Virus record (IMG/VR): IMGVR_UViG_3300042892_005961
Location: 1 to 64,000 of that record
DNA length: 64,000 nt
Strand: one strand, 5' to 3'
Shown here: positions 1-64,000 of the stretch, one piece after another
How positions within the stretch are numbered: position 1 is the first letter of the stretch
Layout: every line of letters starts with the position of its first letter
Notes under the pieces: generated by a model
Database searches by the model: none
Seen by the model: the letters and a program-made list of their open reading frames with translations, nothing else
What the model was told of the DNA's origin: nothing
Made by a program: the position numbers and the translations under genes

Positions 1-177
1 TTAATGACCGATTAAATACTGACCTACGATTTCATCACCCTTTAATTCGGTTTTAATAAGATATCTCTCCATCTCTGAGATATGTTTTAACTTACGTTCA
101 GCCTGTTCAAGTGATTCACACTCAACGACTTCATTACCAATCTCAATGTGGTACTTAACTTTTATTTTTACTTTCAT
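1..177 (-). CDS. hypothetical protein (MKVKIKVK...)
   Basis: ORF 1..192; ATG at 177 preferred because it lies 4 nt downstream of a Bacteroidota-type promoter. Confidence 0.6.
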   Translation of the reverse strand: MKVKIKVKYHIEIGNEVVECESLEQAERKLKHISEMERYLIKTELKGDEIVGQYLIGH

Positions 178-181
178 GGGA

Positions 182-213
182 CAAATATACAACCCCTATT
201 TGGAATATCCAAA
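182..213 (-). promoter_or_regulatory. Bacteroidota-type sigma70 promoter (TTTG-N20-TATATTTG)
   Basis: Minus strand reads TTTG gatattccaaataggggttg TATATTTG tccc ATG; matches -33 TTTG / -7 TAnnTTTG. Confidence 0.7.
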
Positions 214-215
214 TT

Positions 216-1061
216 TTATTTAGATTTTGGAGTGACGTCTACCTCTGTGTATGTTTCATCAGGGGACACCGAATTAGGACTAAAAATGGAGTATTTTGGA
301 ACTTGTCCTCCCCAATATACGGTTATACCATGTTTCTTAAATTGATCCGTAATTTTACTTGAAACTATATGTTTATCACCGTTTCTCAATGGTTTATCAT
401 TGGTTTTGGTATAATTTATGGTTTCAGTATTTAATAATAATATAGGATAAGTGTCGGCACCGGTAAGTTCAGTTTCTTCTTTATTACGATGTTTAATTTT
501 TACATAAAATTTATTGGGTAGTGTCCAATGTACTTCATGATATGGACTATCAACAGGACTGAACCCTATTTTTCCTCCTTTTTTTAATCCCTTATAAATA
601 AGTTTAGTCTTATTGATTAATTTTTGATCCTCTTCTTTACTTTCATTAACCAAACTTTTCTTTCCTTTTCCGTCTGATTGTCGCATATAACGGAGTTCAA
701 TGTTAAAACTAGCAAACTTATCTTCAATTTTGTTCTCAATTTCCGAAACTAACCAAAGAGGTAATTTTTCTGTTATTTCACTACCGTCTTCATTAAGAAT
801 ATCTATATCATCATAATAACAATCCATTACACAGATAACTTCTCCATTGGTATAGTCAACAATTGATCTAAAGTGTGCGTTGTGTATTTCATATTGAAAT
901 ATAATGTCGGGAACCGTCCCATCTTCATCATACCGACCAACCACAACCTTAACCTTACCTTTTTTAAAAGTTTTGAAGATTAAGTTGCCTCTTTTTCGTT
1001 GGCGTTCTTGTTCTTTCTTAAGGTCTTCACTACTTAATTTAATTGTTGTTAATCCACTCAT
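216..1061 (-). CDS. hypothetical protein, putative late gene
   Basis: 281-aa ORF; TATTTAT motif 5 nt upstream of ATG. Confidence 0.65.
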   Translation of the reverse strand: MSGLTTIKLSSEDLKKEQERQRKRGNLIFKTFKKGKVKVVVGRYDEDGTVPDIIFQYEIHNAHFRSIVDYTNGEVICVMDCYYDDIDILNEDGSEITEKLPLWLVSEIENKIEDKFASFNIELRYMRQSDGKGKKSLVNESKEEDQKLINKTKLIYKGLKKGGKIGFSPVDSPYHEVHWTLPNKFYVKIKHRNKEETELTGADTYPILLLNTETINYTKTNDKPLRNGDKHIVSSKITDQFKKHGITVYWGGQVPKYSIFSPNSVSPDETYTEVDVTPKSK

Positions 1062-1075
1062 TAGATATAAATATC

Positions 1076-1198
1076 CTATTTACCTCTTCCCGTCTTCTTA
1101 ATTTGGGTATTAGTTTTAACGGGTTTAGTTGTTGCCGGTTTCTTTACCCCTTTATCTATCTTAGATTGTTGTGGGTTGTTAAAAAATTTTGAACTCAT
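1076..1198 (-). CDS. small basic protein (MSSKFFNNPQQ...KKTGRGK, 40 aa)
   Basis: Hand-translated ORF filling an intergenic gap, preceded by TATTTAT at 1203-1209. Confidence 0.55.
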   Translation of the reverse strand: MSSKFFNNPQQSKIDKGVKKPATTKPVKTNTQIKKTGRGK

Positions 1199-1210
1199 AT
1201 TAATAAATAT

Positions 1211-1546
1211 TTAAACTTCTGGTATCCATCTTAAAAAGGTTATGCGAAGTGGTGTTCCTCCTAATATATTAAAAGGCCATGGGTCATGATCGTTATCTAT
1301 TGTCATCGTTATGTTATCTCCCGTTATGGATAATATAGGTACTATCATTTGTTCAGGAAAGTTCATTAAAAAAGTTCTAATACTTGTGGTGGTCATTACT
1401 TCTTCCACCCAATTTGGTTCTCTATCTAAATAGTCTCTTCCTGTCCACATCCAACTTGCAAACCCATCATGAAGATCGTGAACAAACCCTCCGAATTCTA
1501 ATTCATTAGTCTCATTATCGGTTAAGAATTTGAAGTTTCTAATCAT
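1211..1546 (-). CDS. hypothetical protein, N-terminal FKFL motif
   Basis: 111-aa ORF starting MIRNFKFLTDNE. Confidence 0.65.
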   Translation of the reverse strand: MIRNFKFLTDNETNELEFGGFVHDLHDGFASWMWTGRDYLDREPNWVEEVMTTTSIRTFLMNFPEQMIVPILSITGDNITMTIDNDHDPWPFNILGGTPLRITFLRWIPEV

Positions 1547-1821
1547 AAATCAATATTAACTAAAAATCTTTCGGTTATGTATCCTGGATTTCTTGGTACC
1601 CAACAAACAACAGAATGATAATTATTTTCTCTTTGTTGAACGTAAAGAACTCTCCAAGTTCCTTGAGTATGTGGGTATTCTTTTGGGAATACTGTTGTTT
1701 CCCATTCATCAGTACTAATTAAACTTTCAAGAATATATTTTGCATTGTCATAACAACAATTAGGACTAAATCTCATTGTTGTTTTTTCATTGTCACTAAA
1801 AAATTTGAACTCACTTACCAT
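1543..1821 (-). CDS. hypothetical protein, N-terminal FKFF motif
   Basis: 92-aa ORF starting MVSEFKFFSDNE; 4-nt overlap with the next gene. Confidence 0.65.
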   Translation of the reverse strand: MVSEFKFFSDNEKTTMRFSPNCCYDNAKYILESLISTDEWETTVFPKEYPHTQGTWRVLYVQQRENNYHSVVCWVPRNPGYITERFLVNIDL

Positions 1822-2258
1822 ATACTTAATATTTTAGCAATTCCAATGATTGTAACGATTGTTGTAAGTGCACTAACAAATACAACACCAATCGGTTCTG
1901 CTCTCCAAGTTTCAATTAAAACCAATTTAACTCTAGTTCCAAATATCTTGACTTTAGTCCATAACGTTGGGTTCAACGTTATGGTTGTTGTTGCTTGAAA
2001 TAATCTAATTCGTTCATCGGTTTCTCTTGAGTGATTTATCATTCCTAATCTTCTTATTCTTTCTTGTTCAATCAACATATCTCTATTTCTCATGTATTGT
2101 TCATGTGATATATTTTGAAAATGTTCAGCATAATATCTTTCCATTTCATTATTGGAATCTAATCTTGGGTAATATAACGATGCTGTCGCATATGTTTCTC
2201 CGTCCATTATATCTAATGTTCCAATATAACCTCTGAAAAAATTGAATTTACTTTTCAT
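1815..2258 (-). CDS. hypothetical membrane protein, N-terminal FNFF motif
   Basis: Starts MKSKFNFFRG; C-terminal hydrophobic helix. Confidence 0.65.
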   Translation of the reverse strand: MKSKFNFFRGYIGTLDIMDGETYATASLYYPRLDSNNEMERYYAEHFQNISHEQYMRNRDMLIEQERIRRLGMINHSRETDERIRLFQATTTITLNPTLWTKVKIFGTRVKLVLIETWRAEPIGVVFVSALTTIVTIIGIAKILSIW

Positions 2259-3207
2259 TATTTAAAATATAAGATTTGTTTTTAAAAATTTCTCTAAACT
2301 CGTTATCAAATGATACTTCATAAATAACTTTATTATTATTATCCACCCTAACGTGTGTTATTTCATTGAATTGATCTAAAATTCTTGTAGTCCAAAATCC
2401 TGATTTTGTAATTATCTTAACTACCTTTTCTTTATTTATTATTACAGTAATTTCCTCCGACTTTACCAATTCTAAAGCGTTGTAAAAAATATTTAATGTT
2501 CCATCTTCAGGATTATAATACAACGTAAAATGTAAACCTCTATGTTCGTTTATATTACCTTTTATAAATCTATCTTTTGGTGGTTCGTTTTTAAATAAGA
2601 CATTACCCGACTCGATTAATATTTTTTTAGTTAAAAATTCCAAATGTGTTTGGTCTAACTTCCTCATCTCAGAGTCAATAAAATCTCTATCGTAATTTTT
2701 AAATTTATCAGGTAACGATTTAACTCTAAACGATTTAAATGAACCATATAACCATCCGTTTTTATCGCCGGTATCTGTACTAATTACTGAATCATATTCT
2801 TTTAGACTTTCTATATTTTCAAAAATTAAATTTTCATCTAACAATTCACAATCGTACTCAATATGATGTACGTTTTCATAACCAAAATTTGTAGCAATTT
2901 GACTAGCCATCGAGAACATTCTGTATATTGCAAATCCGTAAAATTTTTTATTAAAAAATCTTGATTGTATTCGTCTATCACCAAAATGAAATGTAAAATG
3001 TCCCAATAAATTGTGGTCTCCACTAACATCGTTATTGTAATCATAGAAATAATAATTACATTTTTTTTGAATGTGGAATGGTATATGTGAATGTGATAAT
3101 AATGCGATATGAAGTCCACACTTCATAACGGAATTTATACAACGTTCCAAGAGTTCTTCTTGTTTTTGAGTTTCACAATAAGCGGTAATAAAAATTAAAT
3201 CTTTCAT
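2248..3207 (-). CDS. hypothetical glycosylation-associated protein
   Basis: 319 aa; resembles the N-terminal domain of 53714..55843 (YYFYDYNND vs YYLYDGNND; HHIEYD vs HFLEYD). Confidence 0.55.
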   Translation of the reverse strand: MKDLIFITAYCETQKQEELLERCINSVMKCGLHIALLSHSHIPFHIQKKCNYYFYDYNNDVSGDHNLLGHFTFHFGDRRIQSRFFNKKFYGFAIYRMFSMASQIATNFGYENVHHIEYDCELLDENLIFENIESLKEYDSVISTDTGDKNGWLYGSFKSFRVKSLPDKFKNYDRDFIDSEMRKLDQTHLEFLTKKILIESGNVLFKNEPPKDRFIKGNINEHRGLHFTLYYNPEDGTLNIFYNALELVKSEEITVIINKEKVVKIITKSGFWTTRILDQFNEITHVRVDNNNKVIYEVSFDNEFREIFKNKSYILNNEK

Positions 3208-3803
3208 TAAAATTCTTTGAATAAATCGTTTTTTGTTAAATCAGGATAATCCTCAACTGTGTCTTCATTATGTTTTGGTAATGATGACATCAACCATAAT
3301 CCGTCAGCCGCATCTGGTGGTGTCATATACATATTCCAACCTAAAAACTTAATGTTATCTTGGGTATATGGTATTTCATCTCTCCCCTCGTGTCTTGCCC
3401 TTTTAAACCATTTATACGCGTCTTCATTATCTGTCAATATCATTCCACCTTTTCTCATTTGTAATATTTTTTTAGGGTGAAAAGAAAGACACATAAAACT
3501 ATTTGGTATGTACATACCACTTGTGAATCGTCTTGCTGAATCGTATATCTTATACGGTTTTAATTCATAAACACCCTTCCATTCAGTATCATCAAACTTT
3601 ACTTTACCTCCTGAAGACATAATTGCTTGCGGAACGGAAAGATAAGTTTTTTTAGGAATAGTTACTTCGGTTACTTTTGAATAAACGCAACAAAGAAATA
3701 ATGCGTCAGTACAATTATCTAATGCAATTGCGTAAGGGGATCCAGTATATTCCGCAATCTCCTCCTCAAACATTTCAACTATTTTATATGGATTGTGTTT
3801 CAT
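3207..3803 (-). CDS. short DegT/DnrJ/EryC1/StrS-family PLP aminotransferase
   Basis: FEEEIAEY-GSPYAIALDNCTDAL, DSA, SFHPKK (PLP lysine), GGMILTD; only 198 aa. Confidence 0.8.
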   Translation of the reverse strand: MKHNPYKIVEMFEEEIAEYTGSPYAIALDNCTDALFLCCVYSKVTEVTIPKKTYLSVPQAIMSSGGKVKFDDTEWKGVYELKPYKIYDSARRFTSGMYIPNSFMCLSFHPKKILQMRKGGMILTDNEDAYKWFKRARHEGRDEIPYTQDNIKFLGWNMYMTPPDAADGLWLMSSLPKHNEDTVEDYPDLTKNDLFKEF

Positions 3804-4437
3804 ATTGATAATTTATTATTTTACAGGGGCTACCATAGGCAACCACATTATTTGGAATGTCTTTAGTGACTAATGAACCAGCACCTATTACTGTATTATC
3901 TCCTATTGTAATTCCGTCAATTATATTTGCCCCAATACCTATTTGACATCCTCTACCTATGGTTACATTACCGGCAATATTAGTACCTGGATTTATCGAG
4001 GTAAAGTCTCCAATAGTTGTGTGATGACCGATTGATACGTGTCGATTTATTGTAACAAAATTGCCTATTGTTGTGTGAGCAGCGATCGATACTTTTGGGT
4101 TAATTAATATTCCATATCCAAGTGTACTTGTATGTGAAATATCTAATCCTTTGTGAATAACATTAATGAATTTATTTTTATTAGGGTTCAATGTTTCTAA
4201 AATTTTAATTTTATGTTTAGGTTGATAAACCCCTAAAACGTAGGAATCGTAATCATCAATGTTGATCTCATTTAAAACCTCAATATTAAATTTATTGTGG
4301 TCAAATGAATTTAATATTGGTAAATTTAAATTATTATACACAACAATACCTTTTAAATTAAGTGTTGAATAAAGATTGTCTAATATCATTGTAATGATAT
4401 TGTCTCCCTTACCTAATACTAATATTTTTGTTTCCAT
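3784..4437 (-). CDS. NeuD/PglD-family sugar acetyltransferase
   Basis: Hexapeptide repeats, IGAGSLVTKDIP, YGSPCKII. Confidence 0.9.
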   Translation of the reverse strand: METKILVLGKGDNIITMILDNLYSTLNLKGIVVYNNLNLPILNSFDHNKFNIEVLNEINIDDYDSYVLGVYQPKHKIKILETLNPNKNKFINVIHKGLDISHTSTLGYGILINPKVSIAAHTTIGNFVTINRHVSIGHHTTIGDFTSINPGTNIAGNVTIGRGCQIGIGANIIDGITIGDNTVIGAGSLVTKDIPNNVVAYGSPCKIINYQYETQSI

Positions 4438-5236
4438 ATCCTAAATCTCTTAGTTCTTTTGATGATAAAATTTCCAATTCCATTTCATTCATAATGTTAT
4501 GAATTATTTTTAATAATTGTATATTGGTCGCTTTCTCCTTATCTTTATAATATAAATTATCTTCCAACCCAACCCTAACACCATCCGCTTCAAGTAACCC
4601 ATAAACATTACTCCTCAATTGTTGTGAACCAATACCGCCGAAACATACTTTTGCGTTATTAGGTAATGAAGATTTAATGGATGCAATTGTGTAAATATCA
4701 GATTGTGAATTGTATATGTTCCCCAATATCACATTAATGTAGTGTGGTTCTTTCAATATATTTTTTGATATTAAATAATTTGTGTAGTTAATCATTCCAG
4801 AATCAAAACATTCAATTTCAGGATTAACTCCATACTTTTCCATTTCATTAATTAATGATAAAATCATATTTGGTTCATTAACTGACGCACCTGTTGGGAA
4901 GTTTAACGATGACATCGTTAATGATCCCATATCGGGACGTAATTGTAGAACTTCAGTTCTCTTCTCTAACTCAGGAAAGTTTCTACCGGTTAATGAAACA
5001 CAAATTAATAATTCAGGACAATGTTTTTTTATTCCTTCAATAATTTGAGAGTAAACCTCTTTCTTATATGTATTCTTTAATGTTTCTTCATCTCTTGCAT
5101 GTAAATGAACTATAGATATACCTAATTCATTTGCTTCATGAACCTCTTCAATTATCTCATTTGGTAATAATGGAGCATAAGAATTTTCACGAGTAGTTTG
5201 AGTACCTGTTGGTGTGAAATTAATTATTTTTTTCAT
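4409..5236 (-). CDS. beta-keto acid cleavage enzyme (BKACE/Kce, DUF849)
   Basis: TPTG start, VHLHAR metal motif, PDMGSL, PEIECFD, VRVGLEDNLY. Confidence 0.9.
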   Translation of the reverse strand: MKKIINFTPTGTQTTRENSYAPLLPNEIIEEVHEANELGISIVHLHARDEETLKNTYKKEVYSQIIEGIKKHCPELLICVSLTGRNFPELEKRTEVLQLRPDMGSLTMSSLNFPTGASVNEPNMILSLINEMEKYGVNPEIECFDSGMINYTNYLISKNILKEPHYINVILGNIYNSQSDIYTIASIKSSLPNNAKVCFGGIGSQQLRSNVYGLLEADGVRVGLEDNLYYKDKEKATNIQLLKIIHNIMNEMELEILSSKELRDLGYGNKNISIR

Positions 5237-5605
5237 TTAGTATAATTTAAAACTACTACTTGAATAAGTTGCCGTTCCTGTTGTTAAAGTATTAAGTGTT
5301 CCTGTTGTTGTATATGTTGTTCCGTTAGTATTTGATGTTGTTAAACTATATCCCGTTGCGGTATTGATTGTACCGTTGTAAGGTATTGTATAAGTTCCTG
5401 TGCCAGGTGTTGTGGTTATAGTATAGTTTGGTGGGGTATAGGTTATTAGTCCTGGATTTACAACCCATGTTGGAGTGTATGTTATTCCGCCCCAATTTGG
5501 AGTAATAATAGTGTTGATATTATTCAATCTGTTGATTGCATCCCAATCAATATCCAATAATGGATGTTCTTCTTGGTACCCGTGGAAAAATACAAATCTT
5601 TTCAT
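5237..5605 (-). CDS. hypothetical protein, N-terminal FVFF motif with Thr-rich tail
   Basis: Starts MKRFVFFHG; Thr/Gly-rich low-complexity C-terminal half. Confidence 0.65.
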   Translation of the reverse strand: MKRFVFFHGYQEEHPLLDIDWDAINRLNNINTIITPNWGGITYTPTWVVNPGLITYTPPNYTITTTPGTGTYTIPYNGTINTATGYSLTTSNTNGTTYTTTGTLNTLTTGTATYSSSSFKLY

Positions 5606-5606
5606 G

Positions 5607-5720
5607 TTACTCCTTTCTCTTAAATATCTCGGTTATTTCACTTACGACCACCATCAGGACAAATCCCAAGAAAACGGTAAGGAATGGATGTTCAGCCATT
5701 ACGTCAAATGCTTCTCTCAT
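5607..5720 (-). CDS. small single-pass membrane protein (37 aa)
   Basis: Hand-translated MREAFDVMAEHPFLTVFLGFVLMVVVSEITEIFKRKE. Confidence 0.5.
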   Translation of the reverse strand: MREAFDVMAEHPFLTVFLGFVLMVVVSEITEIFKRKE

Positions 5721-5765
5721 TTATCTATTTATTTACCTTTAATATAAGAAAAATAAATCAATATG

Positions 5766-6347
5766 TCAAATCAATTTTTTACTTGACACGTTCCGTAATT
5801 TTTTAGCTGCGGGATCAATAATATTTAATATGTCGATATATCTTAAACTATTGATTTCCAAATAATTAACTAATTTTTGGATGTCCTTTTTTGTTTCAAA
5901 TATATCTTCATAGGTAACTTGCAAACCATTAATAACATTTAAAATTTCTATTTTTGATTTATTAAGATACTCCTCATTTAAACGAAATTCAGATTCATTT
6001 AAATTTAACCAATCTGTTGTTATGATATTATATTGTTCATATTTATCTTTCCTAATAAATGTCTGTAAACTAATTGCACATTCTTTAATATCATTTCTTG
6101 TTAAACATATTATCTTATCAAATGTATTAAGATATTCCTCATAGTCCAAACCAAATTCTTTAATTGATTCCGGTATTTCCTCAATTAAAACATTGTCACC
6201 ATTTAATGCACGTTCAGCGTTATGTCTATTAAATGGGTTGTCTTCACCTAAAGGTTCGTGATAATGATGAAGTTGTAATTCCGATGCTATCCATTGTGAT
6301 AAAACAAAACCACCCGCTCTTCTATGTTTAAGTATTAATATTCTCAT
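5766..6347 (-). CDS. sulfotransferase-like (P-loop) protein
   Basis: ILKHRRAGG 5'-PSB-like start, LTRN, VTYEDIF; ends KKLI. Confidence 0.6.
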   Translation of the reverse strand: MRILILKHRRAGGFVLSQWIASELQLHHYHEPLGEDNPFNRHNAERALNGDNVLIEEIPESIKEFGLDYEEYLNTFDKIICLTRNDIKECAISLQTFIRKDKYEQYNIITTDWLNLNESEFRLNEEYLNKSKIEILNVINGLQVTYEDIFETKKDIQKLVNYLEINSLRYIDILNIIDPAAKKLRNVSSKKLI

Positions 6348-7125
6348 ATTTTAAAATGTATTCGTAAAATAGTTCTGCCTGTACTTTATGTCCTTTCTCA
6401 CCTAAATGAGTGTCATCTTCAACTACATGGTTTGTTTCCATATATATGGTTTCACCACCTTTAAACATAATCATAGACATAAAGTCACCCCCATGATATT
6501 CCTTAACATACTGACGTGGTGTTATTACATTATGTAATATATATTTCTTTTGGTTGTATTTTTCAGGAGGTAATGAATATATTATATCATTGTCAGTAGA
6601 CCAAAAATAAATTTCAAATCCTCTCGCATCGGCATACTGTTCAATTATGTTCTCATAATTGTAAATCTCATCAATATATAAACTGGTTGATCTGTTAACA
6701 ACTATTTCCTCCTTGGTTGATTTAGAGATATAATTAAAATCGTCAGGATTACCATTATGTGAACTTAACTTTCTCCAAGTGTGTAATGGATTACCTTCTT
6801 TATCTTTATGTGCCCATGATCCGTCAGCGTGTTTTATTAAACATGACCATCTAAACCTATCCCTATATGCCCAATTTACAAACACGATGTCTCCTTTCTT
6901 AAAAGTGTGAGCATTTTCACAAACATCCTGAAATATTTGAACGTTTGAATTACCACCGACTCCGTGGTTGATTGTTTCCATTCCTAACTTTTCACCTAAT
7001 ATATCTACCCAACACGGTGGTAGATTTCCACCTCTTAATTCCCTCCATTGAATAAACGGTGGGTAGGTACATTCGTATGGTTGTCCTTCGGTATAACTAT
7101 CCCCAAATGCATGTATTGTATTCAT
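6328..7125 (-). CDS. SGNH/GDSL-like hydrolase/acyltransferase
   Basis: FGDSYT, GVGGNSN, DTHLGEKGH. Confidence 0.7.
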   Translation of the reverse strand: MNTIHAFGDSYTEGQPYECTYPPFIQWRELRGGNLPPCWVDILGEKLGMETINHGVGGNSNVQIFQDVCENAHTFKKGDIVFVNWAYRDRFRWSCLIKHADGSWAHKDKEGNPLHTWRKLSSHNGNPDDFNYISKSTKEEIVVNRSTSLYIDEIYNYENIIEQYADARGFEIYFWSTDNDIIYSLPPEKYNQKKYILHNVITPRQYVKEYHGGDFMSMIMFKGGETIYMETNHVVEDDTHLGEKGHKVQAELFYEYILKYENINT

Positions 7126-7126
7126 T

Positions 7127-7777
7127 TTAATCCGGTATTAAATCTATAAAGTTAATATAAGTGTATCTATTCCAATTTTCAACTTTAGATACCTCATGTC
7201 TTAAATTATTATTTGTAAAATCTAAAATTGTATATGTTGTATATTTTGGTTCAACAATAACTTTAATACCATGTGAATCTTCAATTGTTAAACTACCTCC
7301 GATAGCATCTTCAGGTATTTCTTTATTAAGATAAATTAAAACAACACATATTCTGTTTTTAGAATCTTTATCATTATCCACGTGTGAGTCTATAAAACAA
7401 CCATCGTTGAACATGGTATATTCATCGTTGTAAATTAATTTACTATCGTCCTTTAAATCATATAAGTCTTTAATTAATTCAAAAGATAATTTCCTAAGAT
7501 TATCACTTACCGGTATGTCAACACTAAACCATTTTTGGAATACTCCAAAAACATTTTCGTCAGTTTCTTTAACGTATTTATCATACGTTAAACTTTGTTC
7601 ATAAGTGCAACTTTTAGTAAAATGTAATTTAATTAAATCTTTTCCTGCGATGTCATATCTACAAGATAAATTGTTTGTATCTTTTGATTTTTCAATTACT
7701 AAATCAATATCATCTTTAATGATACTATCATAATCAAATGAACCAATTAGATATCCGTTATTAAATAATGTATTCAT
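7127..7777 (-). CDS. 2OG-Fe(II) oxygenase
   Basis: HVD...VLIYLN...GGSL...HEV...R. Confidence 0.8.
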   Translation of the reverse strand: MNTLFNNGYLIGSFDYDSIIKDDIDLVIEKSKDTNNLSCRYDIAGKDLIKLHFTKSCTYEQSLTYDKYVKETDENVFGVFQKWFSVDIPVSDNLRKLSFELIKDLYDLKDDSKLIYNDEYTMFNDGCFIDSHVDNDKDSKNRICVVLIYLNKEIPEDAIGGSLTIEDSHGIKVIVEPKYTTYTILDFTNNNLRHEVSKVENWNRYTYINFIDLIPD

Positions 7778-8544
7778 TAAATATTTTTTATAATATAGTT
7801 ATAAAACAAATCACATTGAACCTGATGACCCGTTACACCATAATGCCAATCTCTGACTTTTTCATTTGTTTCTTCCATTATTGTTTTAGCACCTTCTTCT
7901 TTAAATAAACTCATATAATCTCTTTCACCTAAAATATCTGATAATAAATACTTTTTATCATTTTTGATTTCTTTATTCTTATAATTTACAATATTATTAT
8001 CTACTGTCCAATAAAATATATTAAATCCTGTATTATCAGCAAATTGATTTAATAGTTTCTGTTGAATAAATAATTCATTGATCCATAATGGATTTGTTCT
8101 ATTAACAAATATATTCTCCGCTGTATTATTATCGATGTAATCTGGATAATCGGGTATACTAGTACCAGGGACCAACGCGGGATAAACAGATATCATTGAT
8201 TTACCTGTTTCGTTCGCCCATTTAAACCTTTCAATATACGTCCATTCAACAATAACAATGTCTCCTTTCTTAAACTGATTACAATAATAAGCGATGTTGT
8301 TTAATATCGATTGATTACAATTACCTTCCCCAAAATTATTAATCGTGTTTTTATAACCCCCATTACCTGAATAATTTTTAATATCAAATCCTAACTTTTT
8401 AGATAACATCGTTGGCCATGAATCTGGAGCAACACCATTAAAGTATTGTTCAATATAATCAACTCTTGTATTGGGTGATGTTCTTGGTAGTAGAACACTA
8501 AATTCCTCACTAAAACTACAACCAAATGTAAATAATGTGTTCAT
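7777..8544 (-). CDS. SGNH/GDSL-like protein
   Basis: FGCSFS, DWHYGVTGH; ends LFYNYIIKNI. Confidence 0.7.
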   Translation of the reverse strand: MNTLFTFGCSFSEEFSVLLPRTSPNTRVDYIEQYFNGVAPDSWPTMLSKKLGFDIKNYSGNGGYKNTINNFGEGNCNQSILNNIAYYCNQFKKGDIVIVEWTYIERFKWANETGKSMISVYPALVPGTSIPDYPDYIDNNTAENIFVNRTNPLWINELFIQQKLLNQFADNTGFNIFYWTVDNNIVNYKNKEIKNDKKYLLSDILGERDYMSLFKEEGAKTIMEETNEKVRDWHYGVTGHQVQCDLFYNYIIKNI

Positions 8545-8547
8545 TCA

Positions 8548-9321
8548 TTAAATATTTTTTATAATATAATTATAAAATAATTCAAATTGAACTCTATGTC
8601 CACTTTCTCCTAAATGTGTGTCGGTACAATTTCCATTTGTTTCTTCTTTAACTATTAACCCACCATATTTTCTAATGGTTTTAAAAAAAGTACCTCCCAC
8701 ATCATCAAAAAATAAAGGATCTCTTTCAATGATTAAATCATTAATTATATATTTTTTTTGGTGTAATTTTTCGGGTGGTAAAGTATAGATAATGTCACTA
8801 TCACCAGACCAATAAAAAACATTAAATCCAATCGATTTAGATAATTGGTCAATTATTTTTTCATAATTATAAATTTCTTCAACATATAAAATTGAAGATC
8901 TGTTTTCAATAATATCTATTTTTGTTTGTTTTTTTATATCTTCACTATTATCGGAAGCGATGGATATTCTTATCCAATCAGGAATATTATATAAACCTTC
9001 TAGCTCTCTATTTCTTAATACCGCCCATCTAAATCTGTTTAAAACAGCCCAATTAATTATTACAATATCTCCATTTTTAAATTGGTCACAATTTTTACAT
9101 ATTGTTTCAAATATTTCTTGATTTGAATTACCTCCATGTCCATAATTCACAACATCCATATTAAGTTTTTTACCTAATAAATCAATCCATATTGGAGGTA
9201 AATTACCTCCCCTATATTCTTTCCATTGTTGATATGGTTTGAATGTCTTATCTTGAAAATGTCCGGCGGTAAAACTATCACCAAATCCAAATAATGTTGC
9301 CATAAATTTATTATTTAACAA
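8548..9321 (-). CDS. SGNH/GDSL-like protein (start probably MATLF)
   Basis: FGDSFT, GHGGNSN, DTHLGESGH; same last 10 aa as the neighbouring paralogue. Confidence 0.7.
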   Translation of the reverse strand: MLNNKFMATLFGFGDSFTAGHFQDKTFKPYQQWKEYRGGNLPPIWIDLLGKKLNMDVVNYGHGGNSNQEIFETICKNCDQFKNGDIVIINWAVLNRFRWAVLRNRELEGLYNIPDWIRISIASDNSEDIKKQTKIDIIENRSSILYVEEIYNYEKIIDQLSKSIGFNVFYWSGDSDIIYTLPPEKLHQKKYIINDLIIERDPLFFDDVGGTFFKTIRKYGGLIVKEETNGNCTDTHLGESGHRVQFELFYNYIIKNI

Positions 9322-9667
9322 ATAATTGTACGAGTATTATTGTGAGTCCTAAACCTAAACATATGGCATTTTTAAGGTCTAGTGGCTCTTTAAAAAGATA
9401 ATGTGACATAAGTGTAAATACTATTACACCAACCCCAAAACCAACCAACCTTGACGGCCATATTTGACCACCAAAACCTTGTATGAAGTTATTGACTGAT
9501 AGGATATAGACCCAACCTAAAGGAACACTTGCCAATATAACCAACCACGGGTATTTATCATACCAACCATACTTGTATGAAACTTGTAATTGACAGAAGG
9601 TTCCTGTTTGACCTATTATCCCAAATAGAATACCTAAAAATACTTTACTATAATCCATTATTTTCAA
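9311..9667 (-). CDS. small multi-pass membrane protein (DMT/SMR-like size)
   Basis: About four hydrophobic segments; LFKEPL motif before the last helix. Confidence 0.55.
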   Translation of the reverse strand: MKIMDYSKVFLGILFGIIGQTGTFCQLQVSYKYGWYDKYPWLVILASVPLGWVYILSVNNFIQGFGGQIWPSRLVGFGVGVIVFTLMSHYLFKEPLDLKNAICLGLGLTIILVQLFVK

Positions 9668-9899
9668 TATTATAATCTACCGATTCAATAACAAATTTAT
9701 CAGTTGGGTATTGTCCAACAATTTGAAAACCTGTTTCAGGTGTTCCATAAAGACCTAACACCTCAACTTTTTTCTGAAATCTTGTGGCACATGTTGAATC
9801 GGGATGTACGGTATCAGCCTCGATTGTGATTGATTTTAATTCACTACCAACAACTAAAAAACAATGATATCTATTCATGTTATAAAATTGAAATTTCAT
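9648..9899 (-). CDS. hypothetical protein (start probably MNRYH)
   Basis: ORF tiles between neighbours. Confidence 0.55.
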   Translation of the reverse strand: MKFQFYNMNRYHCFLVVGSELKSITIEADTVHPDSTCATRFQKKVEVLGLYGTPETGFQIVGQYPTDKFVIESVDYNIENNGL

Positions 9900-10311
9900 T
9901 TATTTTATCTCCTTGTTGGATCATATCTATAACATCTAAACCATCAATAACTTTACCAAAACAAGTATGATTTCTATCTAAATGTTGTGTTCCTTGTCTA
10001 CTATGACAAATAAAAAATTGTGATCCACCTGTGTTTCTTCCAGCGTGTGCCATTGATAATACTCCTTTATCGTGGTATTGTTTTTCGGCTGTAACTTCAC
10101 AAGGAATGTTATACCCAGGTCCACCAGATCCTGTTCCGTTTGGACATCCACCTTGAATTACAAAGTTTGGTAACACTCTATGGAAATTTAATCCGTTATA
10201 AAATCCTTCACTGATTAATTTTTTAAAGTTATTTGTTGTGATTGGTGTTTCGTTGTCGTATAACTCTACGATCATGTCACCTTTACCTGTTGAAATTTTT
10301 ACTTGACTCAT
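9880..10311 (-). CDS. cyclophilin-type peptidyl-prolyl cis-trans isomerase
   Basis: FYNGLNFHRV, FVIQGG, LSMAHAG, GSQFFI, HLDRNHTCFGKV. Confidence 0.95.
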   Translation of the reverse strand: MSQVKISTGKGDMIVELYDNETPITTNNFKKLISEGFYNGLNFHRVLPNFVIQGGCPNGTGSGGPGYNIPCEVTAEKQYHDKGVLSMAHAGRNTGGSQFFICHSRQGTQHLDRNHTCFGKVIDGLDVIDMIQQGDKINEISIL

Positions 10312-11474
10312 ACTGTTTTATTTATTAATAGATTTATTTCTTTTGTTTTATCTGAATAAATGTATTCCTCTAATTTTATTTTATTTAGTTTACTTTTTTC
10401 GTAGGTTCTATTGAATAGGTCATCTAATTGTTTATCGGACGCATTTTTTAAAAAGTCACAAAACTTTTCATAATTTTCATATCCATATTTACCAAACTCT
10501 TCATTTAAAAAATAAAATCCATAATTTTTTAACACATCATAAACCTCTTCTTGTAATAGAACATAAGCCGGTGTTGCCACTATTAAAGATTTGATTGTTT
10601 TCTCACTAAAGAACTTACATGTTTGTATGTGTTCTTCTCCTGTGTTAGGTTTTAATAATGGTAATGTTTCGGTAACTAAATTAAACTTACATGAATTATA
10701 ATCAATTACAAATGGAGTGTGATAATAGTTGTAGTTGTTAAAATACCAAAAGTAATCCTCATCGGTATATGACTTCTCATAAATTTTACCAGTTTCTAAT
10801 GCTTCATTAATTGATTCTGTCCTATGTCTATTCTGTGTTTTAGAATACAAGAATACTTTATTTTTTCTATTTGCAATTTCAATAATGTGATCTCCCTTTT
10901 GAAAATAACAAAATCCTAATTTTGTGTAGAAATATGTGAATGAATATTTGTAATCTAAAATGAATTTAGTTGGGTTATTGATTGGGAACTTTGAATTTCC
11001 GTGAATATGATTCTTATCTCTTTCTAAAATATTTGTACAAGCAAAGAAATACTTAATTTTTTTATACTCATTTAAATTATGTGGTTCATCATCAAAAACG
11101 ATCTCCGACATATTATTAACTAACGAATAATCAAAATTAAGTAGGTCGTTATTTTCAAAATACATAACTAACTCACGAGTTTCTCTAAACTTCCACATTA
11201 CAAAATGAACGTAGTTATTAACTATAAGTTCATTTATGTATTCAATTACTTTATCTTTATTATCTGTTGTAAAATATACAAAATAAACATCAAACTTTTT
11301 TGAATACGATATTACGTAATTCTTAGATACCGACACCTTTTCATTATCGGAAGCCAAATAATAAACCCAATACATTGCAAAATCAGATATTAAACAAGAT
11401 ATGATCTTCTTATCTCTGATATCACTTAAATTAAGTTTATCATTTAGATGTTCGTATTTTTTTAGTAAGTCCAA
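10308..11474 (-). CDS. hypothetical protein, possible glycosyltransferase-like C-terminal domain
   Basis: FNLVTET...FFSEKTIK motif reminiscent of GT10-like proteins. Confidence 0.4.
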   Translation of the reverse strand: MDLLKKYEHLNDKLNLSDIRDKKIISCLISDFAMYWVYYLASDNEKVSVSKNYVISYSKKFDVYFVYFTTDNKDKVIEYINELIVNNYVHFVMWKFRETRELVMYFENNDLLNFDYSLVNNMSEIVFDDEPHNLNEYKKIKYFFACTNILERDKNHIHGNSKFPINNPTKFILDYKYSFTYFYTKLGFCYFQKGDHIIEIANRKNKVFLYSKTQNRHRTESINEALETGKIYEKSYTDEDYFWYFNNYNYYHTPFVIDYNSCKFNLVTETLPLLKPNTGEEHIQTCKFFSEKTIKSLIVATPAYVLLQEEVYDVLKNYGFYFLNEEFGKYGYENYEKFCDFLKNASDKQLDDLFNRTYEKSKLNKIKLEEYIYSDKTKEINLLINKTV

Positions 11475-11477
11475 TAA

Positions 11478-12023
11478 TTAAGATTTATATAATCTATTAT
11501 TATTATAAAAAGCCACAGGGTTTGTTTCTGCAATCAAACCATATTCTTTCTTTACATTTTCATGTATAAGTTCTTTGTCTTCGTTAATATGTTTTGCTAT
11601 AATATTACAAAATCCATAATTAGATTCGTCAACAATTTCTTGACTCATACCAGGTAAACCACAATAGTTTGCCTCACCTACTTCACTGATGAACATACCA
11701 GAATAAAATCCTTTTAATCCAAATACATCAACAAATTTATCGGCATTACACCAAATATAAACATTGTTTTGTTTTTGTTTTAAATAAGGGATCATAGATT
11801 GATCTATGATATATGCTCCCACATTTTTGAATTGTCCCACCGCAAATAATCCAGCAGGACTGCCGTGACCCATCATCATTATACGATCATGTTCATCAAT
11901 TAATCTAATTAAATCACCTTTAGATACTCCACCAGTTATTAATGTTTTATCTTGGACTGATTCATACACAATATCTAAGAACGATGTACTCGGGTCTGCC
12001 GGATGTATAATTAATGTTTTCAT
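11478..12023 (-). CDS. hypothetical protein, possible caspase/gingipain-fold His-Cys peptidase
   Basis: MMMGHGS and YIWCNA motifs. Confidence 0.35.
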   Translation of the reverse strand: MKTLIIHPADPSTSFLDIVYESVQDKTLITGGVSKGDLIRLIDEHDRIMMMGHGSPAGLFAVGQFKNVGAYIIDQSMIPYLKQKQNNVYIWCNADKFVDVFGLKGFYSGMFISEVGEANYCGLPGMSQEIVDESNYGFCNIIAKHINEDKELIHENVKKEYGLIAETNPVAFYNNNRLYKS

Positions 12024-12024
12024 A

Positions 12025-12423
12025 TTATTTTGTTATTCCTATTTTGTCATAAACGTTGTGAACTAACATACGATAATGTTCTTCGTTCTGATATCTATCG
12101 TGATATTTTTCAATTGAATGGATAACGGTTGTGTGATCTCTACCCCCAACAAATTCTCCAATTTTTTTTAATGAATATCCAAAATGTTCTTTCATAATGC
12201 CACAGAATATAAAACGACCGTTAATTACTTCTCTTTTTCGTGTTCTATCGGCAATATCACTTACCTTAATACAACATTCTTCGGCAATAATTTCTAAAAT
12301 CTCATCTTTAGATATACGATACCTTAAAGATCTTTGATTGTTTTTAAAATTCTCTCTTTCTCGTTGTGTTAGTTTTAATCCAGGAAAAACATAAGGATTA
12401 ACACATGTAGTTTTTTTACCCAT
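12025..12423 (-). CDS. stand-alone DnaA C-terminal (domain IV) DNA-binding protein
   Basis: SLKKIGEFVGGRDHTTVIHS matches the DnaA signature; no AAA+ domain. Confidence 0.85.
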   Translation of the reverse strand: MGKKTTCVNPYVFPGLKLTQRERENFKNNQRSLRYRISKDEILEIIAEECCIKVSDIADRTRKREVINGRFIFCGIMKEHFGYSLKKIGEFVGGRDHTTVIHSIEKYHDRYQNEEHYRMLVHNVYDKIGITK

Positions 12424-12440
12424 ATTTTTAATTTAGACTA

Positions 12441-12471
12441 CAAAGATAGTGTATTTTTGGAATATACCAAA
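12441..12471 (-). promoter_or_regulatory. Bacteroidota-type promoter (TTTG-N19-TATCTTTG)
   Basis: Consensus match upstream of the DnaA domain IV gene. Confidence 0.7.
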
Positions 12472-12477
12472 AATATT

Positions 12478-12711
12478 TTAGAAATTTCCAAATAAAAATT
12501 GGTGGATAGTTTGGGGGATACGAGTTGCCATTCTAACCTCTCCTTTCTCGTTTTCTACGGGTATATGAGGTAATTTTTTAATATAATCTTTTATGTATTT
12601 AGGACCTTTTCTTAGTCTATCAACGATTTTTTCTCTATCGTACAACTTTTCTCTGTCCCAATCACTCTCTATTAAACGGGTATACTGACTTTCAGTTAAC
12701 ATAACTTTCAT
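12478..12711 (-). CDS. hypothetical late protein (MKVMLTESQY leader)
   Basis: ATG at 12711 follows TATTTAT at 12717-12723. Confidence 0.65.
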   Translation of the reverse strand: MKVMLTESQYTRLIESDWDREKLYDREKIVDRLRKGPKYIKDYIKKLPHIPVENEKGEVRMATRIPQTIHQFLFGNF

Positions 12712-12724
12712 AATCAATAAATAT

Positions 12725-12922
12725 CTACCTGTATCCCTTTTTTAACTCCTCCCTTATTTTATCCTCAGTATCCTTTATTTTACTCGTTAAAGTGGTAACC
12801 CTAACACTTCTACCCCATTTACCCATATTACCTGAAGGTTGGAACTCCACTTCCCAATAGTGGAGATCCTCCTTAAGTTTCTTTAACTTCTGTTGTAGTT
12901 TATCTATCTTAACTGCGTTCAC
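12725..12922 (-). CDS. hypothetical coiled-coil protein
   Basis: 3' part of ORF 12725..13039; a GTG start at 12922 avoids a long overlap. Confidence 0.5.
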   Translation of the reverse strand: MNAVKIDKLQQKLKKLKEDLHYWEVEFQPSGNMGKWGRSVRVTTLTSKIKDTEDKIREELKKGYR

Positions 12923-13964
12923 GGGGTGTTCTAATTTCAGTTCTTGATGACCATTGCATTCTATCAATTGTACTTTCGGGTTGTTCGGGTTGATACGATA
13001 TTGTTGGTCCCTCTTCCTCCGTTTCATCACCTCTCTCATCGTAAAATGGTAATTCAGGTTGTTCCATTACTGATTCTTCTATTGGTTCACTTACTTCAAT
13101 CTCTTCTTGTGCTCTTCTTACTGCCGATGCTACTCTCTCACTAATTGCAGCCTTTCTTCCACTTACCAACTCTTTCTTTTTTTGATCTCCACTCAACATT
13201 GCCGTGTTTGATTTAACCTTTGGATCTTTAACATAATCACGAATAAAACCAATTAATTCTAACGGTAAATTAGAATCAGTTGAATCAATACGAGTATCTT
13301 TTTGATTCCAATATGAAAATTCAGGTTCGTTTTTATCTAATGAATAAAATGCGGCAACCTTATAACCAGTCTTCTTATTGATACAATAAACTAACACACC
13401 TCTCTTAGCATATTTGTTATAGTATTCTTGATTGTGTTCTGTTGTTGTGCACCATTTAGTATTTGCACCATACTTACAAGATGATTTGAATGTTAAAGGT
13501 CTAATTAATAACCACTCAGCATCTTCATGTATTTTAATAACTTGTGTTTCTAATTCTTTCTCTTCTGATTTCATTTCAGCAACTCCCATTGCCGCAATCA
13601 TCTGTTCAAATGATTTGTATTTTGTTAAATCATTTTCTTCAATTAAATTTCTTTCGTTGTATTCACAGAACTTTCTATACTTCTGTAAATCTTCTGTATT
13701 AAAAAATCCATCAATAAATTTATATAATAACATCATTTGGATATCACTCATCAAGTCTAACTTACTTTTTTCTATAAATGGAAACTTATCAACTAAGAAC
13801 AATTTAATTTCTTTGGTGTGTTCTTTTAGATTTGGTGTGTTCTTCATCATACGAAGTAATGTCTCCGTATATTTTGATTTACCTTCAGGACTAAACATTT
13901 CTAAAATAGAAACAATGTTTAAGTTGTGATCTTCATTAGTTCTTAAGTCTTTAATTCTCGACAT
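12909..13964 (-). CDS. hypothetical phage protein (PcfJ-like domain, acidic tail)
   Basis: WLLIRPLT..SSCKYGANTKWCTT motif. Confidence 0.55.
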   Translation of the reverse strand: MSRIKDLRTNEDHNLNIVSILEMFSPEGKSKYTETLLRMMKNTPNLKEHTKEIKLFLVDKFPFIEKSKLDLMSDIQMMLLYKFIDGFFNTEDLQKYRKFCEYNERNLIEENDLTKYKSFEQMIAAMGVAEMKSEEKELETQVIKIHEDAEWLLIRPLTFKSSCKYGANTKWCTTTEHNQEYYNKYAKRGVLVYCINKKTGYKVAAFYSLDKNEPEFSYWNQKDTRIDSTDSNLPLELIGFIRDYVKDPKVKSNTAMLSGDQKKKELVSGRKAAISERVASAVRRAQEEIEVSEPIEESVMEQPELPFYDERGDETEEEGPTISYQPEQPESTIDRMQWSSRTEIRTPRERS

Positions 13965-14015
13965 GGTGTATTGTTTTATTCTAAAATATAAATATTTTAA
14001 TTGGTAATTCCAAAT

Positions 14016-14261
14016 TTAGTCCATTAATTCATCCACAGAAATATTATGTTCTTTTAATATTTCATAAATCTTATCAAATACTAACTCTAACGCATCATAT
14101 TTGTCTAACTCTTTACCCTCCATTGACCATTCCAATCCTTTCTTTGTGTTGTGTGTGATATCCCACAATGCGATTGCCATATCAAGGGATTTAACCGCTC
14201 TTAAATGTGCCATTTTATCGTCGTGATCATTTAAATCAAACTCTAATGTTGCCTTTGCCAT
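14016..14261 (-). CDS. hypothetical protein (MAKATLEFDLND)
   Basis: ATG at 14261 directly follows the upstream stop. Confidence 0.65.
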   Translation of the reverse strand: MAKATLEFDLNDHDDKMAHLRAVKSLDMAIALWDITHNTKKGLEWSMEGKELDKYDALELVFDKIYEILKEHNISVDELMD

Positions 14262-14262
14262 A

Positions 14263-14412
14263 TTATTTCTTTTTAGTTTTTTCTTCAACAATCTCTCTCT
14301 TAAAGATAAAGATGTTTTGATTTATACATACTAGTTCCCAACCTTCTTGACCTAAGGTGTTAAGATGTTCGGTAGTTTGTAATGGTCTTGATAGGTATTC
14401 GTATTTTTTCAT
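14263..14412 (-). CDS. DUF4177-like small protein (49 aa)
   Basis: Hand-translated MRKYEYL...LNTLGQEGWELV...FIFKRE. Confidence 0.7.
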   Translation of the reverse strand: MKKYEYLSRPLQTTEHLNTLGQEGWELVCINQNIFIFKREIVEEKTKKK

Positions 14413-14413
14413 A

Positions 14414-14665
14414 TTAAACGTTTGGGTATTTCATAAACCATTGAGTGAATTTATATAACAACTGAATCGTAGCAACAACAATAAACATTGGTGCTGTTAC
14501 AAACCAACTCAATGAAAAGAATAGATACGCTTCTGCATTATTTTTATAATCATCATAGTCAGGTTCGTGTGGTGGATCGTAATCAATCTCCATTTTCTTA
14601 CCGAATAACTTTAAAAATGTTAGTGTTAGAATAAATCCAACAACATAAATTAAAAAGAATATCAT
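14414..14665 (-). CDS. small membrane protein
   Basis: Two hydrophobic segments. Confidence 0.6.
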   Translation of the reverse strand: MIFFLIYVVGFILTLTFLKLFGKKMEIDYDPPHEPDYDDYKNNAEAYLFFSLSWFVTAPMFIVVATIQLLYKFTQWFMKYPNV

Positions 14666-14666
14666 A

Positions 14667-14855
14667 TTATCTACGATTTATTAAATTATAAATTGCGATG
14701 ACTGTAATCATCCCACATAAAATATAACTAAAATAACCGAAGAAAAAAAATGCAATTATAATCCATATCCAACCAACCCTTGCACGTGGATATGTTCCAT
14801 AAAATTCTAAATGAAGAACCAATTCTTTTCTGATAAAATATAATAACTTATCCAT
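14667..14855 (-). CDS. small membrane protein
   Basis: Hydrophobic C-terminal half. Confidence 0.55.
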   Translation of the reverse strand: MDKLLYFIRKELVLHLEFYGTYPRARVGWIWIIIAFFFFGYFSYILCGMITVIAIYNLINRR

Positions 14856-14973
14856 TATTTATATTTTTTTAGTTTACAATATTCATTGTGCATCCAAAAC
14901 TTTATTTGTAATCTTTTAAAAAACCCTTTAGTTTCGGTTAATAACGTTTCGTAATATAATATTTTCTTTTGGA

Positions 14974-15171
14974 TTAGTCTCTTTGCCATTTGTTTCTTTT
15001 TTCTCGTTTTAAAAATTCAACTCGATAACCAAATAGGTTAAAGGTTTTACGATATCCATATCTTATGGAAAATGGCACAAATCCGTGTTTGAAGGATCTA
15101 AAGGATAATCCATATCCAAAGATCCGGAACCAAAATATCTCTGGTCCTTTGTAGTAAGTTAGTGGTTTCAT
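14974..15171 (-). CDS. hypothetical protein
   Basis: 65-aa ORF tiling after the ferredoxin. Confidence 0.55.
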   Translation of the reverse strand: MKPLTYYKGPEIFWFRIFGYGLSFRSFKHGFVPFSIRYGYRKTFNLFGYRVEFLKREKRNKWQRD

Positions 15172-15173
15172 TT

Positions 15174-15488
15174 TTATCTAGGTTTGTAAGTTTGTCCGTA
15201 AAATTCATAGTTCTTGTTAACATATTCCAACTCACCGTCCTTGATTGCCCATTCTTCAGTTGGGTGGATAGCATCCACAGGACATTCAGGAAGACACGCA
15301 CCACAGTCAATACACACGTCTGGGTTGATATATAGTTGTTTTCCCACCTTCTCCTCATCAGTCAACGTAAGAGACTCTTTACCCATTTTATCGGGGTAAA
15401 TTGGACCGTTAATACAATCAACAGGACACACTTTTAAACATGATCCGTCAACACAACTAACGCACTTACTACCTATAATATAACTCAT
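15174..15488 (-). CDS. dicluster (7Fe/8Fe) ferredoxin
   Basis: CVSCVDGSCLKVCPVDCI and CIDCGACLPECPVDAI. Confidence 0.92.
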   Translation of the reverse strand: MSYIIGSKCVSCVDGSCLKVCPVDCINGPIYPDKMGKESLTLTDEEKVGKQLYINPDVCIDCGACLPECPVDAIHPTEEWAIKDGELEYVNKNYEFYGQTYKPR

Positions 15489-15492
15489 GGGA

Positions 15493-15524
15493 CAAAGATA
15501 TAAAATATATTTTGGAATATCAAA
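15493..15524 (-). promoter_or_regulatory. Bacteroidota-type promoter (TTTG-N20-TATCTTTG)
   Basis: 4 nt upstream of the ferredoxin ATG. Confidence 0.7.
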
Positions 15525-15532
15525 GAAAATAA

Positions 15533-15562
15533 TAAAAAAACCCCAAAGTATTTTTTGGGGTT
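15533..15562 (-). terminator. rho-independent terminator
   Basis: aaccccaaa/tttggggtt stem followed by a U-run on the minus strand. Confidence 0.7.
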
Positions 15563-15588
15563 CTAAATGTGTGTAAAATGTGTATAAC

Positions 15589-15798
15589 TTATTTCATTCC
15601 TAAAACTTCACCTGTTTTGATGTTAATAACGGCAAACTTACCATCATCACTCTTGGCAACCATAAACTGTTCACCACCCGTATTTTCAGTCATATCTTCT
15701 TCCTTTGCGATTGAATTCTCTTGATCCATCTCATTTGAGACAATATTTTCAACGATACGTTCTATATCTGATTGTTTAATTTTTACTACTTTTGACAT
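15589..15798 (-). CDS. hypothetical late protein (KVVKIKQSDIERIVE leader)
   Basis: TATTTAT at 15813-15819. Confidence 0.65.
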   Translation of the reverse strand: MSKVVKIKQSDIERIVENIVSNEMDQENSIAKEEDMTENTGGEQFMVAKSDDGKFAVINIKTGEVLGMK

Positions 15799-15821
15799 AA
15801 TCTTCTTTTTATATAAATACT

Positions 15822-16361
15822 TTATAACGATAAAAAGGTGGGTAGTACTAAATCCTTTTCAGATAATCTTTCTAAGTAACCACTCACCCTCCATTTAATA
15901 TTCAAAGTTGGGTCGTTGTATATTATCCCACCTTCACTTTCTTTGTTGTATGGGTTATCAACTTTATATTGGACTATTGTATTGTCACTTAACGCTGAGA
16001 ATCCGTGAGCACATCCTCTTGGTACGAACACTTGTTTGTTTTTCCCCCAACCAAGTTCAACCTCAACAACCTTACCATAACTTGGAGATTCCTTTCTAAT
16101 ATCAACGATAACGTCCAATACTCGTCCGGTGATACACGTAACAAGTTTAGCTTGTTCGTATCTACCTGTTTGAAAATGAAGTCCTCTAATCGTTCCTATA
16201 TGAGAATACGACATATTATCCTGAACGAACTCCACATCATAACCCACGTTATGGTTGAATATTTCTTTATTGTATGGTACCCCGAAGTACCCACGGTGAT
16301 CCACGAATGTATCGTAAGTTATTATATAACAACCTTCTATGTCTGTCTTGTTAAACTTCAT
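15822..16361 (-). CDS. rmlC: dTDP-4-dehydrorhamnose 3,5-epimerase
   Basis: DHRGYF, FVQDNMS, GTIRGLHFQ, QAKLV, VPRGCAHGF, YNDPTLNIKW. Confidence 0.93.
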   Translation of the reverse strand: MKFNKTDIEGCYIITYDTFVDHRGYFGVPYNKEIFNHNVGYDVEFVQDNMSYSHIGTIRGLHFQTGRYEQAKLVTCITGRVLDVIVDIRKESPSYGKVVEVELGWGKNKQVFVPRGCAHGFSALSDNTIVQYKVDNPYNKESEGGIIYNDPTLNIKWRVSGYLERLSEKDLVLPTFLSL

Positions 16362-16642
16362 TATTCGTGTCCTCCTAAATCAAAATTATCTTCCCAATCT
16401 TTTACTGATTTGGGTTTGCGTTTTCTGGTTTTTACAAATGGTTCTTCACTTTTAACCCCATCAAATTGTTTTGGATTTGGTTTTGGGGTAAATGTAATCT
16501 TAACCGCGTCCTTTTCTAACTTGGTTAATCTTTCTTCTAACCATCGTAGTCTATCGTTTGTTATCCCTATCTCCATCTTAAAAAAAATGACACCGGGTAC
16601 TACAACAAAAATCACTAATAAAATAACCACAAATAACATCAT
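16361..16642 (-). CDS. membrane-anchored hypothetical protein
   Basis: N-terminal transmembrane helix. Confidence 0.6.
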   Translation of the reverse strand: MMLFVVILLVIFVVVPGVIFFKMEIGITNDRLRWLEERLTKLEKDAVKITFTPKPNPKQFDGVKSEEPFVKTRKRKPKSVKDWEDNFDLGGHE

Positions 16643-16653
16643 ATAATATAATT

Positions 16654-16896
16654 TTAAATTTCAATAAAAATTGGTGTCTTTTCACCAACATAAGCATTCC
16701 ATGTGTTGTATTCCAAATACTCTATAGCATCAATCTCTTCCATCTCCTCATCTGTCATCAATATACCAATCATCTTATCACGATCATATACTAATCTCAT
16801 ACTATTTGGTTCAACACCAACTATTGCACCATCAAAACCATCTGCGGTTAAGAACTCCTCCTCAGGAAACATTTCAATTATTTCTTCTAAAGTCAT
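16654..16896 (-). CDS. hypothetical phage protein
   Basis: ADGFDGAIVG...AIEYLEYN...AYVGEKTPIF, a common small phage family pattern. Confidence 0.7.
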   Translation of the reverse strand: MTLEEIIEMFPEEEFLTADGFDGAIVGVEPNSMRLVYDRDKMIGILMTDEEMEEIDAIEYLEYNTWNAYVGEKTPIFIEI

Positions 16897-16931
16897 GATA
16901 TAATATAAATAAAAATTACGAAATAAAAAAA

Positions 16932-17162
16932 TTACTCGTAGATATTTCTTAATAATTTAAACGCGGCAATGTTTTCAGGTGACCATCCTGAAGGTGACTG
17001 ATGATTATCTAAATCGTTCTCATAATCGTATAAAGTTTGACGACTAAACCACCCTGGTGATGAATCTATTGATCCTATTTGATAAACATACCCCTCAAAG
17101 ATAAATTTTATTGATCCATCAATATCTTCTTCAAAACTTGCGTCATTGTTAATCATTTTCAT
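16932..17162 (-). CDS. hypothetical protein
   Basis: 76-aa ORF. Confidence 0.55.
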   Translation of the reverse strand: MKMINNDASFEEDIDGSIKFIFEGYVYQIGSIDSSPGWFSRQTLYDYENDLDNHQSPSGWSPENIAAFKLLRNIYE

Positions 17163-17173
17163 AATATAATATT

Positions 17174-17440
17174 TTAAAACGGCATTTCTTCCCCGTTTTC
17201 GTCATAGTGGATTGGATCAACGTGATTGGCCCTTACTTCCTCACACTCTCTTAGATATTCTTGGTATTCAAGGTCTTCTTCTTTTTTGTAATCAAAGGTT
17301 CTAACAACCCAATCATACCATTCCATTTGATTAAAATGATCGGCTACCTGTTCTAAATCCCATATCTTTTCATACCCCCATTTATGAAGGTACTCTTGTA
17401 GAGTAAGTTTACCTGCAAAAAATTTGAAGTCACTATTCAT
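17174..17440 (-). CDS. hypothetical protein, N-terminal FKFF motif
   Basis: Starts MNSDFKFFAG. Confidence 0.65.
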   Translation of the reverse strand: MNSDFKFFAGKLTLQEYLHKWGYEKIWDLEQVADHFNQMEWYDWVVRTFDYKKEEDLEYQEYLRECEEVRANHVDPIHYDENGEEMPF

Positions 17441-17469
17441 ATATTGAAATATAAGAAAATAAATTGGGA

Positions 17470-20295
17470 TTAGGAAATCTTTTTATTTTTTGGATTTCTT
17501 AAATCTTTAAAAGCCACATCAATTAAAAAATTACCATTCTCGTCTTTAGTTTCTTTCAAATATTTCCACAAAGTGCTTTCTTTTCTACAACAATCTTGTT
17601 TACCTTTGAATTTTTTTGCCATTTTTAATGCTGATTTTGGTGTGTATAATTTTCTATTTGGGTTTCTAAGTTGTCTTTCTTGAAATGTGATAATTGGAAA
17701 TTTACATTCAGTATAAAGTATTTTCATTGCATTTGCATTTTTCCAAGCACTTGGGACGGCTCGTAAATCTTGTGCTTCTTTATAAACTCTTTCCCCATTC
17801 TCATCGACTTTTAACGCTTCCGCCAATATATTCTTTTTAATTGTCCAATATCCTTTTTGTTTTCGCTGAGTTGGTAGATAGATTTGTAACTCATCAATTA
17901 GTCCAAACTTCTCAAAGAAATTATAAATTCTTAATCCTTCAGGTTTTGTTCTTTGTAAATCACTTATGATATTATATTTTCTTTTACCGTTTTCATCCGT
18001 AGACAGTATAGTTTTTATGTATTCTTTTTTTATTTTTTCACTAAATGTAATTTTTTGTGTGGTATCGGGAAAAAAATCTAATATTTTGTTATTTTTTCTT
18101 AACCAAGACCCTAATCCAGACCCCATTTTGAAATTGCTCAAATCTGATATTGTATTTGGTTTATGTTTTTCAATAAAAAACTTTGCTAAATCATCATTCC
18201 AATCTATTTTTTCTAATTGAATTTCATATTTTTTAATAAGTACGTCAATAATTTTATTTCTTTCCGCGTATGATAATGCCTTTGGTTGTTCGTGTTGAAT
18301 TTGTCTTCTATATTTACCTTTATATTGTGAAAATATCTCATCACAATACTTAACATTCATTTCTTTTGATTTTACTTTACAATCAACATTACCAAGTATT
18401 CTGGATTTAAATAAACTATACACCTCTTCTAAATAGAATCTTTGCATAGGTTCTACAGTTGTATCTCTATCTTCAGATATTTCTATTAATTTTTTCTTAG
18501 GTGAACCAATTACTTCTTCATTATTATCAATAATTGTGTCTCCATCGGCAACTTGGTATGGGTTTACATCTTCTCTAAAAAAATTCGCAACCGTTAATAG
18601 AGGAGGTATTTTTTTTGCGTTAGGGTTAGTAACAATATAAATTATTGATTTTTTACCTTCATATCCAATTCTAACGGCTCTTAAAGAACCTTGAGCTCCT
18701 CTTCTAACACTTTTAGAACCATATCCAAAAATCAATGCGTCCGTATTCAATGTGTCCATACCCCTAGTTAACCAAGGACTACCAACAACTATTGCGAATT
18801 TATCATTGTCATATTTTTTTAAGGTTGATTCATCACCGTTTAATGCCAAATAAGGTGTATATTTTTTAGGTATGTATTTCTTTTCAATTAATAGTTTTAA
18901 TAATTCGTAAAATTTTTCACAATCATTAATCATACTGATAATTAACATACAATGTGTCTTTTTATCTTCTTTAATTGATTTTATTAAAGTAACAATAGAA
19001 CGTATAATATTACCTCTTGTTAATTTTGGAATATCTTTATATACTACATCAATAATTCCATTATCGTTTATTAAATCAAACAATGGATGTTGATCACTAA
19101 CTTCAGTTATTTTAAATTCATACGGACAATTGACACCTTCGTTAACTGCTTGGTGTGGTGTAACTATCACACAAATTTTTCCAAAATATTTTTCATCATC
19201 ATTATATATTATTGATTTATTTTTATCTTTATTATTTCTTAATGATAATGTTGCAGTAAAACTAACCAAATAATCTGTTATTGAATTTACAACGGCGTCA
19301 TTAGTATCATTACCTATGTGTCCCGTCATTGAATCCATTTCATCAATAAAACCAATAGTTTTTTTATTATAAGATAATTTATTCTTAATTTTATTGAACA
19401 TCTTTCTAAATGGTTTAGCGCTTTTATTAACAACATAAAAATTAACTTCTTCTCCATTTAACATATAAAGTTCAATAATGTGTTCTAAACTTTTATTAGA
19501 CGCCGATTTATTATCAATATTATATTCCTTTTGATTTTTAATGTATGTTCCATCAGAAGAAATAACAATTCTTTTTACTAATCCTTCTCTGTAAGTTCCC
19601 TCATCATATTGAGCGTGTTTAATAGCCATTTGTTTAGCTAACGATATATTTGGGTGATAAAAAACTTTAATTTTAATATTTTTACAAATACTCCATTCAA
19701 AATTAAAATATTGTAATAATGTTTTTCCGTAACCACCAACAATGTTATTGTAAACCTTATTATATTTTTTAAGAAAATTACCAATTTTTTTTAATACTTC
19801 ATTTTGACTTCCTCTTTTTTTAACTGTATCAGTTTTAACATTTTGATTTTTATTTAAAAATAATAAAGCATATTCAAAAGCATTGTTCCATTCCTCAATT
19901 AATATTTTCTTCCATCCATTTATTGGTAATCTGACAAACTCAGTCCCGACATCTTTAGTTTTAAGTATTTTTCTTAATTGGTAATTTTTTTCATACATAC
20001 TATCCTTAAAAAACATATCCATTTTTAATACAGTTGAATTCGCATCTTCTAAAGATGTACCTTTAGGAAGGTATTTTTTTTCTTCCCATAATGATTCTTG
20101 TATATAACCTTTACCTCTTGTTAAAACCGATTCTTTCATTACATCATCCACCGATGACTTTGTAATTCCCGTTTTAAAATCAAAACTACCGGTTTGTTTT
20201 TTATCGGGTACGACGTGGCACCAAGCATAAGTTATAGTATAATATTGTTTTAATTTTTGATCAAACCCTAGTCCATCAACCATATTATTTTTCAT
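17470..20295 (-). CDS. superfamily 2 helicase-like protein with basic C-terminal extension
   Basis: GYGKT (motif I), IDEMD (II), FTAT (III), LTRGMD (V), QGSLRAVR (VI). Confidence 0.75.
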   Translation of the reverse strand: MKNNMVDGLGFDQKLKQYYTITYAWCHVVPDKKQTGSFDFKTGITKSSVDDVMKESVLTRGKGYIQESLWEEKKYLPKGTSLEDANSTVLKMDMFFKDSMYEKNYQLRKILKTKDVGTEFVRLPINGWKKILIEEWNNAFEYALLFLNKNQNVKTDTVKKRGSQNEVLKKIGNFLKKYNKVYNNIVGGYGKTLLQYFNFEWSICKNIKIKVFYHPNISLAKQMAIKHAQYDEGTYREGLVKRIVISSDGTYIKNQKEYNIDNKSASNKSLEHIIELYMLNGEEVNFYVVNKSAKPFRKMFNKIKNKLSYNKKTIGFIDEMDSMTGHIGNDTNDAVVNSITDYLVSFTATLSLRNNKDKNKSIIYNDDEKYFGKICVIVTPHQAVNEGVNCPYEFKITEVSDQHPLFDLINDNGIIDVVYKDIPKLTRGNIIRSIVTLIKSIKEDKKTHCMLIISMINDCEKFYELLKLLIEKKYIPKKYTPYLALNGDESTLKKYDNDKFAIVVGSPWLTRGMDTLNTDALIFGYGSKSVRRGAQGSLRAVRIGYEGKKSIIYIVTNPNAKKIPPLLTVANFFREDVNPYQVADGDTIIDNNEEVIGSPKKKLIEISEDRDTTVEPMQRFYLEEVYSLFKSRILGNVDCKVKSKEMNVKYCDEIFSQYKGKYRRQIQHEQPKALSYAERNKIIDVLIKKYEIQLEKIDWNDDLAKFFIEKHKPNTISDLSNFKMGSGLGSWLRKNNKILDFFPDTTQKITFSEKIKKEYIKTILSTDENGKRKYNIISDLQRTKPEGLRIYNFFEKFGLIDELQIYLPTQRKQKGYWTIKKNILAEALKVDENGERVYKEAQDLRAVPSAWKNANAMKILYTECKFPIITFQERQLRNPNRKLYTPKSALKMAKKFKGKQDCCRKESTLWKYLKETKDENGNFLIDVAFKDLRNPKNKKIS

Positions 20296-20316
20296 GTTAT
20301 ATATATTTTAACCCTA

Positions 20317-20346
20317 CAAAGATACAATAATTTAGAATATTCCAAA
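20317..20346 (-). promoter_or_regulatory. Bacteroidota-type promoter (TTTG-N18-TATCTTTG)
   Basis: Upstream of the helicase ATG. Confidence 0.6.
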
Positions 20347-20408
20347 AAATATTTTGATTATTTTAATAAAAAGTAGGATTTTACCTACTTATTGGATATT
20401 TATTATAT

Positions 20409-20561
20409 ATGAAACAGCCAAAGAAAGAGGAAGAAAAGAAGGTTAAAATATCAATTACTTTAAATCCAGATCTAAATGCCCGTATGGAAAGGGAACTAAC
20501 CAATAAATCTCGTTTAATAGAAAAACTTCTAACTGAACATTATGGAAAGAAAAATATGTAG
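20409..20561 (+). CDS. ribbon-helix-helix-like DNA-binding protein (50 aa)
   Basis: Hand-translated MKQPKKEEEKKVKISITLNPDLNARMERELTNKSRLIEKLL...; alternating beta strand then NKSRLI helix; TATTTAT upstream. Confidence 0.7.
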   Translation: MKQPKKEEEKKVKISITLNPDLNARMERELTNKSRLIEKLLTEHYGKKNM

Positions 20562-21180
20562 TAAGTGTTTGATTGATAAGGAGTTATGTGAATTTAACAA
20601 AAATTCTTATGGTCTTAACTCATCCTGTAAAGAATGTAAAAAAGAATACGATAAAGAATATCGTAAAAAGAATAAACAAAGGATCGATCAACGAGTTGAT
20701 AATTGGAACAAACAGAATAAGGAATGGGTTAGTCAAAGAAAATTAAATTGGTCTAGAACAAATAAAGATAGAATTAATAAAAGAATTAAGGCTAGAAAAG
20801 AAATTGATCCTGTTTACAAATTAAAATTATTATTTAGAAGTAAATTAAATAAAATATTAAAATGTAAAAAAGAAAAAACATTTGATATAATTGGTTGTAC
20901 ACCTAACGAATTAAAACAACATCTTGAGTCTCAATTTAAAGAAGGGATGACATGGGAAAATCATGGAGTGTTTGGTTGGCACATCGACCACATTAAACCT
21001 TTATACTTTGGTGAAGATGACACAGAATTAAAGTTATTATCCCATTACACTAATCTACAACCGTTGTGGTGGAATGAAAACTTAGACAAAAGAATGGTAG
21101 ATAAAACATTTCCTTTTAACCAACCACGTTCTTTAACTCATCAACATGATGATCTTCTACCCCAAGTTCAGAACCAATAG
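20542..21180 (+). CDS. HNH (homing-type) endonuclease
   Basis: N-terminal CxxC..CxxC, GMTWENHG, WHIDHIKPL, HYTNLQPLW..N. Confidence 0.85.
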   Translation: MERKICSKCLIDKELCEFNKNSYGLNSSCKECKKEYDKEYRKKNKQRIDQRVDNWNKQNKEWVSQRKLNWSRTNKDRINKRIKARKEIDPVYKLKLLFRSKLNKILKCKKEKTFDIIGCTPNELKQHLESQFKEGMTWENHGVFGWHIDHIKPLYFGEDDTELKLLSHYTNLQPLWWNENLDKRMVDKTFPFNQPRSLTHQHDDLLPQVQNQ

Positions 21181-21769
21181 GTCTTTTCTTCATATCGTTT
21201 ATCACCTTTCTTAAATCATAAGGTGCAAAGTCTGGATTACCATCCACACCAACGTCCATTCTACGACCATTACCATACTTTTTATGATTAGGTAAGTGAA
21301 CGTGTCCGTGAAGATGAATACGTCCCTTATTCAGTCCGTTCCATGATGCAATTGGAAAGTGCATACACTCTATCGTCTCTCCCAAATAATTCAATTGTAA
21401 GAACCATTGGGTTGATGCAAATAAACTTTGTATATTATCTTTGTTATTGACTTGGAAATGATCGTGATTACCAAAAATTAAATGAATTTCTTGCACTATC
21501 AATCTATTTCTAAATTCCTCTATCTTCTCAAATCCACCGAATGACCAATCACCAAAATGTATCAACACATCGTCCTGACCAACGACCTCGTTGATGTTAT
21601 TCACAATTGATGCATTCATCTTATCCAATGTTTCAAATGGGCGTGTTTGTTTCTCTGGTACATCACCATTAGGCAATCTCCAATTAGTTATTCCACGACA
21701 TATGTTTGTGTGTGAATAGTGTGTGTCCGAAGTCACCCATACTTTTCTATCGTTATCAATCTTTAACAT
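21116..21769 (-). CDS. calcineurin-like metallophosphoesterase
   Basis: SDTH, HFGD, GNHD, HFP, HGHVH, DVGVD. Confidence 0.9.
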   Translation of the reverse strand: MLKIDNDRKVWVTSDTHYSHTNICRGITNWRLPNGDVPEKQTRPFETLDKMNASIVNNINEVVGQDDVLIHFGDWSFGGFEKIEEFRNRLIVQEIHLIFGNHDHFQVNNKDNIQSLFASTQWFLQLNYLGETIECMHFPIASWNGLNKGRIHLHGHVHLPNHKKYGNGRRMDVGVDGNPDFAPYDLRKVINDMKKRPIGSELGVEDHHVDELKNVVG

Positions 21770-22169
21770 TACTCCTCAAAAATTTGAAGTCTTTTAATTT
21801 ATTTTTATCTATTCTTTCTATTGCCGACCTAACTGCTTCATCTCTCTCTGATTGTGCTTGGGCAATTCGTGATATTGGTGGTGGAGGTGGAATGGACCTA
21901 CCAAAACTTGTCATTCGTTGTCTATTAATTTCTGACATTGTTCTAAACCATCCTCTATGTCTATCATTACTCTCCTGTTCCATTACCCCATAATATTTCT
22001 TCTTCTCTTCAACATCCTTTCCCACTATTAAAGCTAATATTGGTCCTAACAATATTGCACCTATTACCATATCCAAACCTAATGTGTAATGTTTATTATG
22101 ATAATACATCACATATACCGATGAGGTTGTCCAAACCAATATTAGAAAAATTAATAGTAATGTATTCAT
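21756..22169 (-). CDS. membrane protein with C-terminal FKFL motif
   Basis: Two TM helices, poly-Pro, ends KDFKFLRSNVKD; ATG at 22169 follows a promoter. Confidence 0.6.
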   Translation of the reverse strand: MNTLLLIFLILVWTTSSVYVMYYHNKHYTLGLDMVIGAILLGPILALIVGKDVEEKKKYYGVMEQESNDRHRGWFRTMSEINRQRMTSFGRSIPPPPPISRIAQAQSERDEAVRSAIERIDKNKLKDFKFLRSNVKD

Positions 22170-22174
22170 ACCAA

Positions 22175-22205
22175 CAAAGATATTAAATGTTTTTGAATAT
22201 ACAAA
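22175..22205 (-). promoter_or_regulatory. Bacteroidota-type promoter (TTTG-N19-TATCTTTG)
   Basis: Consensus match 5 nt upstream of ATG. Confidence 0.7.
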
Positions 22206-22212
22206 ATAATAC

Positions 22213-22242
22213 AAAAAAAAATCCCCAAATTTCTTTGGGGAT
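22213..22242 (-). terminator. rho-independent terminator
   Basis: ATCCCCAAA-GAAA-TTTGGGGAT followed by a U-run. Confidence 0.8.
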
Positions 22243-22296
22243 CAGGGCGAAACACGTACGTGTGTCAATCCAGGGATACTATCCAAGGAGGGGCTC

Positions 22297-23532
22297 TTAT
22301 TTTTTACGTTTAATTATATTATTAATTTTATTAATAACTTGTTTTGCTACATTAACACTTTCGTTAACGTTATTTTTCTTGGTAATATCGTATTGTTTAA
22401 CGTTAGCTTTCTTCAACATCTCAACTGGTTTGAATTGGGTCATGATCATGTCCTTTAATTCGTCCAATGCTTCGATGAGTGCGGTCTTGATAGGTAAACT
22501 ATCCATAACCGTCATTTTATCGTTAAAATCAGTCCCTGGTTCCAATTCAGCCGTCTTTCTAATGGTTTCATCTCTATCTAATTCCAAACCATTATTAACC
22601 CATCTGTCTTCCTTAAGTTTTCTACCGAATTTAGTTTTAAATCTAACAGTCCAAAGATATTGATTATCAAGTAATTGTCCTTTAATTGATAAGTCCATTC
22701 TAACCGTTACATCTAAATTTGCTTCATCAAAACCATAAGCGTCCAACATATATGACGGGGTTTTACCCAAATATTGTTGGCTATTCTTCTTGGTCTCTTC
22801 CCAATTCATGTATTGTTGGTTAAACTGACGAGCCAAATGGTATGATTTATATTCATCTTCTAACTTCTTACCACTAATTCTCGCCGTCACAAACTTTAAA
22901 AATTGAGTTGATGATGAATAAGAATTGAACGTATGTGTTTGATAATTGATTTGATCATTATCTACTCTACCATATCTATTTAAGTGTTTTCTATCTCTTG
23001 ATTTAATCTCAGGGATACTCAATCTTTCTAAACGAGCAGACACTTCAGGATTACCTAAGTATTCTTCAACCGTACGGTTAAGTTCTATTTTGATTTTAGT
23101 TGTTGCTGGTTTGTTAACACCTGAGTGTTGGTATGTTGTTCCCGCCTTACCACTTCTTGGTTGATCTTTAACTTTTTTAGCCGCCACCAATTCAGGTTCC
23201 ATTCCATATTGATCAGCTAAACTATCTAACCATTCTTGGTTCGCCTCTTTAAAAGCTTCCAATTCCATTCCGTCTAATGGGATCCATATACGTTCACTAC
23301 CAGGAACAAGTTCCTTTCTCTTTAAACCTGTGTTAGGATCTTCAATTGTATTTAACTTTTTAAGTTCCCATCCATCAGGTATATTCGTGTTATTCCCATC
23401 TCTAAAAATAGGTCTAAACGCTGCAAGTTTATTAGATGTGTCCTGTGTTCCTTTTTTAGTATAGGCGAACTCATCCACTTCACCTTGTTCTCTTAATTGA
23501 ACTAATAAGTCTTTCTTTGATATTTCTTTCAT
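22297..23532 (-). CDS. hypothetical late protein
   Basis: 411 aa; TATTTAT at 23555-23561. Confidence 0.65.
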   Translation of the reverse strand: MKEISKKDLLVQLREQGEVDEFAYTKKGTQDTSNKLAAFRPIFRDGNNTNIPDGWELKKLNTIEDPNTGLKRKELVPGSERIWIPLDGMELEAFKEANQEWLDSLADQYGMEPELVAAKKVKDQPRSGKAGTTYQHSGVNKPATTKIKIELNRTVEEYLGNPEVSARLERLSIPEIKSRDRKHLNRYGRVDNDQINYQTHTFNSYSSSTQFLKFVTARISGKKLEDEYKSYHLARQFNQQYMNWEETKKNSQQYLGKTPSYMLDAYGFDEANLDVTVRMDLSIKGQLLDNQYLWTVRFKTKFGRKLKEDRWVNNGLELDRDETIRKTAELEPGTDFNDKMTVMDSLPIKTALIEALDELKDMIMTQFKPVEMLKKANVKQYDITKKNNVNESVNVAKQVINKINNIIKRKK

Positions 23533-23572
23533 TTGAGTATACTTCTATGTCTATATAAATACTCCGATTATA

Positions 23573-24034
23573 TTAATTAAACCAACTTGGGATGTCTCTA
23601 TTCTTCCAAGTACAGAACAGTCTTTTCTCCCCCATATAATAATCTCTATATGATTGAATGGTATTCACTCCTTTGTACTCGTCTGGCATGGCCATAGGAG
23701 GTGGTGTAAATTTAACATCAGGGATTTTAGGGTGATTATCACAACACCACAGGATCACATCATAGGACTTATGTGTCTTCCCATATCTATGGGTATATTC
23801 ATAACAAAGGTGGATACCAAGTTCACATAACCATATGTAATTATGGAGATCTTGTCTAACCCATTTTGCTGATGGATGATTAACGTGGGATAATTTATAT
23901 TGTGCCTGACCTCCCGTTGCCCAATGAGATCCACAAAGTAATTGGGCAGTTTCTAATATCATTTTAACAACGTGTTTATCGTTATGATATTGTGCACATT
24001 TTGTTGGGGACTTATCTAAATAAAATATATTCAT
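23573..24034 (-). CDS. pyrimidine-dimer DNA glycosylase / endonuclease V-like protein
   Basis: MNIFYLD...HNDKHVVKMILETAQLL, HVNHP, EYTHRYGKTH, AMPDEYK, YRDYY. Confidence 0.8.
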   Translation of the reverse strand: MNIFYLDKSPTKCAQYHNDKHVVKMILETAQLLCGSHWATGGQAQYKLSHVNHPSAKWVRQDLHNYIWLCELGIHLCYEYTHRYGKTHKSYDVILWCCDNHPKIPDVKFTPPPMAMPDEYKGVNTIQSYRDYYMGEKRLFCTWKNRDIPSWFN

Positions 24035-24420
24035 TATACATTCATTTTCAATACACACTCTAAATGATCGGTATTAACTAAGTAGTCATATTCAATCTCA
24101 GACGTATCTCTACCACAATAACTACAAGTCATTTGTGGTTCAGGTGTTTCTCCTGTGATCTCCCAACATTTTTGTCTAACCTTTGCACCGAGTTCTTGGT
24201 CGTTAGATGTGTTTAGGATGTCTTCGGCCGAAATAGTAATAAGGGTTGTTCTGTTTCTCATAGTCCTACTTACATAATCATCAGATGGTCCATAGGTTCT
24301 GTCGTAACATTGTTTACAACATTGACCAGCTCCTTCAACATAACCATATCTTAAATCGATATGTGTGTTTACATCAATCGTAGTTTGCTTTCCGCAGATA
24401 ATACAAATTTCATTTGGCAT
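24034..24420 (-). CDS. zinc-finger hypothetical protein
   Basis: CIIC, CKQC, CSYC, HLEC. Confidence 0.6.
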   Translation of the reverse strand: MPNEICIICGKQTTIDVNTHIDLRYGYVEGAGQCCKQCYDRTYGPSDDYVSRTMRNRTTLITISAEDILNTSNDQELGAKVRQKCWEITGETPEPQMTCSYCGRDTSEIEYDYLVNTDHLECVLKMNV

Positions 24421-24474
24421 AAAAAAAAGTTTAGATTATAAATTTAAACTTCTTTTTTGATATAACGAAATATT

Positions 24475-25875
24475 TTAAGAATTTGTTCCTAAATTTTTAG
24501 CAATTTTATTTACTTGTCTTGCGATTGATCCAACCACCTTTTCGTAGTTAGGAGCCCCCGCGTATCTTAAATTTTTTTGGTTAACAAAATTGTTAATTAG
24601 GTCTTGTGCGGTTCTACCTTTACCTATATAATCTTTTGCTATAAGATTATAATATGCATCAATACCCGATTGTGTTGAACTATGGTTTATCGTACCTCCA
24701 TCATCTGTGTTTCCAACGTTAAATGGATTTTTTGTTTTTATTGGTAGACTATTTGCATCGGGGTTTCCAATACCTCCTTCAGCTGCCAATTGTCCTAAAG
24801 CCAATTCAGGTGGGATATATTTGTTACGTTTCTCAAATGTTCTTTTAGCACTTGATGCCATCATATCTCCCGTGATATTCAATAAGTTAGGGGTTCTTGA
24901 TTTTATGAATACATCACATATTTCACTATACATCTTATAACCTTCTTCCGTTGTTAAATCTAAATCAGTAAAGACATCGCTTCCTCCTGTTGTAACCTTA
25001 TCTATTAATTGACTTAATTGTTCTTTAGTTACACCCTTTAATTCTAATTTAGATGCCATTGATTGAGCCATCTCAGGTGTAACCGATTCCACTGGACTTT
25101 TATTGGTGTCCGAGTTACTCATAGTGACTGACTCTCCACCACCTATTTCGGTTGATACCCAATTAAATAATTCTTCCATTTTACCCGCATCACCACTAAC
25201 ATCTAAACCTTCACCTACCTTTTTACCATTAACAGTTTGACTAAATGTATTATAATGATGACTATTACCCACATGTACGGGGTTAACTTTAGATGTGTAA
25301 GGATTCTCACCAGCGTGTAAACCTAATTCTAATGCCTTTTCCATTACTTTAACAGCAACTTGAGCATCCGTAAACCCAAAATGGATATGTGTATCGTGAT
25401 TTGACCATTTAATACCGTCTACTTTATTACCAGCATCAATACCCCATGGCATCTTATTCCACACCATTTCATCAATACCTGATATAAAACCTTCACTTAT
25501 AATATTATTATCTGTCTTATATTTTTTAACCGCATCCGCAGTCTCGGGACCAAACAACCCATCAACACCATGTCTTGGTAATTCATACCCTAATAGGACT
25601 AATCCAATTTGAATTGTTTCCACTTCTTTTTGATGTTGCATTGAACCTAACTTCTGTTGGGTAACCGGTTCTTTGATTGATTTAAGATCGGTAAGGAATT
25701 TTCTAACATCATCATCTACAAAATCCGCCTTTGACGGAACGTCTATTGGTTTAATGGCATTCGTGTCTCCTCCTTGAATTAACTTAGTTAGTAAGTCGTC
25801 CTCCAACAATACTTTCTTACCATAAGTGATACTGTGTATTCTTTCCAGTTCTTCTTTTAAGGTTCTTTTCTTCAT
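24475..25875 (-). CDS. putative virion-associated peptidoglycan hydrolase (PG-binding + His-rich + glucosaminidase/lysozyme-like domains)
   Basis: GVDGLFGPETADAVKKYK (PG_binding_1); ELALGQLAAEGG, NPFNVG, RYAGAPNYE. Confidence 0.7.
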   Translation of the reverse strand: MKKRTLKEELERIHSITYGKKVLLEDDLLTKLIQGGDTNAIKPIDVPSKADFVDDDVRKFLTDLKSIKEPVTQQKLGSMQHQKEVETIQIGLVLLGYELPRHGVDGLFGPETADAVKKYKTDNNIISEGFISGIDEMVWNKMPWGIDAGNKVDGIKWSNHDTHIHFGFTDAQVAVKVMEKALELGLHAGENPYTSKVNPVHVGNSHHYNTFSQTVNGKKVGEGLDVSGDAGKMEELFNWVSTEIGGGESVTMSNSDTNKSPVESVTPEMAQSMASKLELKGVTKEQLSQLIDKVTTGGSDVFTDLDLTTEEGYKMYSEICDVFIKSRTPNLLNITGDMMASSAKRTFEKRNKYIPPELALGQLAAEGGIGNPDANSLPIKTKNPFNVGNTDDGGTINHSSTQSGIDAYYNLIAKDYIGKGRTAQDLINNFVNQKNLRYAGAPNYEKVVGSIARQVNKIAKNLGTNS

Positions 25876-25903
25876 ACGAATATAAATATCCCAAATTGTG
25901 GTT

Positions 25904-26065
25904 TTATCCTAAATAATCCTTGTCCTCGTCGTCAAAATCTCCGAACAAGTCTTCTCCCTTATAATCAGGATGATTCTCTTTCATATGGTCAATACCTCTA
26001 ACCCAAAAGAAAGAAACTATCGCCGCTAAAACAAAACTACATCCAATACCAATTACGTATCCCAT
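25904..26065 (-). CDS. small membrane protein (53 aa)
   Basis: Hand-translated MGYVIGIGCSFVLAAIVSFFWVRGIDHMKENHPDYKGEDLF... Confidence 0.6.
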   Translation of the reverse strand: MGYVIGIGCSFVLAAIVSFFWVRGIDHMKENHPDYKGEDLFGDFDDEDKDYLG

Positions 26066-26137
26066 AACTTATTTAATTATTTTTTTAAATATATAACAAA
26101 TATATACAAAATTTAGTAATTGTATATGTTTTAATTA

Positions 26138-26860
26138 TTAAAATAAAGTTTTAATTGTTTTTGTTAAATCAAACCTATCATATATTGTGTTGTATTTTTC
26201 AATAAAATTGTCATTCATCTTTAAATTACCGGTAAAATGTTTACTTGAATTTATTTTTTCTAATTTAAAATTAATATTAAGTTTATTAGACACCCATTCT
26301 TCAAGTTCGTATAATTTATCGATATCAAACCAAATAATTTTTTTATGATGTTGGTGCCACGTTGAACATGGTAGAAATAATACTGATAACATATTTGCCA
26401 GTCGGCCTTCATACTCAATAAGTTTATGTTTTATAATAAAGTGGGACACATATTCTTGATGGGTATCACGCAATACATCAGATGGTGTGATATCAAAAAA
26501 TATATCATTTTCATCCATTTTAATTAATTTATTATAATTTTCTACCAAGCCTGTTCTATTTTCCTCATCAATAATATGATACCATAATGATAAAAATCGT
26601 TCGTATCTATTACGTTTAACCGAAATTACTTCATAATTATTTCCGAATTTAGATTCTAAATAATCTAATGGTTCGTGCATATGATAGAATGTATCTGCAA
26701 TTATTTCATTATCAAGTGTTATATCAATATTATTATATTCAATTTGATGTTCATTCATTAAAGTTTTTACATTTAATTTATTTTTAGCACAGGAAATAGC
26801 AAATGATGTGGATGCACATCTGGGTAAACTAATGTATATGAATTTGTTTTCTACTAACAC
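26138..26860 (-). CDS. sulfotransferase family 2-like protein
   Basis: FIYISLPRCASTS (5'-PSB), RNRYERFLSLW (3'-PB); ends KTIKTLF. Confidence 0.7.
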   Translation of the reverse strand: MLVENKFIYISLPRCASTSFAISCAKNKLNVKTLMNEHQIEYNNIDITLDNEIIADTFYHMHEPLDYLESKFGNNYEVISVKRNRYERFLSLWYHIIDEENRTGLVENYNKLIKMDENDIFFDITPSDVLRDTHQEYVSHFIIKHKLIEYEGRLANMLSVLFLPCSTWHQHHKKIIWFDIDKLYELEEWVSNKLNINFKLEKINSSKHFTGNLKMNDNFIEKYNTIYDRFDLTKTIKTLF

Positions 26861-26875
26861 AATAATAATTTTAAA

Positions 26876-27145
26876 TTAAAATAAAGTTTTGGTAGTCTTT
26901 GTGGGTGGAAAATATAGACTATCCACCGATTCCCATTTTTTTAATGGACAATCATTAAATGTTGCACTAAATATTTTTTTGGAAAGTGGACATCCACATT
27001 CATTGCATTTATAATACGATAAAATAGTTTTAACTTTGGATGGACATGTATTGCATATATCATGTCTTTTTTCAGCCAATTCTAATTGTTTATCAGTTGG
27101 GTTTGCGGATGCAATCCAAGCTTTTGCAATTTTTAAAAAATCCAT
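26876..27145 (-). CDS. small Cys-rich (DUF6171-like) metal-binding protein
   Basis: RxxICxxCP...CNECGCPL..K...CPLKKW; ends KTTKTLF. Confidence 0.7.
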   Translation of the reverse strand: MDFLKIAKAWIASANPTDKQLELAEKRHDICNTCPSKVKTILSYYKCNECGCPLSKKIFSATFNDCPLKKWESVDSLYFPPTKTTKTLF

Positions 27146-27165
27146 GTAACTTATTTTTTATTTGA

Positions 27166-27243
27166 TTAAGAATTTGCAGTGATAATTAATGCACCAATTT
27201 GTGTCATTGTACTATCTATTGTTTGCTTTTCTATTAATGTCAT
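27166..27243 (-). CDS. 25-aa micro-ORF (MTLIEKQTIDSTMTQIGALIITANS)
   Basis: Hand-translated ORF filling the gap between the Hint gene and the Cys protein. Confidence 0.45.
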   Translation of the reverse strand: MTLIEKQTIDSTMTQIGALIITANS

Positions 27244-27266
27244 TTTATATTATTTTAAATTTTTTA

Positions 27267-28793
27267 TTAGAACCATCCGTAACATGCAGGACAAAAAGTA
27301 TTTTCTACTCTACATAGTCCATTACCATCGGTATAACAACAGATGTAACCTTTATTACAAGATGCCTGTGCACACGCTGGTCCGCCGGTACAATCTTGTG
27401 CATTGTGTTCAATTGAAACATATGTTTTATTTGCATCAACATCCGATTTAGTTAAGAATAAGTGAGCGTTTTCAACACTAATTTCAAATCCACCAAAAAA
27501 TTGATGAAGTTGTTCTATGTTTGAAATTTCTTTAGTTACGAATGATGGTGTCGTTGGATTTGTTGTATCTAATAATAAAATACTATCTCCAATTATCATT
27601 TTGTATTCACTAGTTACAACATCACCCAATATCAAAAATCTAACTTCGTTGTTTCTAATTGATAGATAAGATGATCCCGTATTATCATACCAATCACTAC
27701 CATCTGCAAATGTTAATTTAATAACATTAGTATAGGTATTTACTCTTTTTAGTGCCGTAATCGCATTTGTGCTATATGTGGTTCCAGTTTGTAATTCGGA
27801 TAACGATATCCTATAATTGGTTGTATCATTTAAATTATCCGCATCGAATGGATTTGGTACATCAATTGTTTTAATAATATCACCAACCACCAATTCAGTT
27901 GCAAGTTTGGTACTACCATCTGCCATTTCCACTAAATCCGTATCTAATAATTTTGGTAACCTCATTTGATAATCACCACTAATGTATTTATTTCTATCTT
28001 GTGTTAATTCAAATGTTGTAACATCAAATATAGAATCTGTTTCTACTGAGTTATCACACACTCTTGTATAACCACCCAATGATATTGACTCTAAATTAGG
28101 AGGGAATAATAAATTTAAACCTCTAAATACTTTTATATGATTTTCAAATAATTGTGTTGCATTAAAATAAAATTCCATTAAAAAATAATCATCCGTAACT
28201 ACATTTGAAATAAGTGTATTAAGCTCTTCTTGTGTTGTTACTTTGTAAAATTTAGGATATACTTCTCTGTCGTATTGTGGTAATCTATCTTTTAATATAA
28301 AATTAGGATGTCCACCATTATCATTGATGGTTGTTATATTATTAACTAAATTATTGTTTTCATCCATATACGCAAATTGAGAACCAAATGACGACTCTTT
28401 AATTAAATTTAAAAAATTAATTTTATCTTTACAATATGTATCGTCCACTAACGCTGTCGTATCGTAAGCACTTCTAATGATTAATGTTTGGTCGGTGTCT
28501 TCAACAGATGGTATAGTTATTGCATTTGATGCGACGATGTGGTCTTCAAATTCAATTCCTAATGTTTGACATGAAGATGATAAATTATTTTTAAAAACCG
28601 TCATTCCACCTATATAAATAACTTTAGTAAACCCGTTTTCAGTTATAAATGAATTAAGTGTTGTTAAATCGATACAATCAATATCATCTTCGATTTTATT
28701 ACGATGCCAACCAACTGCGGTATTGATTTCAATTGGTACTAAATTACCAATTTTATTGTACATAAAGTCCGATCCAATTAAGACTGTTCTCAT
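27267..28793 (-). CDS. circularly permuted ATP-grasp-like + Hint domain + C-terminal Cys-rich peptide
   Basis: N-terminal GSDF..GNLVPIEINT precedes FILK and LMEFY; Hint block A LVEMADGSTKLATELVVGD; Hint end HLFL...IEHN; then 44 aa with 8 Cys. Confidence 0.7.
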   Translation of the reverse strand: MRTVLIGSDFMYNKIGNLVPIEINTAVGWHRNKIEDDIDCIDLTTLNSFITENGFTKVIYIGGMTVFKNNLSSSCQTLGIEFEDHIVASNAITIPSVEDTDQTLIIRSAYDTTALVDDTYCKDKINFLNLIKESSFGSQFAYMDENNNLVNNITTINDNGGHPNFILKDRLPQYDREVYPKFYKVTTQEELNTLISNVVTDDYFLMEFYFNATQLFENHIKVFRGLNLLFPPNLESISLGGYTRVCDNSVETDSIFDVTTFELTQDRNKYISGDYQMRLPKLLDTDLVEMADGSTKLATELVVGDIIKTIDVPNPFDADNLNDTTNYRISLSELQTGTTYSTNAITALKRVNTYTNVIKLTFADGSDWYDNTGSSYLSIRNNEVRFLILGDVVTSEYKMIIGDSILLLDTTNPTTPSFVTKEISNIEQLHQFFGGFEISVENAHLFLTKSDVDANKTYVSIEHNAQDCTGGPACAQASCNKGYICCYTDGNGLCRVENTFCPACYGWF

Positions 28794-28962
28794 AATTTAC
28801 TAATTTTTAAATAAAATAGCAAATATAAAGTGTCTATGCTAGATGGATTTCTTGAATCCTTTGGGTTATTATAGATAAATATACATAAATTGTTTAAATA
28901 ATCAATATCATTAAATTAAATTATCAAAACAATTTGTTATTTATGACTGTAATTGGGTGTTT

Positions 28963-29646
28963 TTACTTGTTAAATTTACAAAAATTACGTTTAAACTCCT
29001 TTTCGTACACTTTTAATTCCTTTGTGTTTAACCCATTATATAGTCCTGTGGACATAAATGCTTGGATTTCATCATCAATAATTTTCTTATCATCAACATA
29101 TCCCATCTTAATAAGTTTCTTTTTTAACTTATTATAATGAGTTAATTTAATGTTACCAATCAGTTCATTTACCTTTTTCTTATAATCTTTGTTGGTAAAA
29201 TATAGTCCGTGAGCAATTTCGTGATTCATAGTTCCTTTATCTTTAGAACTTGCACCAATCAAATACCAATCACATCTTGTTCCGTTATTTTTATTTTGTG
29301 AATCAATTGCACAATAAAAATAAATGTCATTCATTATCACATCATACTCGGTTTCTTTATAAAACGCATCCACCCCTCCGTCCAATATATTTGATGGGAT
29401 ATTATATCCAGCCCAATCATCAGGATATGTAAATGTTCTTTTCTTCCACATATCTTTGTAATGTCTCATATATTCCATCCAAGTAAAACGTTTACCTCTA
29501 AACTTTTTATATGGTGATTCATAATATTCTTGATAACGACAGAATAACATTGCACGATCATAATCATCATCAATTTGGGCACAATATATTTGTGGAACAA
29601 TCTCTTTAACCACACCTTTAACTAAAGGATGTTTAATTTTTTTCAT
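28963..29646 (-). CDS. hypothetical protein with HExxH motif
   Basis: MLFCRYQEYYESP, HEIAHG, DEIQAF. Confidence 0.6.
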   Translation of the reverse strand: MKKIKHPLVKGVVKEIVPQIYCAQIDDDYDRAMLFCRYQEYYESPYKKFRGKRFTWMEYMRHYKDMWKKRTFTYPDDWAGYNIPSNILDGGVDAFYKETEYDVIMNDIYFYCAIDSQNKNNGTRCDWYLIGASSKDKGTMNHEIAHGLYFTNKDYKKKVNELIGNIKLTHYNKLKKKLIKMGYVDDKKIIDDEIQAFMSTGLYNGLNTKELKVYEKEFKRNFCKFNK

Positions 29647-30394
29647 ATATTAAATCTATTATTCTTTGAGCAACTATTTTATTACCCTCAATACCTAAAT
29701 GTTCATCTTTAGATAGTCCCTTTGTTTCATGTTTAATTAATATTTCATGTTTATTCATCCAATTACATAATGCGTCTTTATCGAACCAAATAAAATTAAA
29801 ATCGTCATTTGATAAATTATGATTCTTAAGATACATCTGAAAGTCTCCACTATCAATAATCAAATAGTCTAATCCTAATAATTTAATATAGGAAACTAAA
29901 CCAAAAAAAGTGGACATCATTTTATTTTTTTCAAAATCATCTTCAACAAAATTATAAAAATAATTTGTTAAATCTTTATAAATTCTTGGTAAATCTTCTC
30001 TTGGATTACCATTAGCAAAATCCGTAATATCTGTGTATGAATGTATACTTGATATCGTTAAGTTAATGGTTCTTTTTAATTCATTTGAATATAATTCATC
30101 TCTCCAATATGGTGGTATTTCTAATATAAAAAACGTACCTTCTAAATTGTCTTTATTTTCATACAGATATTCATAGGTTGTTCTAACCAGTCTATTAGAA
30201 GACCCTCCTGGTACTGAGTTATTTACTACATCAACACCTAATTCTTTACCAATTACATTAGGGTAAGCATAATCTAAATGATTAACTATTTCAATACCTA
30301 AATTTGCTTTGTATATTTCCTTAACATCCTCCCAATGTAATCCACCTGCATAAGTGAAACTACAACCATTTGCAAAAATTTTATTTATTTTCAT
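29633..30394 (-). CDS. SGNH/GDSL-like protein
   Basis: NGCSFT, GGSSNR, DEHLGIEGN. Confidence 0.7.
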   Translation of the reverse strand: MKINKIFANGCSFTYAGGLHWEDVKEIYKANLGIEIVNHLDYAYPNVIGKELGVDVVNNSVPGGSSNRLVRTTYEYLYENKDNLEGTFFILEIPPYWRDELYSNELKRTINLTISSIHSYTDITDFANGNPREDLPRIYKDLTNYFYNFVEDDFEKNKMMSTFFGLVSYIKLLGLDYLIIDSGDFQMYLKNHNLSNDDFNFIWFDKDALCNWMNKHEILIKHETKGLSKDEHLGIEGNKIVAQRIIDLIYEKN

Positions 30395-30493
30395 CTGACA
30401 ATTTATTAATTTGTCTAATCATATTAATAAAAGAAAATACTGACAGTGTTGCAAATCCAAAATATCCTAATATAATTAACATTTGCATATTAT

Positions 30494-30691
30494 TTAACTT
30501 TTAATTTTAAAATCTTTGTTATAAATGTTGTTGTCTTTGATGAATTTGACAATATTTCTAATTTCTGTGGATCTAACACCACTATAAGCATCGTCCATTT
30601 CACTTAAATCATCTGCACGTTTAAGTAATTCATCTAATGCTGTTCTTTCTAATACTACAAATTGTTTGTAATCACCTATTATTTGTTCCAT
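30494..30691 (-). CDS. hypothetical protein
   Basis: 65-aa ORF. Confidence 0.55.
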   Translation of the reverse strand: MEQIIGDYKQFVVLERTALDELLKRADDLSEMDDAYSGVRSTEIRNIVKFIKDNNIYNKDFKIKS

Positions 30692-30727
30692 AGGTATAAT
30701 ATAATAAAAATAAATGAGAAATAAAAA

Positions 30728-31069
30728 TTAGAGAGCAAAACTTTCTCCACATCCACAAGTCCGACTTGCTTGGGGGTTAACCCAATTGAATCCTTTTCCG
30801 TTTAATCCATCGGAATAATCTAATTCGGTTCCATATAGATATAGAACTGATTTTTTATCTATAATCACTTTCAAGACCTTTAAATCAACAACTTCATCCA
30901 TATCTGTTATTGTATCATCAAAATCCATGGCGTAAGATAATCCACTACAACCACCTCCCTTAACCCCAACACGAAGAAAGTGGGTATCTGGTGTTATTCC
31001 TTTTTCCGTCATTAATTCAACAACATGATTAAGTGCTTTCTCTGATATTGTAACCATCTTAATGTTCAA
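30728..31069 (-). CDS. iscA: A-type Fe-S carrier (IscA/HesB)
   Basis: LRVGVKGGGCSGLSY, NPQASRTCGCGESF. Confidence 0.93.
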   Translation of the reverse strand: MNIKMVTISEKALNHVVELMTEKGITPDTHFLRVGVKGGGCSGLSYAMDFDDTITDMDEVVDLKVLKVIIDKKSVLYLYGTELDYSDGLNGKGFNWVNPQASRTCGCGESFAL

Positions 31070-31460
31070 ATACTAATACATCCATACCATTCTTAACACG
31101 GTAATCGTTTATTGCAGATTTGATGGCGTCCTCCGCCAAAACTGAACAGTGAATCTTAACTGGTGGTAGGTTTAATTCTTCCACTAAATCCATATTATCA
31201 ATTGTCAATGCCTCATCAACGCTCTTTCCTTTTAACCATTCAGTTGCAACGGATGATGATGCAATTGCTGAACCACATCCAAAGGTTTTAAATTTTGCGT
31301 CGATAATGATGTTATCCACAACTTCAATTTGTAATCTCATCACATCACCACACTCAGGTGCACCAACCAAACCAGTTCCTACGTTTGATTTGGACTTATC
31401 TAATGTTCCCACATTTTGTGGGTTGGAGTAATGATTCAATACTTTATCTGAATATGCCAT
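31059..31460 (-). CDS. iscU: Fe-S scaffold protein IscU
   Basis: GAPECGDVMRLQI, FKTFGCGSAIASSS, LPPVKIHCSVLAEDAI. Confidence 0.95.
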   Translation of the reverse strand: MAYSDKVLNHYSNPQNVGTLDKSKSNVGTGLVGAPECGDVMRLQIEVVDNIIIDAKFKTFGCGSAIASSSVATEWLKGKSVDEALTIDNMDLVEELNLPPVKIHCSVLAEDAIKSAINDYRVKNGMDVLVFEH

Positions 31461-31483
31461 ATTAGTTGTTTATATGATAAATA

Positions 31484-31624
31484 TCATCTTTTCTTTTTAA
31501 ATAAATCTGATAGTTTATTACCTGGTTTAGTTATTCTACCGTCGTCATCCATCATAGGTGCGGTGTACATTTCGTATACCATCCAAAGAGTGGTTCCAAC
31601 AATACCAATTATAAAATAGATCAT
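31484..31624 (-). CDS. small membrane protein (46 aa)
   Basis: Hand-translated MIYFIIGIVGTTLWMVYEMYTAPMMDDDG... Confidence 0.5.
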   Translation of the reverse strand: MIYFIIGIVGTTLWMVYEMYTAPMMDDDGRITKPGNKLSDLFKKKR

Positions 31625-31929
31625 ATACTTAAAGTTTTACTTTTCCAAAATTGGTACCATTTACGTTTAGGTGCGGGTTGACATTGTGAGAATGGATTAT
31701 CCCCAAATGAAACTCTACCTAAATATTTTGTAGACATCATGTTTAAAAATACTTCATGATATTCTTGGGGTATTGTGTTAAAATCTGCTGATATTTCAAC
31801 ATTCAAACTTATCGCTCCGTTTTCGGGTGTGGTTAAATGTAATGTTTGGTATGTATTAACATATTGAGATGATTTCATTTCCATATTATTCCCTGCACCT
31901 AAAAATATTTCAGTTTCTTTATTTTTCAT
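31621..31929 (-). CDS. hypothetical protein
   Basis: 102 aa ending KRKWYQFWK motif. Confidence 0.6.
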   Translation of the reverse strand: MKNKETEIFLGAGNNMEMKSSQYVNTYQTLHLTTPENGAISLNVEISADFNTIPQEYHEVFLNMMSTKYLGRVSFGDNPFSQCQPAPKRKWYQFWKSKTLSI

Positions 31930-32215
31930 ATGATAATCCTTCTGTATTTTTTAAAACTTTATTCACTACTTTGGGGGTTTCTTGTTTCATTTCATAAACC
32001 GCCATTTCATATTTACCAATTTGATCGTCTTTAAATTCACATTCTTGTTTCAAAGAATCTATTATTTGATTGGAGTATTTCACACTGTCAGTTAATATTT
32101 GTCTTTCGGCCGTCATGGTTCTATTAATAACCGAAGCTGATGCTAATGTGATTAACGCAAATAAAACTAGTGATAATCTTAACCACCAATTTTCTGATTT
32201 ATTTATTATTCCCAT
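31919..32215 (-). CDS. membrane-anchored coiled-coil protein
   Basis: N-terminal TM/signal, then heptad region. Confidence 0.55.
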   Translation of the reverse strand: MGIINKSENWWLRLSLVLFALITLASASVINRTMTAERQILTDSVKYSNQIIDSLKQECEFKDDQIGKYEMAVYEMKQETPKVVNKVLKNTEGLSYEK

Positions 32216-32218
32216 ATT

Positions 32219-32455
32219 TTATTTTTGTATTTCTATCATTTTATTTGATATTTGTTCTTCAGTCAATTCCATAATAACGGTCGTACCAACCACTTCGTCG
32301 TTAAACAATTCAGCCGCTTCATACAAGTTATTATCACCTATATGTATATGTCCTTGAACAACACTTATTCCTCTCCCGTTATTAAATTGTAATCTTGCGA
32401 TTCTACCATAACCCGCAGGGTGTGGTATAAATTCTAAATCTTTAAATGTTTTCAT
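32219..32455 (-). CDS. hypothetical phage protein
   Basis: MKTFKDLEF...FNNGRGISVV...LYEAA. Confidence 0.65.
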   Translation of the reverse strand: MKTFKDLEFIPHPAGYGRIARLQFNNGRGISVVQGHIHIGDNNLYEAAELFNDEVVGTTVIMELTEEQISNKMIEIQK

Positions 32456-32457
32456 AA

Positions 32458-32622
32458 TTAAAATATTTCTTCAGCAATTCCAAGTGCTTCGGCTATAATT
32501 AGTAATCCTCCCGCATCTACAAAAGATCCGTCAATTAAAGCAACACCCGCACAAATTCTAAAAAAAGATTTAACTAAACTAATCCAAAAGTGTGTACTGG
32601 TTTTTGATTCTTTTTCTTGCAT
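32458..32622 (-). CDS. small membrane protein (54 aa)
   Basis: Hand-translated MQEKESK...ISLVKSFFRI...AEALGIAEEIF. Confidence 0.65.
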   Translation of the reverse strand: MQEKESKTSTHFWISLVKSFFRICAGVALIDGSFVDAGGLLIIAEALGIAEEIF

Positions 32623-32688
32623 ATCATTACTGTTTATACAAATATATCAAAATATTTTTGAAATAAAAAATGGATGTGGATAAAATTA

Positions 32689-34104
32689 CTAACTTATTGA
32701 TTGTGAGTTAGTTAGGAAATCATATTTCTCTTTTTTCCATTCCACCGTTGGGTGTTTCTTAAATCTTTCTGTCAAGATATTTGTTGGGTCTTCAAATATT
32801 TTAATAACAGGAGTGTTAGCTTTACCATATGATTGTATTAAACTACCCTTCCTATATTGTAAATTAATTCTCTTTCTCTTGTGTTGTAATGATACAAATA
32901 TGTAGATAGCTCCATGTGCAAATTGTTTGGACATACAGTTCTTCATATTAAATCCCTCTATTCTAAAATCATCTTCAGTAAGTAATATTTTTGGTTTGAA
33001 TGTCTCATCTCTAATTACAATGTCTTCTTCTATTTCTTTTATGAAGTCTTCGGGTATAAGATATTTTACTTTATACCCACGTGCGAAGTGTAATTTTAAT
33101 CCTGACCATATCTCCATTACATTATCAAACTCACTATCATTCTTTGCTTTGAACTTAAGATTAACTCCTCTTTGTTCTAATAGATCTCTAATTGAGAATA
33201 GTTTATTTAATGTGTAAATTAATGAGTCGGTCTTAATTGTGTCTATCTCCCAATCATTGATGACTTTAACTAAAAAGTCTTTTTCAGATTCATTCTTTAA
33301 GTAATGTAATTTCTTGTTGGGCGGTGTGTCATAACAATGTATCTCCCAAATAAATTTCTTTAAATATTCAATGTGATTGTCCCCAAATAATTTACAAAAG
33401 TAATTTAACGTACTAATTTGAATCTGTCTGACGTTTTGACTTAATTCTTTTATTAGATATTTTGATTTAATACCGTAATGATCTAAAACTGCCGGTAGAA
33501 ATTTATTATCATTTTTATCTAACCATTTCTTTTTAGGGTAATCATTTTGAATATCATAGTATACCGCATTATGTCCTTTAATACCTTTAATGTCTAAGTG
33601 ATAATCAACTAACATATCATAGATAGTATTATAGAAGGGTTTTAAATCGTAATTCTTTTCTTTATAAAATTGTGATTTAAAATTTGGTACTGTTTGTTGA
33701 ACAAACAAACTACTTATCTTTTCAACTGCTCTTTCATATTTCACTCCCCAATACCCCCTTCGTTTTTCTCCACGTATAATACCATTCTCAATTAAATCAA
33801 ACAATAACTTAAAATCATTTTTCTTTTCTCTGTCGGTGTTCCTAAACATCTTAACATCCGTATCTAAATTATTTTTGATTTTATATTTTATAAACACATC
33901 GCCACTAATTAAATTAATAACTAAATTATGTTCAAAAGTTATTTGTTGTGCCTTACCGTATCTATCATAGTCAAATTCAAATATACCTTCATAGGTTAAT
34001 TCGTCATTATGTTTATGTAATCTCAATAAACACTGACTAACTGATTCATCTCTCTTTCTATTCTTATCCTTTTTTTGTTGGGAGTACGAAAATAATAAAT
34101 CCAT
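32689..34104 (-). CDS. PcfJ-like domain protein
   Basis: C-terminal EGFNMKNCM...QSYGKAN; paralogue of the neighbour (YPKKKWLDKNDNK vs YPTEKYLKKNDRK). Confidence 0.65.
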   Translation of the reverse strand: MDLLFSYSQQKKDKNRKRDESVSQCLLRLHKHNDELTYEGIFEFDYDRYGKAQQITFEHNLVINLISGDVFIKYKIKNNLDTDVKMFRNTDREKKNDFKLLFDLIENGIIRGEKRRGYWGVKYERAVEKISSLFVQQTVPNFKSQFYKEKNYDLKPFYNTIYDMLVDYHLDIKGIKGHNAVYYDIQNDYPKKKWLDKNDNKFLPAVLDHYGIKSKYLIKELSQNVRQIQISTLNYFCKLFGDNHIEYLKKFIWEIHCYDTPPNKKLHYLKNESEKDFLVKVINDWEIDTIKTDSLIYTLNKLFSIRDLLEQRGVNLKFKAKNDSEFDNVMEIWSGLKLHFARGYKVKYLIPEDFIKEIEEDIVIRDETFKPKILLTEDDFRIEGFNMKNCMSKQFAHGAIYIFVSLQHKRKRINLQYRKGSLIQSYGKANTPVIKIFEDPTNILTERFKKHPTVEWKKEKYDFLTNSQSIS

Positions 34105-34139
34105 ATAGTAATATATATGGATTTAATGAAAATGTGTAG

Positions 34140-36068
34140 TTAAAATGGTAATGGTTCCGCGTCGTCTAAATCTAAAATATCTATTAGTCTTCTTGGTTCT
34201 CTCATTTCTGGCGCAATTTCAATTCCATTTATCATAACAGGTACTCTATCCTTCTTTAACCAGTTAAGTGTTCCAAATCTCGCATGCATTCTAATCAAAT
34301 CACTTACATCATCTATCGCATTTTGATAATGTTTTGGTGGTTGTGCGTTTGAGAAATATTTTGATTGCACCATTCTTCCATCTGATATTTTAAACTCACA
34401 CGTAACTCTATCTTGTTTATCTTCGGTCCTCAATGATACAATGATTGATGTGTCTGTCTCCGCATATGATGCGACACAGTGATGCATAAACCTACCTTCT
34501 TCAACGTATTCCTCTTCTCTTGTTAGAACATATGGATGTATCATTATTTCACCATCACTTACAGTGGTAATGAGTTCTTTATTACCGTTACTACTGTGTT
34601 TCCACAACTCACTTTTTTTCTCACAACTAATTGGTTGTTGAATTTGTCTCACCGTTTCTTCGGGATAAAAATATTGAATGACCCAACCTTTTTTAATTGC
34701 TGATATCATTCTAGATAATTCATTGTGTTCACTATGAAACTTAACTCTAGTATTTGCTCTCATTCTAATATTAGGATCATACTCTCTTATTTTACTCAAC
34801 ATCCTAAAATGATCCATCACTAACCCCATAAAATTTTCATCTACCGATATTCCTTTTTCTGTTTCACTTGTTAACACCGATAATAAATTTTCTTTTTCAA
34901 TATCAGATATGTCATATCCGTGATTTTTAATTCTGTCACGTATATTTTCCATCATTTTTAATGATGATGCACCAATTAAATGTCCCTTATCGTTATCGGA
35001 TGTTGTTCCAAATAAATCTTTATTTATGGAACCGATATATTTTTGGTAGTTATTACCAAACAAATAACATAACATATATAAAGAACCTAAATCAATGTTA
35101 GGTTTCTCATGTAATAGTTTTATTGTCACTTTAGATTTTATTTGATAAACATCTAATACTGACGCAATTAATTTTCTATCGTTTTTCTTTAAGTATTTTT
35201 CTGTTGGGTAATAATGAACTAATAGTTTTTTATAGTCATTCGGTATCTTTATTTTCTTAGTATTAATAAACCATCTTATCACCTCTTCATAAAAAAAAGT
35301 TTTAAAAAATGACCCATCTGTTGGAAAATTAATATTAAACACCTTACTCAATACGTCATTAAATTCTTTATCTTTAAAAATATTTTTTAATTCTTTATAC
35401 AATGGATTATTTTTACCCATATGATTTCTTAAAAACTTAAATGGTCCATCACTACTATCTAAAAAATTATTAAATTGTTGAAATCCGTTCTTTCTAAATT
35501 TAGGTTTGGTTTTAGTTCTTCCATGTTTACCGCTATCAACTAATAAAAAATCCCCTTTAATCATATCAAAAGTAACTGATGTGGTGTATTTGTTTGTTTT
35601 AAAATACTTACAGTTAAATCCTCTACATTTTGTGAATTTGTTTGTTTTAATTGTAACCTTATCTCCTTTTTTTATTATTGACCTTTCTAATATGTGAACT
35701 GATATTTCACTAAGGGGTTCGTTATAGTATTTCTTGATGTGCCTATCCTTCGTAGTATAAAACTCCCCCGGTGTTCCATTTAGTTTATGAGTGGAAGCGT
35801 ACATAATAATCGGAGCATTTTTATATTCATCGTCCCAATAAAAAAATCTTGTTTTTTTCTTTTTGATTTCATCTGTAAGTGGTGATATTGGAACCCCACT
35901 ACCCCCATCATAATATTCAGTGGTCGTACTACCACCATACTTGTCTTCATACGATAATTGTTTATGGATACCACTATGTGATGTGTCCACTCTTGGGAAC
36001 TTAGAATAGTTCTTATATGGGGTAATTCTCGCGTAAGTATATGTTTGGTAGAGTAATATTTCCTCCAT
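34140..36068 (-). CDS. PcfJ-like domain protein
   Basis: EEGRFMHHCVASY...IVSLR...RVTCE...QSKYFSN. Confidence 0.75.
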   Translation of the reverse strand: MEEILLYQTYTYARITPYKNYSKFPRVDTSHSGIHKQLSYEDKYGGSTTTEYYDGGSGVPISPLTDEIKKKKTRFFYWDDEYKNAPIIMYASTHKLNGTPGEFYTTKDRHIKKYYNEPLSEISVHILERSIIKKGDKVTIKTNKFTKCRGFNCKYFKTNKYTTSVTFDMIKGDFLLVDSGKHGRTKTKPKFRKNGFQQFNNFLDSSDGPFKFLRNHMGKNNPLYKELKNIFKDKEFNDVLSKVFNINFPTDGSFFKTFFYEEVIRWFINTKKIKIPNDYKKLLVHYYPTEKYLKKNDRKLIASVLDVYQIKSKVTIKLLHEKPNIDLGSLYMLCYLFGNNYQKYIGSINKDLFGTTSDNDKGHLIGASSLKMMENIRDRIKNHGYDISDIEKENLLSVLTSETEKGISVDENFMGLVMDHFRMLSKIREYDPNIRMRANTRVKFHSEHNELSRMISAIKKGWVIQYFYPEETVRQIQQPISCEKKSELWKHSSNGNKELITTVSDGEIMIHPYVLTREEEYVEEGRFMHHCVASYAETDTSIIVSLRTEDKQDRVTCEFKISDGRMVQSKYFSNAQPPKHYQNAIDDVSDLIRMHARFGTLNWLKKDRVPVMINGIEIAPEMREPRRLIDILDLDDAEPLPF

Positions 36069-36139
36069 AAAGTAAGTTTAGATGTCAAATATACGAAAAA
36101 AGTTAGAATATACGCCTATTTATTAAAAAACACACAATT

Positions 36140-36265
36140 ATGGCGAAAGGAAAAAGTGCTAGCAACAACAAAGTCTCTTTTGGTAAGAGAAAGAGAGGTT
36201 CGGCAACAAAAACTCACAACAAACACGATAGAACTGAAAAGAACTACCGTGGACAAGGAAGATAA
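36140..36265 (+). CDS. small basic protein ending YRGQGR (41 aa)
   Basis: Hand-translated MAKGKSASNNKVSFGKRKRGSATKTHNKHDRTEKNYRGQGR; TATTTAT upstream, terminator downstream. Confidence 0.75.
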   Translation: MAKGKSASNNKVSFGKRKRGSATKTHNKHDRTEKNYRGQGR

Positions 36266-36276
36266 TAATTCCTTAT

Positions 36277-36314
36277 AAAACCCTGACAACTAACAACTAA
36301 CGTCAGGGTTTTTT
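36277..36314. terminator. bidirectional rho-independent terminator
   Basis: aaaaccctgac...gtcagggtttt between convergent genes. Confidence 0.75.
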
Positions 36315-36945
36315 ATATTATTTTCTTATAATTACCATTTATTTTACTTAATAAAATTTCAGATAACTGTTTTTGTCCCTTTTCACTAAAATGTGCGTCT
36401 TTTATAACACCATTGGTTTCGTTTGTAATTTGTTCAATATCCTTAACAAAAATACCATCTATTTTACCTTGATTAAATGTTGACCAATTAATAACTTTAA
36501 AATTTTTTACGGTTTTTTTAATAAAATTAATCCATATATTGATCTCACTAATATAAACATCAGATAACCTATTAACACATAATTCCATTATTGTTTGATT
36601 ACTAATGTTTTCCATATCTGTATAATTATTTTCATGATTTGGAACAAAAGAATTCCATGAGTTATTTTTAGTTGCTAATCTAAATCTACCAATATCAGAC
36701 CAACCTATTATTACAATATCTCCGTCTTTGATGTTATCTATGTTTTTAATAAATGATTCAAATATTGTGTTATTATCTGATCCACCCTTACCTAAATTAA
36801 TTAGATTGTAATTTAATTTTTTAGATATAATTTCACCATATGTTAATGGAATGTAACCTTTCCATTCAACATATTTTTTCGCCCATATGTTATCAGATCT
36901 AAATCCATCGGTTAAACTATCTCCAAATGTCCATACTGTATTCAT
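36313..36945 (-). CDS. SGNH/GDSL-like protein
   Basis: FGDSLT, GKGGSDN, DAHFSEKGQ; ends KKII. Confidence 0.7.
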   Translation of the reverse strand: MNTVWTFGDSLTDGFRSDNIWAKKYVEWKGYIPLTYGEIISKKLNYNLINLGKGGSDNNTIFESFIKNIDNIKDGDIVIIGWSDIGRFRLATKNNSWNSFVPNHENNYTDMENISNQTIMELCVNRLSDVYISEINIWINFIKKTVKNFKVINWSTFNQGKIDGIFVKDIEQITNETNGVIKDAHFSEKGQKQLSEILLSKINGNYKKII

Positions 36946-36948
36946 CTA

Positions 36949-37131
36949 TTATGATGGTCTTTTTGTGGTTATAAAAACCTCCATTGGAATATCAATTTCA
37001 GGTACTTCTGGTGTTACATATATTTCTAATCCAACACATTCTCCATCATTATAGAGGGGATGTAAACTAAAATGTTCTATATCATACCCTAATGTTTTTT
37101 CTATCTGTTCTTTTTTAATCTCTATTTTCAT
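36949..37131 (-). CDS. hypothetical protein
   Basis: 60-aa ORF. Confidence 0.55.
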   Translation of the reverse strand: MKIEIKKEQIEKTLGYDIEHFSLHPLYNDGECVGLEIYVTPEVPEIDIPMEVFITTKRPS

Positions 37132-37315
37132 TAATTTTCTGTATTTGAAATCCTATCATGTAGGTTAACCATCTTATTGTTAAACCCCACGAAGGTGAAG
37201 TTTTACCATCATCATAATAAGATTCTTTATCATAATAAAATATGACGGCAGGGATAATATACCAATGATGTTTCTTATTGTAAATAAAAAAATCTTTATA
37301 ATAATTCTTTAACAT
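37115..37315 (-). CDS. hypothetical protein
   Basis: 66-aa ORF. Confidence 0.55.
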   Translation of the reverse strand: MLKNYYKDFFIYNKKHHWYIIPAVIFYYDKESYYDDGKTSPSWGLTIRWLTYMIGFQIQKINENRD

Positions 37316-37319
37316 AAAA

Positions 37320-37886
37320 TTAAATTGATTCGTATTCTATATCACCATAATCATAATATTCACTATCATCATTATGTTTTATACCTACTTGGTCTTCGTC
37401 CTGTTCTAACATTTTGATAGCTTCACACGCACTTATCGCCGTTACGGTGTATGTCCACGATTCGGTTAATGATCTTTCGGCCTTAATTTCCCATTCTTGT
37501 TCTTCAGCATCTTCGTCATCATCGCAATTATCAGTATCAACAACAACTTTTTCTTTCACTAGTGGTCTTTGGAATGTATCAATTGCTTTCATTAATTCAT
37601 TTCTTAATTCAATTAATTTTTTCAATTCTGTTATTGAAAAATCAACGCTAATGATACTACCATTAAATCTAATATCAACTTTATCTCCGTAATCGTATAT
37701 ACTATAATCACCCAATACCCCAAAATCAATTTCACTTTCCTTTGGGGTCATATAATTTATTGACCATTCATCAGGATTTGTATCCTTCATTTCTTTATAT
37801 TCAGCCTCCAAATTTTTTAATTCGAGAACCGCAGTGGAATATCTTTTCTCAAATTCCTTCTGCCATTTTTTTGTAAACTTTGACAT
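37320..37886 (-). CDS. hypothetical acidic protein
   Basis: 188-aa ORF. Confidence 0.6.
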   Translation of the reverse strand: MSKFTKKWQKEFEKRYSTAVLELKNLEAEYKEMKDTNPDEWSINYMTPKESEIDFGVLGDYSIYDYGDKVDIRFNGSIISVDFSITELKKLIELRNELMKAIDTFQRPLVKEKVVVDTDNCDDDEDAEEQEWEIKAERSLTESWTYTVTAISACEAIKMLEQDEDQVGIKHNDDSEYYDYGDIEYESI

Positions 37887-37887
37887 A

Positions 37888-38067
37888 TTATTTCTTTTTA
37901 GGTTTTCTAATGTAATCTAATACTAAATTGAATGAACCGAGGCTAATCACCCCCCATCCAAAGTATTTTACCAATTCAGGATCCGCACCTTTAAGTCCGT
38001 ATTTCTCAACCAATATCCCCGTTAGTATCATCATTATGTAGATGATCTCTTTGATTTTTATTTGCAT
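37888..38067 (-). CDS. small membrane protein (59 aa)
   Basis: Hand-translated MQIKIKEIIYIMMILTGILVEKYG... Confidence 0.45.
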   Translation of the reverse strand: MQIKIKEIIYIMMILTGILVEKYGLKGADPELVKYFGWGVISLGSFNLVLDYIRKPKKK

Positions 38068-38257
38068 CGTCTTTTAATTTTTTTAAACATTTATAAATAA
38101 AATACGTTTCTTGCACCGTATATAAATTATTATGATGACCATATTCAAGAGCCTTTTCAATAATTGAAAGTGCGTTTTTTTCATTGATGTCTTTAACAAA
38201 TTCATCAAAGTCATTTTCAGTATTAAATTCTATTAAACCTCCGAATATACTTTCCAT
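38006..38257 (-). CDS. hypothetical protein
   Basis: 83-aa ORF with a promoter directly upstream. Confidence 0.6.
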   Translation of the reverse strand: MESIFGGLIEFNTENDFDEFVKDINEKNALSIIEKALEYGHHNNLYTVQETYFIYKCLKKLKDDANKNQRDHLHNDDTNGDIG

Positions 38258-38261
38258 AGTT

Positions 38262-38293
38262 CAAATATAATAATATATTTTGATAATTCCAAA
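38262..38293 (-). promoter_or_regulatory. Bacteroidota-type promoter (TTTG-N20-TATATTTG)
   Basis: Consensus match 4 nt upstream of ATG. Confidence 0.7.
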
Positions 38294-38304
38294 TAATTAT
38301 AGTT

Positions 38305-38670
38305 ATGTCAGTTCACATTAATAACAAAACATTCCCCGCCGAATACTTATCCACACCTGAGGATATTGAAAGAGGTATGATGGGTAGAGAAGAATTAAAC
38401 GGTTGTATGGTATTCAAAATGGGTAGAGGTCATCATTCGTTTTGGATGAAGAACTGTTTAATCCCATTAGATATCGTTTTTATCCTCAATAAACACATCA
38501 GTCATATTCATCGTAATTGTCCCGTTGAAGATCCTCATCGTATGACCTTACCCCGTTACACAGGTATTGGTGACCATGTAATTGAATTCCCTGCCGGTTC
38601 CACCGATGGATGGAAAATTGGTGACAAAGTTGCTATGTATTTGGGATCTCCTCAGAATCCAGTTCAATAA
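38305..38670 (+). CDS. DUF192-family protein
   Basis: RGMMGR, FWMKNCLIPLDIVF, VIEFPAG...IGD. Confidence 0.88.
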   Translation: MSVHINNKTFPAEYLSTPEDIERGMMGREELNGCMVFKMGRGHHSFWMKNCLIPLDIVFILNKHISHIHRNCPVEDPHRMTLPRYTGIGDHVIEFPAGSTDGWKIGDKVAMYLGSPQNPVQ

Positions 38671-39322
38671 GTGGGGTTAGAAAATTATACTTAACCCTTG
38701 GTTTCACTTTCTCAAACACCCAATAATAACTGTGGTATTTCCTTGCATGTTCTTGTTTAGTCCATTTAGTTCCGAAACTGTTGATCCTCACCTTGTTATG
38801 TAGGATAAACATATCTCTTGGATAAAATCCTATCTCCATTGCCATATTCATAATAAGACAATGAGTAAAGTGATTCTTACCACCTGATACTGTGTCCTGA
38901 CATTTCATTACTACATACCCACCTTTCTCACATACCCGATATAATTCCTTTAATGTATTGTAATAATTTTCAGTTAATTCTTTATAGTTGGTATAACCCT
39001 CAAATCTTTTCGCAATGATTGAACTACCCTCTTTATTGTTCTTATAGGATGCACCCGCCACAACGAATGGAGGATCGTACATAATGGTTCTCATTGACCC
39101 GTCCTCAAATGGTAAGTTCTCAGAATTAGCCTCAACTACTGTATCGTTTGCTGGTATCAAATCTGTCTTATAAACGGGTCCAGGTAGGTCTTTCCAAAAA
39201 CTACCCTTAGAATATGTACAGTCTAAATCAAACCTTTCTATGTTATAGAGGTGCATTATGTTTGTAATCACGTCGTAGTTTGAGGTGTAGACACTTTTCA
39301 CCATTTTGAAATCCTTATCCAT
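38633..39322 (-). CDS. amino (N6A/N4C)-type DNA methyltransferase-like protein
   Basis: LDCTYSKGSFW SAM-binding-like motif, YDPPF catalytic motif, ELYRVC..GG...KCQD. Confidence 0.75.
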   Translation of the reverse strand: MDKDFKMVKSVYTSNYDVITNIMHLYNIERFDLDCTYSKGSFWKDLPGPVYKTDLIPANDTVVEANSENLPFEDGSMRTIMYDPPFVVAGASYKNNKEGSSIIAKRFEGYTNYKELTENYYNTLKELYRVCEKGGYVVMKCQDTVSGGKNHFTHCLIMNMAMEIGFYPRDMFILHNKVRINSFGTKWTKQEHARKYHSYYWVFEKVKPRVKYNFLTPLIELDSEEIPNT

Positions 39323-39323
39323 T

Positions 39324-39998
39324 TTATATTATATTTTTTAATTGTAGGTTTATAAATTCTTCAAATATTTGTTTGTGTTCTTCCGATCCATAATGTCCGT
39401 TACCCGGTATTCCTTTGATATTATTATCATTTATAAAATTATTAACCGACCCTTTTAGTATATTCATTTTATCTAATATATTACCATATCCTATTTCATT
39501 TGCAAGTGATTGTAAATCAATGTACCAACTAAAAATAATCAACTTTACACCATAAAAATTACATATATATTGAATTGACATTAAAGTATGGAATATTTTA
39601 TATTTTTGATTCAAATCTGAAGTTAGTACATGTTTTTTAAAGAAATCATGTATGTGATAGTCCTTTTTAAAATGATTTTTAAGTTCGTTGTCGTCGTTTG
39701 ATAACCTAATTGTGTAATGTCTCAAATCACCTAATTCTTTATCTCTACTATCCCATTCATAATCAACATTATCAATACCAAAATCAAATCTAGATGGGTC
39801 GGTAAGCTGTAAAATAAAGGTTTTCATATCAGGATAACGATTTATTAACATTTTAACCTTCTCAATGTTGATTTCATTACCTGAACCTGAGGAGGCTCCA
39901 AATTTAATATCTGCACCGTATTCTTGACCTAAATAATAATGCCACGGGTGTCCGTAAGTGTCAGAAGAATGGGAACAACCCTGAACACCTATTTTCAT
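39324..39998 (-). CDS. SGNH/GDSL-like protein
   Basis: QGCSHS, GSGNE, GHYGSEEH; ends KNII. Confidence 0.65.
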   Translation of the reverse strand: MKIGVQGCSHSSDTYGHPWHYYLGQEYGADIKFGASSGSGNEINIEKVKMLINRYPDMKTFILQLTDPSRFDFGIDNVDYEWDSRDKELGDLRHYTIRLSNDDNELKNHFKKDYHIHDFFKKHVLTSDLNQKYKIFHTLMSIQYICNFYGVKLIIFSWYIDLQSLANEIGYGNILDKMNILKGSVNNFINDNNIKGIPGNGHYGSEEHKQIFEEFINLQLKNII

Positions 39999-40091
39999 AT
40001 TTTTTATTGATTTTAAGAATTATTTTCTGTATTATTAAAATATAAGAAATAAAAAACAATAAACCAAAATATTTATAAAAAAAGAAATACT

Positions 40092-40262
40092 ATGGGATGC
40101 GGATGTAAAAAAAACAAGAACACAGAAGTGGTTTCACAACCAACAGAAATTAAGGTTAGTTTAGACGAAGCTCAGATTACTAACCAAACTCCAACGTTGA
40201 CTGAAGAACAACAAAAAACAGTTGACGCGATTGTTGCGAAATTAAATCAACTTAATTCGTAA
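40092..40262 (+). CDS. small protein starting MGCGCK (56 aa)
   Basis: Hand-translated; TATTTAT at 40070-40076. Confidence 0.65.
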   Translation: MGCGCKKNKNTEVVSQPTEIKVSLDEAQITNQTPTLTEEQQKTVDAIVAKLNQLNS

Positions 40263-40352
40263 TATCCTCAACATTAATGATAATCAAAAATATCGTCTTA
40301 ATTGATGATATTTTTTTGGTTATCTAATATATCAATAAATATATATTTGAAT

Positions 40353-40550
40353 ATGAAAGTAGAAAAAAAATTAACGAGTGTCCATGTATTGGAAGACGTT
40401 TACAGAAAATTTAAAATAAATGCAATTGATGGTAATATTAATTTACAAAAGTTAGTTAATCGTACGTTAGATCTTTATGTTAAAGATGATGTGTTTAGAA
40501 ATAAAATAAATAACTACACAGATTTATCTGTGAGTGGATCAAAATATTAA
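40353..40550 (+). CDS. RHH-like small regulator
   Basis: KLTSVHV strand plus NLQKLVNRTLDLY helix; heads the glycosylation operon; TATATTTG just upstream. Confidence 0.6.
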   Translation: MKVEKKLTSVHVLEDVYRKFKINAIDGNINLQKLVNRTLDLYVKDDVFRNKINNYTDLSVSGSKY

Positions 40551-40551
40551 T

Positions 40552-41913
40552 ATGGGTAAACCAAGAATATTATTACTATCAGATGATTTACGAATGACAT
40601 CAGGTATTTCCACAATGTCTAGAGAATTTGTAATGGGTACTTTGGATAGATTTAATTGGGTTCAATTGGGTGCTGGAATTAATCATCATGAAGCTGGTAA
40701 ATTTGTTGACGTTAACGAAGATGCTAGACAAAAGACAGGAGTTAAAGATGCTGAATTAAAAATTATACCATATAATTCATATGGTGATATTGTAATGTTA
40801 AGAAAGATATTATCAGAAATGAAAATAGATGCTATCTTACATTTTACTGATCCCCATTATTGGCAATGGTTATATGACTCCGAACATGAAATAAGACAAC
40901 AAGTCCCAATTTTATATTATCATATATGGGACAATTTACCTGACCCAATGTATAATAAAGATTACTACGAAAGTTGTGATTGGTTAGGATGTATCTCTAA
41001 ATTAACATATGGTATTGTTAATCGTGTTGGTAAAATGGAAGATGAGTTTCGTAAACCATTACAAGATTGGCAAATTAGTTATGTTCCTCATGGAATAAAT
41101 CCAGATACATTTAAACCATTAGAAGATAAAGAATTGATTGATGTTAAAAAGGGTTTATTCGGTGATAAAGAATATGACTTTGTTTTATTTTTTAACAGTA
41201 GAAATATTCGTAGAAAACAACCTTCAGATGTTATTGAATCATTTAAATTATTTTGTGATAAGTTAACCAAAGAACAATCAGACAAATGTGTTTTAGTTAT
41301 GCATACAACTCCGATTGATAACAATGGTACAGATTTATATGCGGTTAGAGATAAAATATGTCCTAATTATGATGTGGTCTTCTCAACCAATAAAATAGAA
41401 AGTGATATTTTAAATAAATTATATAATATCGCCGATTGTACAATTAACATTGCAAATAATGAAGGATTTGGTTTAGGTACCGCCGAAAGTATTATGGCTG
41501 GCACACCCATCATTGTAAGTGTAACAGGTGGTTTACAAGATCAATGTGGTTTTAATTACACTGCAGATGATTACATCAATATTAAAACTTTACACAATAA
41601 ACAAATTCATAAAGATACACCTCACGGTGTGTGGGCTAAACCGATATGGCCTTCCGCAATTAACATTAATGGTTCTCCATTAACACCTTACATTTATGAT
41701 GATAGAGTTAATGATGAAGAAGTTGCTGATGCTATTACTGAAATGTATTTGTTAGGTAAAGAAAAAAGAAAAGAGAATGGTCAAGTGGGAAGAGAGTGGG
41801 CAATCAATAACTTATCGTCAAAAGTTATGTGTGATGCTATGAGTGAAGGAATACAAAAAACAATAAAGAATTTTACACCACGTGAAAGATTTAATTTATA
41901 TAAAGTAGTTTAA
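40552..41913 (+). CDS. GT4 (GT-B) glycosyltransferase
   Basis: VPHGIN, RNIRRKQ, NEGFGLGTAESIMAGTPII. Confidence 0.88.
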   Translation: MGKPRILLLSDDLRMTSGISTMSREFVMGTLDRFNWVQLGAGINHHEAGKFVDVNEDARQKTGVKDAELKIIPYNSYGDIVMLRKILSEMKIDAILHFTDPHYWQWLYDSEHEIRQQVPILYYHIWDNLPDPMYNKDYYESCDWLGCISKLTYGIVNRVGKMEDEFRKPLQDWQISYVPHGINPDTFKPLEDKELIDVKKGLFGDKEYDFVLFFNSRNIRRKQPSDVIESFKLFCDKLTKEQSDKCVLVMHTTPIDNNGTDLYAVRDKICPNYDVVFSTNKIESDILNKLYNIADCTINIANNEGFGLGTAESIMAGTPIIVSVTGGLQDQCGFNYTADDYINIKTLHNKQIHKDTPHGVWAKPIWPSAININGSPLTPYIYDDRVNDEEVADAITEMYLLGKEKRKENGQVGREWAINNLSSKVMCDAMSEGIQKTIKNFTPRERFNLYKVV

Positions 41914-43175
41914 TGAAACCAACAATATTATTTAGAGGACCAGTTAAAACAAGAAGTGGTTATGGTTCACACTCAAGAGATTTATTAGAGGCACTATATC
42001 AAATGAATATATTTGATATTAAAATTGATAGTTGTATGTGGGGGAATACTCCCATGACTGCTTTGGAACCGGATAATACATTTCATAAATGGATTGAAAG
42101 TAATATCGTTTATAAATTTGACGGTCTACCTGATATCTATATACAAGTAACGGTACCTAATGAATTTAAAAGATTTGGTAAATTTAATATAGGTATCACC
42201 GCAGGAATTGAAACAACTGTTGCACCTAAAGATTGGATTGATGGTTGTAATCAAATGGATTTAATAATTACAACATCTAATTTTTCTAAAGATGTTTTAT
42301 TATCTACAGTTTATGATGAAAGAAATAAAACAACAAATGAATTAACTAATCAACATAAGATAACAAAACCAATTGAAGTGTTATTTGAAGGTGTTGATAC
42401 ATCAATCTTTAATGATGTAATCAATAAAGATTTTAAATTAGATATTAAAGAAAACTTCGCATTTTTATTTGTTGGTCATTGGTTAAAGGGAAACATAGGT
42501 CAAGACAGGAAAGACATTGGTATGTTGATTAAATGTTTTGTTGAGGCATTTAAGGATGGTAATGATATGCCGGCGTTGGTATTAAAAACATCATCATCAA
42601 GTTTTTCAATTAAAGAAAGAGAAGTTTTTACTAAAAGAATAAAAGATATTGTTTCTGATATTAAAAATCCTCCGTCAATTTATTTATTATTTGGTGATTT
42701 AAGTAATAAAGAAATGAATGATCTATATAACCATCCAAAAATTAAACTAATGGTTTCACTAACTAAAGGTGAGGGATTTGGTAGACCTTTATTAGAATTT
42801 ACAATGACTGGTAAACCTGTAATGGCTTCCAATTGGTCGGGTCATAAAGATTTTTTATCTGTTGATAAATCAATTATGATTGGTGGTAAATTAACAGATG
42901 TTGACGATAGTGCAATTGATCAGTTTATTATTAAAGGATCTAAATGGTTTACCGCAAATTATGGTGAAGTTGCTGAAATTATGAAAATAGCTAGAAACGA
43001 TTATAGTAATTTCTTACTAAAATCTTTAAAACTTAAAGAAGAGAATAAACAAAACTTTTCTTTAGAAAAAATGAAAGAACGTTTTGAGGAGATATTAAAA
43101 CCATATTCAATTGCGTTTCAACCTCCTCCACAACAAACCAAATTAATTTTACCTAAATTAAATAAAGTTAAATAA
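41913..43175 (+). CDS. GT4 (GT-B) glycosyltransferase
   Basis: SGYGSHSR, DRKDI, GEGFGRPLLEF, WSGHKDF. Confidence 0.88.
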   Translation: MKPTILFRGPVKTRSGYGSHSRDLLEALYQMNIFDIKIDSCMWGNTPMTALEPDNTFHKWIESNIVYKFDGLPDIYIQVTVPNEFKRFGKFNIGITAGIETTVAPKDWIDGCNQMDLIITTSNFSKDVLLSTVYDERNKTTNELTNQHKITKPIEVLFEGVDTSIFNDVINKDFKLDIKENFAFLFVGHWLKGNIGQDRKDIGMLIKCFVEAFKDGNDMPALVLKTSSSSFSIKEREVFTKRIKDIVSDIKNPPSIYLLFGDLSNKEMNDLYNHPKIKLMVSLTKGEGFGRPLLEFTMTGKPVMASNWSGHKDFLSVDKSIMIGGKLTDVDDSAIDQFIIKGSKWFTANYGEVAEIMKIARNDYSNFLLKSLKLKEENKQNFSLEKMKERFEEILKPYSIAFQPPPQQTKLILPKLNKVK

Positions 43176-43405
43176 TGAACTTCAAATTTTTTAAAGGTGA
43201 TGAAACACCTACATTATGTTTTACACCTCATAGATATGAACCAGAAAATGCTGAATTTTGTTTTCAATTTGGTGATGAAGAACCCGTTGTTTTCGCTTCG
43301 GGTCCAAATGATTGTAGTATTCGTTTAAGTCCAACGAGTAATACTGAAATGACGTTTAATGATAATGGTAGAGTATTTAAATTATTCGCAAGAGAAAGAC
43401 AATAA
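43175..43405 (+). CDS. hypothetical protein, N-terminal FKFF motif
   Basis: Starts MNFKFFKG. Confidence 0.65.
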   Translation: MNFKFFKGDETPTLCFTPHRYEPENAEFCFQFGDEEPVVFASGPNDCSIRLSPTSNTEMTFNDNGRVFKLFARERQ

Positions 43406-43406
43406 T

Positions 43407-43649
43407 ATGGGAGTTAGAGAGTTTAGATTTTTTCACGGGATCACAATTCAATCGGAAGGTATTCAAAATATCGTTAGAACACTACGTGCTCAATGGAGAC
43501 CTGAGTTGGTTGATGATTTAAATACTGTTTACTCAATTGATGCTGAGGCAGAATTAACAAGATTAATGTCGGAACAAATTGTGGAAGAAATTGACAACGA
43601 AGTAATAAATATATTAACGGGAAGAATAAACGGAGGACAAAGAGCATAA
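43407..43649 (+). CDS. FRFF-motif miniprotein containing a T4-like major capsid protein fragment
   Basis: MGVREFRFFHG then RTLRAQWRPELVDDLNTVYSIDAEAELTRLMSEQIVEEIDNEVI, recognisably gp23-like. Confidence 0.7.
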   Translation: MGVREFRFFHGITIQSEGIQNIVRTLRAQWRPELVDDLNTVYSIDAEAELTRLMSEQIVEEIDNEVINILTGRINGGQRA

Positions 43650-43650
43650 T

Positions 43651-44271
43651 ATGAAAATAAGTTTTGCAATTACAGTTTGTAATGAATTAGAGGAAATAAA
43701 AAAATTGGTTTCATTTTTATTTAAACATAAAAGAAAGGAAGACGAGATTGTTATTCTCTATGATGAGAAGAACGGCAATCCCGAAATATTAGATTTCTTA
43801 TTACCATATAATAAATTCCCTCACGTTCAAACGTGGAGAGGGTTTGATTTTGAAAGTAACTTTGCAGATTGGAAAAATAAATTAAATGACTACTGTCAGG
43901 GAGATTATATCTATCAAATAGATGCCGATGAAATGGTTAGTGAATATATAGTTAAAAATCTTAATCAAATATTAGAATTAAATCCAAAGGTTGATTTAAT
44001 ATTTGTTCCTCGTATTAATACAGTTAATGGTATAACACAAGAACACATTAATAAATGGGGTTGGAATGTTAATGAAAAAGGATGGGTAAACTTTCCCGAT
44101 GCTCAAGGACGAATATATCGTAAAGGTATGAGTTGGTATGGTAAGGTTCACGAACGAATAATAGGTGGTCAAAAATTTTCATCATTACCTTTAGATGAAG
44201 AATATTGTATACAACACCATAAGACGATTGATCGTCAAGAAAAACAAAACAATTACTATAGTTCATTATGA
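43651..44271 (+). CDS. GT2 glycosyltransferase
   Basis: ISFAITVCNE, NFADWKN, QIDADE, VHE. Confidence 0.88.
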   Translation: MKISFAITVCNELEEIKKLVSFLFKHKRKEDEIVILYDEKNGNPEILDFLLPYNKFPHVQTWRGFDFESNFADWKNKLNDYCQGDYIYQIDADEMVSEYIVKNLNQILELNPKVDLIFVPRINTVNGITQEHINKWGWNVNEKGWVNFPDAQGRIYRKGMSWYGKVHERIIGGQKFSSLPLDEEYCIQHHKTIDRQEKQNNYYSSL

Positions 44272-44882
44272 GTTATCAATACCCAAAACATTTTAAGTAC
44301 CCAGAAGGAGAACGTTATTTCTTTTTAAATCATGTAGATTCATGGAAACATTTCTTACCTAACTATGGTGATGAACCAAGAGTGTGTTTAGAGATAGGTG
44401 CATTGTATGGTGGATCTTCAGTTTATATTTTAGATGAATTCTGTAAAAAAGAAGGTTCACATCATTATATAATGGATATCAATACAAATGAATTTATTGA
44501 AAATAATATTAAACCATATAAAGATAAGGTAACATATATTTTAGGTGAATCGGCCGATAGTTTTAAAACATTTAACCATAATGGTGAAACTAAAGAGTTT
44601 TTAGACTTTGTTTACATAGATGGTAATCATATGTGTAAATATGTTTTAGAAGATGCTGTAAATGCATTTTACTGTTTGAAAGATTATGGTTATATTATCT
44701 TTGATGATTACGGTGGAGGACTTGAACAAGATCAATATTTACAAGTTAAAACTGGTGCTGACGCGTTTTATCATGGATATCACAAATATTTAGAAATAGT
44801 GTATAACGGTTATCAAGTCATTATGAAAAAAATAAATTATATAAATGAAAATGATTTAAAAGAAAATTATTATAAAGTATGA
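44268..44882 (+). CDS. class I SAM methyltransferase (Methyltransf_24-like)
   Basis: LEIGALYGGS, DFVYIDGNH, IIFDDY. Confidence 0.85.
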   Translation: MSYQYPKHFKYPEGERYFFLNHVDSWKHFLPNYGDEPRVCLEIGALYGGSSVYILDEFCKKEGSHHYIMDINTNEFIENNIKPYKDKVTYILGESADSFKTFNHNGETKEFLDFVYIDGNHMCKYVLEDAVNAFYCLKDYGYIIFDDYGGGLEQDQYLQVKTGADAFYHGYHKYLEIVYNGYQVIMKKINYINENDLKENYYKV

Positions 44883-45874
44883 AAATATTAATTACAGGAG
44901 TTGCGGGATTGTTAGGTTCAAGATTATCGGATTACATTATTGAAAATCATTCAGATGTTTATATCGTTGGTATTGATGATATGAGTGGTGGATATAGGGA
45001 GAATGTTAATCCAAAGGTTGAGTTATGGGAAATGAATTTAGTTAATGGTAATATTAGTGAATGTTTTGAAAGACATCAATTTGATTATGTTTACCATTTC
45101 GCAGCATATGCCGCTGAGGGATTATCCCCATTCATTAGAACATATAACTATCAAAACAATTTAGTTGCAACGTCGCGCATTATTACACAATGTATTAAAC
45201 ACAATATTAAAAGATTAGTATTCACGTCTACATTGGCGGTATATGGTCACCAGGATGGTAATATATTTGACGAAATTCAAGTACCTAAGCCTATTGACCC
45301 GTACGGTGTTGCTAAATATGGTTGTGAAATGGATATACAGATTGCTGGTGAGCAACATGGACTTGATTGGTGTATTATTAGACCACACAACGTTTACGGT
45401 GTTAAACAGAACGTATGGGACAAATATAGAAACGTATTAGGTATATGGATGTATCAACATACAATCAACGAACCTATGACAATATTTGGTGACGGTACAC
45501 AAACAAGAGCTTTCAGTTATATTGATGACAGTCTTGAACCATTATGGAAAGCATCTCAAGATATTAGAGCATCAAAAGAAATAATTAACTTAGGTGGTGT
45601 TAAAGAATACTCAATAAACGAAGCTAATGAAATTTTACGTGAAGTAGTTGGTGGAGGTGAGGTAAAATATTTTGAAGGTAGACATGAAGTGAAACACTCA
45701 ATACCTACTTGGCAAAAATCAATTGACTTATTAGACTTTGAACATAAAACAGATTTGAAGGAAGGTTTAACTAAAATGTGGGAGTGGGTTAAAAGTCAAC
45801 CAGTTAGAGAGAGGTTCGTGTGGCCGTTCTACGAATTAGATAAAGGAATTTATTCATTTTGGAAAACAAAGTAA
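44879..45874 (+). CDS. NAD-dependent nucleotide-sugar epimerase/dehydratase
   Basis: ITGVAGLLG, YGVAK, RPHNVYG, GDGTQTRAFSYIDD. Confidence 0.92.
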   Translation: MKILITGVAGLLGSRLSDYIIENHSDVYIVGIDDMSGGYRENVNPKVELWEMNLVNGNISECFERHQFDYVYHFAAYAAEGLSPFIRTYNYQNNLVATSRIITQCIKHNIKRLVFTSTLAVYGHQDGNIFDEIQVPKPIDPYGVAKYGCEMDIQIAGEQHGLDWCIIRPHNVYGVKQNVWDKYRNVLGIWMYQHTINEPMTIFGDGTQTRAFSYIDDSLEPLWKASQDIRASKEIINLGGVKEYSINEANEILREVVGGGEVKYFEGRHEVKHSIPTWQKSIDLLDFEHKTDLKEGLTKMWEWVKSQPVRERFVWPFYELDKGIYSFWKTK

Positions 45875-45875
45875 T

Positions 45876-46898
45876 ATGAAAAAAGTATTAGTATTAGGTG
45901 CTGGTGGATTCATCGGTTCACATTTAGTAAAAAAATTAAAAGAACAAGGATGTTGGGTTAGAGGAGTTGATTTAAAATATCCTGAATATGAAACAAGTGT
46001 TGCAGATGATTTTGTTATTCGTGATTTAAGAGACCCAAGAAATGTTGAGTCTGTGATTAAATTAGAGTCATATAATAATCATCCTTTACCATATAAGTTT
46101 GACCTTTATCCATTCTCAGATAAATTACAATTTGATGAAGTGTATCAATTAGCTGCCGATATGGGTGGAGCTGGTTATATTTTTAGTGGTGATAATGATG
46201 CAAATGTGATGCACAATTCTGCAATGATTAATTTAAATGTTGCATATGAATGTTCAAGACAGGAAGTTAAAAAAGTATTTTATTCTTCTTCCGCTTGTAT
46301 GTATCCAGAACATAATCAATTAGATCCAACTAATCCAAATTGTGAAGAATCTTCAGCCTATCCAGCAAATCCAGATTCAGAATATGGATGGGAAAAATTA
46401 TTTAGTGAAAGAATGTTTTTAGCTTTTCATAGAAATTATAATTTAGATATTAGAATTGCTAGATTTCATAACATATTTGGACCATATGGAACATATAAAG
46501 ATGGAAAAGAAAAGGCACCTGCAGCTATATGTAGAAAAGTTGCTGAGTGTTTAGATGGTGGTGAAATTGAAGTATGGGGAGATGGTGAACAAACTCGTTC
46601 TTTTTTATACATCGATGAATGTATTGAAGGAGTATTAAAATTAATGGAATCAGATTTTATTGGTCCAGTAAATATTGGTAGTGATGAAATGGTAACCATA
46701 AATGATATGGTAAATAGTGTAATCGACATTAGTGGTAAAACGGTACATGTTAAACATGTCGACGGTCCAACTGGTGTTAGAGGTAGAAATAGTGACAATA
46801 CTTTAATTAAAGAAAAATTAAATTGGTCACCAAAACAACCTTTATATGATGGACTAATAAAAACATTTAATTGGATAAACAAAGAAATTATTAAATGA
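45876..46898 (+). CDS. GDP-mannose 3,5-epimerase-like extended SDR
   Basis: GAGGFIG, QLAADMGGAG, YSSSACMYP, YGWEK, KEKAPAAICRK, GVRGRNSDN. Confidence 0.88.
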   Translation: MKKVLVLGAGGFIGSHLVKKLKEQGCWVRGVDLKYPEYETSVADDFVIRDLRDPRNVESVIKLESYNNHPLPYKFDLYPFSDKLQFDEVYQLAADMGGAGYIFSGDNDANVMHNSAMINLNVAYECSRQEVKKVFYSSSACMYPEHNQLDPTNPNCEESSAYPANPDSEYGWEKLFSERMFLAFHRNYNLDIRIARFHNIFGPYGTYKDGKEKAPAAICRKVAECLDGGEIEVWGDGEQTRSFLYIDECIEGVLKLMESDFIGPVNIGSDEMVTINDMVNSVIDISGKTVHVKHVDGPTGVRGRNSDNTLIKEKLNWSPKQPLYDGLIKTFNWINKEIIK

Positions 46899-47470
46899 AA
46901 ATAGAATTTATTATACCGACATACAATAGACCTCATCAATTAATGGGTGTGATAAGTTCTATATATTCACAAACATCACCTAATTGGAAAATACACGTTG
47001 TTGCAGATGCTGTTTATGATGGTTATCAAAAAGTAAAAGATTATTTTAACGGTGACGATAGAATAAGATTTACAGAATTAAATGGTCCACATAAAGATTG
47101 GGGACATACCCCAAGAAATTATGGATTACAACATGCAACGGAAGAATGGGTTGTTATGACAGGTGACGATAATTACTATATGCCAATCTTTGTCGAAGAT
47201 TTTTTAAATTCTGTGGAAAAAAACACACATTTTGTTTATTGTAATATGGTTCACAATTGGGTTAATAATCAATACATTGTTTTAAATTCAATTCCTAAAT
47301 TAGGTGCCATAGACATCGGTAATTTTATGTCTAAAACAGATTTGGCTAAAAATATAAAATTAGATATTACATATGAACAATCTGATGGTTTATTTGTTGA
47401 GGAGTATCTAAGAAAATATCCTCACGGAACTATTAAAAAAATAAATAAACCACTATACGTACATAATTAA
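46895..47470 (+). CDS. GT2 glycosyltransferase
   Basis: IIPTYNR, RNYGL, GDDNYY. Confidence 0.85.
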   Translation: MKIEFIIPTYNRPHQLMGVISSIYSQTSPNWKIHVVADAVYDGYQKVKDYFNGDDRIRFTELNGPHKDWGHTPRNYGLQHATEEWVVMTGDDNYYMPIFVEDFLNSVEKNTHFVYCNMVHNWVNNQYIVLNSIPKLGAIDIGNFMSKTDLAKNIKLDITYEQSDGLFVEEYLRKYPHGTIKKINKPLYVHN

Positions 47471-47473
47471 ATT

Positions 47474-47953
47474 ATGAAACAACAAACAAAACAAGAATTA
47501 GAGGATTGGTATAAAAAAAATGATCCTTGGTCATATAAAACAACTAATGATGATATTATTAGAAAAGAAAAAATATTATCATTATTAGAAAACTATAATA
47601 CGGCATTAGATATTGGTTGCGGTGAAGGATTTATTACGACAGATTTACCCGCAAACAAAATTTACGGAATAGAATTATCTGATAATGCGTCCTTAAGATT
47701 ACCAAATAACATTATTAGATTAATGAAACCAATGGAAAAATATGATTTGGTAATGACAACCGGTACATTATATACTCAATATAATAATGAACAAATAAGA
47801 AATTGGATTTTTGAGTCATCAAAAAAACACATACTGGTTGGTGGAATTAAAGATTGGATGTTGTGGTCCGACTATGGTAAAATAATAAAAGAAATAGAAT
47901 TTAAGTATAGAGAATATACACAAATAATTAGATTATATGAGGTTACTACATAA
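47474..47953 (+). CDS. SAM methyltransferase (NodS-like)
   Basis: DPWSY, ALDIGCGEG, YDLVM..GTLY. Confidence 0.75.
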   Translation: MKQQTKQELEDWYKKNDPWSYKTTNDDIIRKEKILSLLENYNTALDIGCGEGFITTDLPANKIYGIELSDNASLRLPNNIIRLMKPMEKYDLVMTTGTLYTQYNNEQIRNWIFESSKKHILVGGIKDWMLWSDYGKIIKEIEFKYREYTQIIRLYEVTT

Positions 47954-48449
47954 TATAGGAGATATAAGACATTCAAATTATCACACTCGTGATCAAATTT
48001 TAAAATCAAACGAACCATTAGGTTTTGATGGAATATATCTTAATGTTTATGAAAACAAGGATGTGTTAAAAGAGAAGATCGGAATTTTTTTTGTAATGGG
48101 TAATTACATCGGTGGAGACAATTCATTTGATTTAAAATATGTACCGAAGTTAGAAAAATATTGTACATGGGAACAAATACATGAAATGTGTGAAGAGTTT
48201 GATTTTGAAATAGGTTGGCATACTTGGAGTCATCCAGATTTAAGGACATTATCAAAAGAAGAAATAATAAAGGAAATTACTCCCCCATTTCCTATGAGAT
48301 ATTTTGCATATCCATACGGACACTTTAATGATTTAGTTATCGAATGTGTTAAGGAAGTTGGTTTTGAAAAAGCATGGAGTGTTCACCAAGGTTCAAGAAA
48401 TCCAAATGAAAAGGATTATAATTTTAAAATATACAGACCATACTTATGA
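47937..48449 (+). CDS. polysaccharide deacetylase (NodB/CE4-like)
   Basis: GFDG, FFVMG, EIGWHTWSHPDL, FAYPYG. Confidence 0.85.
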   Translation: MRLLHNIGDIRHSNYHTRDQILKSNEPLGFDGIYLNVYENKDVLKEKIGIFFVMGNYIGGDNSFDLKYVPKLEKYCTWEQIHEMCEEFDFEIGWHTWSHPDLRTLSKEEIIKEITPPFPMRYFAYPYGHFNDLVIECVKEVGFEKAWSVHQGSRNPNEKDYNFKIYRPYL

Positions 48450-49180
48450 TTAATTTTGAACAACTTAAGAAAGAATATAACGAAAAAGGTATTATAGTTA
48501 TGTCAAATGTTTTTACGTCAGAAGAGTGTGACGAAATTAAAAAGAATGCTTATTCTGTGAGAGATGAGGATATTAAAAAAAGTGGTTATCCACACGTACC
48601 AAGTGAAAAGAAAAATGGTAAAAGATTGTTAGTTTTTTTTCCGTCACTTGTTAACGAATATCTGAATAAAATTAGAACGGATGAAAGGATGATTAATTTG
48701 GTTAAAAATTTTATTGGTGATGATGTTAAACAAATAAATAATCAAATTTATTTTAGAGAAAGTGGTGACCAAGATCAATTTGCGTGGCATCAAGACGTTA
48801 TGTTTAGAGAGGATATAAATTTCAATAACGATGTAGAGGATGATTATTTCCAAACAATAATTGCCGTTGATGATATAACAGAGGACAATGGTGCAATTGA
48901 ATTTATTGATGGTTCACATAAGACAATGAGGATTCCGATTCCAAATAATTTACGAGAATTTAAAAGAGGTGACTTAAGTGGTAAGAAATATACCGCAAAT
49001 AAAGGTGATGTTTTGATATGGTCAGTTTTATCTGTTCATGGTAGTGAGCCAAATCAATCAAAGAAAGATAGAATGACATATATGAATGGATTCTGTAGGT
49101 CAAAATCAACAAAAACATATCCTGATTACTTGAAAAATGGTGAAATAATTCGTAATATTAATGTAAACCATATACCATGA
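48446..49180 (+). CDS. PhyH-family 2OG-Fe(II) dioxygenase
   Basis: WHQD, NGAIEFIDGSH, GDVLIW, HGSEPN..R. Confidence 0.9.
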   Translation: MINFEQLKKEYNEKGIIVMSNVFTSEECDEIKKNAYSVRDEDIKKSGYPHVPSEKKNGKRLLVFFPSLVNEYLNKIRTDERMINLVKNFIGDDVKQINNQIYFRESGDQDQFAWHQDVMFREDINFNNDVEDDYFQTIIAVDDITEDNGAIEFIDGSHKTMRIPIPNNLREFKRGDLSGKKYTANKGDVLIWSVLSVHGSEPNQSKKDRMTYMNGFCRSKSTKTYPDYLKNGEIIRNINVNHIP

Positions 49181-49791
49181 GTACTATAACAGTTGTGATT
49201 GCTTCATATCAATATGGACATTTAGCCGCACATTGTATTGAAAGTGTTTTATGTCAATCGAGAAAACCTGATAAGATTTTATTTGTAGATGACGGTGTTG
49301 GTGATTGTAGTCACCTACCAAAAATATATCCTGAAGTTGAATATGTGTTGAGGGAAAAAAACATGGGTACTGTTGCAAATTTTCAGGATATGTTGATGAG
49401 AGTGACAACCGATAAATGTATGTTTTTAGGTGCAGATAATTGGTTAAGGGCAGATACTTTAGAAATATTAGACAAAATTGATGCTGATGTTGTTGTTTAT
49501 GATATAGTAGTTACCGGCGATTCAAAAAAAGGTTTACATGATAGACACGGGAATGAAATGACATCATATCAAGGGGATTTATATTGGACTAGATATAAAC
49601 AACATCATGGCTCAATGTTATATAAAACAAAATTAGCACAATCAATTGGTTACAAGGGAACCGGTGGTAAACATTCAGAAGAAGATTTATATCTTTTTAG
49701 AGAAATGAAAAATCGCGGTGCAAAAATGGAATGGGTTAAAGAAGGTCTTTTATATTACAGAAGACATAGAGAAAATTTTATAAAAACATAA
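49177..49791 (+). CDS. GT2 glycosyltransferase
   Basis: VVIASY, VDDG, GADN, EEDL, YYRRH. Confidence 0.85.
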   Translation: MSTITVVIASYQYGHLAAHCIESVLCQSRKPDKILFVDDGVGDCSHLPKIYPEVEYVLREKNMGTVANFQDMLMRVTTDKCMFLGADNWLRADTLEILDKIDADVVVYDIVVTGDSKKGLHDRHGNEMTSYQGDLYWTRYKQHHGSMLYKTKLAQSIGYKGTGGKHSEEDLYLFREMKNRGAKMEWVKEGLLYYRRHRENFIKT

Positions 49792-49792
49792 T

Positions 49793-50905
49793 ATGAAAAT
49801 AAGTTTAGTGCTAGCGGTTTACAATAAATTAGATTTAACAACGGAATGTTACAAAAGATTACGTCAGTTATATCCCAACGCACCATTAGTTATTAGTAGT
49901 GGTGGATCAAGTGATGGAACCAAAGAATGGTTAGAATCATTAGAAGATGAAAACCTATCTTTCTTTCATGATGATGATCGTTTAACATTCTCAGAAACAT
50001 ATAACGCAGGTATTGATCTTGTTGATACGGAAAAAATTGTTCTTATCCATAACGATATGGTTATTGGTGAAGGTTTCTTAGAGGCAATAGAAAGACTATT
50101 AACTGAAAATATGATCTTATCCTACACAACAATTGAACCTCCTATTTTTAAAGGTCATTCAAGACCTGGTAAAGTATTGTTAGATTTGGGTAGTGGGTTT
50201 GATAACTTTGATCAAACTAATTTTAATAATTACATTCAAAAATGGAAAGATACTGATACACTACACGATGGTGCGGTCTTCTTTATGTCAGCATATAAGA
50301 AAACATTTATTGACTTAGGTGGTTTTGATGGATTTAGTTTTGTTCCATGTTTTTGTGAAGATGATGACTTTTTAATCCGTGCGAAACTAAAAGGGTATGA
50401 ATTAAAAACTTGTGATTCTGCAATTACCTATCATTTTGTTTCGCAGACATCAAGGTTCAGTGATGAAATGAAAGATGTACGTGGAACAATTGAAGCTCAT
50501 TCAATTAGAAACTTTATAAGAAAATGGGGGATTAGTATTCCAATGTTTAACGCGATGGATTATCAAACAACAGATAACTTTACATACGTTAAGAAAATTG
50601 TTGGTGTTAAATTAAGTAGTACCAAACATATTGAATTATTGGAACCATTCTTTGATAAGATTGAGATTGATGAGTTCCCAACGGAATATGTTGAAAAGGA
50701 ACAAGGATCTACTCGTTACAATTTAACTAAGAAATTTGAAGATGTTAATGATGTTGATATTAAAGTATTTGTTACCGATAACTTTAATCAGGATGATTTT
50801 AACATGGTCAACGCATTGAGAGTATCTCTTGATGATTACGGACCTGGTGTTTATGAAAATGGTAATATAACAGTGTTGATAATAGATAAGGATCAAAAGG
50901 CATAA
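49793..50905 (+). CDS. GT2 glycosyltransferase
   Basis: GSSDGT, YNAGI, IHNDM, GGFD, EDDDF. Confidence 0.88.
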   Translation: MKISLVLAVYNKLDLTTECYKRLRQLYPNAPLVISSGGSSDGTKEWLESLEDENLSFFHDDDRLTFSETYNAGIDLVDTEKIVLIHNDMVIGEGFLEAIERLLTENMILSYTTIEPPIFKGHSRPGKVLLDLGSGFDNFDQTNFNNYIQKWKDTDTLHDGAVFFMSAYKKTFIDLGGFDGFSFVPCFCEDDDFLIRAKLKGYELKTCDSAITYHFVSQTSRFSDEMKDVRGTIEAHSIRNFIRKWGISIPMFNAMDYQTTDNFTYVKKIVGVKLSSTKHIELLEPFFDKIEIDEFPTEYVEKEQGSTRYNLTKKFEDVNDVDIKVFVTDNFNQDDFNMVNALRVSLDDYGPGVYENGNITVLIIDKDQKA

Positions 50906-51528
50906 TTGCCGACGTGTTTAACCATCATACTTAAGTATGTGTCAATAAACACTTCATATCCTAATTCTCTTAACTTACCTAATAAAATAAAGTCTTCACC
51001 GAAGTAATCTTCGGTGTTTTCTTTATATCTAAATTCAAAATATGGTTTTTCTAATTTATCGAATGTATCTAATTTCATTAACATACATCCCATACCTACT
51101 CCCTCCACTTTAACGAGGTCTTCCTGTATTTCCATTGGTAACCAACTATTCCAATCATTTAAATCGGTGTATGCAACCGTTTTAAGGGGTTTTGAACGTC
51201 TCATATAGTTACATGCTACAATGTCCTTATTGTGTTCTAAAAGACGTAATGCGGTGGTTGGTGGGAACATCATATCACTATCTAACCAAAGGACATAATC
51301 TGAATTTACTTCCTTTGCTTTCTTAATAAGATTGTTTCTTTGATTTAATAATATTGTACTTGAATCGTAGAATAAATAAGCATCTATACCTGCCTCTCTT
51401 GTTGTATTAAATAATTGAGTTATACAATAAGAGAACTGACTATGAACAGTATCCCTCGTTGGGACTAATATTGATAACTTAAGTGGTTTTACCTCCCACA
51501 TTGAGCTATTGTTGATTGATTTACTCAT
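50893..51528 (-). CDS. GT-A fold glycosyltransferase-like protein
   Basis: RN.L, LWLDSDM, GMGCMLM, GEDF, HVG. Confidence 0.75.
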   Translation of the reverse strand: MSKSINNSSMWEVKPLKLSILVPTRDTVHSQFSYCITQLFNTTREAGIDAYLFYDSSTILLNQRNNLIKKAKEVNSDYVLWLDSDMMFPPTTALRLLEHNKDIVACNYMRRSKPLKTVAYTDLNDWNSWLPMEIQEDLVKVEGVGMGCMLMKLDTFDKLEKPYFEFRYKENTEDYFGEDFILLGKLRELGYEVFIDTYLSMMVKHVGNYAF

Positions 51529-51968
51529 AATCCCGGTATGTTGTCTGTTATGGTGTTATTTTGATATGTTATGTTTCTACCCGCTTCAACCATTTCTTCA
51601 ACCCTTTTAGATATAAGTTGAAAGTCTTTAATTGGGAGATTACTAATTGTTGTGTAAGTTAATCTTGAATATGTATTTGTTAGTAAGATATCTACAGCAC
51701 CAATCCTTGCCCATTTCTCAATAAAACACATTCTTAATATGTTCTCATCCCCACATAATAAACCTTCAATACGAACCTTATCGTACGTGTTTAATATCTC
51801 CACAAGTATTTGATGTTCCCTTCTGTAATAGGGTATAAAAGATAAAAAATACGTTAATTTGAGACGTTTAACAAACTTGATGAGTCTTTCTCTATCAAAG
51901 TTAATTCCGTTCCATTTAACGTACTGTAATTCGTATTTTGAGGGGTGATATTTATAACGTAAATCCAT
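51525..51968 (-). CDS. hypothetical protein
   Basis: 147-aa ORF. Confidence 0.6.
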   Translation of the reverse strand: MDLRYKYHPSKYELQYVKWNGINFDRERLIKFVKRLKLTYFLSFIPYYRREHQILVEILNTYDKVRIEGLLCGDENILRMCFIEKWARIGAVDILLTNTYSRLTYTTISNLPIKDFQLISKRVEEMVEAGRNITYQNNTITDNIPGL

Positions 51969-52005
51969 ACATTATAATATAATAAAAAAAGGTGAAAATG
52001 TAAAA

Positions 52006-52224
52006 TTAATATGTACCTGAACCTGATAAACCACCAAAAGATGCTCCTTCAGCAGTTTCAGATCCACTTGGGATACTTGCAACCCCCGAATACGATCTAT
52101 TACGACCAACACCTAAAGTTGAATTTAAACCCACCTCTATTGAACCGGCAGTAGCTGTTAATCCTAAAACTACACTAATTCTTCCCATACTTACTTCGGT
52201 TCCCGTTGCTGGTACTGTACCCAT
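52006..52224 (-). CDS. small Gly/Ser/Thr-rich putative virion protein
   Basis: MGTVPATGTEVSMG start; downstream of the tail fibre; TATTTAT at 52255-52261. Confidence 0.55.
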   Translation of the reverse strand: MGTVPATGTEVSMGRISVVLGLTATAGSIEVGLNSTLGVGRNRSYSGVASIPSGSETAEGASFGGLSGSGTY

Positions 52225-52257
52225 GATATATTTCTTTTAACTAAGTTCTTTGTTATA

Positions 52258-52294
52258 AATACTTACCACATTTTTTTAAGACGTGGTAAGTATT
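52258..52294 (-). terminator. inverted repeat / probable terminator
   Basis: aatacttaccac...gtggtaagtatt 12-bp stem just after the tail fibre stop. Confidence 0.55.
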
Positions 52295-52306
52295 CATTTA
52301 ATGTAA

Positions 52307-53653
52307 TTATTTTATTTTAGCTTCTAAAGCTTCAACACGAATTAATAATTCTTTGTTTGTTTCAATTAACAAAGCAACTAATTTTTCATATTTAACAGCC
52401 ATATAACCGTTGTCTCTTGTTGTTACAATTTCAGGTAAAACTGCATCAATTTCTTGTGCAATAACTCCTATATCGTGACCTTCGTTCTCATGTATACCCG
52501 GCATTTCTTTCCAATCAAAATAATAACCGTTGATTTGTTTTAATATATCTAAAGAACCTGTAATTGAATGAATGTTTTCTTTTAGTCTTTCATCAGAACT
52601 GTAAAATGCAATAACGTCATTTGTCGCTCTAATTAAACCGACAGTTGTTGGTGTTGACGTACCTACACCCAAAGCTCCTGTTAATGATACTGTTGTTCCG
52701 TTATCAGTTATTGATGAGTTACCCACAGTCGATGCTGATGTGAATTTAGTCAATATATTGGTAGTACCTGATGTTGTGATTGAAGTTCCTGAAGAACCAT
52801 TTGATCCTGAAGAACCTGATGTTCCTGAAGAACCATTTGATCCTGAAGAACCTGATGTTCCTGATGAACCTGAAGAACCACTTGTTCCTGAAGAACCTGA
52901 TGTTCCTGAAGAACCGTTAGAACCTGAAGAACCACTTGTTCCTGAAGAACCACTTGTTCCTGAAGAACCTGAAGAACCATTAGATCCTGAAGATCCACTT
53001 GTTCCTGAAGAACCATTAGATCCTGAAGATCCACTTGTTCCTGAAGAACCTGAAGAACCACTTGTTCCTGAAGAACCTGAAGAACCACTTGTTCCTGATG
53101 TTGCTGCAGTATATGATGTTCCATTAATGAATAATGAACCAGTCACAACCATACTACCACTAACAGACATGCTACCTGTGATAGATTGACTACCAGTAAT
53201 ATTTTGACTACCTACTAATGTACTTTGACTTGATCCTGCAGAACCTGTTGGAGGAACTGGTAGACCTACCGCCGCCAAACTTGCTGAAGTTTGTACAACT
53301 TGAGTACCTATTTGGATTGTACCATCAGTGTTTGTACTGATAGCTTTTATACCACCAATAAAGATAGATCCTGTAGATACATAGATGTCCTTCCACCAAT
53401 GTGTCGCATCACCCAAATCGTAAGCATTATTAACAGATGGGATTATAGATCCGCTAATTGTTTGGTTTGCTGTGAATAGGTTACTACCTGTGGTAGCGAA
53501 ACGAGCAGAACCCGTTGTGTTTAGGGATAGTGCGTTTGTGGATGTACCACTAATCGCAGCATTTATTGTTCCGTCTACCGTAAGATCTCCAAAAAAACGA
53601 GCCGAGCCCGATACGTTTAGTGATCCAGAGACATTTGCGTCAAATATTTTCAT
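52307..53653 (-). CDS. tail fibre/spike protein with Ser-Gly repeats and C-terminal peptidase S74 intramolecular chaperone
   Basis: YDLG..WKDIYV beta repeat; (T/S)SG repeats; YSSDERLKENI...IGVIAQE...VKYEKLVALLIE. Confidence 0.85.
   Translation of the reverse strand: MKIFDANVSGSLNVSGSARFFGDLTVDGTINAAISGTSTNALSLNTTGSARFATTGSNLFTANQTISGSIIPSVNNAYDLGDATHWWKDIYVSTGSIFIGGIKAISTNTDGTIQIGTQVVQTSASLAAVGLPVPPTGSAGSSQSTLVGSQNITGSQSITGSMSVSGSMVVTGSLFINGTSYTAATSGTSGSSGSSGTSGSSGSSGTSGSSGSNGSSGTSGSSGSNGSSGSSGTSGSSGTSGSSGSNGSSGTSGSSGTSGSSGSSGTSGSSGSNGSSGTSGSSGSNGSSGTSITTSGTTNILTKFTSASTVGNSSITDNGTTVSLTGALGVGTSTPTTVGLIRATNDVIAFYSSDERLKENIHSITGSLDILKQINGYYFDWKEMPGIHENEGHDIGVIAQEIDAVLPEIVTTRDNGYMAVKYEKLVALLIETNKELLIRVEALEAKIK
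52787..53101 (-). repeat. 9-bp tandem coding repeat, ~35 x (SSG/TSG/SNG)
   Basis: Units such as cctgaagaa / cctgatgtt / ccacttgtt; Gly at every third residue. Confidence 0.95.
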
Positions 53654-53713
53654 AGGTTATATTGTTATACCCTAATAAATACTTTGAACTTTCAAATTGT
53701 ATAAAAAATATCT

Positions 53714-55843
53714 CTAAATTGGTAGAAGTTTTTCGAGTTTTTCTATAACTTCTCCTCCTGTAATAGTTTTTGAACATTCAAATTGGTTTTCTGTCTTTTC
53801 ATGAATAGGACACCAATTCCAATTACCTGGATCAAATTCATGGTTAGACCAACAACTATTACATACATTTTTATTGATTACCCTTGTTACACCGTCTAAT
53901 GGTTCTAAATCTACGTCAGTAAAACCTGAAATAATTACTGTAGGGGTTCCTGACGCCCAAGATAACCAACTTAATCCACTGCTTATACCTATAAATAATT
54001 CAGACTCTTGTAAAACTTTTATGATATCGGTCAGTTTACCCTTAGGTTGTACCGTAATTCCTTTAGGATGTTTGTTACCCATGTAACCATCTTCCTCACG
54101 AGATAAGAGTCTGACTTCATAATTCTTAGCTTTAAGATAATCTACCACCTCCTGCCAACCGGTTGGATTATTCCAATATTTACATTGAGCTGTTGAATGA
54201 ATAGCAATTGAAACCAATTTTTTCTTCTTCTTACCTAATTTCTTTAATTTAGGTTTAAGTTCCACATAATCCAATCCGAGAATATCGGATGCCACTTTCA
54301 TTAATGGTTCCTTTTTAGGGTCGTTGTAATGTTTTGTATAATCAATTTTACGTTCATTAGTATAAAATAACCCCAAACGATATAACGCGTGTATATTATT
54401 TACGTTTGATCCAGGTAAAACAAACTCAATATCGGGATACTGATCTTTGAATAGATCATTATTGAATGATGAACAAATTACTTTACATTTATTATCTGTT
54501 CTAAATTTCTCAACATATGGTATCCAAGCTAAACTATCTCCTAATGATTTAGATTCAAAACATATCATTACTCTTTTATCCGTTAAATCAAAATTATACT
54601 CTTGGTAGAAATTATTATCAACACCTTTAATTTTAATTAACCAATCTACATAGTATTTTTTAGACGATCTAACCCAATGATTACTCTTTAAATTAAACTC
54701 AAATTCTAATTTACCATTTTTCTTATCTATAAATTGAACGTTGTAAAGATAATCACCTTCTTCTAATACCTCAACAAATGGACCATCAACAAAATGAATG
54801 TTTGTTCTTCTATTTGTGTTAACATTATTTCTTGATAGTTTATTCTTTCTTCTAAACTCATTCATTTCATCTTTAAGTTCCTGTGTGAATATTTCCAATC
54901 CTTGATGACGTACTTCAACTACTTCATTTTGTTTATATTCACCGAGTCTTTCTAATTTGTATTCACCCTTTTTAACTGTATGGAATTTTTTATATGTTCC
55001 ATAGTTAACTTCAATTAAATAATCCTTATCAGCTGGTTGTTCTGAAAATCCGGATATAAAATGAATAAACAATTGTCCCGCATCATCAACACCTAAATAA
55101 GTTTGTAAACGAGCACCATTTTTTAATATACCATTCCTATTCCATACCGCAAACATATTAAGTTCATTATCATTAGGGATATACTTACTAACAAATATAC
55201 TATTGGTAACCTTCTTAATTGATTGGTATAATTGTTTTTCTAATTGCCATCTATCGGGTTTACCCTTGAAGTATTCTTCTTTACTATTAATAAGACTAAT
55301 CATCTTTAACGCAACATCGGTCTTAATTGAAAAGATATAAGCTGAACTATATGGATTACTTTCTTTTGTTGATCCTTCTGAATACTCGTAAACTACGGCA
55401 TCATTACTTCTAATATATTCCATAAATGCTTGACGATACTGAATTTCATCTGGTAAGTTATCATACTCTAAGAAATGAATATATTGTTTACCTAATTGTT
55501 TAACAAGATTGAAAGCATTTTTCATTGTCAACCAAATTGCATAGTCGTGATGAAAATCTATTTTATTAGTTATCTTATACGTTCCCATATCAGTCCATCT
55601 ATCACTATTAATACCATACTCAGCAAAATCCTTTTCTAATAATATGTCGTTATTACCATCATATAGATAGTAATCCGCTAACACTTGTATCTCAGGTGAA
55701 ACTGCATAATGTCCACATAATATAATGGGACAATTATAAACCTTTAAACTTATAAGTAATTTCTTTAAAACATTTTCTTTATCTTTATTATCAGGCCAGC
55801 AGTCAACTACAAAAACATCATCATTAAATTGTGTATATCCCAT
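53714..55843 (-). CDS. TibC/Aah-like (autotransporter O-heptosyltransferase, GT9-related) glycosyltransferase with N-terminal extension
   Basis: SKSLGDSLAWIPY, HSTAQCKYWNNPTGW, FIGISSGLSWLSW, VIISGF, CNSCW...CP...FECSK Cys cluster. Confidence 0.8.
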   Translation of the reverse strand: MGYTQFNDDVFVVDCWPDNKDKENVLKKLLISLKVYNCPIILCGHYAVSPEIQVLADYYLYDGNNDILLEKDFAEYGINSDRWTDMGTYKITNKIDFHHDYAIWLTMKNAFNLVKQLGKQYIHFLEYDNLPDEIQYRQAFMEYIRSNDAVVYEYSEGSTKESNPYSSAYIFSIKTDVALKMISLINSKEEYFKGKPDRWQLEKQLYQSIKKVTNSIFVSKYIPNDNELNMFAVWNRNGILKNGARLQTYLGVDDAGQLFIHFISGFSEQPADKDYLIEVNYGTYKKFHTVKKGEYKLERLGEYKQNEVVEVRHQGLEIFTQELKDEMNEFRRKNKLSRNNVNTNRRTNIHFVDGPFVEVLEEGDYLYNVQFIDKKNGKLEFEFNLKSNHWVRSSKKYYVDWLIKIKGVDNNFYQEYNFDLTDKRVMICFESKSLGDSLAWIPYVEKFRTDNKCKVICSSFNNDLFKDQYPDIEFVLPGSNVNNIHALYRLGLFYTNERKIDYTKHYNDPKKEPLMKVASDILGLDYVELKPKLKKLGKKKKKLVSIAIHSTAQCKYWNNPTGWQEVVDYLKAKNYEVRLLSREEDGYMGNKHPKGITVQPKGKLTDIIKVLQESELFIGISSGLSWLSWASGTPTVIISGFTDVDLEPLDGVTRVINKNVCNSCWSNHEFDPGNWNWCPIHEKTENQFECSKTITGGEVIEKLEKLLPI

Positions 55844-56511
55844 TATCTTTTTCTTATTAAAATTATTCCATTAAGGAAGGTTATTGATTCTATATCAGTT
55901 CTACAATCAGGTTGTACTTTATTTGAATATGGTATTAGTTTATCTTCTCGTCGATCCCATACTGCGGCTTGATCATCTAAGTTCTCAACACCTCTAAAGT
56001 TAATATCATCCGTTAATTTCTTGAAGTATTCCATCATACTCTTAGGGTCATTTAAACCTCCACCGTACCAAGGGAAATAGGATGTTGCAACATCTTCAAC
56101 AATGTACATACCACCCGATTTAACGTATTGAAATAGTGTTTTAAATGAATAAATAACATGTTCATTCAAATGTGATCCGTCATCTAATATAAAATCAAAT
56201 GGACCATATTCATTTGAAATTTGATTTAAAAACTTATCATCATCTTGTGAACCTATTTCAACAAAAATTCTATCTTCCTCATATTTTTTACAATCAGGAT
56301 TGATGTCAATACCTAAAATATTAGAACGATAATAATAATCCTTCCAAGTTAATAGTGATTTACCATCTAAGACACCAATCTCCAATATGTTTAATTTATC
56401 ATATCTGTTAAATGGTAAATACTTTTCATATTTAACACAATAATTGTGATTGTCGGAAGACTTATCAGTTCCGTATACTTTAGCCAAATTATCTAATGTA
56501 CTCATTTCCAA
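55843..56511 (-). CDS. class I SAM methyltransferase (sugar O-methyltransferase-like)
   Basis: YGTDK, LEIGV, GIDI, GSQ, DFILDDGSH, GGMYIVED. Confidence 0.85.
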   Translation of the reverse strand: MEMSTLDNLAKVYGTDKSSDNHNYCVKYEKYLPFNRYDKLNILEIGVLDGKSLLTWKDYYYRSNILGIDINPDCKKYEEDRIFVEIGSQDDDKFLNQISNEYGPFDFILDDGSHLNEHVIYSFKTLFQYVKSGGMYIVEDVATSYFPWYGGGLNDPKSMMEYFKKLTDDINFRGVENLDDQAAVWDRREDKLIPYSNKVQPDCRTDIESITFLNGIILIRKR

Positions 56512-59237
56512 AAATATATCATTTGTAAACTGTTATTATTACCCATAAATAATAGATATGAATTGAATCCTAATCCATTCATTTTATTTATAAAATTTGT
56601 TCTTAATTCATCATCAAAATCAAAATGACTATGATGATATTCCATTGCTATGGTTTTAACTTTTTGTAAGTTCTCATCACTGATACCCGCAAATGCTGCA
56701 TGTTCTGCTCCTTCAATATCGACCTTAAGGAAATCAATATGATCCACCAAACCACTTTCAAAAAGATAGTTTAATGTATATGTTTTAACACTATATCCTT
56801 CCTGACCTTCAATACCAAAAACATTTGATCCTCCTAAGTGAGTACTCTCATATAAATTCAATTCTCCAATTTCATGTGCAGCAGCCGCATTAAATAATAT
56901 TGAACGTGGGTCAGCATTAAGTGACAGTAATTTAAAATATCGTCTATCTGGTTCAAATGAAATTACTTTACTCGCACCTTGATGATATGCCCACCTATTG
57001 AAGATACCCATATTACCTCCCAAATCAACCACAATATCTCCTTCATGTATTCTTCTTTCATTACCACCTTTATAGTAATCGTGTAAGTTAAAAATTTCAT
57101 GGTAGATAGCTCTTGCCCACCCATACTTATCTGCAACTTCAATGGTTCCACCTTGTACATCTTTAATATCACCTAAGTTCTCTAACTTATATGTGTTAAC
57201 ATCTAATGATGTGTAAAATTGTTCTGATTTATAAAAACTATTATCACGTTTCATCTTAATGAAGTCCATCATGAAATCAGACATCTGTGCATTCTTATTA
57301 CCGTGGAAATAAAGAATTTGATTCTTATCTTTTGGTATTGCTTGGTACCCAAATATTCTATTGAAATTCTGAGGTCCTTCCTCGTTCCAAAACTTTAAGA
57401 AATGATGTTGCGTTTCATTTGTCATTCCATCATCACCATCGTAAGATGATGTATCAAAATTTGATAGTGGTAAATGTTTTTTAAAGTTGTATTTCCATCT
57501 CATCACATTATCAATACCCTCATCGTTCCATAGGTATAAACGTTTGTAATCTTTACCTCCGTCTTCCATTACTTTTACATAATGACTAAGAATCTCTTCA
57601 AACCACCATTTACATTCTTTATTATAGATATACATACAAACGTGCATATAAGGTTGTTGTTTTTGAACTCCCCATTCTTTTGCAACTTGTTCGTTAAATA
57701 GTTGTGAATTTTTTCCATCATCATACCAACCAAAGAATTCTTCCTGAACATGTATATCGGATATCGGATAGTTTTCAATCTGTTTGAAATAAGATTTAAT
57801 ATTATCTACGTTGTAGTTTACGACAACATCACCATCCATCCAAACGTAATTATCAAATCCTTCATTAATAGATTCAATACATGCCATTTGTTTCCAATAC
57901 CATTTATCGTGTTCAGATATCTTTGGTGTTGTTATCGTTCTTTTGATAATATTTGGATAGTCAAATGGAACCTCACAATCAATACCGTATACTATAATCT
58001 TACGTTTAGAAAATTCTAATAATGATTGAACTAACTTTTCAATAACCGGCATGTATCCGATATTACCAGTTGTGATGAAAGCAAAGTCATCAAATTTATT
58101 TTCAAGTATATCTGAAGCACCCTTTGCAACAGTACTCCAATTAAACTCTTCATGTATTTCTTTTGATTCAACCACAGCAAATGATTTATGTCGTTTATAT
58201 TCGTTAAATGCACTTAACATTTGTTCTCCCAAATTATTCCAATCAGGTTCACAATATTCACCAGGGAAATCTTTATGTTCCACATTAGCAGGTTTTAATC
58301 CATCTATCTTTACAGGAATACCTTTACCTTCCGCAAACTGTAACTGACCTCCCCAATCTGAATAGATCGACGGTGTTCCACAAGCCATAGCTTCAATCAA
58401 CGGTAAGTTCCATCCTTCACTACGTGCACATGTAACAAACACATCACCCTCTTGCAAATATTTTACATATTCTTCCTGTGGTGTGAATTTTATAAACTTG
58501 ATATTCGTTGTATCTATGTTGTGATGTTTAACTCTTTCTTCGGTTGTTTTAAGTCCGTCAAATGGATATGGGTTTTCAACTGATGCAATTAACTCCACAT
58601 CATCTCTATCTTTAAATGTCTCACTAAACGCTCTTAAAACCTCTGTAGTTCCCTTTCTATAATCCCATCTACCAAAATGTAAGAACCTAAATTTGTCCTT
58701 CTTTGATGTCTTAGTTAACGGTTTAAATGTATCTACATCAACTCCCTCAGGAACTATTGATATTTTATGTGATGGATAACCCTGTTCAACCAAACAATCA
58801 AATTGCCATTGTGTTGGAACCCATACCTCGTCAAAGTAATGTAATCTTTTAAAGAAATTATCGGGATAACGTGTTGATTCCCAAACATTATAAGCTATTT
58901 TATAACCATCATAGTCATCATAAAAATAACGATTGTTAGTATCAACCAAAACAATATGAACGTCAGGTTTATAACCACCATCATATCCATAGATTGGGTA
59001 ATCCGATCTACTACCATCCGAATTATTAAGAGTTTGAAGAATTAACATATCCTTCATCTCATCTGTAATATAAGGTTCATTATCGTGTGGGGTATCATTC
59101 ATACCCTTCCAACCACCTCCGATTGTTGAATTCCTAACTTTAACTGTGTGGTATTTGTTCAGAGCACAAAAAAAGGACTTTGCGTGATTAGCATATCCTG
59201 TTACTCCGATAAAACATGTATGTGCAAGTATTTTCAT
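56502..59237 (-). CDS. fusion: GT4 glycosyltransferase + GT-A-like domain + FkbM methyltransferase
   Basis: TGYANH, RKG, SEGWNLPLIEAMACG; central WMDGD; C-terminal VVDLGGNMG, SFEP, LKVDIEGAE. Confidence 0.85.
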   Translation of the reverse strand: MKILAHTCFIGVTGYANHAKSFFCALNKYHTVKVRNSTIGGGWKGMNDTPHDNEPYITDEMKDMLILQTLNNSDGSRSDYPIYGYDGGYKPDVHIVLVDTNNRYFYDDYDGYKIAYNVWESTRYPDNFFKRLHYFDEVWVPTQWQFDCLVEQGYPSHKISIVPEGVDVDTFKPLTKTSKKDKFRFLHFGRWDYRKGTTEVLRAFSETFKDRDDVELIASVENPYPFDGLKTTEERVKHHNIDTTNIKFIKFTPQEEYVKYLQEGDVFVTCARSEGWNLPLIEAMACGTPSIYSDWGGQLQFAEGKGIPVKIDGLKPANVEHKDFPGEYCEPDWNNLGEQMLSAFNEYKRHKSFAVVESKEIHEEFNWSTVAKGASDILENKFDDFAFITTGNIGYMPVIEKLVQSLLEFSKRKIIVYGIDCEVPFDYPNIIKRTITTPKISEHDKWYWKQMACIESINEGFDNYVWMDGDVVVNYNVDNIKSYFKQIENYPISDIHVQEEFFGWYDDGKNSQLFNEQVAKEWGVQKQQPYMHVCMYIYNKECKWWFEEILSHYVKVMEDGGKDYKRLYLWNDEGIDNVMRWKYNFKKHLPLSNFDTSSYDGDDGMTNETQHHFLKFWNEEGPQNFNRIFGYQAIPKDKNQILYFHGNKNAQMSDFMMDFIKMKRDNSFYKSEQFYTSLDVNTYKLENLGDIKDVQGGTIEVADKYGWARAIYHEIFNLHDYYKGGNERRIHEGDIVVDLGGNMGIFNRWAYHQGASKVISFEPDRRYFKLLSLNADPRSILFNAAAAHEIGELNLYESTHLGGSNVFGIEGQEGYSVKTYTLNYLFESGLVDHIDFLKVDIEGAEHAAFAGISDENLQKVKTIAMEYHHSHFDFDDELRTNFINKMNGLGFNSYLLFMGNNNSLQMIYFWK

Positions 59238-59268
59238 TAACGATAATATAACGAAAATAAATGAAAAA

Positions 59269-60039
59269 TCAAATCAAATTTTGTATATTTTTTGATACGA
59301 AATCGTATAGTTTATGTGAGTAGGTTTTATTATGTATAGGACCTGGATGATAATTATCCACACCTAAATCTAAATATTCTCCGTAATCCCCATCAAACCT
59401 ATTAGGTTCATCATATTCAAGTGATTTTAATTCTCCACCATTCCAAATCCAATTACATTTTTTTGATTCTAAAAAATATTTTATTAATAAATGATTTTTA
59501 TACCAATTTATTGTGTCCTCATTATTATTTTGTAAATAAGTTAAATATTCTTGTGTTTTAATACCGTCATCCGTCTCCTTTAAATAACCCCAAGAAGTTG
59601 TTGGAATAAATGGTTCAATTCCACCATCTTCGGTATAAATTTCTCTTCTATGTGGGAATGTATACATTATTAAAACCAAATCTGGTTTAATCAAATCATA
59701 ATAACTCATTAAACATCTACATATAAAATCATTACTTCTTCCACCTGTTCCGAAATTAAAATTTACCGCATTTTCCATATGACTACAAAATTGTGCAGGC
59801 CAAGTTTCATTATCATTTACACCAACTCCTTCCGTAATTGAACAACCCAAAGACATTACTTTAAATCCTTCTTTTTTTATACTATCCCCCCTAAATCCTA
59901 ATTCATTATAGGTGTATGTACATAAACCTGTATTATCTGATCCCGATGTTGTATATGTTCTGCCGACCCTTTCTTTTAGAGAATATTTATAAGATGATAT
60001 TTCAAATCCTTCTGGATTCCAATATTTTATTACTTTCAT
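59269..60039 (-). CDS. SGNH/GDSL-like protein
   Basis: YNELGFRG, LGCSITEG, GRSND, YHPG; ends QNLI. Confidence 0.7.
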   Translation of the reverse strand: MKVIKYWNPEGFEISSYKYSLKERVGRTYTTSGSDNTGLCTYTYNELGFRGDSIKKEGFKVMSLGCSITEGVGVNDNETWPAQFCSHMENAVNFNFGTGGRSNDFICRCLMSYYDLIKPDLVLIMYTFPHRREIYTEDGGIEPFIPTTSWGYLKETDDGIKTQEYLTYLQNNNEDTINWYKNHLLIKYFLESKKCNWIWNGGELKSLEYDEPNRFDGDYGEYLDLGVDNYHPGPIHNKTYSHKLYDFVSKNIQNLI

Positions 60040-60536
60040 ATTAATTTATTTATATCAAATTTTACATGTTCACTTTGTAAAAACCAAAGTAATGAGTATC
60101 TTTCCCCACTTAAAATAGGTGTAATTTCATGTTCAATTCTCACATCAAATAAATAAGTATTTCCCATTTCTTTATTTAACATATATTCATTTGGATTATA
60201 TAATTTAAAATCTCCTCCCTCAAAGTCATCATTTAATAAAACTCCCACCGCATATACTCTATTATTTCTAATATCATTATGTTTTCCAAACCAATCACCA
60301 TTTGTAAATTTATGAAAATGTATTGTTTTTTTTATTGTTCCAATTTTAATGTTTGTTTCTTTTTCCACAAAAACCTTCAACTTATCAAATAACCAAATAG
60401 TATTTTTATTATATTCTATGCTCGTTGATTCATATATTCTATCTTTATAGTTCCAATTTTGTTTTTTTGATTTTGTTATATCAATAATAGATTGACACTC
60501 TTGTTGATTAAATAATATTTTTTGTATTAAAATCAT
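60036..60536 (-). CDS. 2OG-Fe(II) oxygenase (prolyl-4-hydroxylase-like)
   Basis: HND, LNDDFEGG, HEITPI.SGERYSL; ends NKLI. Confidence 0.85.
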   Translation of the reverse strand: MILIQKILFNQQECQSIIDITKSKKQNWNYKDRIYESTSIEYNKNTIWLFDKLKVFVEKETNIKIGTIKKTIHFHKFTNGDWFGKHNDIRNNRVYAVGVLLNDDFEGGDFKLYNPNEYMLNKEMGNTYLFDVRIEHEITPILSGERYSLLWFLQSEHVKFDINKLI

Positions 60537-61162
60537 AATAACATTTTATTTTTCTTTTTAAATTTATTTATAAATAAATCGGATAATTGTAGATGACCAT
60601 TTTCACTAAAATGCCAATCATTTAATTCACCATTTGTTTCTATAAATATGGTTTCAAATTTATTTAAAAACATACAATCCAATCGTTGGTCAAATGGTGT
60701 CCAATGAATTATTTTTTTATCTAAATTGTTTAATAATTTAATCCAACTATTTACTTCATTACAATATCTTATATCATCTCTGTTTAAAAGAATCTCAATA
60801 AGAGTAGATTCGGATATTTTTGTTTTGTCAATTTCTTTAGTTGAAAATTTATCGTAATTTGGTAAAATTGTTATCCAATCATTAGAAACTAACCTAAATC
60901 TCAACGGAGATGACCATCCAATTATTACTAAATCGTTTTTTTTAATATTTTTTACGTTATCACAAAATTTTTGTAATATAGAATAATTGTCAGATGCATT
61001 ATCAGCTAGATTAATTAATTCTAAATTTAATTTTTGTGAAATGATTTCACTAAACCCTTTTGGTGTATAACCTTTCCAATTTACATAATTATTTGTCCAA
61101 TTAGATTCAAATGAAAATCCAGCAGAAAAACTATCTCCAAATATATAAAGTTTTTGTTTCAT
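60533..61162 (-). CDS. SGNH/GDSL-like protein
   Basis: FGDSFS, ASDN, DWHFSENGH; ends KMLL. Confidence 0.7.
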   Translation of the reverse strand: MKQKLYIFGDSFSAGFSFESNWTNNYVNWKGYTPKGFSEIISQKLNLELINLADNASDNYSILQKFCDNVKNIKKNDLVIIGWSSPLRFRLVSNDWITILPNYDKFSTKEIDKTKISESTLIEILLNRDDIRYCNEVNSWIKLLNNLDKKIIHWTPFDQRLDCMFLNKFETIFIETNGELNDWHFSENGHLQLSDLFINKFKKKNKMLL

Positions 61163-61176
61163 TTAAATTAAATAAT

Positions 61177-61764
61177 TTATATTAGATGCATTTTTTCTAA
61201 TATATCTCTTTTCAATATAGTTAAAACAATTGACCACCTTTCACCATCAACTATTTCTTTTATTTCATGTAAGGTTGTGGCATCATATGCAATCGCATTG
61301 CCCACTTCTTTACTTAACAAAATTTCTTTATTGTTTTCATCGTAACAAATATATTCACCACCAATATAATTGTCATTTAATTGTATTCCCAAATTCCATC
61401 TTCTATTTGGAAAGTTACTATTAAAATCCATATGTTTCATAAATGAATCACCTTTTGAATACTTGTGTAGTGAACAACCAACTGGCTTATTATCGGGATT
61501 ACGTTCAACTTTTGAAACCATTAAAAACCAACTAAAAAGTTTTTCAAACATCCATTCCGATTCTGTATCATTTACTATATCCCAAACATTAAAAAATTTT
61601 CCCAATTTTTTACCATTCTCCATTTTTGTAAATTCGTTAATTCTTCTATTATCCAAATCTAATCTATATTCTGATTTTCTAAATGGTAAATCGGTATAAA
61701 TTTTTGTATATGATAATATTTTATCACATTCTTCTTTTGTAAATATTTTTTCTTGATAAATCAT
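61177..61764 (-). CDS. 2OG-Fe(II) oxygenase
   Basis: HMD, LNDNYIGG, HEIKEIVDGERWS; ends KMHLI. Confidence 0.85.
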   Translation of the reverse strand: MIYQEKIFTKEECDKILSYTKIYTDLPFRKSEYRLDLDNRRINEFTKMENGKKLGKFFNVWDIVNDTESEWMFEKLFSWFLMVSKVERNPDNKPVGCSLHKYSKGDSFMKHMDFNSNFPNRRWNLGIQLNDNYIGGEYICYDENNKEILLSKEVGNAIAYDATTLHEIKEIVDGERWSIVLTILKRDILEKMHLI

Positions 61765-61774
61765 ATTAATTTAA

Positions 61775-62251
61775 TTATATAATATTTTTTATTTTTTTAC
61801 TAACCCATACTACCATCATCTCTCTACGGCCTGATTTTATCTCTTTAACTTCATGATATTCTTTCTGTCCATCGAATACTACCACATCTCCTTTTTTAAA
61901 GGGAATTAAATTGTCATTAACATATAACTCCCCTCCTTCGAAACTATCATTTAACATAATCAAATACGTTTTATTTGCTTTAATATCTAGATGTTTTTTG
62001 GCATAATAACCGGATTCATATTTAATATAGTGTAATGAATATATTATTTCATCTTCTTCTAATGTTACATATTTTAATAATGTATCAACTAATATCTTAT
62101 TAGTTAAATCACAATAAAATATTTCTTTTAAATGAATTACATTTTTAAAATCGTGATATGATTTTATTTTTTTATTTTCATTTCCAAAATTATAATTTTT
62201 TAACATTATATCAATGTCATCATAATTAATTTTATTTTTAAATATATTCAT
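61775..62251 (-). CDS. 2OG-Fe(II) oxygenase
   Basis: HLD, LNDSFEGG, HEVKEIKSGRR; ends KNII. Confidence 0.85.
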   Translation of the reverse strand: MNIFKNKINYDDIDIMLKNYNFGNENKKIKSYHDFKNVIHLKEIFYCDLTNKILVDTLLKYVTLEEDEIIYSLHYIKYESGYYAKKHLDIKANKTYLIMLNDSFEGGELYVNDNLIPFKKGDVVVFDGQKEYHEVKEIKSGRREMMVVWVSKKIKNII

Positions 62252-62257
62252 TATGTA

Positions 62258-62815
62258 CTAAATAAGTGTTTTTGTTTTATTAATTCTATATTTGTTACCA
62301 ATTGGAAATCCTATATTTTTAACTTCTTCTATATTAAGATAATTAACAATTTTTTTAAATCCATTATTATAATATAATTCTTCGTAAGAAATTGTAAAAA
62401 AATCTTTATTAACATATTTTTCTTTAAATTCAGATTTTAATATCTTAAAATATTCTGTTTTTTCTTTGGTAATTGAATTTTCTGATGTTTTATAAACATA
62501 TGGTAGATGCCAGTTATCCGTATTTACCGCATTTAAAAATGATTCCAATTGTTCTTGTGTATTTTCTCTATATAGTACAATAATTTTATCGGATACATTT
62601 AACAATGAATTCCAATTTAAAGTAGGATAATATATTTCTTTAATACAAAGATGTTTAGTTTTATATTTATAATCTTTTGGGTCAATATTATTTTGAAACC
62701 ATTTACTATTAGGATTTTCCGGTTCAAATAGTGTGGTAAAGTTTTTATTAAAATAAAACCAATTCGTAAGATTTGTTGAACCACTTCTCGGTTCTGCTAA
62801 AATTGTGATAATCAT
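62258..62815 (-). CDS. sulfotransferase-like (Stf0-like) protein
   Basis: LAEPRSGST, FEP, LYREN, ISYEELY; ends KTKTLI. Confidence 0.7.
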   Translation of the reverse strand: MIITILAEPRSGSTNLTNWFYFNKNFTTLFEPENPNSKWFQNNIDPKDYKYKTKHLCIKEIYYPTLNWNSLLNVSDKIIVLYRENTQEQLESFLNAVNTDNWHLPYVYKTSENSITKEKTEYFKILKSEFKEKYVNKDFFTISYEELYYNNGFKKIVNYLNIEEVKNIGFPIGNKYRINKTKTLI

Positions 62816-62833
62816 ATTAATAATATTTTTATA

Positions 62834-63421
62834 TTAAAGTATTGTTTTTTTTTCCTTTAAAATCGGAAAATCAAATAATACATTTGCGGCAATTACAATT
62901 CTATCGATAGTAGAATTAATTGAAGTATCAGGTCTATGATATACATCTGCAGGGAAAATAACAAGTTCATTTTCTTCTGGTAAAAACATCCTTTGTACAT
63001 TATCTTCTTTATCCATAAAAAATAATTTACCATCGTTCCCAGTTAAATTATTTGGCATTTGTACATAATAAGTGAATGTGCAATTGCTTTCTATTGATTT
63101 TTTTACATGTGGAGCAAACATTGTGTGGTTATGATAATGAGATTGTGTATCCTCATCCCTAGAAATAAAAATCCAAGAATATAAACAATAATCAACTTCT
63201 TCAACTTTTTTATCTTTTTTAAATAATTCTATACATCTCTTAACACCATAATTTAAAATAAAATCAATTTCTTTACATGTTAATACTATGTTAGTTTGAA
63301 TACCTGGTGTCAGATGTGATGGTTCATAATTAAATAATGATACGTTTTGATATATTTTTTTTATCAAAATTTCTTTTTCATATGGATATTTTATTTTTTC
63401 TCTATATATTTTATCAATCAT
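62834..63421 (-). CDS. 2OG-Fe(II) oxygenase-like (cupin) protein
   Basis: HNH, TYYVQMP, GKLFF, VIFPADVYH, RIVIAAN; ends KKTIL. Confidence 0.75.
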   Translation of the reverse strand: MIDKIYREKIKYPYEKEILIKKIYQNVSLFNYEPSHLTPGIQTNIVLTCKEIDFILNYGVKRCIELFKKDKKVEEVDYCLYSWIFISRDEDTQSHYHNHTMFAPHVKKSIESNCTFTYYVQMPNNLTGNDGKLFFMDKEDNVQRMFLPEENELVIFPADVYHRPDTSINSTIDRIVIAANVLFDFPILKEKKTIL

Positions 63422-63999
63422 AGTAAACTAATTATATTTTTTGTTTTAAGATTTGTTTCATAAATCCACCCACTTATAGAATATCTTTTATAATTTTTAT
63501 CAATAATTTCATCTACACAATGTAAATCTTTTATATTTTCAACATCAAAAATATTTAAACTATTAAATTTGGGTAATAATTTGTATGTAATATTATTTTT
63601 ATCATCTATGAAGTTTAAGCAACCACCTTTTTTTTCATCTGCATCTTTTGTTAAATTGTAAACAAAAGCATATTTTCTACCCAAAGATACATCGTTATGT
63701 GGAGATAAAAAATGGCCATATGTATATTTTGAGACAAATACACTCTGTGCTGTAAAAAACTTATCTTCTAACAATTTACTAATTTCTAATTCCAAATTTA
63801 ATAGAAAAAATAAGTTTTGTATAAATTCTTTGTTTTCAATACTACTATACCAATATGAAAATTCACCTTCTTTAAATTTTGATTTTTCATATTCATAAGA
63901 TTTTTTATGTTTTGAATTTGTAATCCAATCAGTTTGAGAATCGATTATATCATATACATTATTTGCAATACCATCAGATAAAAAATTTTCTATTTGTAT
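63418..63999 (-). CDS. 2OG-Fe(II) oxygenase (5' end outside the window)
   Basis: Frame is open from 63999 (IQIENFLSDG...); HND, GGCL, HCV, RYSISGW; ends KNIISLL. Confidence 0.8.
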   Translation of the reverse strand: MQIENFLSDGIANNVYDIIDSQTDWITNSKHKKSYEYEKSKFKEGEFSYWYSSIENKEFIQNLFFLLNLELEISKLLEDKFFTAQSVFVSKYTYGHFLSPHNDVSLGRKYAFVYNLTKDADEKKGGCLNFIDDKNNITYKLLPKFNSLNIFDVENIKDLHCVDEIIDKNYKRYSISGWIYETNLKTKNIISLL

Positions 64000-64000
64000 T

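Follow-up and report, generated by a model that had tools for sequence, protein, structure and literature searches.

The gene described here lies in a window of 64,000 nucleotides, which is the whole stretch of DNA analysed (positions 1 to 64,000 of the IMG/VR record IMGVR_UViG_3300042892_005961). It is a 508-aa ORF on the minus strand at 27267-28793, with the ATG at 28793 and the stop codon at 27267-27269. These coordinates match the original prediction exactly, and every motif quoted there for the ORF is present. The source virus is an uncultured lake phage whose record spans 211 kb and is 63% complete. The assignment to a phage was right: the record contains a T4-type gp32 and the relatives belong to Uroviricota. 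The features of the ORF and of the two genes next to it are as follows.

27954..28793, minus strand: circularly permuted ATP-grasp-like amide ligase domain, residues 1-280 (AF2, VIA, Foldseek and conservation)
28722..28769, minus strand: D9...E22-x-N24, putative Mg/ATP-binding triad at the extreme N-terminus, the hallmark of the permutation (invariant in 135/135 sequences)
28290..28292, minus strand: Lys168 in the FILK motif, candidate ATP-phosphate-binding lysine (134/135 sequences; role taken from ATP-grasp enzymology)
27402..27953, minus strand: degenerate Hint domain (Hint-A), residues 281-464 (structure matches; the C-terminal cleavage residues alone are retained)
27402..27407, minus strand: His463-Asn464, predicted site of Asn cyclisation and C-terminal cleavage (invariant in all homologues examined)
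27270..27401, minus strand: hypervariable 8-Cys tail, residues 465-508, the predicted released product (Cys count and variability)
27351..27353, minus strand: Lys481 (C-N-K), the obligatory tail lysine (Lys in all distinct tails)
26876..27145, minus strand: partner gene for an 89-aa Zn-ribbon-like protein with a K-x-x-K-T-hydrophobic-hydrophobic C-terminus (linkage and conservation)
26138..26860, minus strand: 240-aa sulfotransferase-like gene, frequent third member of the block (tentative)

The division of the ORF into a ligase, a Hint domain and a Cys tail, as first proposed from the sequence, was confirmed by fold matches and by more than 700 homologues with an equal layout. The layout is far beyond chance: the homologues are alike in it, none departs from HN, and the tail is hypervariable everywhere but in the Cys framework. 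Both fold calls (ATP-grasp and Hint) rest on predicted structure and conserved residues. Searches with phmmer and hmmsearch, run on the window protein, on each of the three pieces and on an alignment of 58 members, found nothing meaningful in Pfam, PHROGs or the PDB. Matches of the 508-aa protein to a PHROG "tail tube" family (E 0.008-0.017) and to Sm proteins were not significant and were set aside as noise. With tblastn against 50,697 cultured-phage records, neither the 508-aa protein nor the neighbouring 941-aa helicase gave a match. Metatranscriptome contigs cover parts of the gene, which is no proof of transcription, and a promoter and terminator scan at the locus was uninformative.

The AF2 model of residues 1-279 has a pLDDT of 90. 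When this model was compared with the PDB by VIA-align, all 16 of the top 16 matches were ATP-grasp enzymes. A permuted fold had been expected, and only structures of the GspS, YgiC and glutathione-synthetase type aligned from residue 1 (YgiC, Z 8.9; GspS, 8.1; glutathione synthetases, 7-8; also 3k1t, 3n6x and Cp1B), whereas the classical ATP-grasp enzymes ArgX, LysX, RimK and TTLL aligned only from about residue 55. Foldseek matched the domain to yeast glutathione synthase (1m0t) with an E value of 2.6e-6. The domain very probably adopts an ATP-grasp fold in which the Mg-binding E-x-N strand is N-terminal, as judged from a model whose Z scores reach only 7-9.

Profile searches with this domain gave no support from sequence similarity. 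The PF03738 (GSP_synth) HMM had no match in the genome at E≤10, and no ATP-grasp family of Pfam matched the window protein or its close homologues. Alignment of the ligase with a YgiC alignment by hhalign gave a non-significant Prob of 2%, the YgiC set being too uniform (at least 77% identity) for a strong profile. A structure search of AlphaFold Swiss-Prot with the N-domain was uninformative. Residues D9, E22, N24, R107, D117, N164 and R224 were invariant across 135 sequences, down to 23% identity. Together with K168, this set (N164 apart) argues for an enzyme that is probably active, in which the conserved residues, D9/E22/N24 included, may bind metal and ATP. D9/E22/N24 pair with D..G..E-N-N of YgiC, and the superposition (model 1..270 to YgiC 94..371) and hhalign (Q3 to YgiC 96) agree in register.

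The expected Hint fold was found in residues 274-469, at Z scores of 12-15 to BIL domains, inteins and hedgehog. By VIA the values were 15.2 for BIL2 (6tmm), 14.5 for the NpuDnaB intein, 13.9 for a C. thermocellum BIL and 13.5 for hedgehog. Foldseek gave BIL2 at E 1.4e-8 and more than 40 inteins at prob 1.00. The Hint models of Pfam (PF07591, PF14890 and PF01079) did not match the window protein or 58 close homologues; they matched only the second Hint of certain two-Hint relatives described below. After alignment by MAFFT with the canonical second Hint (Hint-B) of these relatives, Lys281 occupies the Cys1 position, N371..S374 that of T-x-x-H, and His463-Asn464 that of the terminal HN. The claimed loss of Cys1 and TxxH is thereby borne out, as Lys281 and Ser374 stand in their places, and Lys281 at the Cys1 position is invariant.

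HN was predicted to be conserved, and it is kept in all homologues examined, including those whose ligase domains are only about 23% identical. With the N-terminal nucleophile (Lys281 in its place) and the block-B His lost and His463-Asn464 kept, the Hint domain would cut only the Asn464-Ala465 bond. Type-A BILs that have HN and lack a +1 nucleophile mainly cleave, and by analogy with intein and BIL chemistry cleavage would be expected at His463-Asn464 (PMC4031507). The prediction of a non-nucleophilic +1 residue is correct for the window protein, which has Ala there, but this position varies across the family, and 15 of 241 tails have Ser, Thr or Cys.

The tail contains 8 Cys, as claimed. We compared 241 distinct tails, which range from 4 to 84 aa with a median of 41. 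The Cys count is even in 239 of them, and 233 have 6, 8 or 10 Cys. AF2 placed residues 465-508 at pLDDT <50, and an Atlas feature search with the tail gave no credible look-alike. No fold or family match was found for the tail. All 241 tails contain at least one Lys, compared with 23% expected to be without Lys, and 63% contain exactly one.

As predicted, the peptide after HN is hypervariable while the ligase and the Hint domain are conserved: the dN of the tail is 5-100 times that of the body. Strain variants in lake metagenomes are most densely packed in the tail, and the tail's substitutions are bunched inside single inter-Cys loops. Clear positive selection on the tail was not established, as omega is 0.1-0.9 in most pairs, which is raised and not clearly above 1; relaxed constraint is possible. 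In very close pairs the dS of the tail is raised, a sign of patchy recombination or gene conversion.

In some relatives, the Cys-rich segment is followed by Hint-B, a canonical thioester-type Hint with Cys1, TxxH and HN, which matches Pfam PT-HINT (4.9e-11 to 1e-13) and also Intein_splicing. The residue after Hint-B is always Lys. Other relatives carry a self-cleaving Peptidase_S74 domain after the Cys-rich segment, above the Pfam cut-off. The Cys-rich segment of these relatives is thus bounded on both sides by autoproteolytic modules, which is independent comparative support for its release. The two-Hint relatives already own a thioester route, a point against the explanation proposed below where the role of their fused ligase is concerned.

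The ligase-Hint-tail arrangement is widespread in uncultured phages. The family comprises more than 700 clusters at 90% identity and 296 clusters at 50% identity. All are viral, and the members are named "hypothetical" everywhere and are entirely unannotated. They are abundant in lake and marine viromes, with up to two copies per genome. No relatives were found in 185,579 species genomes of cellular organisms, using search patterns that fit the close clade only.

The partner gene lies downstream of the ligase gene in 80 of 82 loci. In distant relatives it lies directly upstream (hmmsearch E 1e-31 to 1e-36), so its adjacency survives an inverted gene order. The genome record contains exactly two copies, one beside each ligase paralogue. 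The partner is conserved, with a mean column identity of 46% and invariant Cys, Trp, Arg and Lys, and all 58 sequences compared end in two hydrophobic residues. Of 25 partners, 7 matched DUF6171 (PF19668) weakly, at E 5e-4 at best, and the window's copy did not; DUF6171 was also present in 13% of the members of an Atlas neighbour cluster.

The sulfotransferase-like gene was found in 66 of 82 loci and in one distant locus (L084). A profile of its product could be aligned over both PAPS-binding motifs of heparan-sulfate 2-O-sulfotransferase at E 0.028, and 1 of 22 members matches Sulfotransfer_2 at E 5.5e-5. The assignment of 26138-26860 as a sulfotransferase is tentative. An APS kinase is close by in 35 loci. 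IscU/IscA-like genes lie about 2-4 kb from the 508-aa gene. The obligatory tail Lys, the Zn-ribbon partner gene and the sulfotransferase-like neighbour were missed in the original prediction, and they constrain the mechanism.

We propose, with a probability of roughly 0.55, that the gene product is a peptide precursor that processes itself in a single turnover and carries its own ligase; for this product we infer both cleavage and ligation. Cyclisation of Asn464 would cleave the Asn464-Ala465 bond and free a 44-residue peptide with 8 Cys, a single Lys and a new alpha-amino group. More speculatively, the permuted ATP-grasp ligase would activate a carboxylate as an acyl-phosphate and form an amide or isopeptide bond with the peptide. 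The preferred carboxylate donor would be the conserved free C-terminus of the Zn-ribbon partner, as with LysW and LysX/ArgX, or else the peptide's own C-terminus. The amine acceptor would be the obligatory tail Lys or the new N-terminus. The choice of this substrate pair is guesswork; a role for the partner as chaperone, immunity factor or regulator would be just as plausible. With an even number of Cys kept constant as a scaffold, the loops of the peptide would diversify fast, which is what one would expect of a disulfide-rich effector in phage-host or phage-phage conflict. Besides the middling Z scores of the ligase model, the non-significant profile comparisons and a tail omega not clearly above 1, two further points count against this explanation: it is costly to spend one enzyme molecule on each 44-aa peptide, and the reducing cytoplasm would not allow disulfides.

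The leading alternative, which we consider unlikely, is that the Hint domain frees a variable peptide (a toxin, an inhibitor or a receptor blocker) and that the ATP-grasp domain works on something unrelated (a host metabolite, a polyamine or a cell-wall precursor), the two being fused for co-delivery or co-regulation. A Hint domain right before a hypervariable C-terminus is indeed the PT-HINT layout, to which relatives have Pfam matches. Enzymes of the GspS/YgiC type work on small molecules and short peptides, and genes like the tailoring-type neighbours often occur as orphans in these phages, which also fits. However, the fusion is maintained over 296 clusters at 50% identity with the ligase N-terminal in every case, and an obligatory Lys together with strict linkage to the partner gene suggests that the tail is itself a substrate. 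The protein is also without a secretion or trafficking domain, and its adjacent partner is conserved, unlike polymorphic immunity genes.

Intramolecular macrocyclisation is less probable again. The ring could be closed head-to-tail, as in cyclotides, or by a lactam from the Lys side chain to the C-terminus or to Asp/Glu, as in graspetides. The Hint domain would supply a new alpha-amine, a single Lys is conserved, and Lys is the last residue in 33 of 241 tails; omega-amides made by ATP-grasp enzymes in graspetides are described in the discussion of PMC13418204. Such a ring is difficult to reconcile with tail termini that vary greatly in length and residue, and it leaves the partner gene unexplained. 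The fold is closer to the GspS/GSS type (Z 7-9) than to the graspetide ligase 7mgv (Z 4.7). Moreover, both Asp and Glu are absent from 16% of tails, and acidic residues are thus present no more often than expected by chance. A graspetide-type intra-tail lactam was rejected as the universal chemistry because acidic residues are dispensable.

It is very unlikely that no cleavage occurs, with the degenerate Hint domain playing a structural part and the Cys-rich tail binding metal at the C-terminus of an intact ligase. The loss of Cys1 and TxxH, the Cys-rich tail with IscU/IscA-like genes nearby and the lack of a confident AF2 fold for the tail would agree with it. Yet HN is invariant although all other catalytic residues of the Hint domain have decayed, and a structural metal site would not be hypervariable. 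In addition, His is nearly absent from the tails (0.3%), and relatives carry an autoproteolytic Hint or S74 domain at the other tail boundary.

A diversity-generating retroelement variable region or a tail-fibre-like receptor-binding tip would suit C-terminal hypervariability confined to about 130 nt, the S74 chaperone domain of some relatives, which is typical of phage fibres, and the weak tail-tube match, but we rejected the retroelement and regard this whole reading as highly improbable: the substitution spectrum is not adenine-specific, no second copy of the tail DNA (template repeat) and no reverse transcriptase (RVT_1) were found in the 63% complete 211-kb record, an N-terminal enzyme with conserved catalytic residues is ill-suited to a fibre, and the match is not significant.

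The self-processing precursor with a built-in ligase has no described equivalent in the literature and databases searched, as had been claimed. To our knowledge, no RiPP class uses a Hint domain to remove its leader, and we know of no ATP-grasp ligase fused to its own ribosomal substrate. If the chemistry holds, one natural gene would suffice to make a disulfide-rich peptide that is free, and possibly conjugated or cyclised, with no need for a separate protease. A function would be assigned to a sizeable piece of viral dark matter, and peptide engineering could make direct use of the module, which combines a thioester-free self-cleaving Hint domain with a compact amide ligase of 280 aa. A constant Cys scaffold with hypervariable loops is the mark of a molecule engaged in an arms race, and host receptors, proteases and competing phages are all conceivable targets. 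T4-like aquatic phages carry 2OG oxygenase, halogenase and sulfotransferase genes that have long lacked an explanation, and the peptide might also provide a substrate for these.

As a tentative extension, which we think possible and do not press, these phages may have a new class of peptide-product system. The ligase, the "leader protease" (a Hint domain reduced to an Asn lyase) and the hypervariable core would be in one polypeptide, and the Zn-ribbon protein would be a carrier or conjugation partner through its conserved C-terminus. Orphan enzymes in the neighbourhood (sulfotransferase with APS kinase, 2OG-Fe(II) oxygenases, Trp halogenase, radical-SAM/SPASM and carbamoyltransferase) would tailor the peptide. 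The result would be a conotoxin-like modification repertoire on a disulfide-rich scaffold for phage-host or phage-phage conflict.

Compared with type-A BIL and PT-HINT domains, the window protein has the same Hint fold, the C-terminal His-Asn, usually no +1 nucleophile, and a position directly before a hypervariable C-terminus. It differs in the invariant Lys at position 1 and the missing block-B TxxH, so that no thioester can form. Unlike in PT-HINT proteins, the payload is a Cys-rich peptide of 27-60 aa and not a toxin domain, and the N-terminus is an enzyme and not a secretion or trafficking module. Unlike in polymorphic toxin systems, the protein starts with the enzyme's first beta-strand and the adjacent partner is not polymorphic.

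BIL2, the best structural match of the Hint domain, comes from the BUBL loci of Tetrahymena. In BUBL, a small protein segment flanked by Hint domains is transferred to a Lys epsilon-amine (PMC8616854). The two-Hint relatives share this flanked layout, and Lys always follows their Hint-B. BUBL is ATP-independent and has ubiquitin-like domains, whereas the window protein has a fused ATP-grasp ligase, a Cys-rich cargo and only the upstream C-cleaving Hint.

The N-terminal domain resembles GspS, YgiC, eukaryotic glutathione synthetase and CP_ATPgrasp over the whole domain, in the permuted order with D...E-x-N first. Enzymes of the GspS, YgiC and glutathione-synthetase type join a peptide carboxylate to an amine, and YgiC is annotated as a peptide--spermidine ligase. 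The window protein differs from this group in having no significant sequence or profile similarity to it, in its size of about 280 aa without extra domains, and in its fusion in cis to the presumed substrate.

ArgX/LysX bound to LysW (PDB 3vpb and 5k2m) were also among the structural matches. LysW is a small Zn-ribbon protein on whose conserved C-terminus an ATP-grasp ligase acts. The partner here may play a similar role, being a Zn-ribbon protein of about 90 aa with a conserved C-terminus and genetic linkage to the ligase. Its C-terminus is K-T-hydrophobic-hydrophobic and not acidic, and sequence similarity is absent.

Graspetides and microviridins likewise combine a ribosomal peptide with an ATP-grasp enzyme, and Lys is among their cross-linkable residues. 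Graspetides differ in having separate precursor and enzyme genes, a classical ATP-grasp enzyme (7mgv) and a leader that is cut by separate proteases and not by a Hint domain. Graspetide cores have conserved acidic residues and Ser/Thr/Lys, whereas here Lys alone is obligatory. Conotoxins, knottins and cyclotides differ in that they are secreted by means of signal and pro-peptides and are cut by cellular proteases. What they share with the tail is an even-numbered, conserved Cys framework that carries hypervariable loops.

The ORF was found exactly where the original prediction had placed it, on the minus strand with its ATG at 28793, its stop codon at 27267-27269 and a length of 508 aa. Its source, a 211-kb IMG/VR record whose first 64 kb form the window, has an estimated completeness of 63% and a GC content of ~30%, and encodes a T4-type gp32. 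At least 18 metagenome runs on lake water, drawn from many studies, also contain the sequence. A word-indexed search gave 707 clusters at 90% identity, nearly all ~500 aa, and, with the N-domain as profile, an exhaustive search gave 296 clusters at 50% identity; every database copy is named "hypothetical protein". The IMG/VR scan yielded 80 loci on contigs of up to 335 kb, and Atlas neighbours were 96-100% viral (Uroviricota). The search of 50,697 cultured-phage records gave no relative, and neither did a scan of 185,579 species genomes of bacteria and archaea, made with patterns that fit the close clade only. A 941-aa helicase at 17470-20295(-) (PHROG 16, AAA) was searched by tblastn (E≤1e-5) in the 50,697 cultured phage records and matched none, which sets this lake phage lineage far from anything cultured. 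Pfam, PHROGs and PDB searches gave no significant match for the whole protein, its three pieces or a 58-sequence alignment.

27267-28793, minus strand: ligase-Hint-peptide gene
26876-27145, minus strand: partner, a ~90-aa ORF, downstream of the ligase gene in 80 of 82 loci
26138-26860, minus strand: sulfotransferase-like gene, next after the partner; family present in 66 loci and the distant locus L084
G000:C1:65138-66634 and 64748-65008, minus strand, just past the window in the 211-kb record: second module (loci L002 and L093), with a ligase-Hint-peptide gene that has a 6-Cys tail

Residues 1-279, folded alone, gave pLDDT 90, and their 16 best VIA matches in the PDB were all ATP-grasp enzymes. 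Circularly permuted structures aligned from residue 1 (YgiC Z 8.9, GSS-like 8.1, GspS 8.1, 3k1t 7.8, Cp1B 7.4, 3n6x 7.0, trypanothione synthetase 6.8), whereas classical ones (ArgX, LysX, RimK, TTLL and DdlA) aligned from about residue 55. This is what a permutation that puts the Mg-binding E-x-N strand N-terminal predicts, and the permuted motif order first read from the sequence thus reappears in the predicted structure. Separately, Foldseek matched yeast glutathione synthase (E 2.6e-6). D9, E22, N24, R107, D117, N164, K168 and R224 are invariant in 135 N-domains, down to 23% identity, and would fit a metal triad, an ATP-binding Lys and two Arg. Profile tests did not place the domain in GSP_synth by sequence. 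The local hhalign alignment to YgiC was non-significant; it set query residue 3 against YgiC 96, a register equal to that of the structural superposition (model 1 to YgiC 94), and paired D9, G16, E22 and N24 with the D..G..E-N-N of YgiC. On the model, a permuted ATP-grasp fold is very likely, and the N-domain is probably an active ligase. YgiC is called peptide--spermidine ligase in RefSeq, and Cp1B belongs to the E-64 pathway as an ATP-grasp enzyme (PMC12568646). Analogy with such enzymes would predict carboxylate activation followed by amide formation with an amine.

The partner accompanies the ligase gene closely. In the 211-kb record it occurs exactly twice, once beside each ligase paralogue, and distant relatives with another gene order have a clear homologue (E 1e-31 to 1e-36) directly upstream. 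Its invariant residues (W10, R27, C34, C47, C50, C52, K57, C66 and W71) form a Zn-ribbon pattern at the sequence level, and it is weakly similar to DUF6171. The C-terminal end is conserved as K-x-x-K-T-hydrophobic-hydrophobic; all 58 sequences end in two hydrophobic residues (background 22%). LysW is a small Zn-ribbon protein with a conserved free C-terminus that serves as substrate carrier for the LysX/ArgX-type ATP-grasp ligase. The partner is likewise a small Zn-ribbon-like protein with a conserved C-terminus beside an ATP-grasp-like ligase, and structures of LysW with LysX/ArgX are among the structural matches. Because of this likeness, our preferred though unproven assignment is that the partner C-terminus may be the ligase substrate.

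The Hint domain proposed from the sequence was recovered as a Hint fold in the AF2 model (pLDDT 82, pTM 0.78). Residues 274-469 matched the BIL2 domain of Tetrahymena BUBL1 (Foldseek E 1.4e-8, VIA Z 15.2), the NpuDnaB intein (Z 14.5), the C. thermocellum BIL (13.9), hedgehog (13.5) and dozens of inteins. The catalytic positions were read from an alignment to the canonical second Hints of relatives, in which the features originally described, Lys at position 1, no TxxH and a terminal His-Asn, were all seen. Lys281 stands in place of Cys1 and is invariant together with Pro280; the block-B His is missing because T-x-x-H is replaced by N371-T-G-S374; and His463-Asn464 is kept at the domain end. 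This last pair, on whose conservation the prediction depended, is invariant in every homologue inspected. The residue that follows varies; just 15 of 241 tails, taken from as many distinct one-Hint proteins, begin with Ser, Thr or Cys. In intein and BIL chemistry, a domain without an N-terminal nucleophile forms no N-terminal thioester and does not splice, and a C-terminal cut by Asn cyclisation is possible (PMC4031507). By analogy, this first Hint would neither form a thioester nor splice, and could cut its C-terminal bond via Asn cyclisation.

We read the protein as a self-processing precursor, with a probability of roughly 0.55. The Hint would act as an Asn lyase that sets the peptide free, and the fused ligase with its partner would form an amide or isopeptide bond in which the tail Lys or the freed N-terminus takes part. 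The gene linkage, the conserved residues, the hypervariable tail with its Lys rule and the architectures of variant forms are observed directly; the ligase and Hint folds are predicted structures.

Lys is present in 241 of 241 tails, whereas tail composition predicts 23% without it, and a single Lys occurs in 63% of tails (33% expected). None of the other residues shows this pattern in the 241 tails, and neither Asp nor Glu occurs in 16% of them. Members of the window's clade carry the Lys mid-tail after a Cys (C-P/G/S/N-K; Lys481 in the window protein), and those of distant clades at or near the C-terminus (…G-x-K). Even rare short Cys-free tails keep it.

In two-Hint relatives (e.g. proteins P0183, P0226 and P0241), a canonical Hint comes after a homologous Cys-rich segment; this Hint has Cys1, TxxH and NGILVHN, and matches Pfam PT-HINT (4.9e-11 to 1e-13) and also Intein_splicing. 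Lys stands at +1 of this second Hint or a few residues on. This constant order is noteworthy because BIL2 of BUBL, the best structural match to the first Hint, moves an upstream C-terminus onto a Lys epsilon-amine (PMC8616854). In P0258, a canonical Hint directly follows the His-Asn of the first and precedes KK and a Cys-rich tail. In P0166, P0168 and P0169, the segment ends in …G-x-K(-P) and a Peptidase_S74 self-cleaving chaperone domain follows; this domain is over the Pfam cut-off in three proteins and weaker in P0152, P0192 and P0196. Other long forms have larger Cys-rich regions downstream of His-Asn. That the peptide boundaries show three different autoproteolytic solutions makes little sense unless release of the segment is the purpose. 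Such release would also suit a payload whose fused ligase acts on an unrelated substrate; we consider this the leading alternative, though unlikely. Intramolecular cyclisation, or a lactam through the tail Lys, is less likely still; some tails have neither Asp nor Glu. Proteins P0224, P0229, P0231, P0244 and P0247 (1129-1667 aa) begin with the same ligase domain and continue with BACON domains, P0224 with a weak PT-HINT match besides; they suggest payloads that bind a surface or glycan in some lineages.

Tails are 4-84 aa long (median 41) and enriched for Gly, Pro and Cys. Six Cys occur in 75 tails, eight in 147 and ten in 11; the number is even in 239 of 241, and His makes up 0.3%. An even count and so little His point to disulfides more than to classical Zn sites, and the Cys are presumably paired in this way. 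The richness in Cys would also suit an uncleaved protein with a metal-binding tail, but the scarcity of His and the autoproteolytic boundaries in relatives make this improbable. Two adjacent ORFs at 30728-31460(-), ~2-4 kb from the peptide gene, resemble IscA/HesB-type and IscU/NifU-type Fe-S assembly proteins (translations by eye).

In close pairs (Nei-Gojobori), tail dN was 5-100 times body dN, and omega was 0.1-0.9 for the tail in most pairs versus 0.06-0.3 for the body, in agreement with the hypervariable peptide after a conserved ligase and Hint that had been anticipated. The closest pair, loci L033 (6001-7500) and L037 (6001-7479), is 99.8% identical in the body and 85.7% in the tail. 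Most tail differences lie in one inter-Cys loop, with ~14 substitutions in ~35 nt, including a serine codon switch from TCC to AGT; this patch looks like micro-recombination or gene conversion rather than point mutation. A lake-metagenome strain variant differs, among the differences listed, at ~10 of 132 nt in the tail, 10 of 552 nt in the Hint and at most 6 of 840 nt in the ligase. Patchy recombination with diversifying or relaxed selection fits best. Hypervariability would also suit a DGR target or fibre tip, which we give almost no weight; a DGR target is largely ruled out because the 211-kb record, itself 63% complete, yielded neither template repeat nor reverse transcriptase, and the L033/L037 spectrum has no adenine specificity. 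A 90-aa antisense ORF at 27179-27451(+), overlapping the tail-coding region, is unsupported and most likely spurious in AT-rich sequence.

The sulfotransferase-like family aligns with both PAPS-binding motifs of heparan-sulfate 2-O-sulfotransferase, and APS kinase and DUF2061 genes adjoin paralogue-type loci. The paralogue at 65138-66634 is 46% identical to the window gene; downstream are its own Zn-ribbon partner and sulfotransferase-like gene, and upstream DUF2061, a 128-aa ORF and APS kinase. One genome carries the complete module twice. Genes for 2OG-Fe(II) oxygenases, radical-SAM/SPASM proteins and carbamoyltransferases recur near loci. At the distant loci L084 (1220-2446) and L087 (2823-4046) and their flanks, the partner and ligase genes are immediately preceded by genes of the Trp-halogenase family, by two or three 2OG-Fe(II) oxygenases and by a ~205-aa ORF; the tails of these distant relatives have conserved Trp and Tyr. 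T4-like aquatic phages commonly carry such tailoring-type genes as orphans; we therefore take them as context, and a role as tailoring enzymes of the peptide is speculative. A conserved 39-45-aa ORF (…RITP…VV-RIK-KH…) lies directly downstream of distant ligase-Hint genes (L084:5288-5425, L087:6527-6664, L085:2726-2845) and did not turn up in the clade of the window protein. Close to the module on its downstream side, 23573-25875(-) encodes a DNA glycosylase for pyrimidine dimers (Pyr_excise) and an endolysin-like protein of 466 aa (PG_binding_1, weak glucosaminidase match). A big block of glycosyltransferase and methyltransferase genes spans 40534-59237, with a 911-aa fusion of the two types at 56502-59237. 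Inside the glycosyltransferase cluster, a 96-aa ORF at 43359-43649(+) matches only positions 135-194 of the T4 major capsid protein model Gp23 (E 2.8e-12) and resembles a free-standing Gp23 fragment; locus L003 has a similar 82-aa gene.

Pfam has no model for the protein, and no source checked annotates it. By defining tests it does not qualify as an intein or BIL, as it has no N-terminal nucleophile, nor as a graspetide, polymorphic toxin or DGR target. All of its modules are known, and no description of ligase, Hint and peptide in combination was found in the sources searched. On these grounds we class it as a new type of system assembled from known modules, in which a Hint would release a peptide and a ligase would join it.

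What the first reader, a model, noticed from the sequence alone, without database searches (positions are those of the whole stretch)
43407..43649. 80-aa miniprotein carrying an isolated major capsid protein segment
Seen: RTLRAQWRPELVDDLNTVYSIDAEAELTRLMSEQIVEEIDNEVI. From recalled family knowledge this matches the conserved T4-like gp23 segment R.LKA..S.ELAQDL.A.HG.DA.AEL..IL..EI..EI.REV. It occurs as an intact small ORF inside a glycosyltransferase operon, fused to an N-terminal FRFFHG motif, with no other capsid sequence nearby. Inference: a capsid mimic. It could be a decoy for capsid-sensing defences, an assembly modulator or inhibitor of competing phages, or an adaptor bringing glycosylation enzymes to the capsid.
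Basis: partly seen in the sequence, partly recalled or inferred. Interest (0 to 1): 0.78.

Follow-up and report, generated by a model that had tools for sequence, protein, structure and literature searches.

The report
Domesticated capsid-protein fragment in glycosylation cassette
An 80-residue protein of a freshwater jumbo phage is a conserved, selected copy of one short stretch of the T4-type major capsid protein, always encoded inside a glycosyltransferase gene cassette; it is not a decayed gene, and its role (probably a small adaptor) is untested.

Summary
ORF 43407-43649 (+) encodes 80 aa. Residues 11-70 match Pfam Gp23 (E 4.8e-12) and T4 gp23 residues 251-308 (36% identity). This is the P-domain beta-hairpin, the short acidic helix and the spine helix.

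It is not a pseudogene.
- More than 500 intact short homologues exist, down to about 37% identity.
- dN/dS is 0-0.25 for unsaturated pairs.
- No other capsid remnant lies in the 64 kb window.
- The order GT1-GT1-(small beta protein)-mini-GT2 was seen in every diverged lineage looked at, as far as each contig reached.

The N-terminal F-x-F-F-x-G motif is a tag. Four unrelated small ORFs of the window also carry it (5 observed, 0.01 expected).

The mini evolves at two speeds. Tag and hairpin are nearly frozen (omega 0-0.19). The helical part changes fast (up to 0.87) and has lost many residues that capsid proteins never change. That argues against exact mimicry, and so against a decoy.

Best guess (about 0.35): a non-enzymatic adaptor subunit of the glycosylation cassette, possibly giving it capsid specificity.

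Function is unproven, the genome's own capsid gene could not be retrieved, and no description was found in the literature searched. Window = first 64 kb of IMGVR_UViG_3300042892_005961, from lake water.

The parts
43407..43649 (+). Mini-protein CDS (80 aa): an MCP-derived small protein
   Evidence: ORF; Pfam Gp23 E 4.8e-12; 503 short homologues; dN/dS 0-0.25 for unsaturated pairs
43422..43439 (+). N-terminal tag F6-R-F-F-H-G11 (family consensus F-x-F-F-x-G); not derived from the MCP
   Evidence: F8 and G11 invariant, F6 and F9 at least 90% in the family; the same motif starts 4 other ORFs in the window; 5 observed against 0.01 expected; codons differ and upstream DNA is unrelated, so the conservation is at the protein level
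43440..43502 (+). Beta-hairpin I12-P32, including the basic strand R24-T-L-R27-A-x-W30; corresponds to T4 gp23 252-272
   Evidence: BLASTP offset of 240 residues; AF2 strands 13-16 and 23-26; omega 0-0.19 together with the tag
43503..43535 (+). Short acidic helix region E33-S43; corresponds to gp23 273-283
   Evidence: AF2 helix 32-42; in T4 this region holds head-length mutation A275T and the acidic P-domain helix of the intercapsomer contact (PMC9546572)
43536..43616 (+). Spine-helix equivalent I44-L70; corresponds to gp23 284-310
   Evidence: AF2 helix 46-76; profile alignment to gp23 255-311; the fast-evolving part, omega 0.04-0.87
43617..43646 (+). C-terminal tail T71-A80 (consensus T-R-R-I-N-G-G-x-R-A). 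It is colinear with MCP 'LLTQANGAN' and carries the ribosome-binding site of the next gene (GGAGGA at 43632-43637)
   Evidence: The HMM aligns to positions 18-81 of 83 on 640-680 aa MCPs. GGAGGA lies 13 nt before the GT2 ATG at 43651. In other lineages the mini stop overlaps the GT2 start (GCATGA). R79 is coded by AGA, AGG or CGA
43175..43405 (+). 76-aa beta-rich small protein ('s-beta') with the same N-terminal tag (MNFKFFKG); a frequent partner gene of the mini
   Evidence: homologues sit upstream of the mini in L001, L011-L016, L104 (two copies) and L229; no MCP similarity by hhalign (probability 0.07)
40534..41913 (+). GT1-family glycosyltransferase a (the likely true start is ATG 40552)
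   Evidence: Pfam Glycos_transf_1 E 3.2e-10; GT4-conflict E 1.6e-5, just under that family's cut-off
41913..43175 (+). GT1-family glycosyltransferase b, directly upstream of s-beta and the mini
   Evidence: The Pfam Glycos_transf_1 match (23.9 bits) is below the 26.4-bit cut-off; the family assignment rests mainly on 42% identity over its full length to the annotated glycosyltransferase of Flavobacterium phage immuto and to a Microcystis phage Mel-JY01 protein
43651..44271 (+). GT2-family glycosyltransferase; its start lies 1 nt after the mini stop, or overlaps it in relatives (suggesting translational coupling)
   Evidence: Pfam Glycos_transf_2; junction sequences
44268..50905 (+). Rest of the sugar-modification operon: methyltransferase, two NAD epimerases/dehydratases, GT2, methyltransferase-like, polysaccharide deacetylase, PhyH dioxygenase, an unassigned ORF (49177-49791), GT2
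1815..2258 (-). 147-aa ORF with the tag (MKSKFNFFRG) and a C-terminal transmembrane helix
   Evidence: the tag is kept in 11 orthologues down to 35% identity
5237..5605 (-). 122-aa ORF with the tag (MKRFVFFHG) followed by a Thr/Pro/Tyr/Asn/Gly-rich sequence
   Evidence: no Pfam hit
17174..17440 (-). 88-aa acidic ORF with the tag (MNSDFKFFAG), just downstream of the 941-aa helicase gene
   Evidence: no Pfam hit

Best explanation
SHOWN. The gene is a domesticated fragment of a T4-type major capsid protein (MCP). One contiguous stretch of about 65-70 residues is kept: the P-domain beta-hairpin, the short acidic helix, the spine helix and the following turn. It is fused to a clade-specific N-terminal tag, F-x-F-F-x-G. 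The gene is under purifying selection. It is a fixed member of the cassette GT1-GT1-(small beta protein)-mini-GT2 in a clade of AT-rich freshwater jumbo phages. Its stop is 1 nt from, or overlaps, the start of the next gene.

INFERRED. It works as a small non-enzymatic adaptor subunit of that glycosylation cassette.
- The near-invariant tag and hairpin dock onto a conserved partner: the cassette's enzymes or the s-beta protein, or a shared receptor for all tag-bearing proteins.
- The faster-evolving helical part, inherited from the MCP region that in T4 makes capsomer-to-capsomer contacts at the quasi-threefold axes, binds the phage's own capsid protein or capsomer edges.
- The result would be to give the glycan machinery, or a glycan-bearing protein, its capsid address.
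For: Homology to the MCP segment.

Functional rather than decaying:
- 503 intact short homologues at 86-99% identity, plus about 20 cluster representatives at 37-74%.
- Several ESM Atlas clusters of 127-148 members each.
- dN/dS 0-0.25 where dS is unsaturated.

Cassette linkage in six lineages, wholly or in part as far as the contig reached: window/L001, L016, L017, L104, L228 and L229.

Coupling to GT2: a Shine-Dalgarno sequence inside the mini's last codons, or an ATGA overlap.

Tag:
- Shared with s-beta and three other small proteins, 5 observed against 0.01 expected.
- Absent from 1.02 Mb of other AT-rich T4-like loci.
- Conserved in orthologues of the 147-aa protein.

Two-speed evolution: residues 6-32 have omega 0-0.19; residues 33-70 have omega 0.04-0.87.

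In T4 the matching gp23 stretch (PMC9546572, read):
- carries the basic strands and the acidic short helix of the intercapsomer contact;
- carries the head-length mutations A268V, A275T, D285V and D287V/N;
- carries the gp31-bypass sites G292, V306 and V307.
The mini keeps R24, R27, E33 and D45.

The surrounding region is dense in glycan- or protein-modifying genes, including six 2OG-Fe(II) oxygenase paralogues, a carbamoyltransferase and an APS kinase.

Short contigs from two lake metatranscriptome libraries span the s-beta/mini and mini/GT2 junctions. This is weak evidence.
Against: - There is no direct evidence that the mini binds capsid protein, or that the cassette glycosylates the virion.
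- The relatives immuto and Mel-JY01 have the GT1-GT1-GT2 core without any mini. The enzymes therefore do not need it.
- Many MCP-invariant residues are lost. That could mean the capsid-related function was lost and only the fold was reused.
- The AF2 model is of low confidence (pLDDT 58) and structural matches to gp23 are not significant.
- The genome's own MCP was not recovered, so co-variation with it could not be tested.
- Other tag-bearing proteins are not near GT genes.
Confidence: 0.35

Rival explanations
1. Cassette subunit or substrate with no capsid role. Only the hairpin-plus-helix fold was reused. The mini, like s-beta and the Thr-rich 122-aa protein, is marked by the F-x-F-F-x-G tag. 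It is either itself modified (as a carrier or acceptor protein) or it regulates or scaffolds the GT enzymes.
For: - Cassette order seen in every lineage looked at, and coupling to GT2.
- Tag shared with unrelated small proteins, one of them Thr/Pro-rich and thus a plausible O-glycosylation substrate.
- Loss of MCP-invariant residues.
- The tag and hairpin are the most constrained part.
Against: - No conserved Ser/Thr/Asn acceptor site stands out in the family alignment.
- It is unclear why a capsid fragment would be recruited, and why the charged residues R24, R27, E33, D45 and E49 that it shares with MCPs would be kept.
- The tag also occurs on proteins far from any GT gene.
Confidence: 0.25
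2. Capsid-assembly modulator. A free copy of the capsomer-edge elements caps or tunes MCP-MCP contacts near the quasi-threefold axes. It would act as an assembly chaperone, a head-size factor for the enlarged jumbo capsid, or an inhibitor of co-infecting relatives.
For: - The matched gp23 stretch is where T4 head-length (ptg) mutations and the intercapsomer charge pair lie, and it includes chaperonin-bypass sites.
- The basic strand and the acidic helix residues are retained.
- The mini was found in contigs of up to 335 kb but not in the 160-190 kb relatives that share the GT genes.
Against: - The gene is never seen in a head module; it is always inside the sugar operon.
- The interface residues that MCPs keep invariant are relaxed.
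- The correlation with genome size rests on one clade, and many contigs are partial.
Confidence: 0.2
3. Decoy or sponge for a host defence that senses the major capsid protein.
For: - Capsid proteins are common triggers of abortive-infection systems (general knowledge).
- The helical part evolves quickly in some lineages (omega about 0.8), as arms-race proteins do.
- The first GT1 has a weak, sub-threshold match to 'GT4 in conflict systems' (E 1.6e-5).
Against: - The MCP segment itself is almost frozen, while the mini drifts away from it. A decoy should track the sensed surface.
- Fixed placement in a biosynthetic operon, next to GT2, is unlike known anti-defence genes.
- No defence-related neighbours were seen.
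- The known T4 Gol peptide sensed by Lit is, from my memory, a different gp23 region.
Confidence: 0.08
4. Non-functional remnant of a capsid gene, or a chance ORF.
For: It is short, and it covers only 60 of 376 profile positions.
Against: - Hundreds of intact homologues.
- dN/dS well below 1.
- Conserved added tag and conserved gene order across lineages only 37-45% identical.
- No flanking remnants.
Confidence: 0.02

Closest known systems
T4-type major capsid protein gp23 and vertex protein gp24 (Pfam PF07068; PDB 7vs5, 5vf3, 1yue)
   Same: Clear sequence homology over the P-domain hairpin, short helix and spine helix: gp23 251-311, 36% identity to T4, about 50% to aquatic MCPs.
   Different: Only about 65-70 of 520-650 residues are present. 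There is no A domain, insertion domain, N-arm or P-loop. An unrelated N-terminal tag is added. The gene is encoded in a sugar operon. Many MCP-invariant residues are relaxed.
T4 gp67 prohead core protein (80 aa)
   Same: Same size. From my memory it is reported to resemble gp23; the pairwise comparison here found only a non-significant local resemblance to the gp23 N-terminal region (E 0.6). It is a conceptual precedent for a small head protein that echoes part of the MCP.
   Different: No sequence relation to the mini (E 1.0). gp67 lies between the portal and protease genes; the mini does not.
MCP-homologous capsid-size redirecting proteins of phage-inducible islands (e.g. Ccm of SaPIbov5) - from my own knowledge, not tested here
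   Same: A capsid-protein homologue that works as an accessory factor rather than as the shell protein.
   Different: Those are full HK97-fold proteins encoded by satellites. This is a fragment encoded by the phage itself inside a glycosylation cassette.
Phage virion glycosylation cassettes (mycobacteriophage capsid and tail-tube glycosylation, cited in PMC12619734; chlorovirus capsid glycosylation, from my own knowledge)
   Same: Phage-encoded GT clusters that may modify structural proteins. The GT1-GT1-GT2 core is shared with Flavobacterium phage immuto and Microcystis phage Mel-JY01.
   Different: I know of no described cassette that contains a capsid-derived small protein or a shared N-terminal tag. 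The target of this cassette is unknown.

Membership tests
Pfam Gp23 / T4-type major capsid protein | Sequence match above the curated threshold | tested here: met
   46.4 bits against a cut-off of 24.4, E 4.8e-12; PHROG_138
Pfam Gp23 / T4-type major capsid protein | Complete HK97 fold (N-arm, insertion domain or E-loop, P domain, A domain), about 450-680 aa | tested here: not met
   80 aa; only profile positions 135-194 of 376 are matched; the AF2 model has one hairpin and two helices
Pfam Gp23 / T4-type major capsid protein | Encoded in the head module, next to scaffold, protease and portal genes | tested here: not met
   Flanked by glycosyltransferases in all lineages examined. For contrast, immuto, T4 and L227 have the protease-scaffold-MCP order
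T4 gp67-like prohead core protein | Sequence similarity to gp67 | tested here: not met
   BLASTP E 1.0
Pseudogene or decaying gene fragment | Neutral evolution (omega near 1), disrupted frames, sporadic occurrence, flanking remnants of the parent gene | tested here: not met
   omega 0-0.25; 503 intact homologues; conserved synteny; no remnants
Strict molecular mimic or decoy of the MCP surface | Retention of the residues that the MCP itself keeps invariant in the mimicked region | tested here: not met
   K25, A35, Q36, N39, A40, Y41, H42 and others are 95-100% conserved in 44 MCPs but 27-74% in 23 minis; the MCP segment is nearly identical among MCPs that are only about 60% identical overall
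Strict molecular mimic or decoy of the MCP surface | Binding to a host sensor or to an MCP partner | not testable with these tools
   Needs interaction assays or multimer modelling
Accessory subunit of a glycosylation cassette | Constant gene order and close coupling with the enzymes across diverged genomes | tested here: met
   Six lineages, wholly or partly as far as contigs reached; Shine-Dalgarno sequence or ATGA overlap with GT2
Accessory subunit of a glycosylation cassette | Physical or functional dependence of glycosylation on the protein | not testable with these tools
   Relatives with the GT core but no mini exist, so dependence is not universal

The most novel reading that the evidence does not exclude
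The F-x-F-F-x-G tag defines a phage-encoded targeting system. A short leader would mark a set of small proteins (s-beta, the Thr-rich 122-aa protein, the membrane-anchored 147-aa protein, the acidic 88-aa protein and the mini) for a common receptor, such as the phage's large glycan- and protein-modification machinery. The MCP-derived mini would be the piece that plugs modified cargo into the capsid lattice at the capsomer junctions. Together this would be a modular system for decorating a jumbo-phage capsid with glycans, built from a recycled piece of the capsid protein itself.
Probability: 0.12. Interest if true: 0.85.

Novelty: new variant of a known kind. Interest (0 to 1): 0.62.

Why it matters
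Capsid-protein paralogues that took on new roles are known as whole folds: vertex proteins, satellite size-redirecting proteins, encapsulins. Here a fragment of about 65 residues has been kept for a long time as an independent gene. It covers the capsid protein's most conserved stretch, the capsomer-junction and spine-helix region. It has been given a new N-terminal tag and is wired into a sugar-modification operon.

If it binds capsomers, it would be a natural minimal capsid-binding module. It would also be a handle on how large phages decorate or tune their shells.

The recurrent tag points to an unrecognised short linear motif system in an abundant, uncultured group of lake phages.

Tried and rejected
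1. T4 gp67 as a homologue (a lead from memory): no similarity.
2. The upstream 76-aa ORF as a further MCP piece, such as the insertion domain: hhalign probability 0.07; only a sub-threshold PKD hit.
3. The tag as a DNA-level element (a promoter or recombination site): upstream sequences are unrelated and codons vary.
4. The T4 late promoter TATAAATA: not enriched (21 observed, 22 expected).
5. P0128, a 1130-aa hit with 7 matched stretches, is a TPR-repeat protein with chance resemblance.
6. The slot between GT1b and GT2 in phage immuto holds an unrelated Zn-ribbon protein; Mel-JY01 has nothing there.
7. The genome's own MCP was not recovered.
   - Tried: the listing of cluster members, alignment-based locus search, two protein searches read by longest contig, an AT-biased DNA pattern, exact look-up of a candidate MCP, a single-protein locus search.
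   - They did show that a similar MCP type sits on AT-rich jumbo contigs of 354-369 kb, and on a 296-297 kb pair with 40% GC at the one locus measured.
8. Which MCP lineage donated the fragment: HMM scores of 62-79 bits for all aquatic groups do not discriminate. The 640-680 aa group aligns furthest into the C-terminal tail.
9. Structure: AF2 pLDDT is 58 for the mini and 65 for s-beta. The Foldseek top hits are T4 gp23/gp24 chains, but at E 0.36 or worse.
10. RNA evidence: only two short metatranscriptome contigs, and DNA carry-over is not excluded.
11. Two exact look-ups were wasted on mis-set minus-strand coordinates.
12. An alignment-based search for more minis failed for lack of a conserved 7-10 column block.

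Full report
OBSERVATION. The ORF is real: ATG at 43407, TAA at 43647-43649, 80 codons. A longer 96-codon reading from 43359 overlaps the upstream gene in another frame. Homologues start at the position of M1 (M-x-R-E-F-K-F-F), so 43407 is the start. Residues 11-70 match Pfam Gp23 (E 4.8e-12, 46.4 bits, cut-off 24.4, profile positions 135-194 of 376) and PHROG_138 'major head protein'. BLASTP against T4 gp23, taken from NC_000866, aligns residues 11-68 with gp23 251-308 at 36% identity, E 5e-11. A profile of the family hits the solved T4 gp23 chains at residues 255-311 (E 1e-10) and gp24 (E 0.002).

WHAT THE WINDOW IS. Tail-fibre, helicase, endolysin-like and many glycosyltransferase ORFs, with most ORFs lacking any PHROG match, indicate a novel large tailed phage. 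Coordinates returned for two other window genes show that the window is the first 64 kb of IMGVR_UViG_3300042892_005961 (211,168 bp). Near-identical minis sit on contigs of 334,492 and 335,630 bp. GC is 30%. The sequence is held by many lake-water metagenomes. It is not in the INPHARED phage collection. The nearest cultured phages are Flavobacterium phage immuto (160 kb) and Microcystis phage Mel-JY01 (190 kb). They share the second GT1 enzyme at 42% identity over its full length. Their capsid proteins are also the best cultured-phage matches to the mini.

NOT A REMNANT.
- A length-restricted search found 503 short homologues. The 120 listed are 80-110 aa and 86-99% identical.
- The exhaustive search of 50%-identity representatives added about 20 further complete minis at 37-74% identity, besides truncated capsid proteins.
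- The ESM Atlas holds several clusters of 127-148 members of 69-89 aa labelled Gp23-domain proteins.
- Pairwise dN/dS is 0-0.25 where dS is unsaturated (0.06-0.7). It stays below 0.65 at saturation.
- tblastn of eight full-length capsid proteins against the window finds only 43440-43625 (E about 1e-13) and nothing else below E 1.
- There is a single copy per locus.

ANATOMY. The family alignment (A1) and a residue-by-residue comparison with 44 diverse capsid proteins give four parts.
- Part (i), the tag: M-x(1-4)-F-x-F-F-x-G. F8 and G11 are invariant and F6 and F9 are at least 90% conserved. It has no counterpart in capsid proteins.
- Part (ii), the hairpin: a loop of variable length, ending in R-T-L-R-A-x-W-x-P-E.
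- Part (iii), the helices: a short helix and a long helix (AF2: strands 13-16 and 23-26, helices 32-42 and 46-76; pLDDT only 58).
- Part (iv), the tail: T-R-R-I-N-G-G-x-R-A. The family HMM aligns colinearly with capsid proteins from position 18 to 81 of 83, with 'LTRRINGGN' facing MCP 'LLTQANGAN'. Everything except the tag and the last two residues is therefore one contiguous piece of a capsid protein.
- The tail also has a nucleotide-level role. The codons for G76-G77 read GGAGGA (43632-43637), 13 nt before the GT2 start. In other lineages the mini's stop overlaps that start (GCATGA), which puts the GGAGG 8 nt upstream. R79 is nevertheless coded by AGA, AGG or CGA, so it is also kept at the protein level.

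WHAT THE MATCHING CAPSID STRETCH DOES IN T4. According to Fang et al. 2022 (PMC9546572, read):
- Neighbouring capsomers are held near the quasi-threefold axes by charge contacts between a short acidic P-domain helix and basic P-domain strands. These contacts stay fixed during expansion.
- The head-length mutations A268V, A275T, D285V and D287V/N lie next to that helix.
- The chaperonin-bypass substitutions G292S, V306I and V307I lie in the spine helix.
With the offset of 240, all seven positions fall inside the mini. The mini keeps the basic strand residues R24 and R27 and the acidic E33, D37, D45 and E49.

HOW IT EVOLVES.
- The capsid segment is almost frozen. Capsid proteins only about 60% identical overall share a virtually identical 'KTRKLKAVWTPELAQDLNAYHSIDAEAELTALLSEYVSMEIDLEILDML'.
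- The minis are relaxed at K25, A35, Q36, N39, A40, Y41, H42 and other positions.
- They share with capsid proteins only R24, A28, W30, E33, D45, E49, L50 and L54.
- Within the window's sub-clade, residues 6-32 have omega 0-0.19 and are nearly unchanged despite dS of 0.26-1.05. Residues 33-70 have omega 0.04-0.87.
- In the window-L015 pair the two halves have omega 0.04 and 0.77, with dS in the same range (0.38 and 0.64, below the 0.74-0.82 of the flanking genes). The jump is therefore in amino-acid change, not an import from a distant donor.
- At depth the mini diverges faster than its enzyme neighbours: 36-39% against 58-71% identity.

CONTEXT.
- The order GT1 (about 455 aa), GT1 (about 420 aa), zero to two copies of a 76-86 aa beta-rich protein, mini, GT2 (about 205 aa) recurs in all lineages examined, wholly or in part as far as the contig reached. 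These are window/L001, L016, L017, L104, L228 and L229.
- Downstream follow a methyltransferase, two epimerases/dehydratases, GT2, a deacetylase, a PhyH dioxygenase and another GT2.
- On the opposite strand at the window's end and beyond lie a 911-aa GT1-methyltransferase fusion, a GT9 protein, six 2OG-Fe(II) oxygenase paralogues, a carbamoyltransferase and an APS kinase.
- Immuto and Mel-JY01 have the GT1-GT1-GT2 core without a mini. Immuto has an unrelated Zn-ribbon protein in the slot.
- The beta protein is not capsid-derived.

THE TAG. Five ORFs of the window start with M-x(1-4)-F-x-F-F-x-G:
- the 76-aa beta protein (43175, +);
- the mini (43407, +);
- an 88-aa acidic protein (17440, -);
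- a 122-aa Thr/Pro-rich protein (5605, -);
- a 147-aa protein with a C-terminal membrane helix (2258, -).
Two hundred second-order Markov simulations give a mean of 0.01 and a maximum of 1. 1.02 Mb of other AT-rich T4-like loci give two doubtful non-ATG matches. About 500 kb of other MCP loci give one, and 66 kb of immuto gives none that starts an annotated gene. Eleven orthologues of the 147-aa protein, down to 35% identity, keep the tag. I found no known motif that explains it.

INTERPRETATION.
- Settled: this is a domesticated, selected capsid-protein fragment that belongs to a glycosylation cassette.
- Inferred: its mechanism. The near-frozen tag and hairpin suggest a conserved docking partner. 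The helical half, inherited from the capsomer-junction region, is the plausible capsid-binding end and changes faster, as expected if it tracks a lineage-specific surface.
- I therefore favour a non-enzymatic adaptor that gives the cassette a capsid address (about 0.35).
- Rivals: a cassette subunit or substrate with no capsid role (0.25); an assembly or size modulator (0.20); a defence decoy (0.08, weakened by the loss of MCP-invariant residues); a remnant (0.02).

LITERATURE. Full-text searches for capsid decoys or mimics, truncated capsid proteins, PF07068, and freshwater jumbo phages with glycosyltransferases found no description of such a protein. A 2025 paper on freshwater 'moraphages' reports four core glycosyltransferase families and Bacteroidota hosts. 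It does not mention Gp23-like small proteins. Whether this window belongs to that lineage is unknown.

LIMITS.
- The phage's own capsid gene was not retrieved despite seven attempts.
- Structure models are of low confidence.
- Expression evidence is two short metatranscriptome contigs.
- No interaction could be modelled with the tools at hand.

Noticed in passing
window 1815-2258(-), 5237-5605(-), 17174-17440(-), 43175-43405(+), 43407-43649(+): Five unrelated small ORFs begin with the same motif M-x(1-4)-F-x-F-F-x-G (5 observed, 0.01 expected). Its function is unknown. It is conserved in orthologues of the 147-aa protein down to 35% identity.
   Followed up: partly
window 17174-17440(-): The 88-aa tag-bearing acidic protein, encoded just downstream of the 941-aa helicase, ends in ...NGEEMPF. 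From memory this resembles the acidic C-terminal tail of bacterial SSB (DDDIPF), so it may be an SSB-tail mimic.
   Followed up: no
window 59269-63795(-) and L102:1-10000: A run of six paralogous 2OG-Fe(II) oxygenase (prolyl-hydroxylase-like) genes lies here. Beyond the window's end are a carbamoyltransferase, an APS kinase, a GDSL lipase-like gene and DUF5672. This is an unusually large modification gene set for a phage.
   Followed up: partly
window 53714-59237(-): A 911-aa fusion of a GT1 glycosyltransferase with a methyltransferase, followed by a 709-aa Glyco_transf_9 (heptosyltransferase-like) protein.
   Followed up: no
proteins P0134, P0204, P0246; context of P0204: A second kind of short Gp23-like protein (164-211 aa). 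It has one or two copies of the same capsid segment, repeated 'TR-x-VLFEK' motifs, and a C-terminal 'FP-x-VNR-x-FS' that resembles the MCP N-arm motif FPIVRRVF. It is not in a GT cassette. This suggests that capsid-fragment domestication happened more than once.
   Followed up: partly
L015:10001-10234 against window 43413-43646: Inside the mini gene, the first 90 nt are 91-93% identical and the rest 60-71%, while the flanking genes are 82-85% identical. dS is in the same range in both halves, so amino-acid change accelerated in the helical half of this lineage.
   Followed up: yes
L171 / L227:1-857: The T4-type portal gene of an AT-rich lake phage (1006 aa) carries an intein with a LAGLIDADG endonuclease domain.
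   Followed up: no
window 40092-40550(+): The operon is preceded by two conserved small ORFs. One is 56 aa and starts MGCGCKK. The other is about 65 aa and, by eye, looks like a ribbon-helix-helix regulator (MKVEKKLTSVHVLEDVYRKFK...). Both are also present in L001 and L017.
   Followed up: no
L106:40295-42237 (phage immuto): The cultured relative immuto encodes its own GroES and GroEL. This is relevant because the matching gp23 stretch contains chaperonin-bypass sites in T4.
   Followed up: no
window 43632-43651: The conserved C-terminal Gly-Gly of the mini is encoded by GGAGGA, which serves as the Shine-Dalgarno sequence of the downstream GT2. In several relatives the mini stop and the GT2 start overlap (GCATGA).
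   Followed up: yes

What the first reader, a model, noticed from the sequence alone, without database searches (positions are those of the whole stretch)
52307..55843. Proline-free Gly-X-Y Ser/Thr tail fibre next to a TibC/Aah-like protein O-heptosyltransferase
Seen: the fibre has ~35 consecutive SSG/TSG/SNG triplets (Gly every third residue, no Pro) and a peptidase S74 chaperone, which implies a trimer. The adjacent gene has TibC/Aah-type motifs, including the Cys cluster. Established: TibC/Aah heptosylate Ser residues in repeats of bacterial autotransporters. Inference: the phage densely O-glycosylates a collagen-like or polyglycine-II fibre, with the upstream methyltransferase and GT4-FkbM fusion elaborating the glycan. 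This would be a virion glycan-shield system.
Basis: partly seen in the sequence, partly recalled or inferred. Interest (0 to 1): 0.7.

Follow-up and report, generated by a model that had tools for sequence, protein, structure and literature searches.

The report
Phage heptosyltransferase operon beside Ser-rich collagen-like fibre
A large freshwater phage carries a true relative of the bacterial enzymes that add heptose sugars to serines of adhesins, placed just upstream of a proline-free, serine-rich collagen-like tail fibre, and many distant phages keep this pairing, so the phage probably sugar-coats its own fibres, though nobody has measured this.

Summary
Window 52307-53653(-) encodes a 448-aa fibre with exactly 35 uninterrupted X-Y-Gly triplets (SSG x19, TSG x11, SNG x5; no Pro, no charged residue) and a C-terminal peptidase S74 chaperone domain. 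Window 53714-55843(-) encodes a 709-aa protein. Its C-terminal half is a genuine TibC/Aah (BAHT) family member: TIGR04414 scores 285 bits against a cut-off of 200, and TibC 4RAP matches at E 2e-55. The catalytic Asp, three of four sugar-binding residues and all four iron-finger Cys are kept; Arg-286 is not. Its N-terminal half has a GT-A / nucleotide-sugar-transferase fold.

New here: in 61 non-identical phage loci, 20 have a proline-free S/T-rich Gly-X-Y gene directly downstream of the transferase. Of 37 loci with enough flank, 23 have one within 5 genes. This holds across deep branches (37-98% identity) and different domain fusions, and it mirrors the bacterial tibC-tibA order. Methyltransferase and extra transferase domains are repeatedly fused to the BAHT domain. 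Two relatives encode HldA/HldC/HldD-like ADP-heptose genes.

Fibre O-glycosylation is therefore the best reading (about 0.6) but is unproven. The sugar identity, the exact acceptor serines and a "shield" role remain inference. I found no paper describing this. It is a new variant of known kinds.

The parts
52307..53653 (-). Fibre gene, 448 aa: N-terminal Ser-rich part (aa 1-184), Gly-X-Y run, short distal part, and an S74 chaperone. The predicted mature chain ends at S353.
   Evidence: ORF; Pfam S74 and Collagen; PHROG tail fibre / baseplate families, best E 2.9e-39; S353/K358
52787..53101 (-). 35 uninterrupted triplets (SSG/TSG/SNG), aa 185-289, with no Pro and no charged residue. They hold 30 [S/T/N]-S-[G/A] sites.
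52424..52597 (-). Peptidase S74 intramolecular chaperone domain (aa 353-410), which implies a trimer that cleaves itself.
53714..55843 (-). Two-domain glycosyltransferase gene, 709 aa.
   Evidence: AlphaFold2 model with mean pLDDT 86
53729..54793 (-). BAHT (TibC/Aah-type) O-heptosyltransferase domain, aa 351-705, carrying D436, T551, K555, W626 and Cys 661/664/678/690.
54830..55819 (-). N-terminal addition: a GT-A / nucleotide-diphospho-sugar-transferase fold (aa 9-243) plus a beta-sandwich (aa 244-338).
   Evidence: model; Foldseek; VIA-align Z 15.3 to mannosylglycerate synthase; GT25/WavE lead
55843..56511 (-). Methyltransferase, 222 aa (Methyltransf_24 / O-methyltransferase type). Its stop overlaps the transferase start.
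56502..59237 (-). 911-aa three-domain protein: GT4 (about aa 37-381), a middle domain with a DGD motif and a GT8-like lead (about aa 385-700), and an FkbM methyltransferase (about aa 728-902).
50893..52224 (-). Three genes kept downstream of the fibre in close relatives: a 72-aa Gly/Ser-rich ORF (52006-52224), a 147-aa ORF (51525-51968), and a 211-aa Anp1/GT2-like transferase (50893-51528).
40534..50905 (+). Convergent sugar cluster: 2 GT4, 4 GT2, 2 methyltransferases, 2 NAD epimerases/dehydratases, a polysaccharide deacetylase and a PhyH oxygenase. It may supply or extend the glycan; its target is unknown.

Best explanation
This is a phage-encoded protein O-glycosylation operon whose substrate is the fibre gene that follows it, and probably also the four other [S/T]-S-G repeat fibres of the same genome. 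In the infected cell's cytoplasm, the BAHT domain transfers a nucleotide-activated heptose, most likely ADP-heptose, onto serines of the fibre chain. The best acceptor candidates are the 30 [S/T]-S-G sites of the repeat. The fused GT-A-like domain, the GT4 and GT8-like domains and the two methyltransferases then extend and O-methylate the sugar. The S74 domain trimerises the chain and cuts itself off. The product is a thin, glycan-covered, collagen-like whisker on the tail.

Shown: family membership of the enzyme, the anatomy of the fibre, conserved linkage, domain fusions, and heptose-pathway genes in relatives.

Inferred: that transfer happens, the identity of the sugar, which serines are used, and what the glycan is for (helix stabilisation, protection, or binding).
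For: (1) The enzyme is a BAHT. TIGR04414 scores 285.5 bits against a cut-off of 200, TibC 4RAP matches at E 2e-55, and it is 34-37.5% identical over 98% of its length to annotated plasmid BAHTs.

(2) The functional residues named in PMC4358343 are kept and are invariant in 31 phage homologues: Asp-110 = D436, Thr-226 = T551, Lys-230 = K555, Trp-305 = W626, and Cys-339/342/358/370 = C661/664/678/690. Position 300 is Ser, as in Aah.

(3) The gene order matches the bacterial paradigm. tibC and BAHT genes lie directly upstream of their autotransporter substrate. Here the transferase is followed after 60 bp by the fibre.

(4) The linkage is conserved. Of 61 non-identical phage loci, 20 have a proline-free S/T-rich Gly-X-Y gene immediately downstream. 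Of 37 loci with at least 2.5 kb on both sides, 23 have one within 5 genes and 7 more have another Gly-X-Y or S74 fibre; 7 have none. This linkage is seen in several deep, well-supported subclades of the phage BAHT tree and with quite different architectures.

(5) Fusions support a shared pathway. FkbM, other methyltransferases, the GT-A-like domain and the 'mid' domain are each fused to the BAHT domain in other phages, in varying order.

(6) The mapped TibA sites are N-S-G and T-S-A. The repeat unit offers T-S-G and S-S-G 30 times.

(7) A sugar supply exists in relatives. The complete 335-kb relative G001 and record G006 carry adjacent HldA-, HldC- and HldD-like genes, with best family hits TIGR02198, TIGR02199 and TIGR02197. 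G004 carries a GmhA-like gene. The syntenic part of G001 lies in the portion missing from the window's own record.
Against: There is no direct evidence of modification. Arg-286 of TibC contacts the adenine, and its mutation abolished or strongly reduced activity; here it is Ile-607 and is not conserved in the phage clade, so the donor nucleotide, or even the sugar, may differ. The heptose genes are patchy. They are absent from the held 211 kb, from the 97%-complete G002 and from the 100%-complete G005, and all of the hits are below the curated cut-offs. The close relatives share synteny by descent, so the counts are not independent events. The genome holds five such fibre genes, so proximity to one is not very rare; a rough estimate is 10% within 5 genes. 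7 of the 37 informative loci show no fibre nearby. TibC acts on a folded beta-helix, not on a Gly-X-Y chain. The complex prediction gave no answer.
Confidence: 0.6

Rival explanations
1. The transferase does glycosylate virion proteins, but the Gly-X-Y run is not the acceptor. The targets would be serines in beta-structured, SGS-type segments, such as the fibre's N-terminal 184 aa or similar segments in other structural proteins, which are closer to the beta-helix repeats that TibC recognises.
For: TibC binds and modifies a beta-helix. The fibre's flanks carry repeated x-S-G-S-x motifs. In Microcystis phage Mel-JY01, the FkbM + GT-A-like + BAHT fusion lies next to a Ser-rich 'structural protein' that has SGS/ISSS motifs and no Gly-X-Y run. 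The 37-39% identity group sits near S74 fibres and an Ig-repeat S/T-rich protein without [S/T]SG runs.
Against: The most frequent and closest neighbour by far is a proline-free [S/T]SG run, and 30 of the 33 [S/T/N]-S-[G/A] sites of the mature fibre lie in the run.
Confidence: 0.15
2. The whole 20-kb sugar island remodels the host envelope (LPS, capsule or host adhesins) during infection. This could serve, for example, to block superinfection. On this reading the fibre gene is a bystander embedded in the island.
For: The island holds many GT2/GT4 genes, epimerases and a deacetylase of the polysaccharide type. Comparable clusters in cyanophages have been read as host-surface genes; this rests on my own knowledge and was not checked here.
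Against: The BAHT family consists of soluble protein-serine transferases, and the LPS heptosyltransferase models score only 27-37 bits against cut-offs of 185-467. The fibre stays next to the BAHT gene even where the rest of the island differs or is absent. The genes are co-oriented and overlap or lie close together.
Confidence: 0.12
3. The enzyme and the heptose genes of relatives serve DNA hypermodification, that is, heptose added to hydroxymethyl-pyrimidines.
For: Phage GT-B enzymes working with a cytidylyltransferase add one or two heptoses to 5hmC (bioRxiv 10.1101/2023.12.21.572611).
Against: Those enzymes are like T4 beta-glucosyltransferase. This one has the beta-barrel, the iron finger and the residues of the protein-directed TibC family. 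It sits in a fibre context, not in a nucleotide-metabolism context.
Confidence: 0.03
4. The BAHT domain has been re-tuned to another donor sugar, so the fibre is glycosylated but not heptosylated.
For: Arg-286 is replaced. Most phage records with the gene lack heptose-pathway genes. The island encodes its own epimerases/dehydratases.
Against: Trp-305, which binds heptose O4, together with Thr-226, Lys-230 and an Aah-type Ser at position 300, is kept. HldA/C/D-like genes occur in two relatives of the same clade.
Confidence: 0.1

Closest known systems
Bacterial autotransporter heptosyltransferases (BAHT: TibC, Aah) with TibA / AIDA-I
   Same: The catalytic domain is homologous (34-37.5% identity, TIGR04414 above its cut-off). 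It has the beta-barrel, the catalytic Asp, Thr/Lys/Trp in the sugar pocket and the 4-Cys iron finger. The transferase gene lies directly upstream of a Ser-rich repetitive substrate gene, and the action is cytoplasmic.
   Different: It is encoded by a phage. A 345-aa GT-A-like part is fused to it. Arg-286 is lost. The neighbour is a trimeric tail-fibre-like protein with Gly-X-Y triplets and an S74 chaperone, not an autotransporter. It is accompanied by two methyltransferases and two or three more transferase domains.
Mycobacteriophage virion glycosylation (phage-encoded transferases modify capsid and tail-tube proteins)
   Same: A tailed phage glycosylates its own virion proteins with its own enzymes. 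This comparison rests on my own knowledge; papers found refer to it.
   Different: The enzyme families, targets (capsid and tube C-termini), hosts and sugars are all different. No BAHT and no collagen-like acceptor is involved.
BclA-type exosporium filaments of Bacillus and glycosylated collagen-like fibrils of giant viruses
   Same: These are collagen-like Gly-X-Y filaments with a C-terminal trimerising domain, whose Thr/Ser (or hydroxylysine) carry O-glycans that include methylated sugars (own knowledge, not tested here).
   Different: Those repeats contain proline (GPT). The enzymes are unrelated to BAHT, and the filaments are not part of a tailed phage.
Phage collagen-like tail fibres with an S74 chaperone (for example PHROG 'collagen like minor tail'; Gly-X-Y ORFs of cyanophage P-SSM2)
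   Same: They combine a Gly-X-Y run with a trimerising end, and S/T are frequent at X and Y.
   Different: Here the run has no Pro and no charged residues at all, and it is coupled to a protein glycosyltransferase operon.

Membership tests
BAHT (TibC/Aah) protein O-heptosyltransferases | Match to the family's equivalog model above its curated cut-off, and not to the LPS GT9 models | tested here: met
   TIGR04414 scores 285.5 bits against a cut-off of 200. The LPS heptosyltransferase models score 27-37 bits against cut-offs of 185-467.
BAHT (TibC/Aah) protein O-heptosyltransferases | Catalytic base Asp-110 | tested here: met
   D436 aligns with Asp-110 (with the D110A entry 4RB4 as a marker) and is invariant in 31 phage homologues. 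The residue's role is taken from PMC4358343.
BAHT (TibC/Aah) protein O-heptosyltransferases | ADP-heptose binding residues Thr-226, Lys-230, Trp-305 and Arg-286 | tested here: inconclusive
   T551, K555 and W626 are kept and invariant. Arg-286 aligns with Ile-607, and that column is variable.
BAHT (TibC/Aah) protein O-heptosyltransferases | 1Fe-0S iron finger formed by four Cys | tested here: met
   C661, C664, C678 and C690 align with Cys-339/342/358/370 and are invariant. Metal binding was not tested.
BAHT (TibC/Aah) protein O-heptosyltransferases | N-terminal flattened beta-barrel | tested here: met
   The phmmer alignment starts at TibC residue 29. The model shows only strands at aa 346-417. 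Pfam TibC_1st alone is below its cut-off, at 19.4 bits against 27.
BAHT (TibC/Aah) protein O-heptosyltransferases | Ring dodecamer built through the beta-hairpin thumb | not tested
   The thumb region aligns with a 3-residue deletion, and Phe-265/Val-266 correspond to Tyr/Met. The oligomeric state was not modelled, and the added N-terminal domain may change it.
BAHT (TibC/Aah) protein O-heptosyltransferases | The acceptor is the passenger beta-helix of an autotransporter encoded next to it | tested here: not met
   The neighbour is a fibre with Gly-X-Y triplets and S74. No autotransporter lies in the operon. The enzyme is a sequence member of the family with a different likely acceptor.
BAHT (TibC/Aah) protein O-heptosyltransferases | Transfers heptose from ADP-heptose to Ser | not testable with these tools
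   Support is only indirect: HldA/C/D-like genes in relatives.
Collagen-like triple helix | Gly at every third residue over a long uninterrupted run | tested here: met
   35 triplets, aa 185-289; Pfam Collagen scores 54.5 bits against a cut-off of 27.2.
Collagen-like triple helix | Stabilising Pro/Hyp or charge pairs at X and Y | tested here: not met
   The run contains only S, T, N and G.
Collagen-like triple helix | Adjacent trimerising domain | tested here: met
   S74 intramolecular chaperone at aa 353-410 with S353/K358.
Collagen-like triple helix | Actually forms a triple helix (as opposed to polyglycine-II or disorder) | not testable with these tools
   This needs circular dichroism or structure work on peptides with and without the sugar.
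Peptidase S74 (endosialidase-type chaperone) | Domain match plus a Ser-Lys pair at the cleavage site | tested here: met
   Pfam PF13884 scores 63.4 bits against a cut-off of 22 and 67.9 bits. The motif S353-D-E-R-L-K358 is present. Cleavage itself was not tested.

The most novel reading that the evidence does not exclude
A widespread lineage of large freshwater phages captured a bacterial adhesin heptosyltransferase and built around it a multi-enzyme line: BAHT + GT-A-like + GT4 + GT8-like + two methyltransferases, with its own ADP-heptose genes in some members. This line would put a methylated heptose-based glycan on nearly every triplet of proline-free Gly-Ser/Thr-Ser fibres. The sugar would then take over the helix-stabilising role that proline and hydroxyproline play in collagen, and it would give the virion glycan-clad whiskers. 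That would be a new kind of collagen chemistry and the first dense O-glycosylation system of tail fibres.
Probability: 0.25. Interest if true: 0.85.

Novelty: new variant of a known kind. Interest (0 to 1): 0.7.

Why it matters
Protein glycosylation of tailed-phage virions is known from only a few cases, and the BAHT family is known only as a virulence-linked modifier of bacterial autotransporters. This finding points to a second, phage-borne branch of that family with a new class of acceptor, in phages that recur in many lake metagenomes.

If it is confirmed, it would explain how proline-free Gly-X-Y fibres, which are common in aquatic phages, can be stable. It would add a sugar layer to phage-host recognition and to phage persistence in water. 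It would also offer a compact enzyme-and-tag pair, a short [S/T]SG repeat, for making glycoproteins in bacteria. A direct test is available, because E. coli makes ADP-heptose and one cultured phage (Mel-JY01) carries the fused enzyme.

Tried and rejected
1. Complex prediction of the BAHT domain (aa 345-709) with the mature fibre (aa 1-351) returned 'no answer', score 0.00. It counts neither for nor against binding.

2. Promoter and terminator scans of 50.5-60.2 kb found fewer sites than the shuffles did. They give no operon boundaries.

3. Pfam found nothing for the N-terminal 345 aa, for the middle domain of the 911-aa protein, or for the 72-, 147- and 256-aa neighbours. The GT8 and GT25/WavE labels come only from language-model leads at 0.87-0.92. 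The fold search cannot separate a GT-A transferase from a sugar nucleotidyltransferase: Z is 14-15 for both.

4. A megablast of 10 kb against isolated phages found nothing. Only 4 records of 50,697 hold a homologue of the transferase. The nearest isolate, Microcystis phage Mel-JY01, is distant.

5. Metatranscriptome contigs pile up only on the repeat, at 90-95% likeness, so they come from many relatives. Pieces on the transferase are at very low depth. This does not show transcription.

6. Six literature searches found no description of a phage BAHT. The library does not hold subscription-only papers.

7. One call failed on wrong coordinates.

8. The host was not identified. The reverse survey, asking how many [S/T]SG-fibre phages lack the enzyme, was not possible because low-complexity queries are filtered.
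Full report
**What the window is.** The window is the first 64 kb of a 211-kb IMG/VR virus record (GC 31%, estimated 63% complete). The record encodes a 994-aa tail sheath, baseplate wedge proteins and large fibre genes, so it is a large myovirus. It is about 80% identical in DNA, and colinear, with a complete 335-kb relative (G001). The match runs across that relative's ends. Near-identical sequence occurs in at least 16 lake or freshwater metagenome runs from many studies. The nearest cultured phage, Microcystis phage Mel-JY01, is only a distant relative.

**The observation.** Window 52307-53653(-) encodes a 448-aa protein.
- A script found exactly 35 uninterrupted triplets with Gly at every third residue, aa 185-289 (window 52787-53101). 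They are SSG x19, TSG x11 and SNG x5, with no Pro and no charged residue.
- Pfam gives Collagen (E 1e-14) and Peptidase_S74 at aa 353-410 (E 2.5e-17). PHROGs place the protein in tail fibre and baseplate families.
- The S74 Ser/Lys pair is present as S353 and K358. The mature chain would therefore be 353 aa, with 94 Ser and 52 Thr.
- Two ORFs inside the repeat (52740-53189 on the + strand and 52750-53124 in another frame of the - strand) are by-products of the repeat.

**The neighbouring enzyme.** Window 53714-55843(-) encodes 709 aa.
- Residues 351-705 match NCBIfam TIGR04414, 'autotransporter strand-loop-strand O-heptosyltransferase', at 285.5 bits against a cut-off of 200. LPS heptosyltransferase models reach only 27-37 bits.
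- phmmer against the PDB finds only TibC (4RAP and 4RB4), at E 2e-55 over TibC residues 29-386.
- Annotated plasmid BAHTs are 34-37.5% identical over 98% of the domain.
- I took the functional residues from the TibC structure paper (PMC4358343) and mapped them through the alignment. Catalytic Asp-110 = D436. Thr-226 = T551. Lys-230 = K555. Trp-305 = W626. Iron-finger Cys-339/342/358/370 = C661/664/678/690. All of these are invariant in 31 phage homologues.
- The stereoselectivity position, Pro-300 in TibC, is Ser here, as in Aah, which accepts both heptose epimers.
- One residue departs. Arg-286 contacts the adenine, and its mutation abolished or strongly reduced activity in TibC. It aligns with Ile-607, in a variable column.
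The enzyme is a BAHT by sequence, with a question mark over the donor's nucleotide.

- The first 345 aa have no Pfam match. They fold with confidence: pLDDT 81 alone and 86 in the full model. The fold is an alpha/beta domain (aa 9-243) plus a beta-sandwich (aa 244-338).
- Foldseek and VIA-align place the alpha/beta domain in the GT-A / nucleotide-diphospho-sugar-transferase fold. Mannosylglycerate synthase scores Z 15.3 and ArnC 14.3, but IspD-type nucleotidyltransferases score 14.4. I can name the fold, not the activity.
- The 911-aa upstream protein has a GT4 domain, an FkbM methyltransferase and a middle domain between them. The middle domain carries a DGD motif, and a language-model search relates it to GT8 enzymes; this is a lead only.
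- With the 222-aa methyltransferase, the co-oriented and closely packed gene string is: GT4 + GT8-like + FkbM, then methyltransferase, then GT-A-like + BAHT, then the fibre, then a 72-aa ORF, a 147-aa ORF and an Anp1/GT2-like transferase.
- A convergent cluster at 40.5-50.9 kb adds six more transferases, two methyltransferases, two epimerases/dehydratases, a deacetylase and a PhyH oxygenase.

**Linkage elsewhere.** A scan of viral contigs returned 79 loci that encode a relative of the BAHT domain, at 37-98% identity. I called ORFs, marked Gly-X-Y runs and S74 matches, and mapped the window's genes onto the loci.
- In relatives at 58% identity or more, the gene that starts 52-72 bp after the transferase is almost always a proline-free [S/T]SG protein. 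Its length varies widely, from 27 to 93 triplets and from 430 to 1080 aa, even where the enzyme is 98-100% identical.
- More distant groups have other layouts: a 693-aa enzyme followed by a 1467-aa repeat protein; 1013-1031-aa fusions followed, after one or two small genes, by proteins of 165-333 triplets with S74; a 1527-aa BAHT + FkbM fusion convergent with a 1957-aa protein of 560 triplets; and a 385-aa stand-alone enzyme three genes from a 52-triplet protein.
- The 37-39% identity group lies two to five genes from S74 fibres and from S/T-rich proteins, one of which is made of Ig repeats.
- The counts are as follows. Of 61 non-identical loci, 20 have such a gene directly downstream. Of 37 loci with at least 2.5 kb on both sides, 23 have one within five genes, 7 more have another Gly-X-Y or S74 fibre, and 7 have none.
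- On a tree rooted with four bacterial BAHTs, the 66 phage domains form one clade (support 99). The linkage appears in several of its deep, well-supported subclades.
- These are not independent events, and the window's own genome has five such fibre genes (52.3 kb and 103.8-122.2 kb). Chance proximity within five genes is therefore of the order of 10%, not negligible. Even so, the pairing persists while the flanking genes and the domain architecture change, which argues for function.
- The bacterial paradigm has the same order. The BAHT gene is immediately upstream of, and overlaps, its autotransporter substrate gene.

**Coupling to the other enzymes.**
- The FkbM domain is fused to the BAHT domain in L038, in L072 and in Mel-JY01.
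- The GT-A-like domain occurs before or after the BAHT domain, or in a separate GT4 protein.
- The 'mid' domain is fused to the BAHT domain in L034 and L039.
- Many metagenomic relatives of about 895-909 aa carry a different methyltransferase (PF13489/PF08241) fused at the N-terminus. In the viral-contig loci that carry an N-terminally extended enzyme (L005, L006), no match to the separate methyltransferase gene is seen.
- Repeated fusion, together with what looks like replacement by a non-homologous methyltransferase, indicates one pathway that makes a methylated, multi-sugar product.

**Sugar supply.**
- The held 211 kb has no cytidylyltransferase-like, SIS or NTP-transferase gene.
- The complete relative G001 (enzyme 83-97% identical) has an adjacent kinase, adenylyltransferase and epimerase. 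Their best family matches are HldE domain I, HldE domain II and ADP-glyceromanno-heptose 6-epimerase.
- Record G006 has the same three genes. G004 has a GmhA-like isomerase.
- All of these score below the curated cut-offs. Two nearly complete records lack them entirely.
- The G001 genes lie at 52.5-54.5 kb, inside the stretch (about 5.6-145 kb) that the window's record does not cover. Their absence here therefore says nothing.

**Mechanism proposed.** In the cytoplasm the BAHT domain transfers heptose to fibre serines. The TibA sites mapped in the paper are N-S-G and T-S-A, and the repeat offers T-S-G or S-S-G 30 times. The other domains extend and methylate the sugar. S74 trimerises the chain and cleaves at S353. 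A Gly-X-Y run without Pro or charge pairs should be a weak triple helix. Glycosylated Thr is known to stabilise a collagen helix in an annelid cuticle collagen (own knowledge, not checked here), so the sugar could be structural as well as protective. All of this step is inference.

**Rivals.**
- The acceptor may be the SGS-type beta segments rather than the triplets. The Mel-JY01 neighbour has such motifs and no Gly-X-Y run.
- The donor may not be heptose, because Arg-286 is lost.
- The island may act on the host envelope.
- The system may modify DNA. Phage heptosylation of 5hmC is known, but it uses T4 beta-glucosyltransferase-like enzymes.
- A complex prediction gave no answer.

**Novelty.** JGI's pipeline already labels these genes with the TIGR04414 name. 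Searches of the paper library found nothing on a phage BAHT or on its link to fibres. I rate this a new variant of known kinds (BAHT protein heptosylation, virion glycosylation, glycosylated collagen-like filaments), with interest 0.7.

Noticed in passing
window 60036-63421 (-): Four paralogous 2OG-Fe(II) oxygenase genes of the prolyl-hydroxylase-like family PF13640 lie directly upstream of the glyco-operon, interleaved with two unknown ORFs, and are kept in relatives. The fibres have almost no proline, so their substrate is unknown. Asn or Lys of the fibres, or sugars, are possible.
   Followed up: partly
window 40534-50905 (+): A convergent 10-kb sugar cluster: GT4 x2, GT2 x4, two methyltransferases, two NAD epimerases/dehydratases, a polysaccharide deacetylase and a PhyH oxygenase. 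It is partly conserved and partly swapped among relatives.
   Followed up: partly
own genome G000:C1 103818-122166 (outside the window): Four more [S/T]SG-repeat proteins of 492-1980 aa (34-75 uninterrupted triplets, 40-169 [S/T/N]-S-[G/A] sites each) form the main fibre module. They would be further substrates acting in trans.
   Followed up: partly
own genome G000:C1 103317-103475 (L002): A second S74 domain lies in a separate 204-aa open frame just downstream of the 1163-aa repeat fibre, not fused to it. It could be a split chaperone, a frameshift or an assembly error.
   Followed up: no
whole record G000: IMG/VR calls the record a 'provirus', but it is colinear with a complete 335-kb phage genome across that genome's ends, and the part I examined is all phage-like. 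The label looks doubtful.
   Followed up: partly
L091 (G001:C1 52660-55959): The HldA/HldC/HldD-like operon of the relative is preceded by a 128-aa cupin, and no GmhA was found in that complete genome. The cupin might be an isomerase or epimerase of the pathway.
   Followed up: no
L096 (Gluconobacter plasmid NZ_CP068421.1): A bacterial BAHT gene is followed by a 'Hint domain-containing protein' and not by an autotransporter. This hints that BAHT acceptors are more varied in bacteria too.
   Followed up: no
window 52788-53155: Four lake metatranscriptome assemblies give summed contig depths of about 850-3900 on the repeat alone, from hundreds of short contigs 90-95% alike. [S/T]SG-repeat coding sequence from many related phages is therefore abundant in these libraries, though DNA carry-over is not excluded.
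   Followed up: partly
L004 3324-4454; L026; L029: Some relatives carry a second, stand-alone BAHT paralogue of about 370 aa (60-64% identical) away from any fibre in view. The held part of the window's genome has only one BAHT.
   Followed up: partly
L049-L051 4583-6568: In a distant group, the fibre near the BAHT has 171 triplets of the YTG/ATG/DTG type, that is, a Thr in every triplet and not Ser. TibC was reported to modify Ser but not Thr.
   Followed up: no
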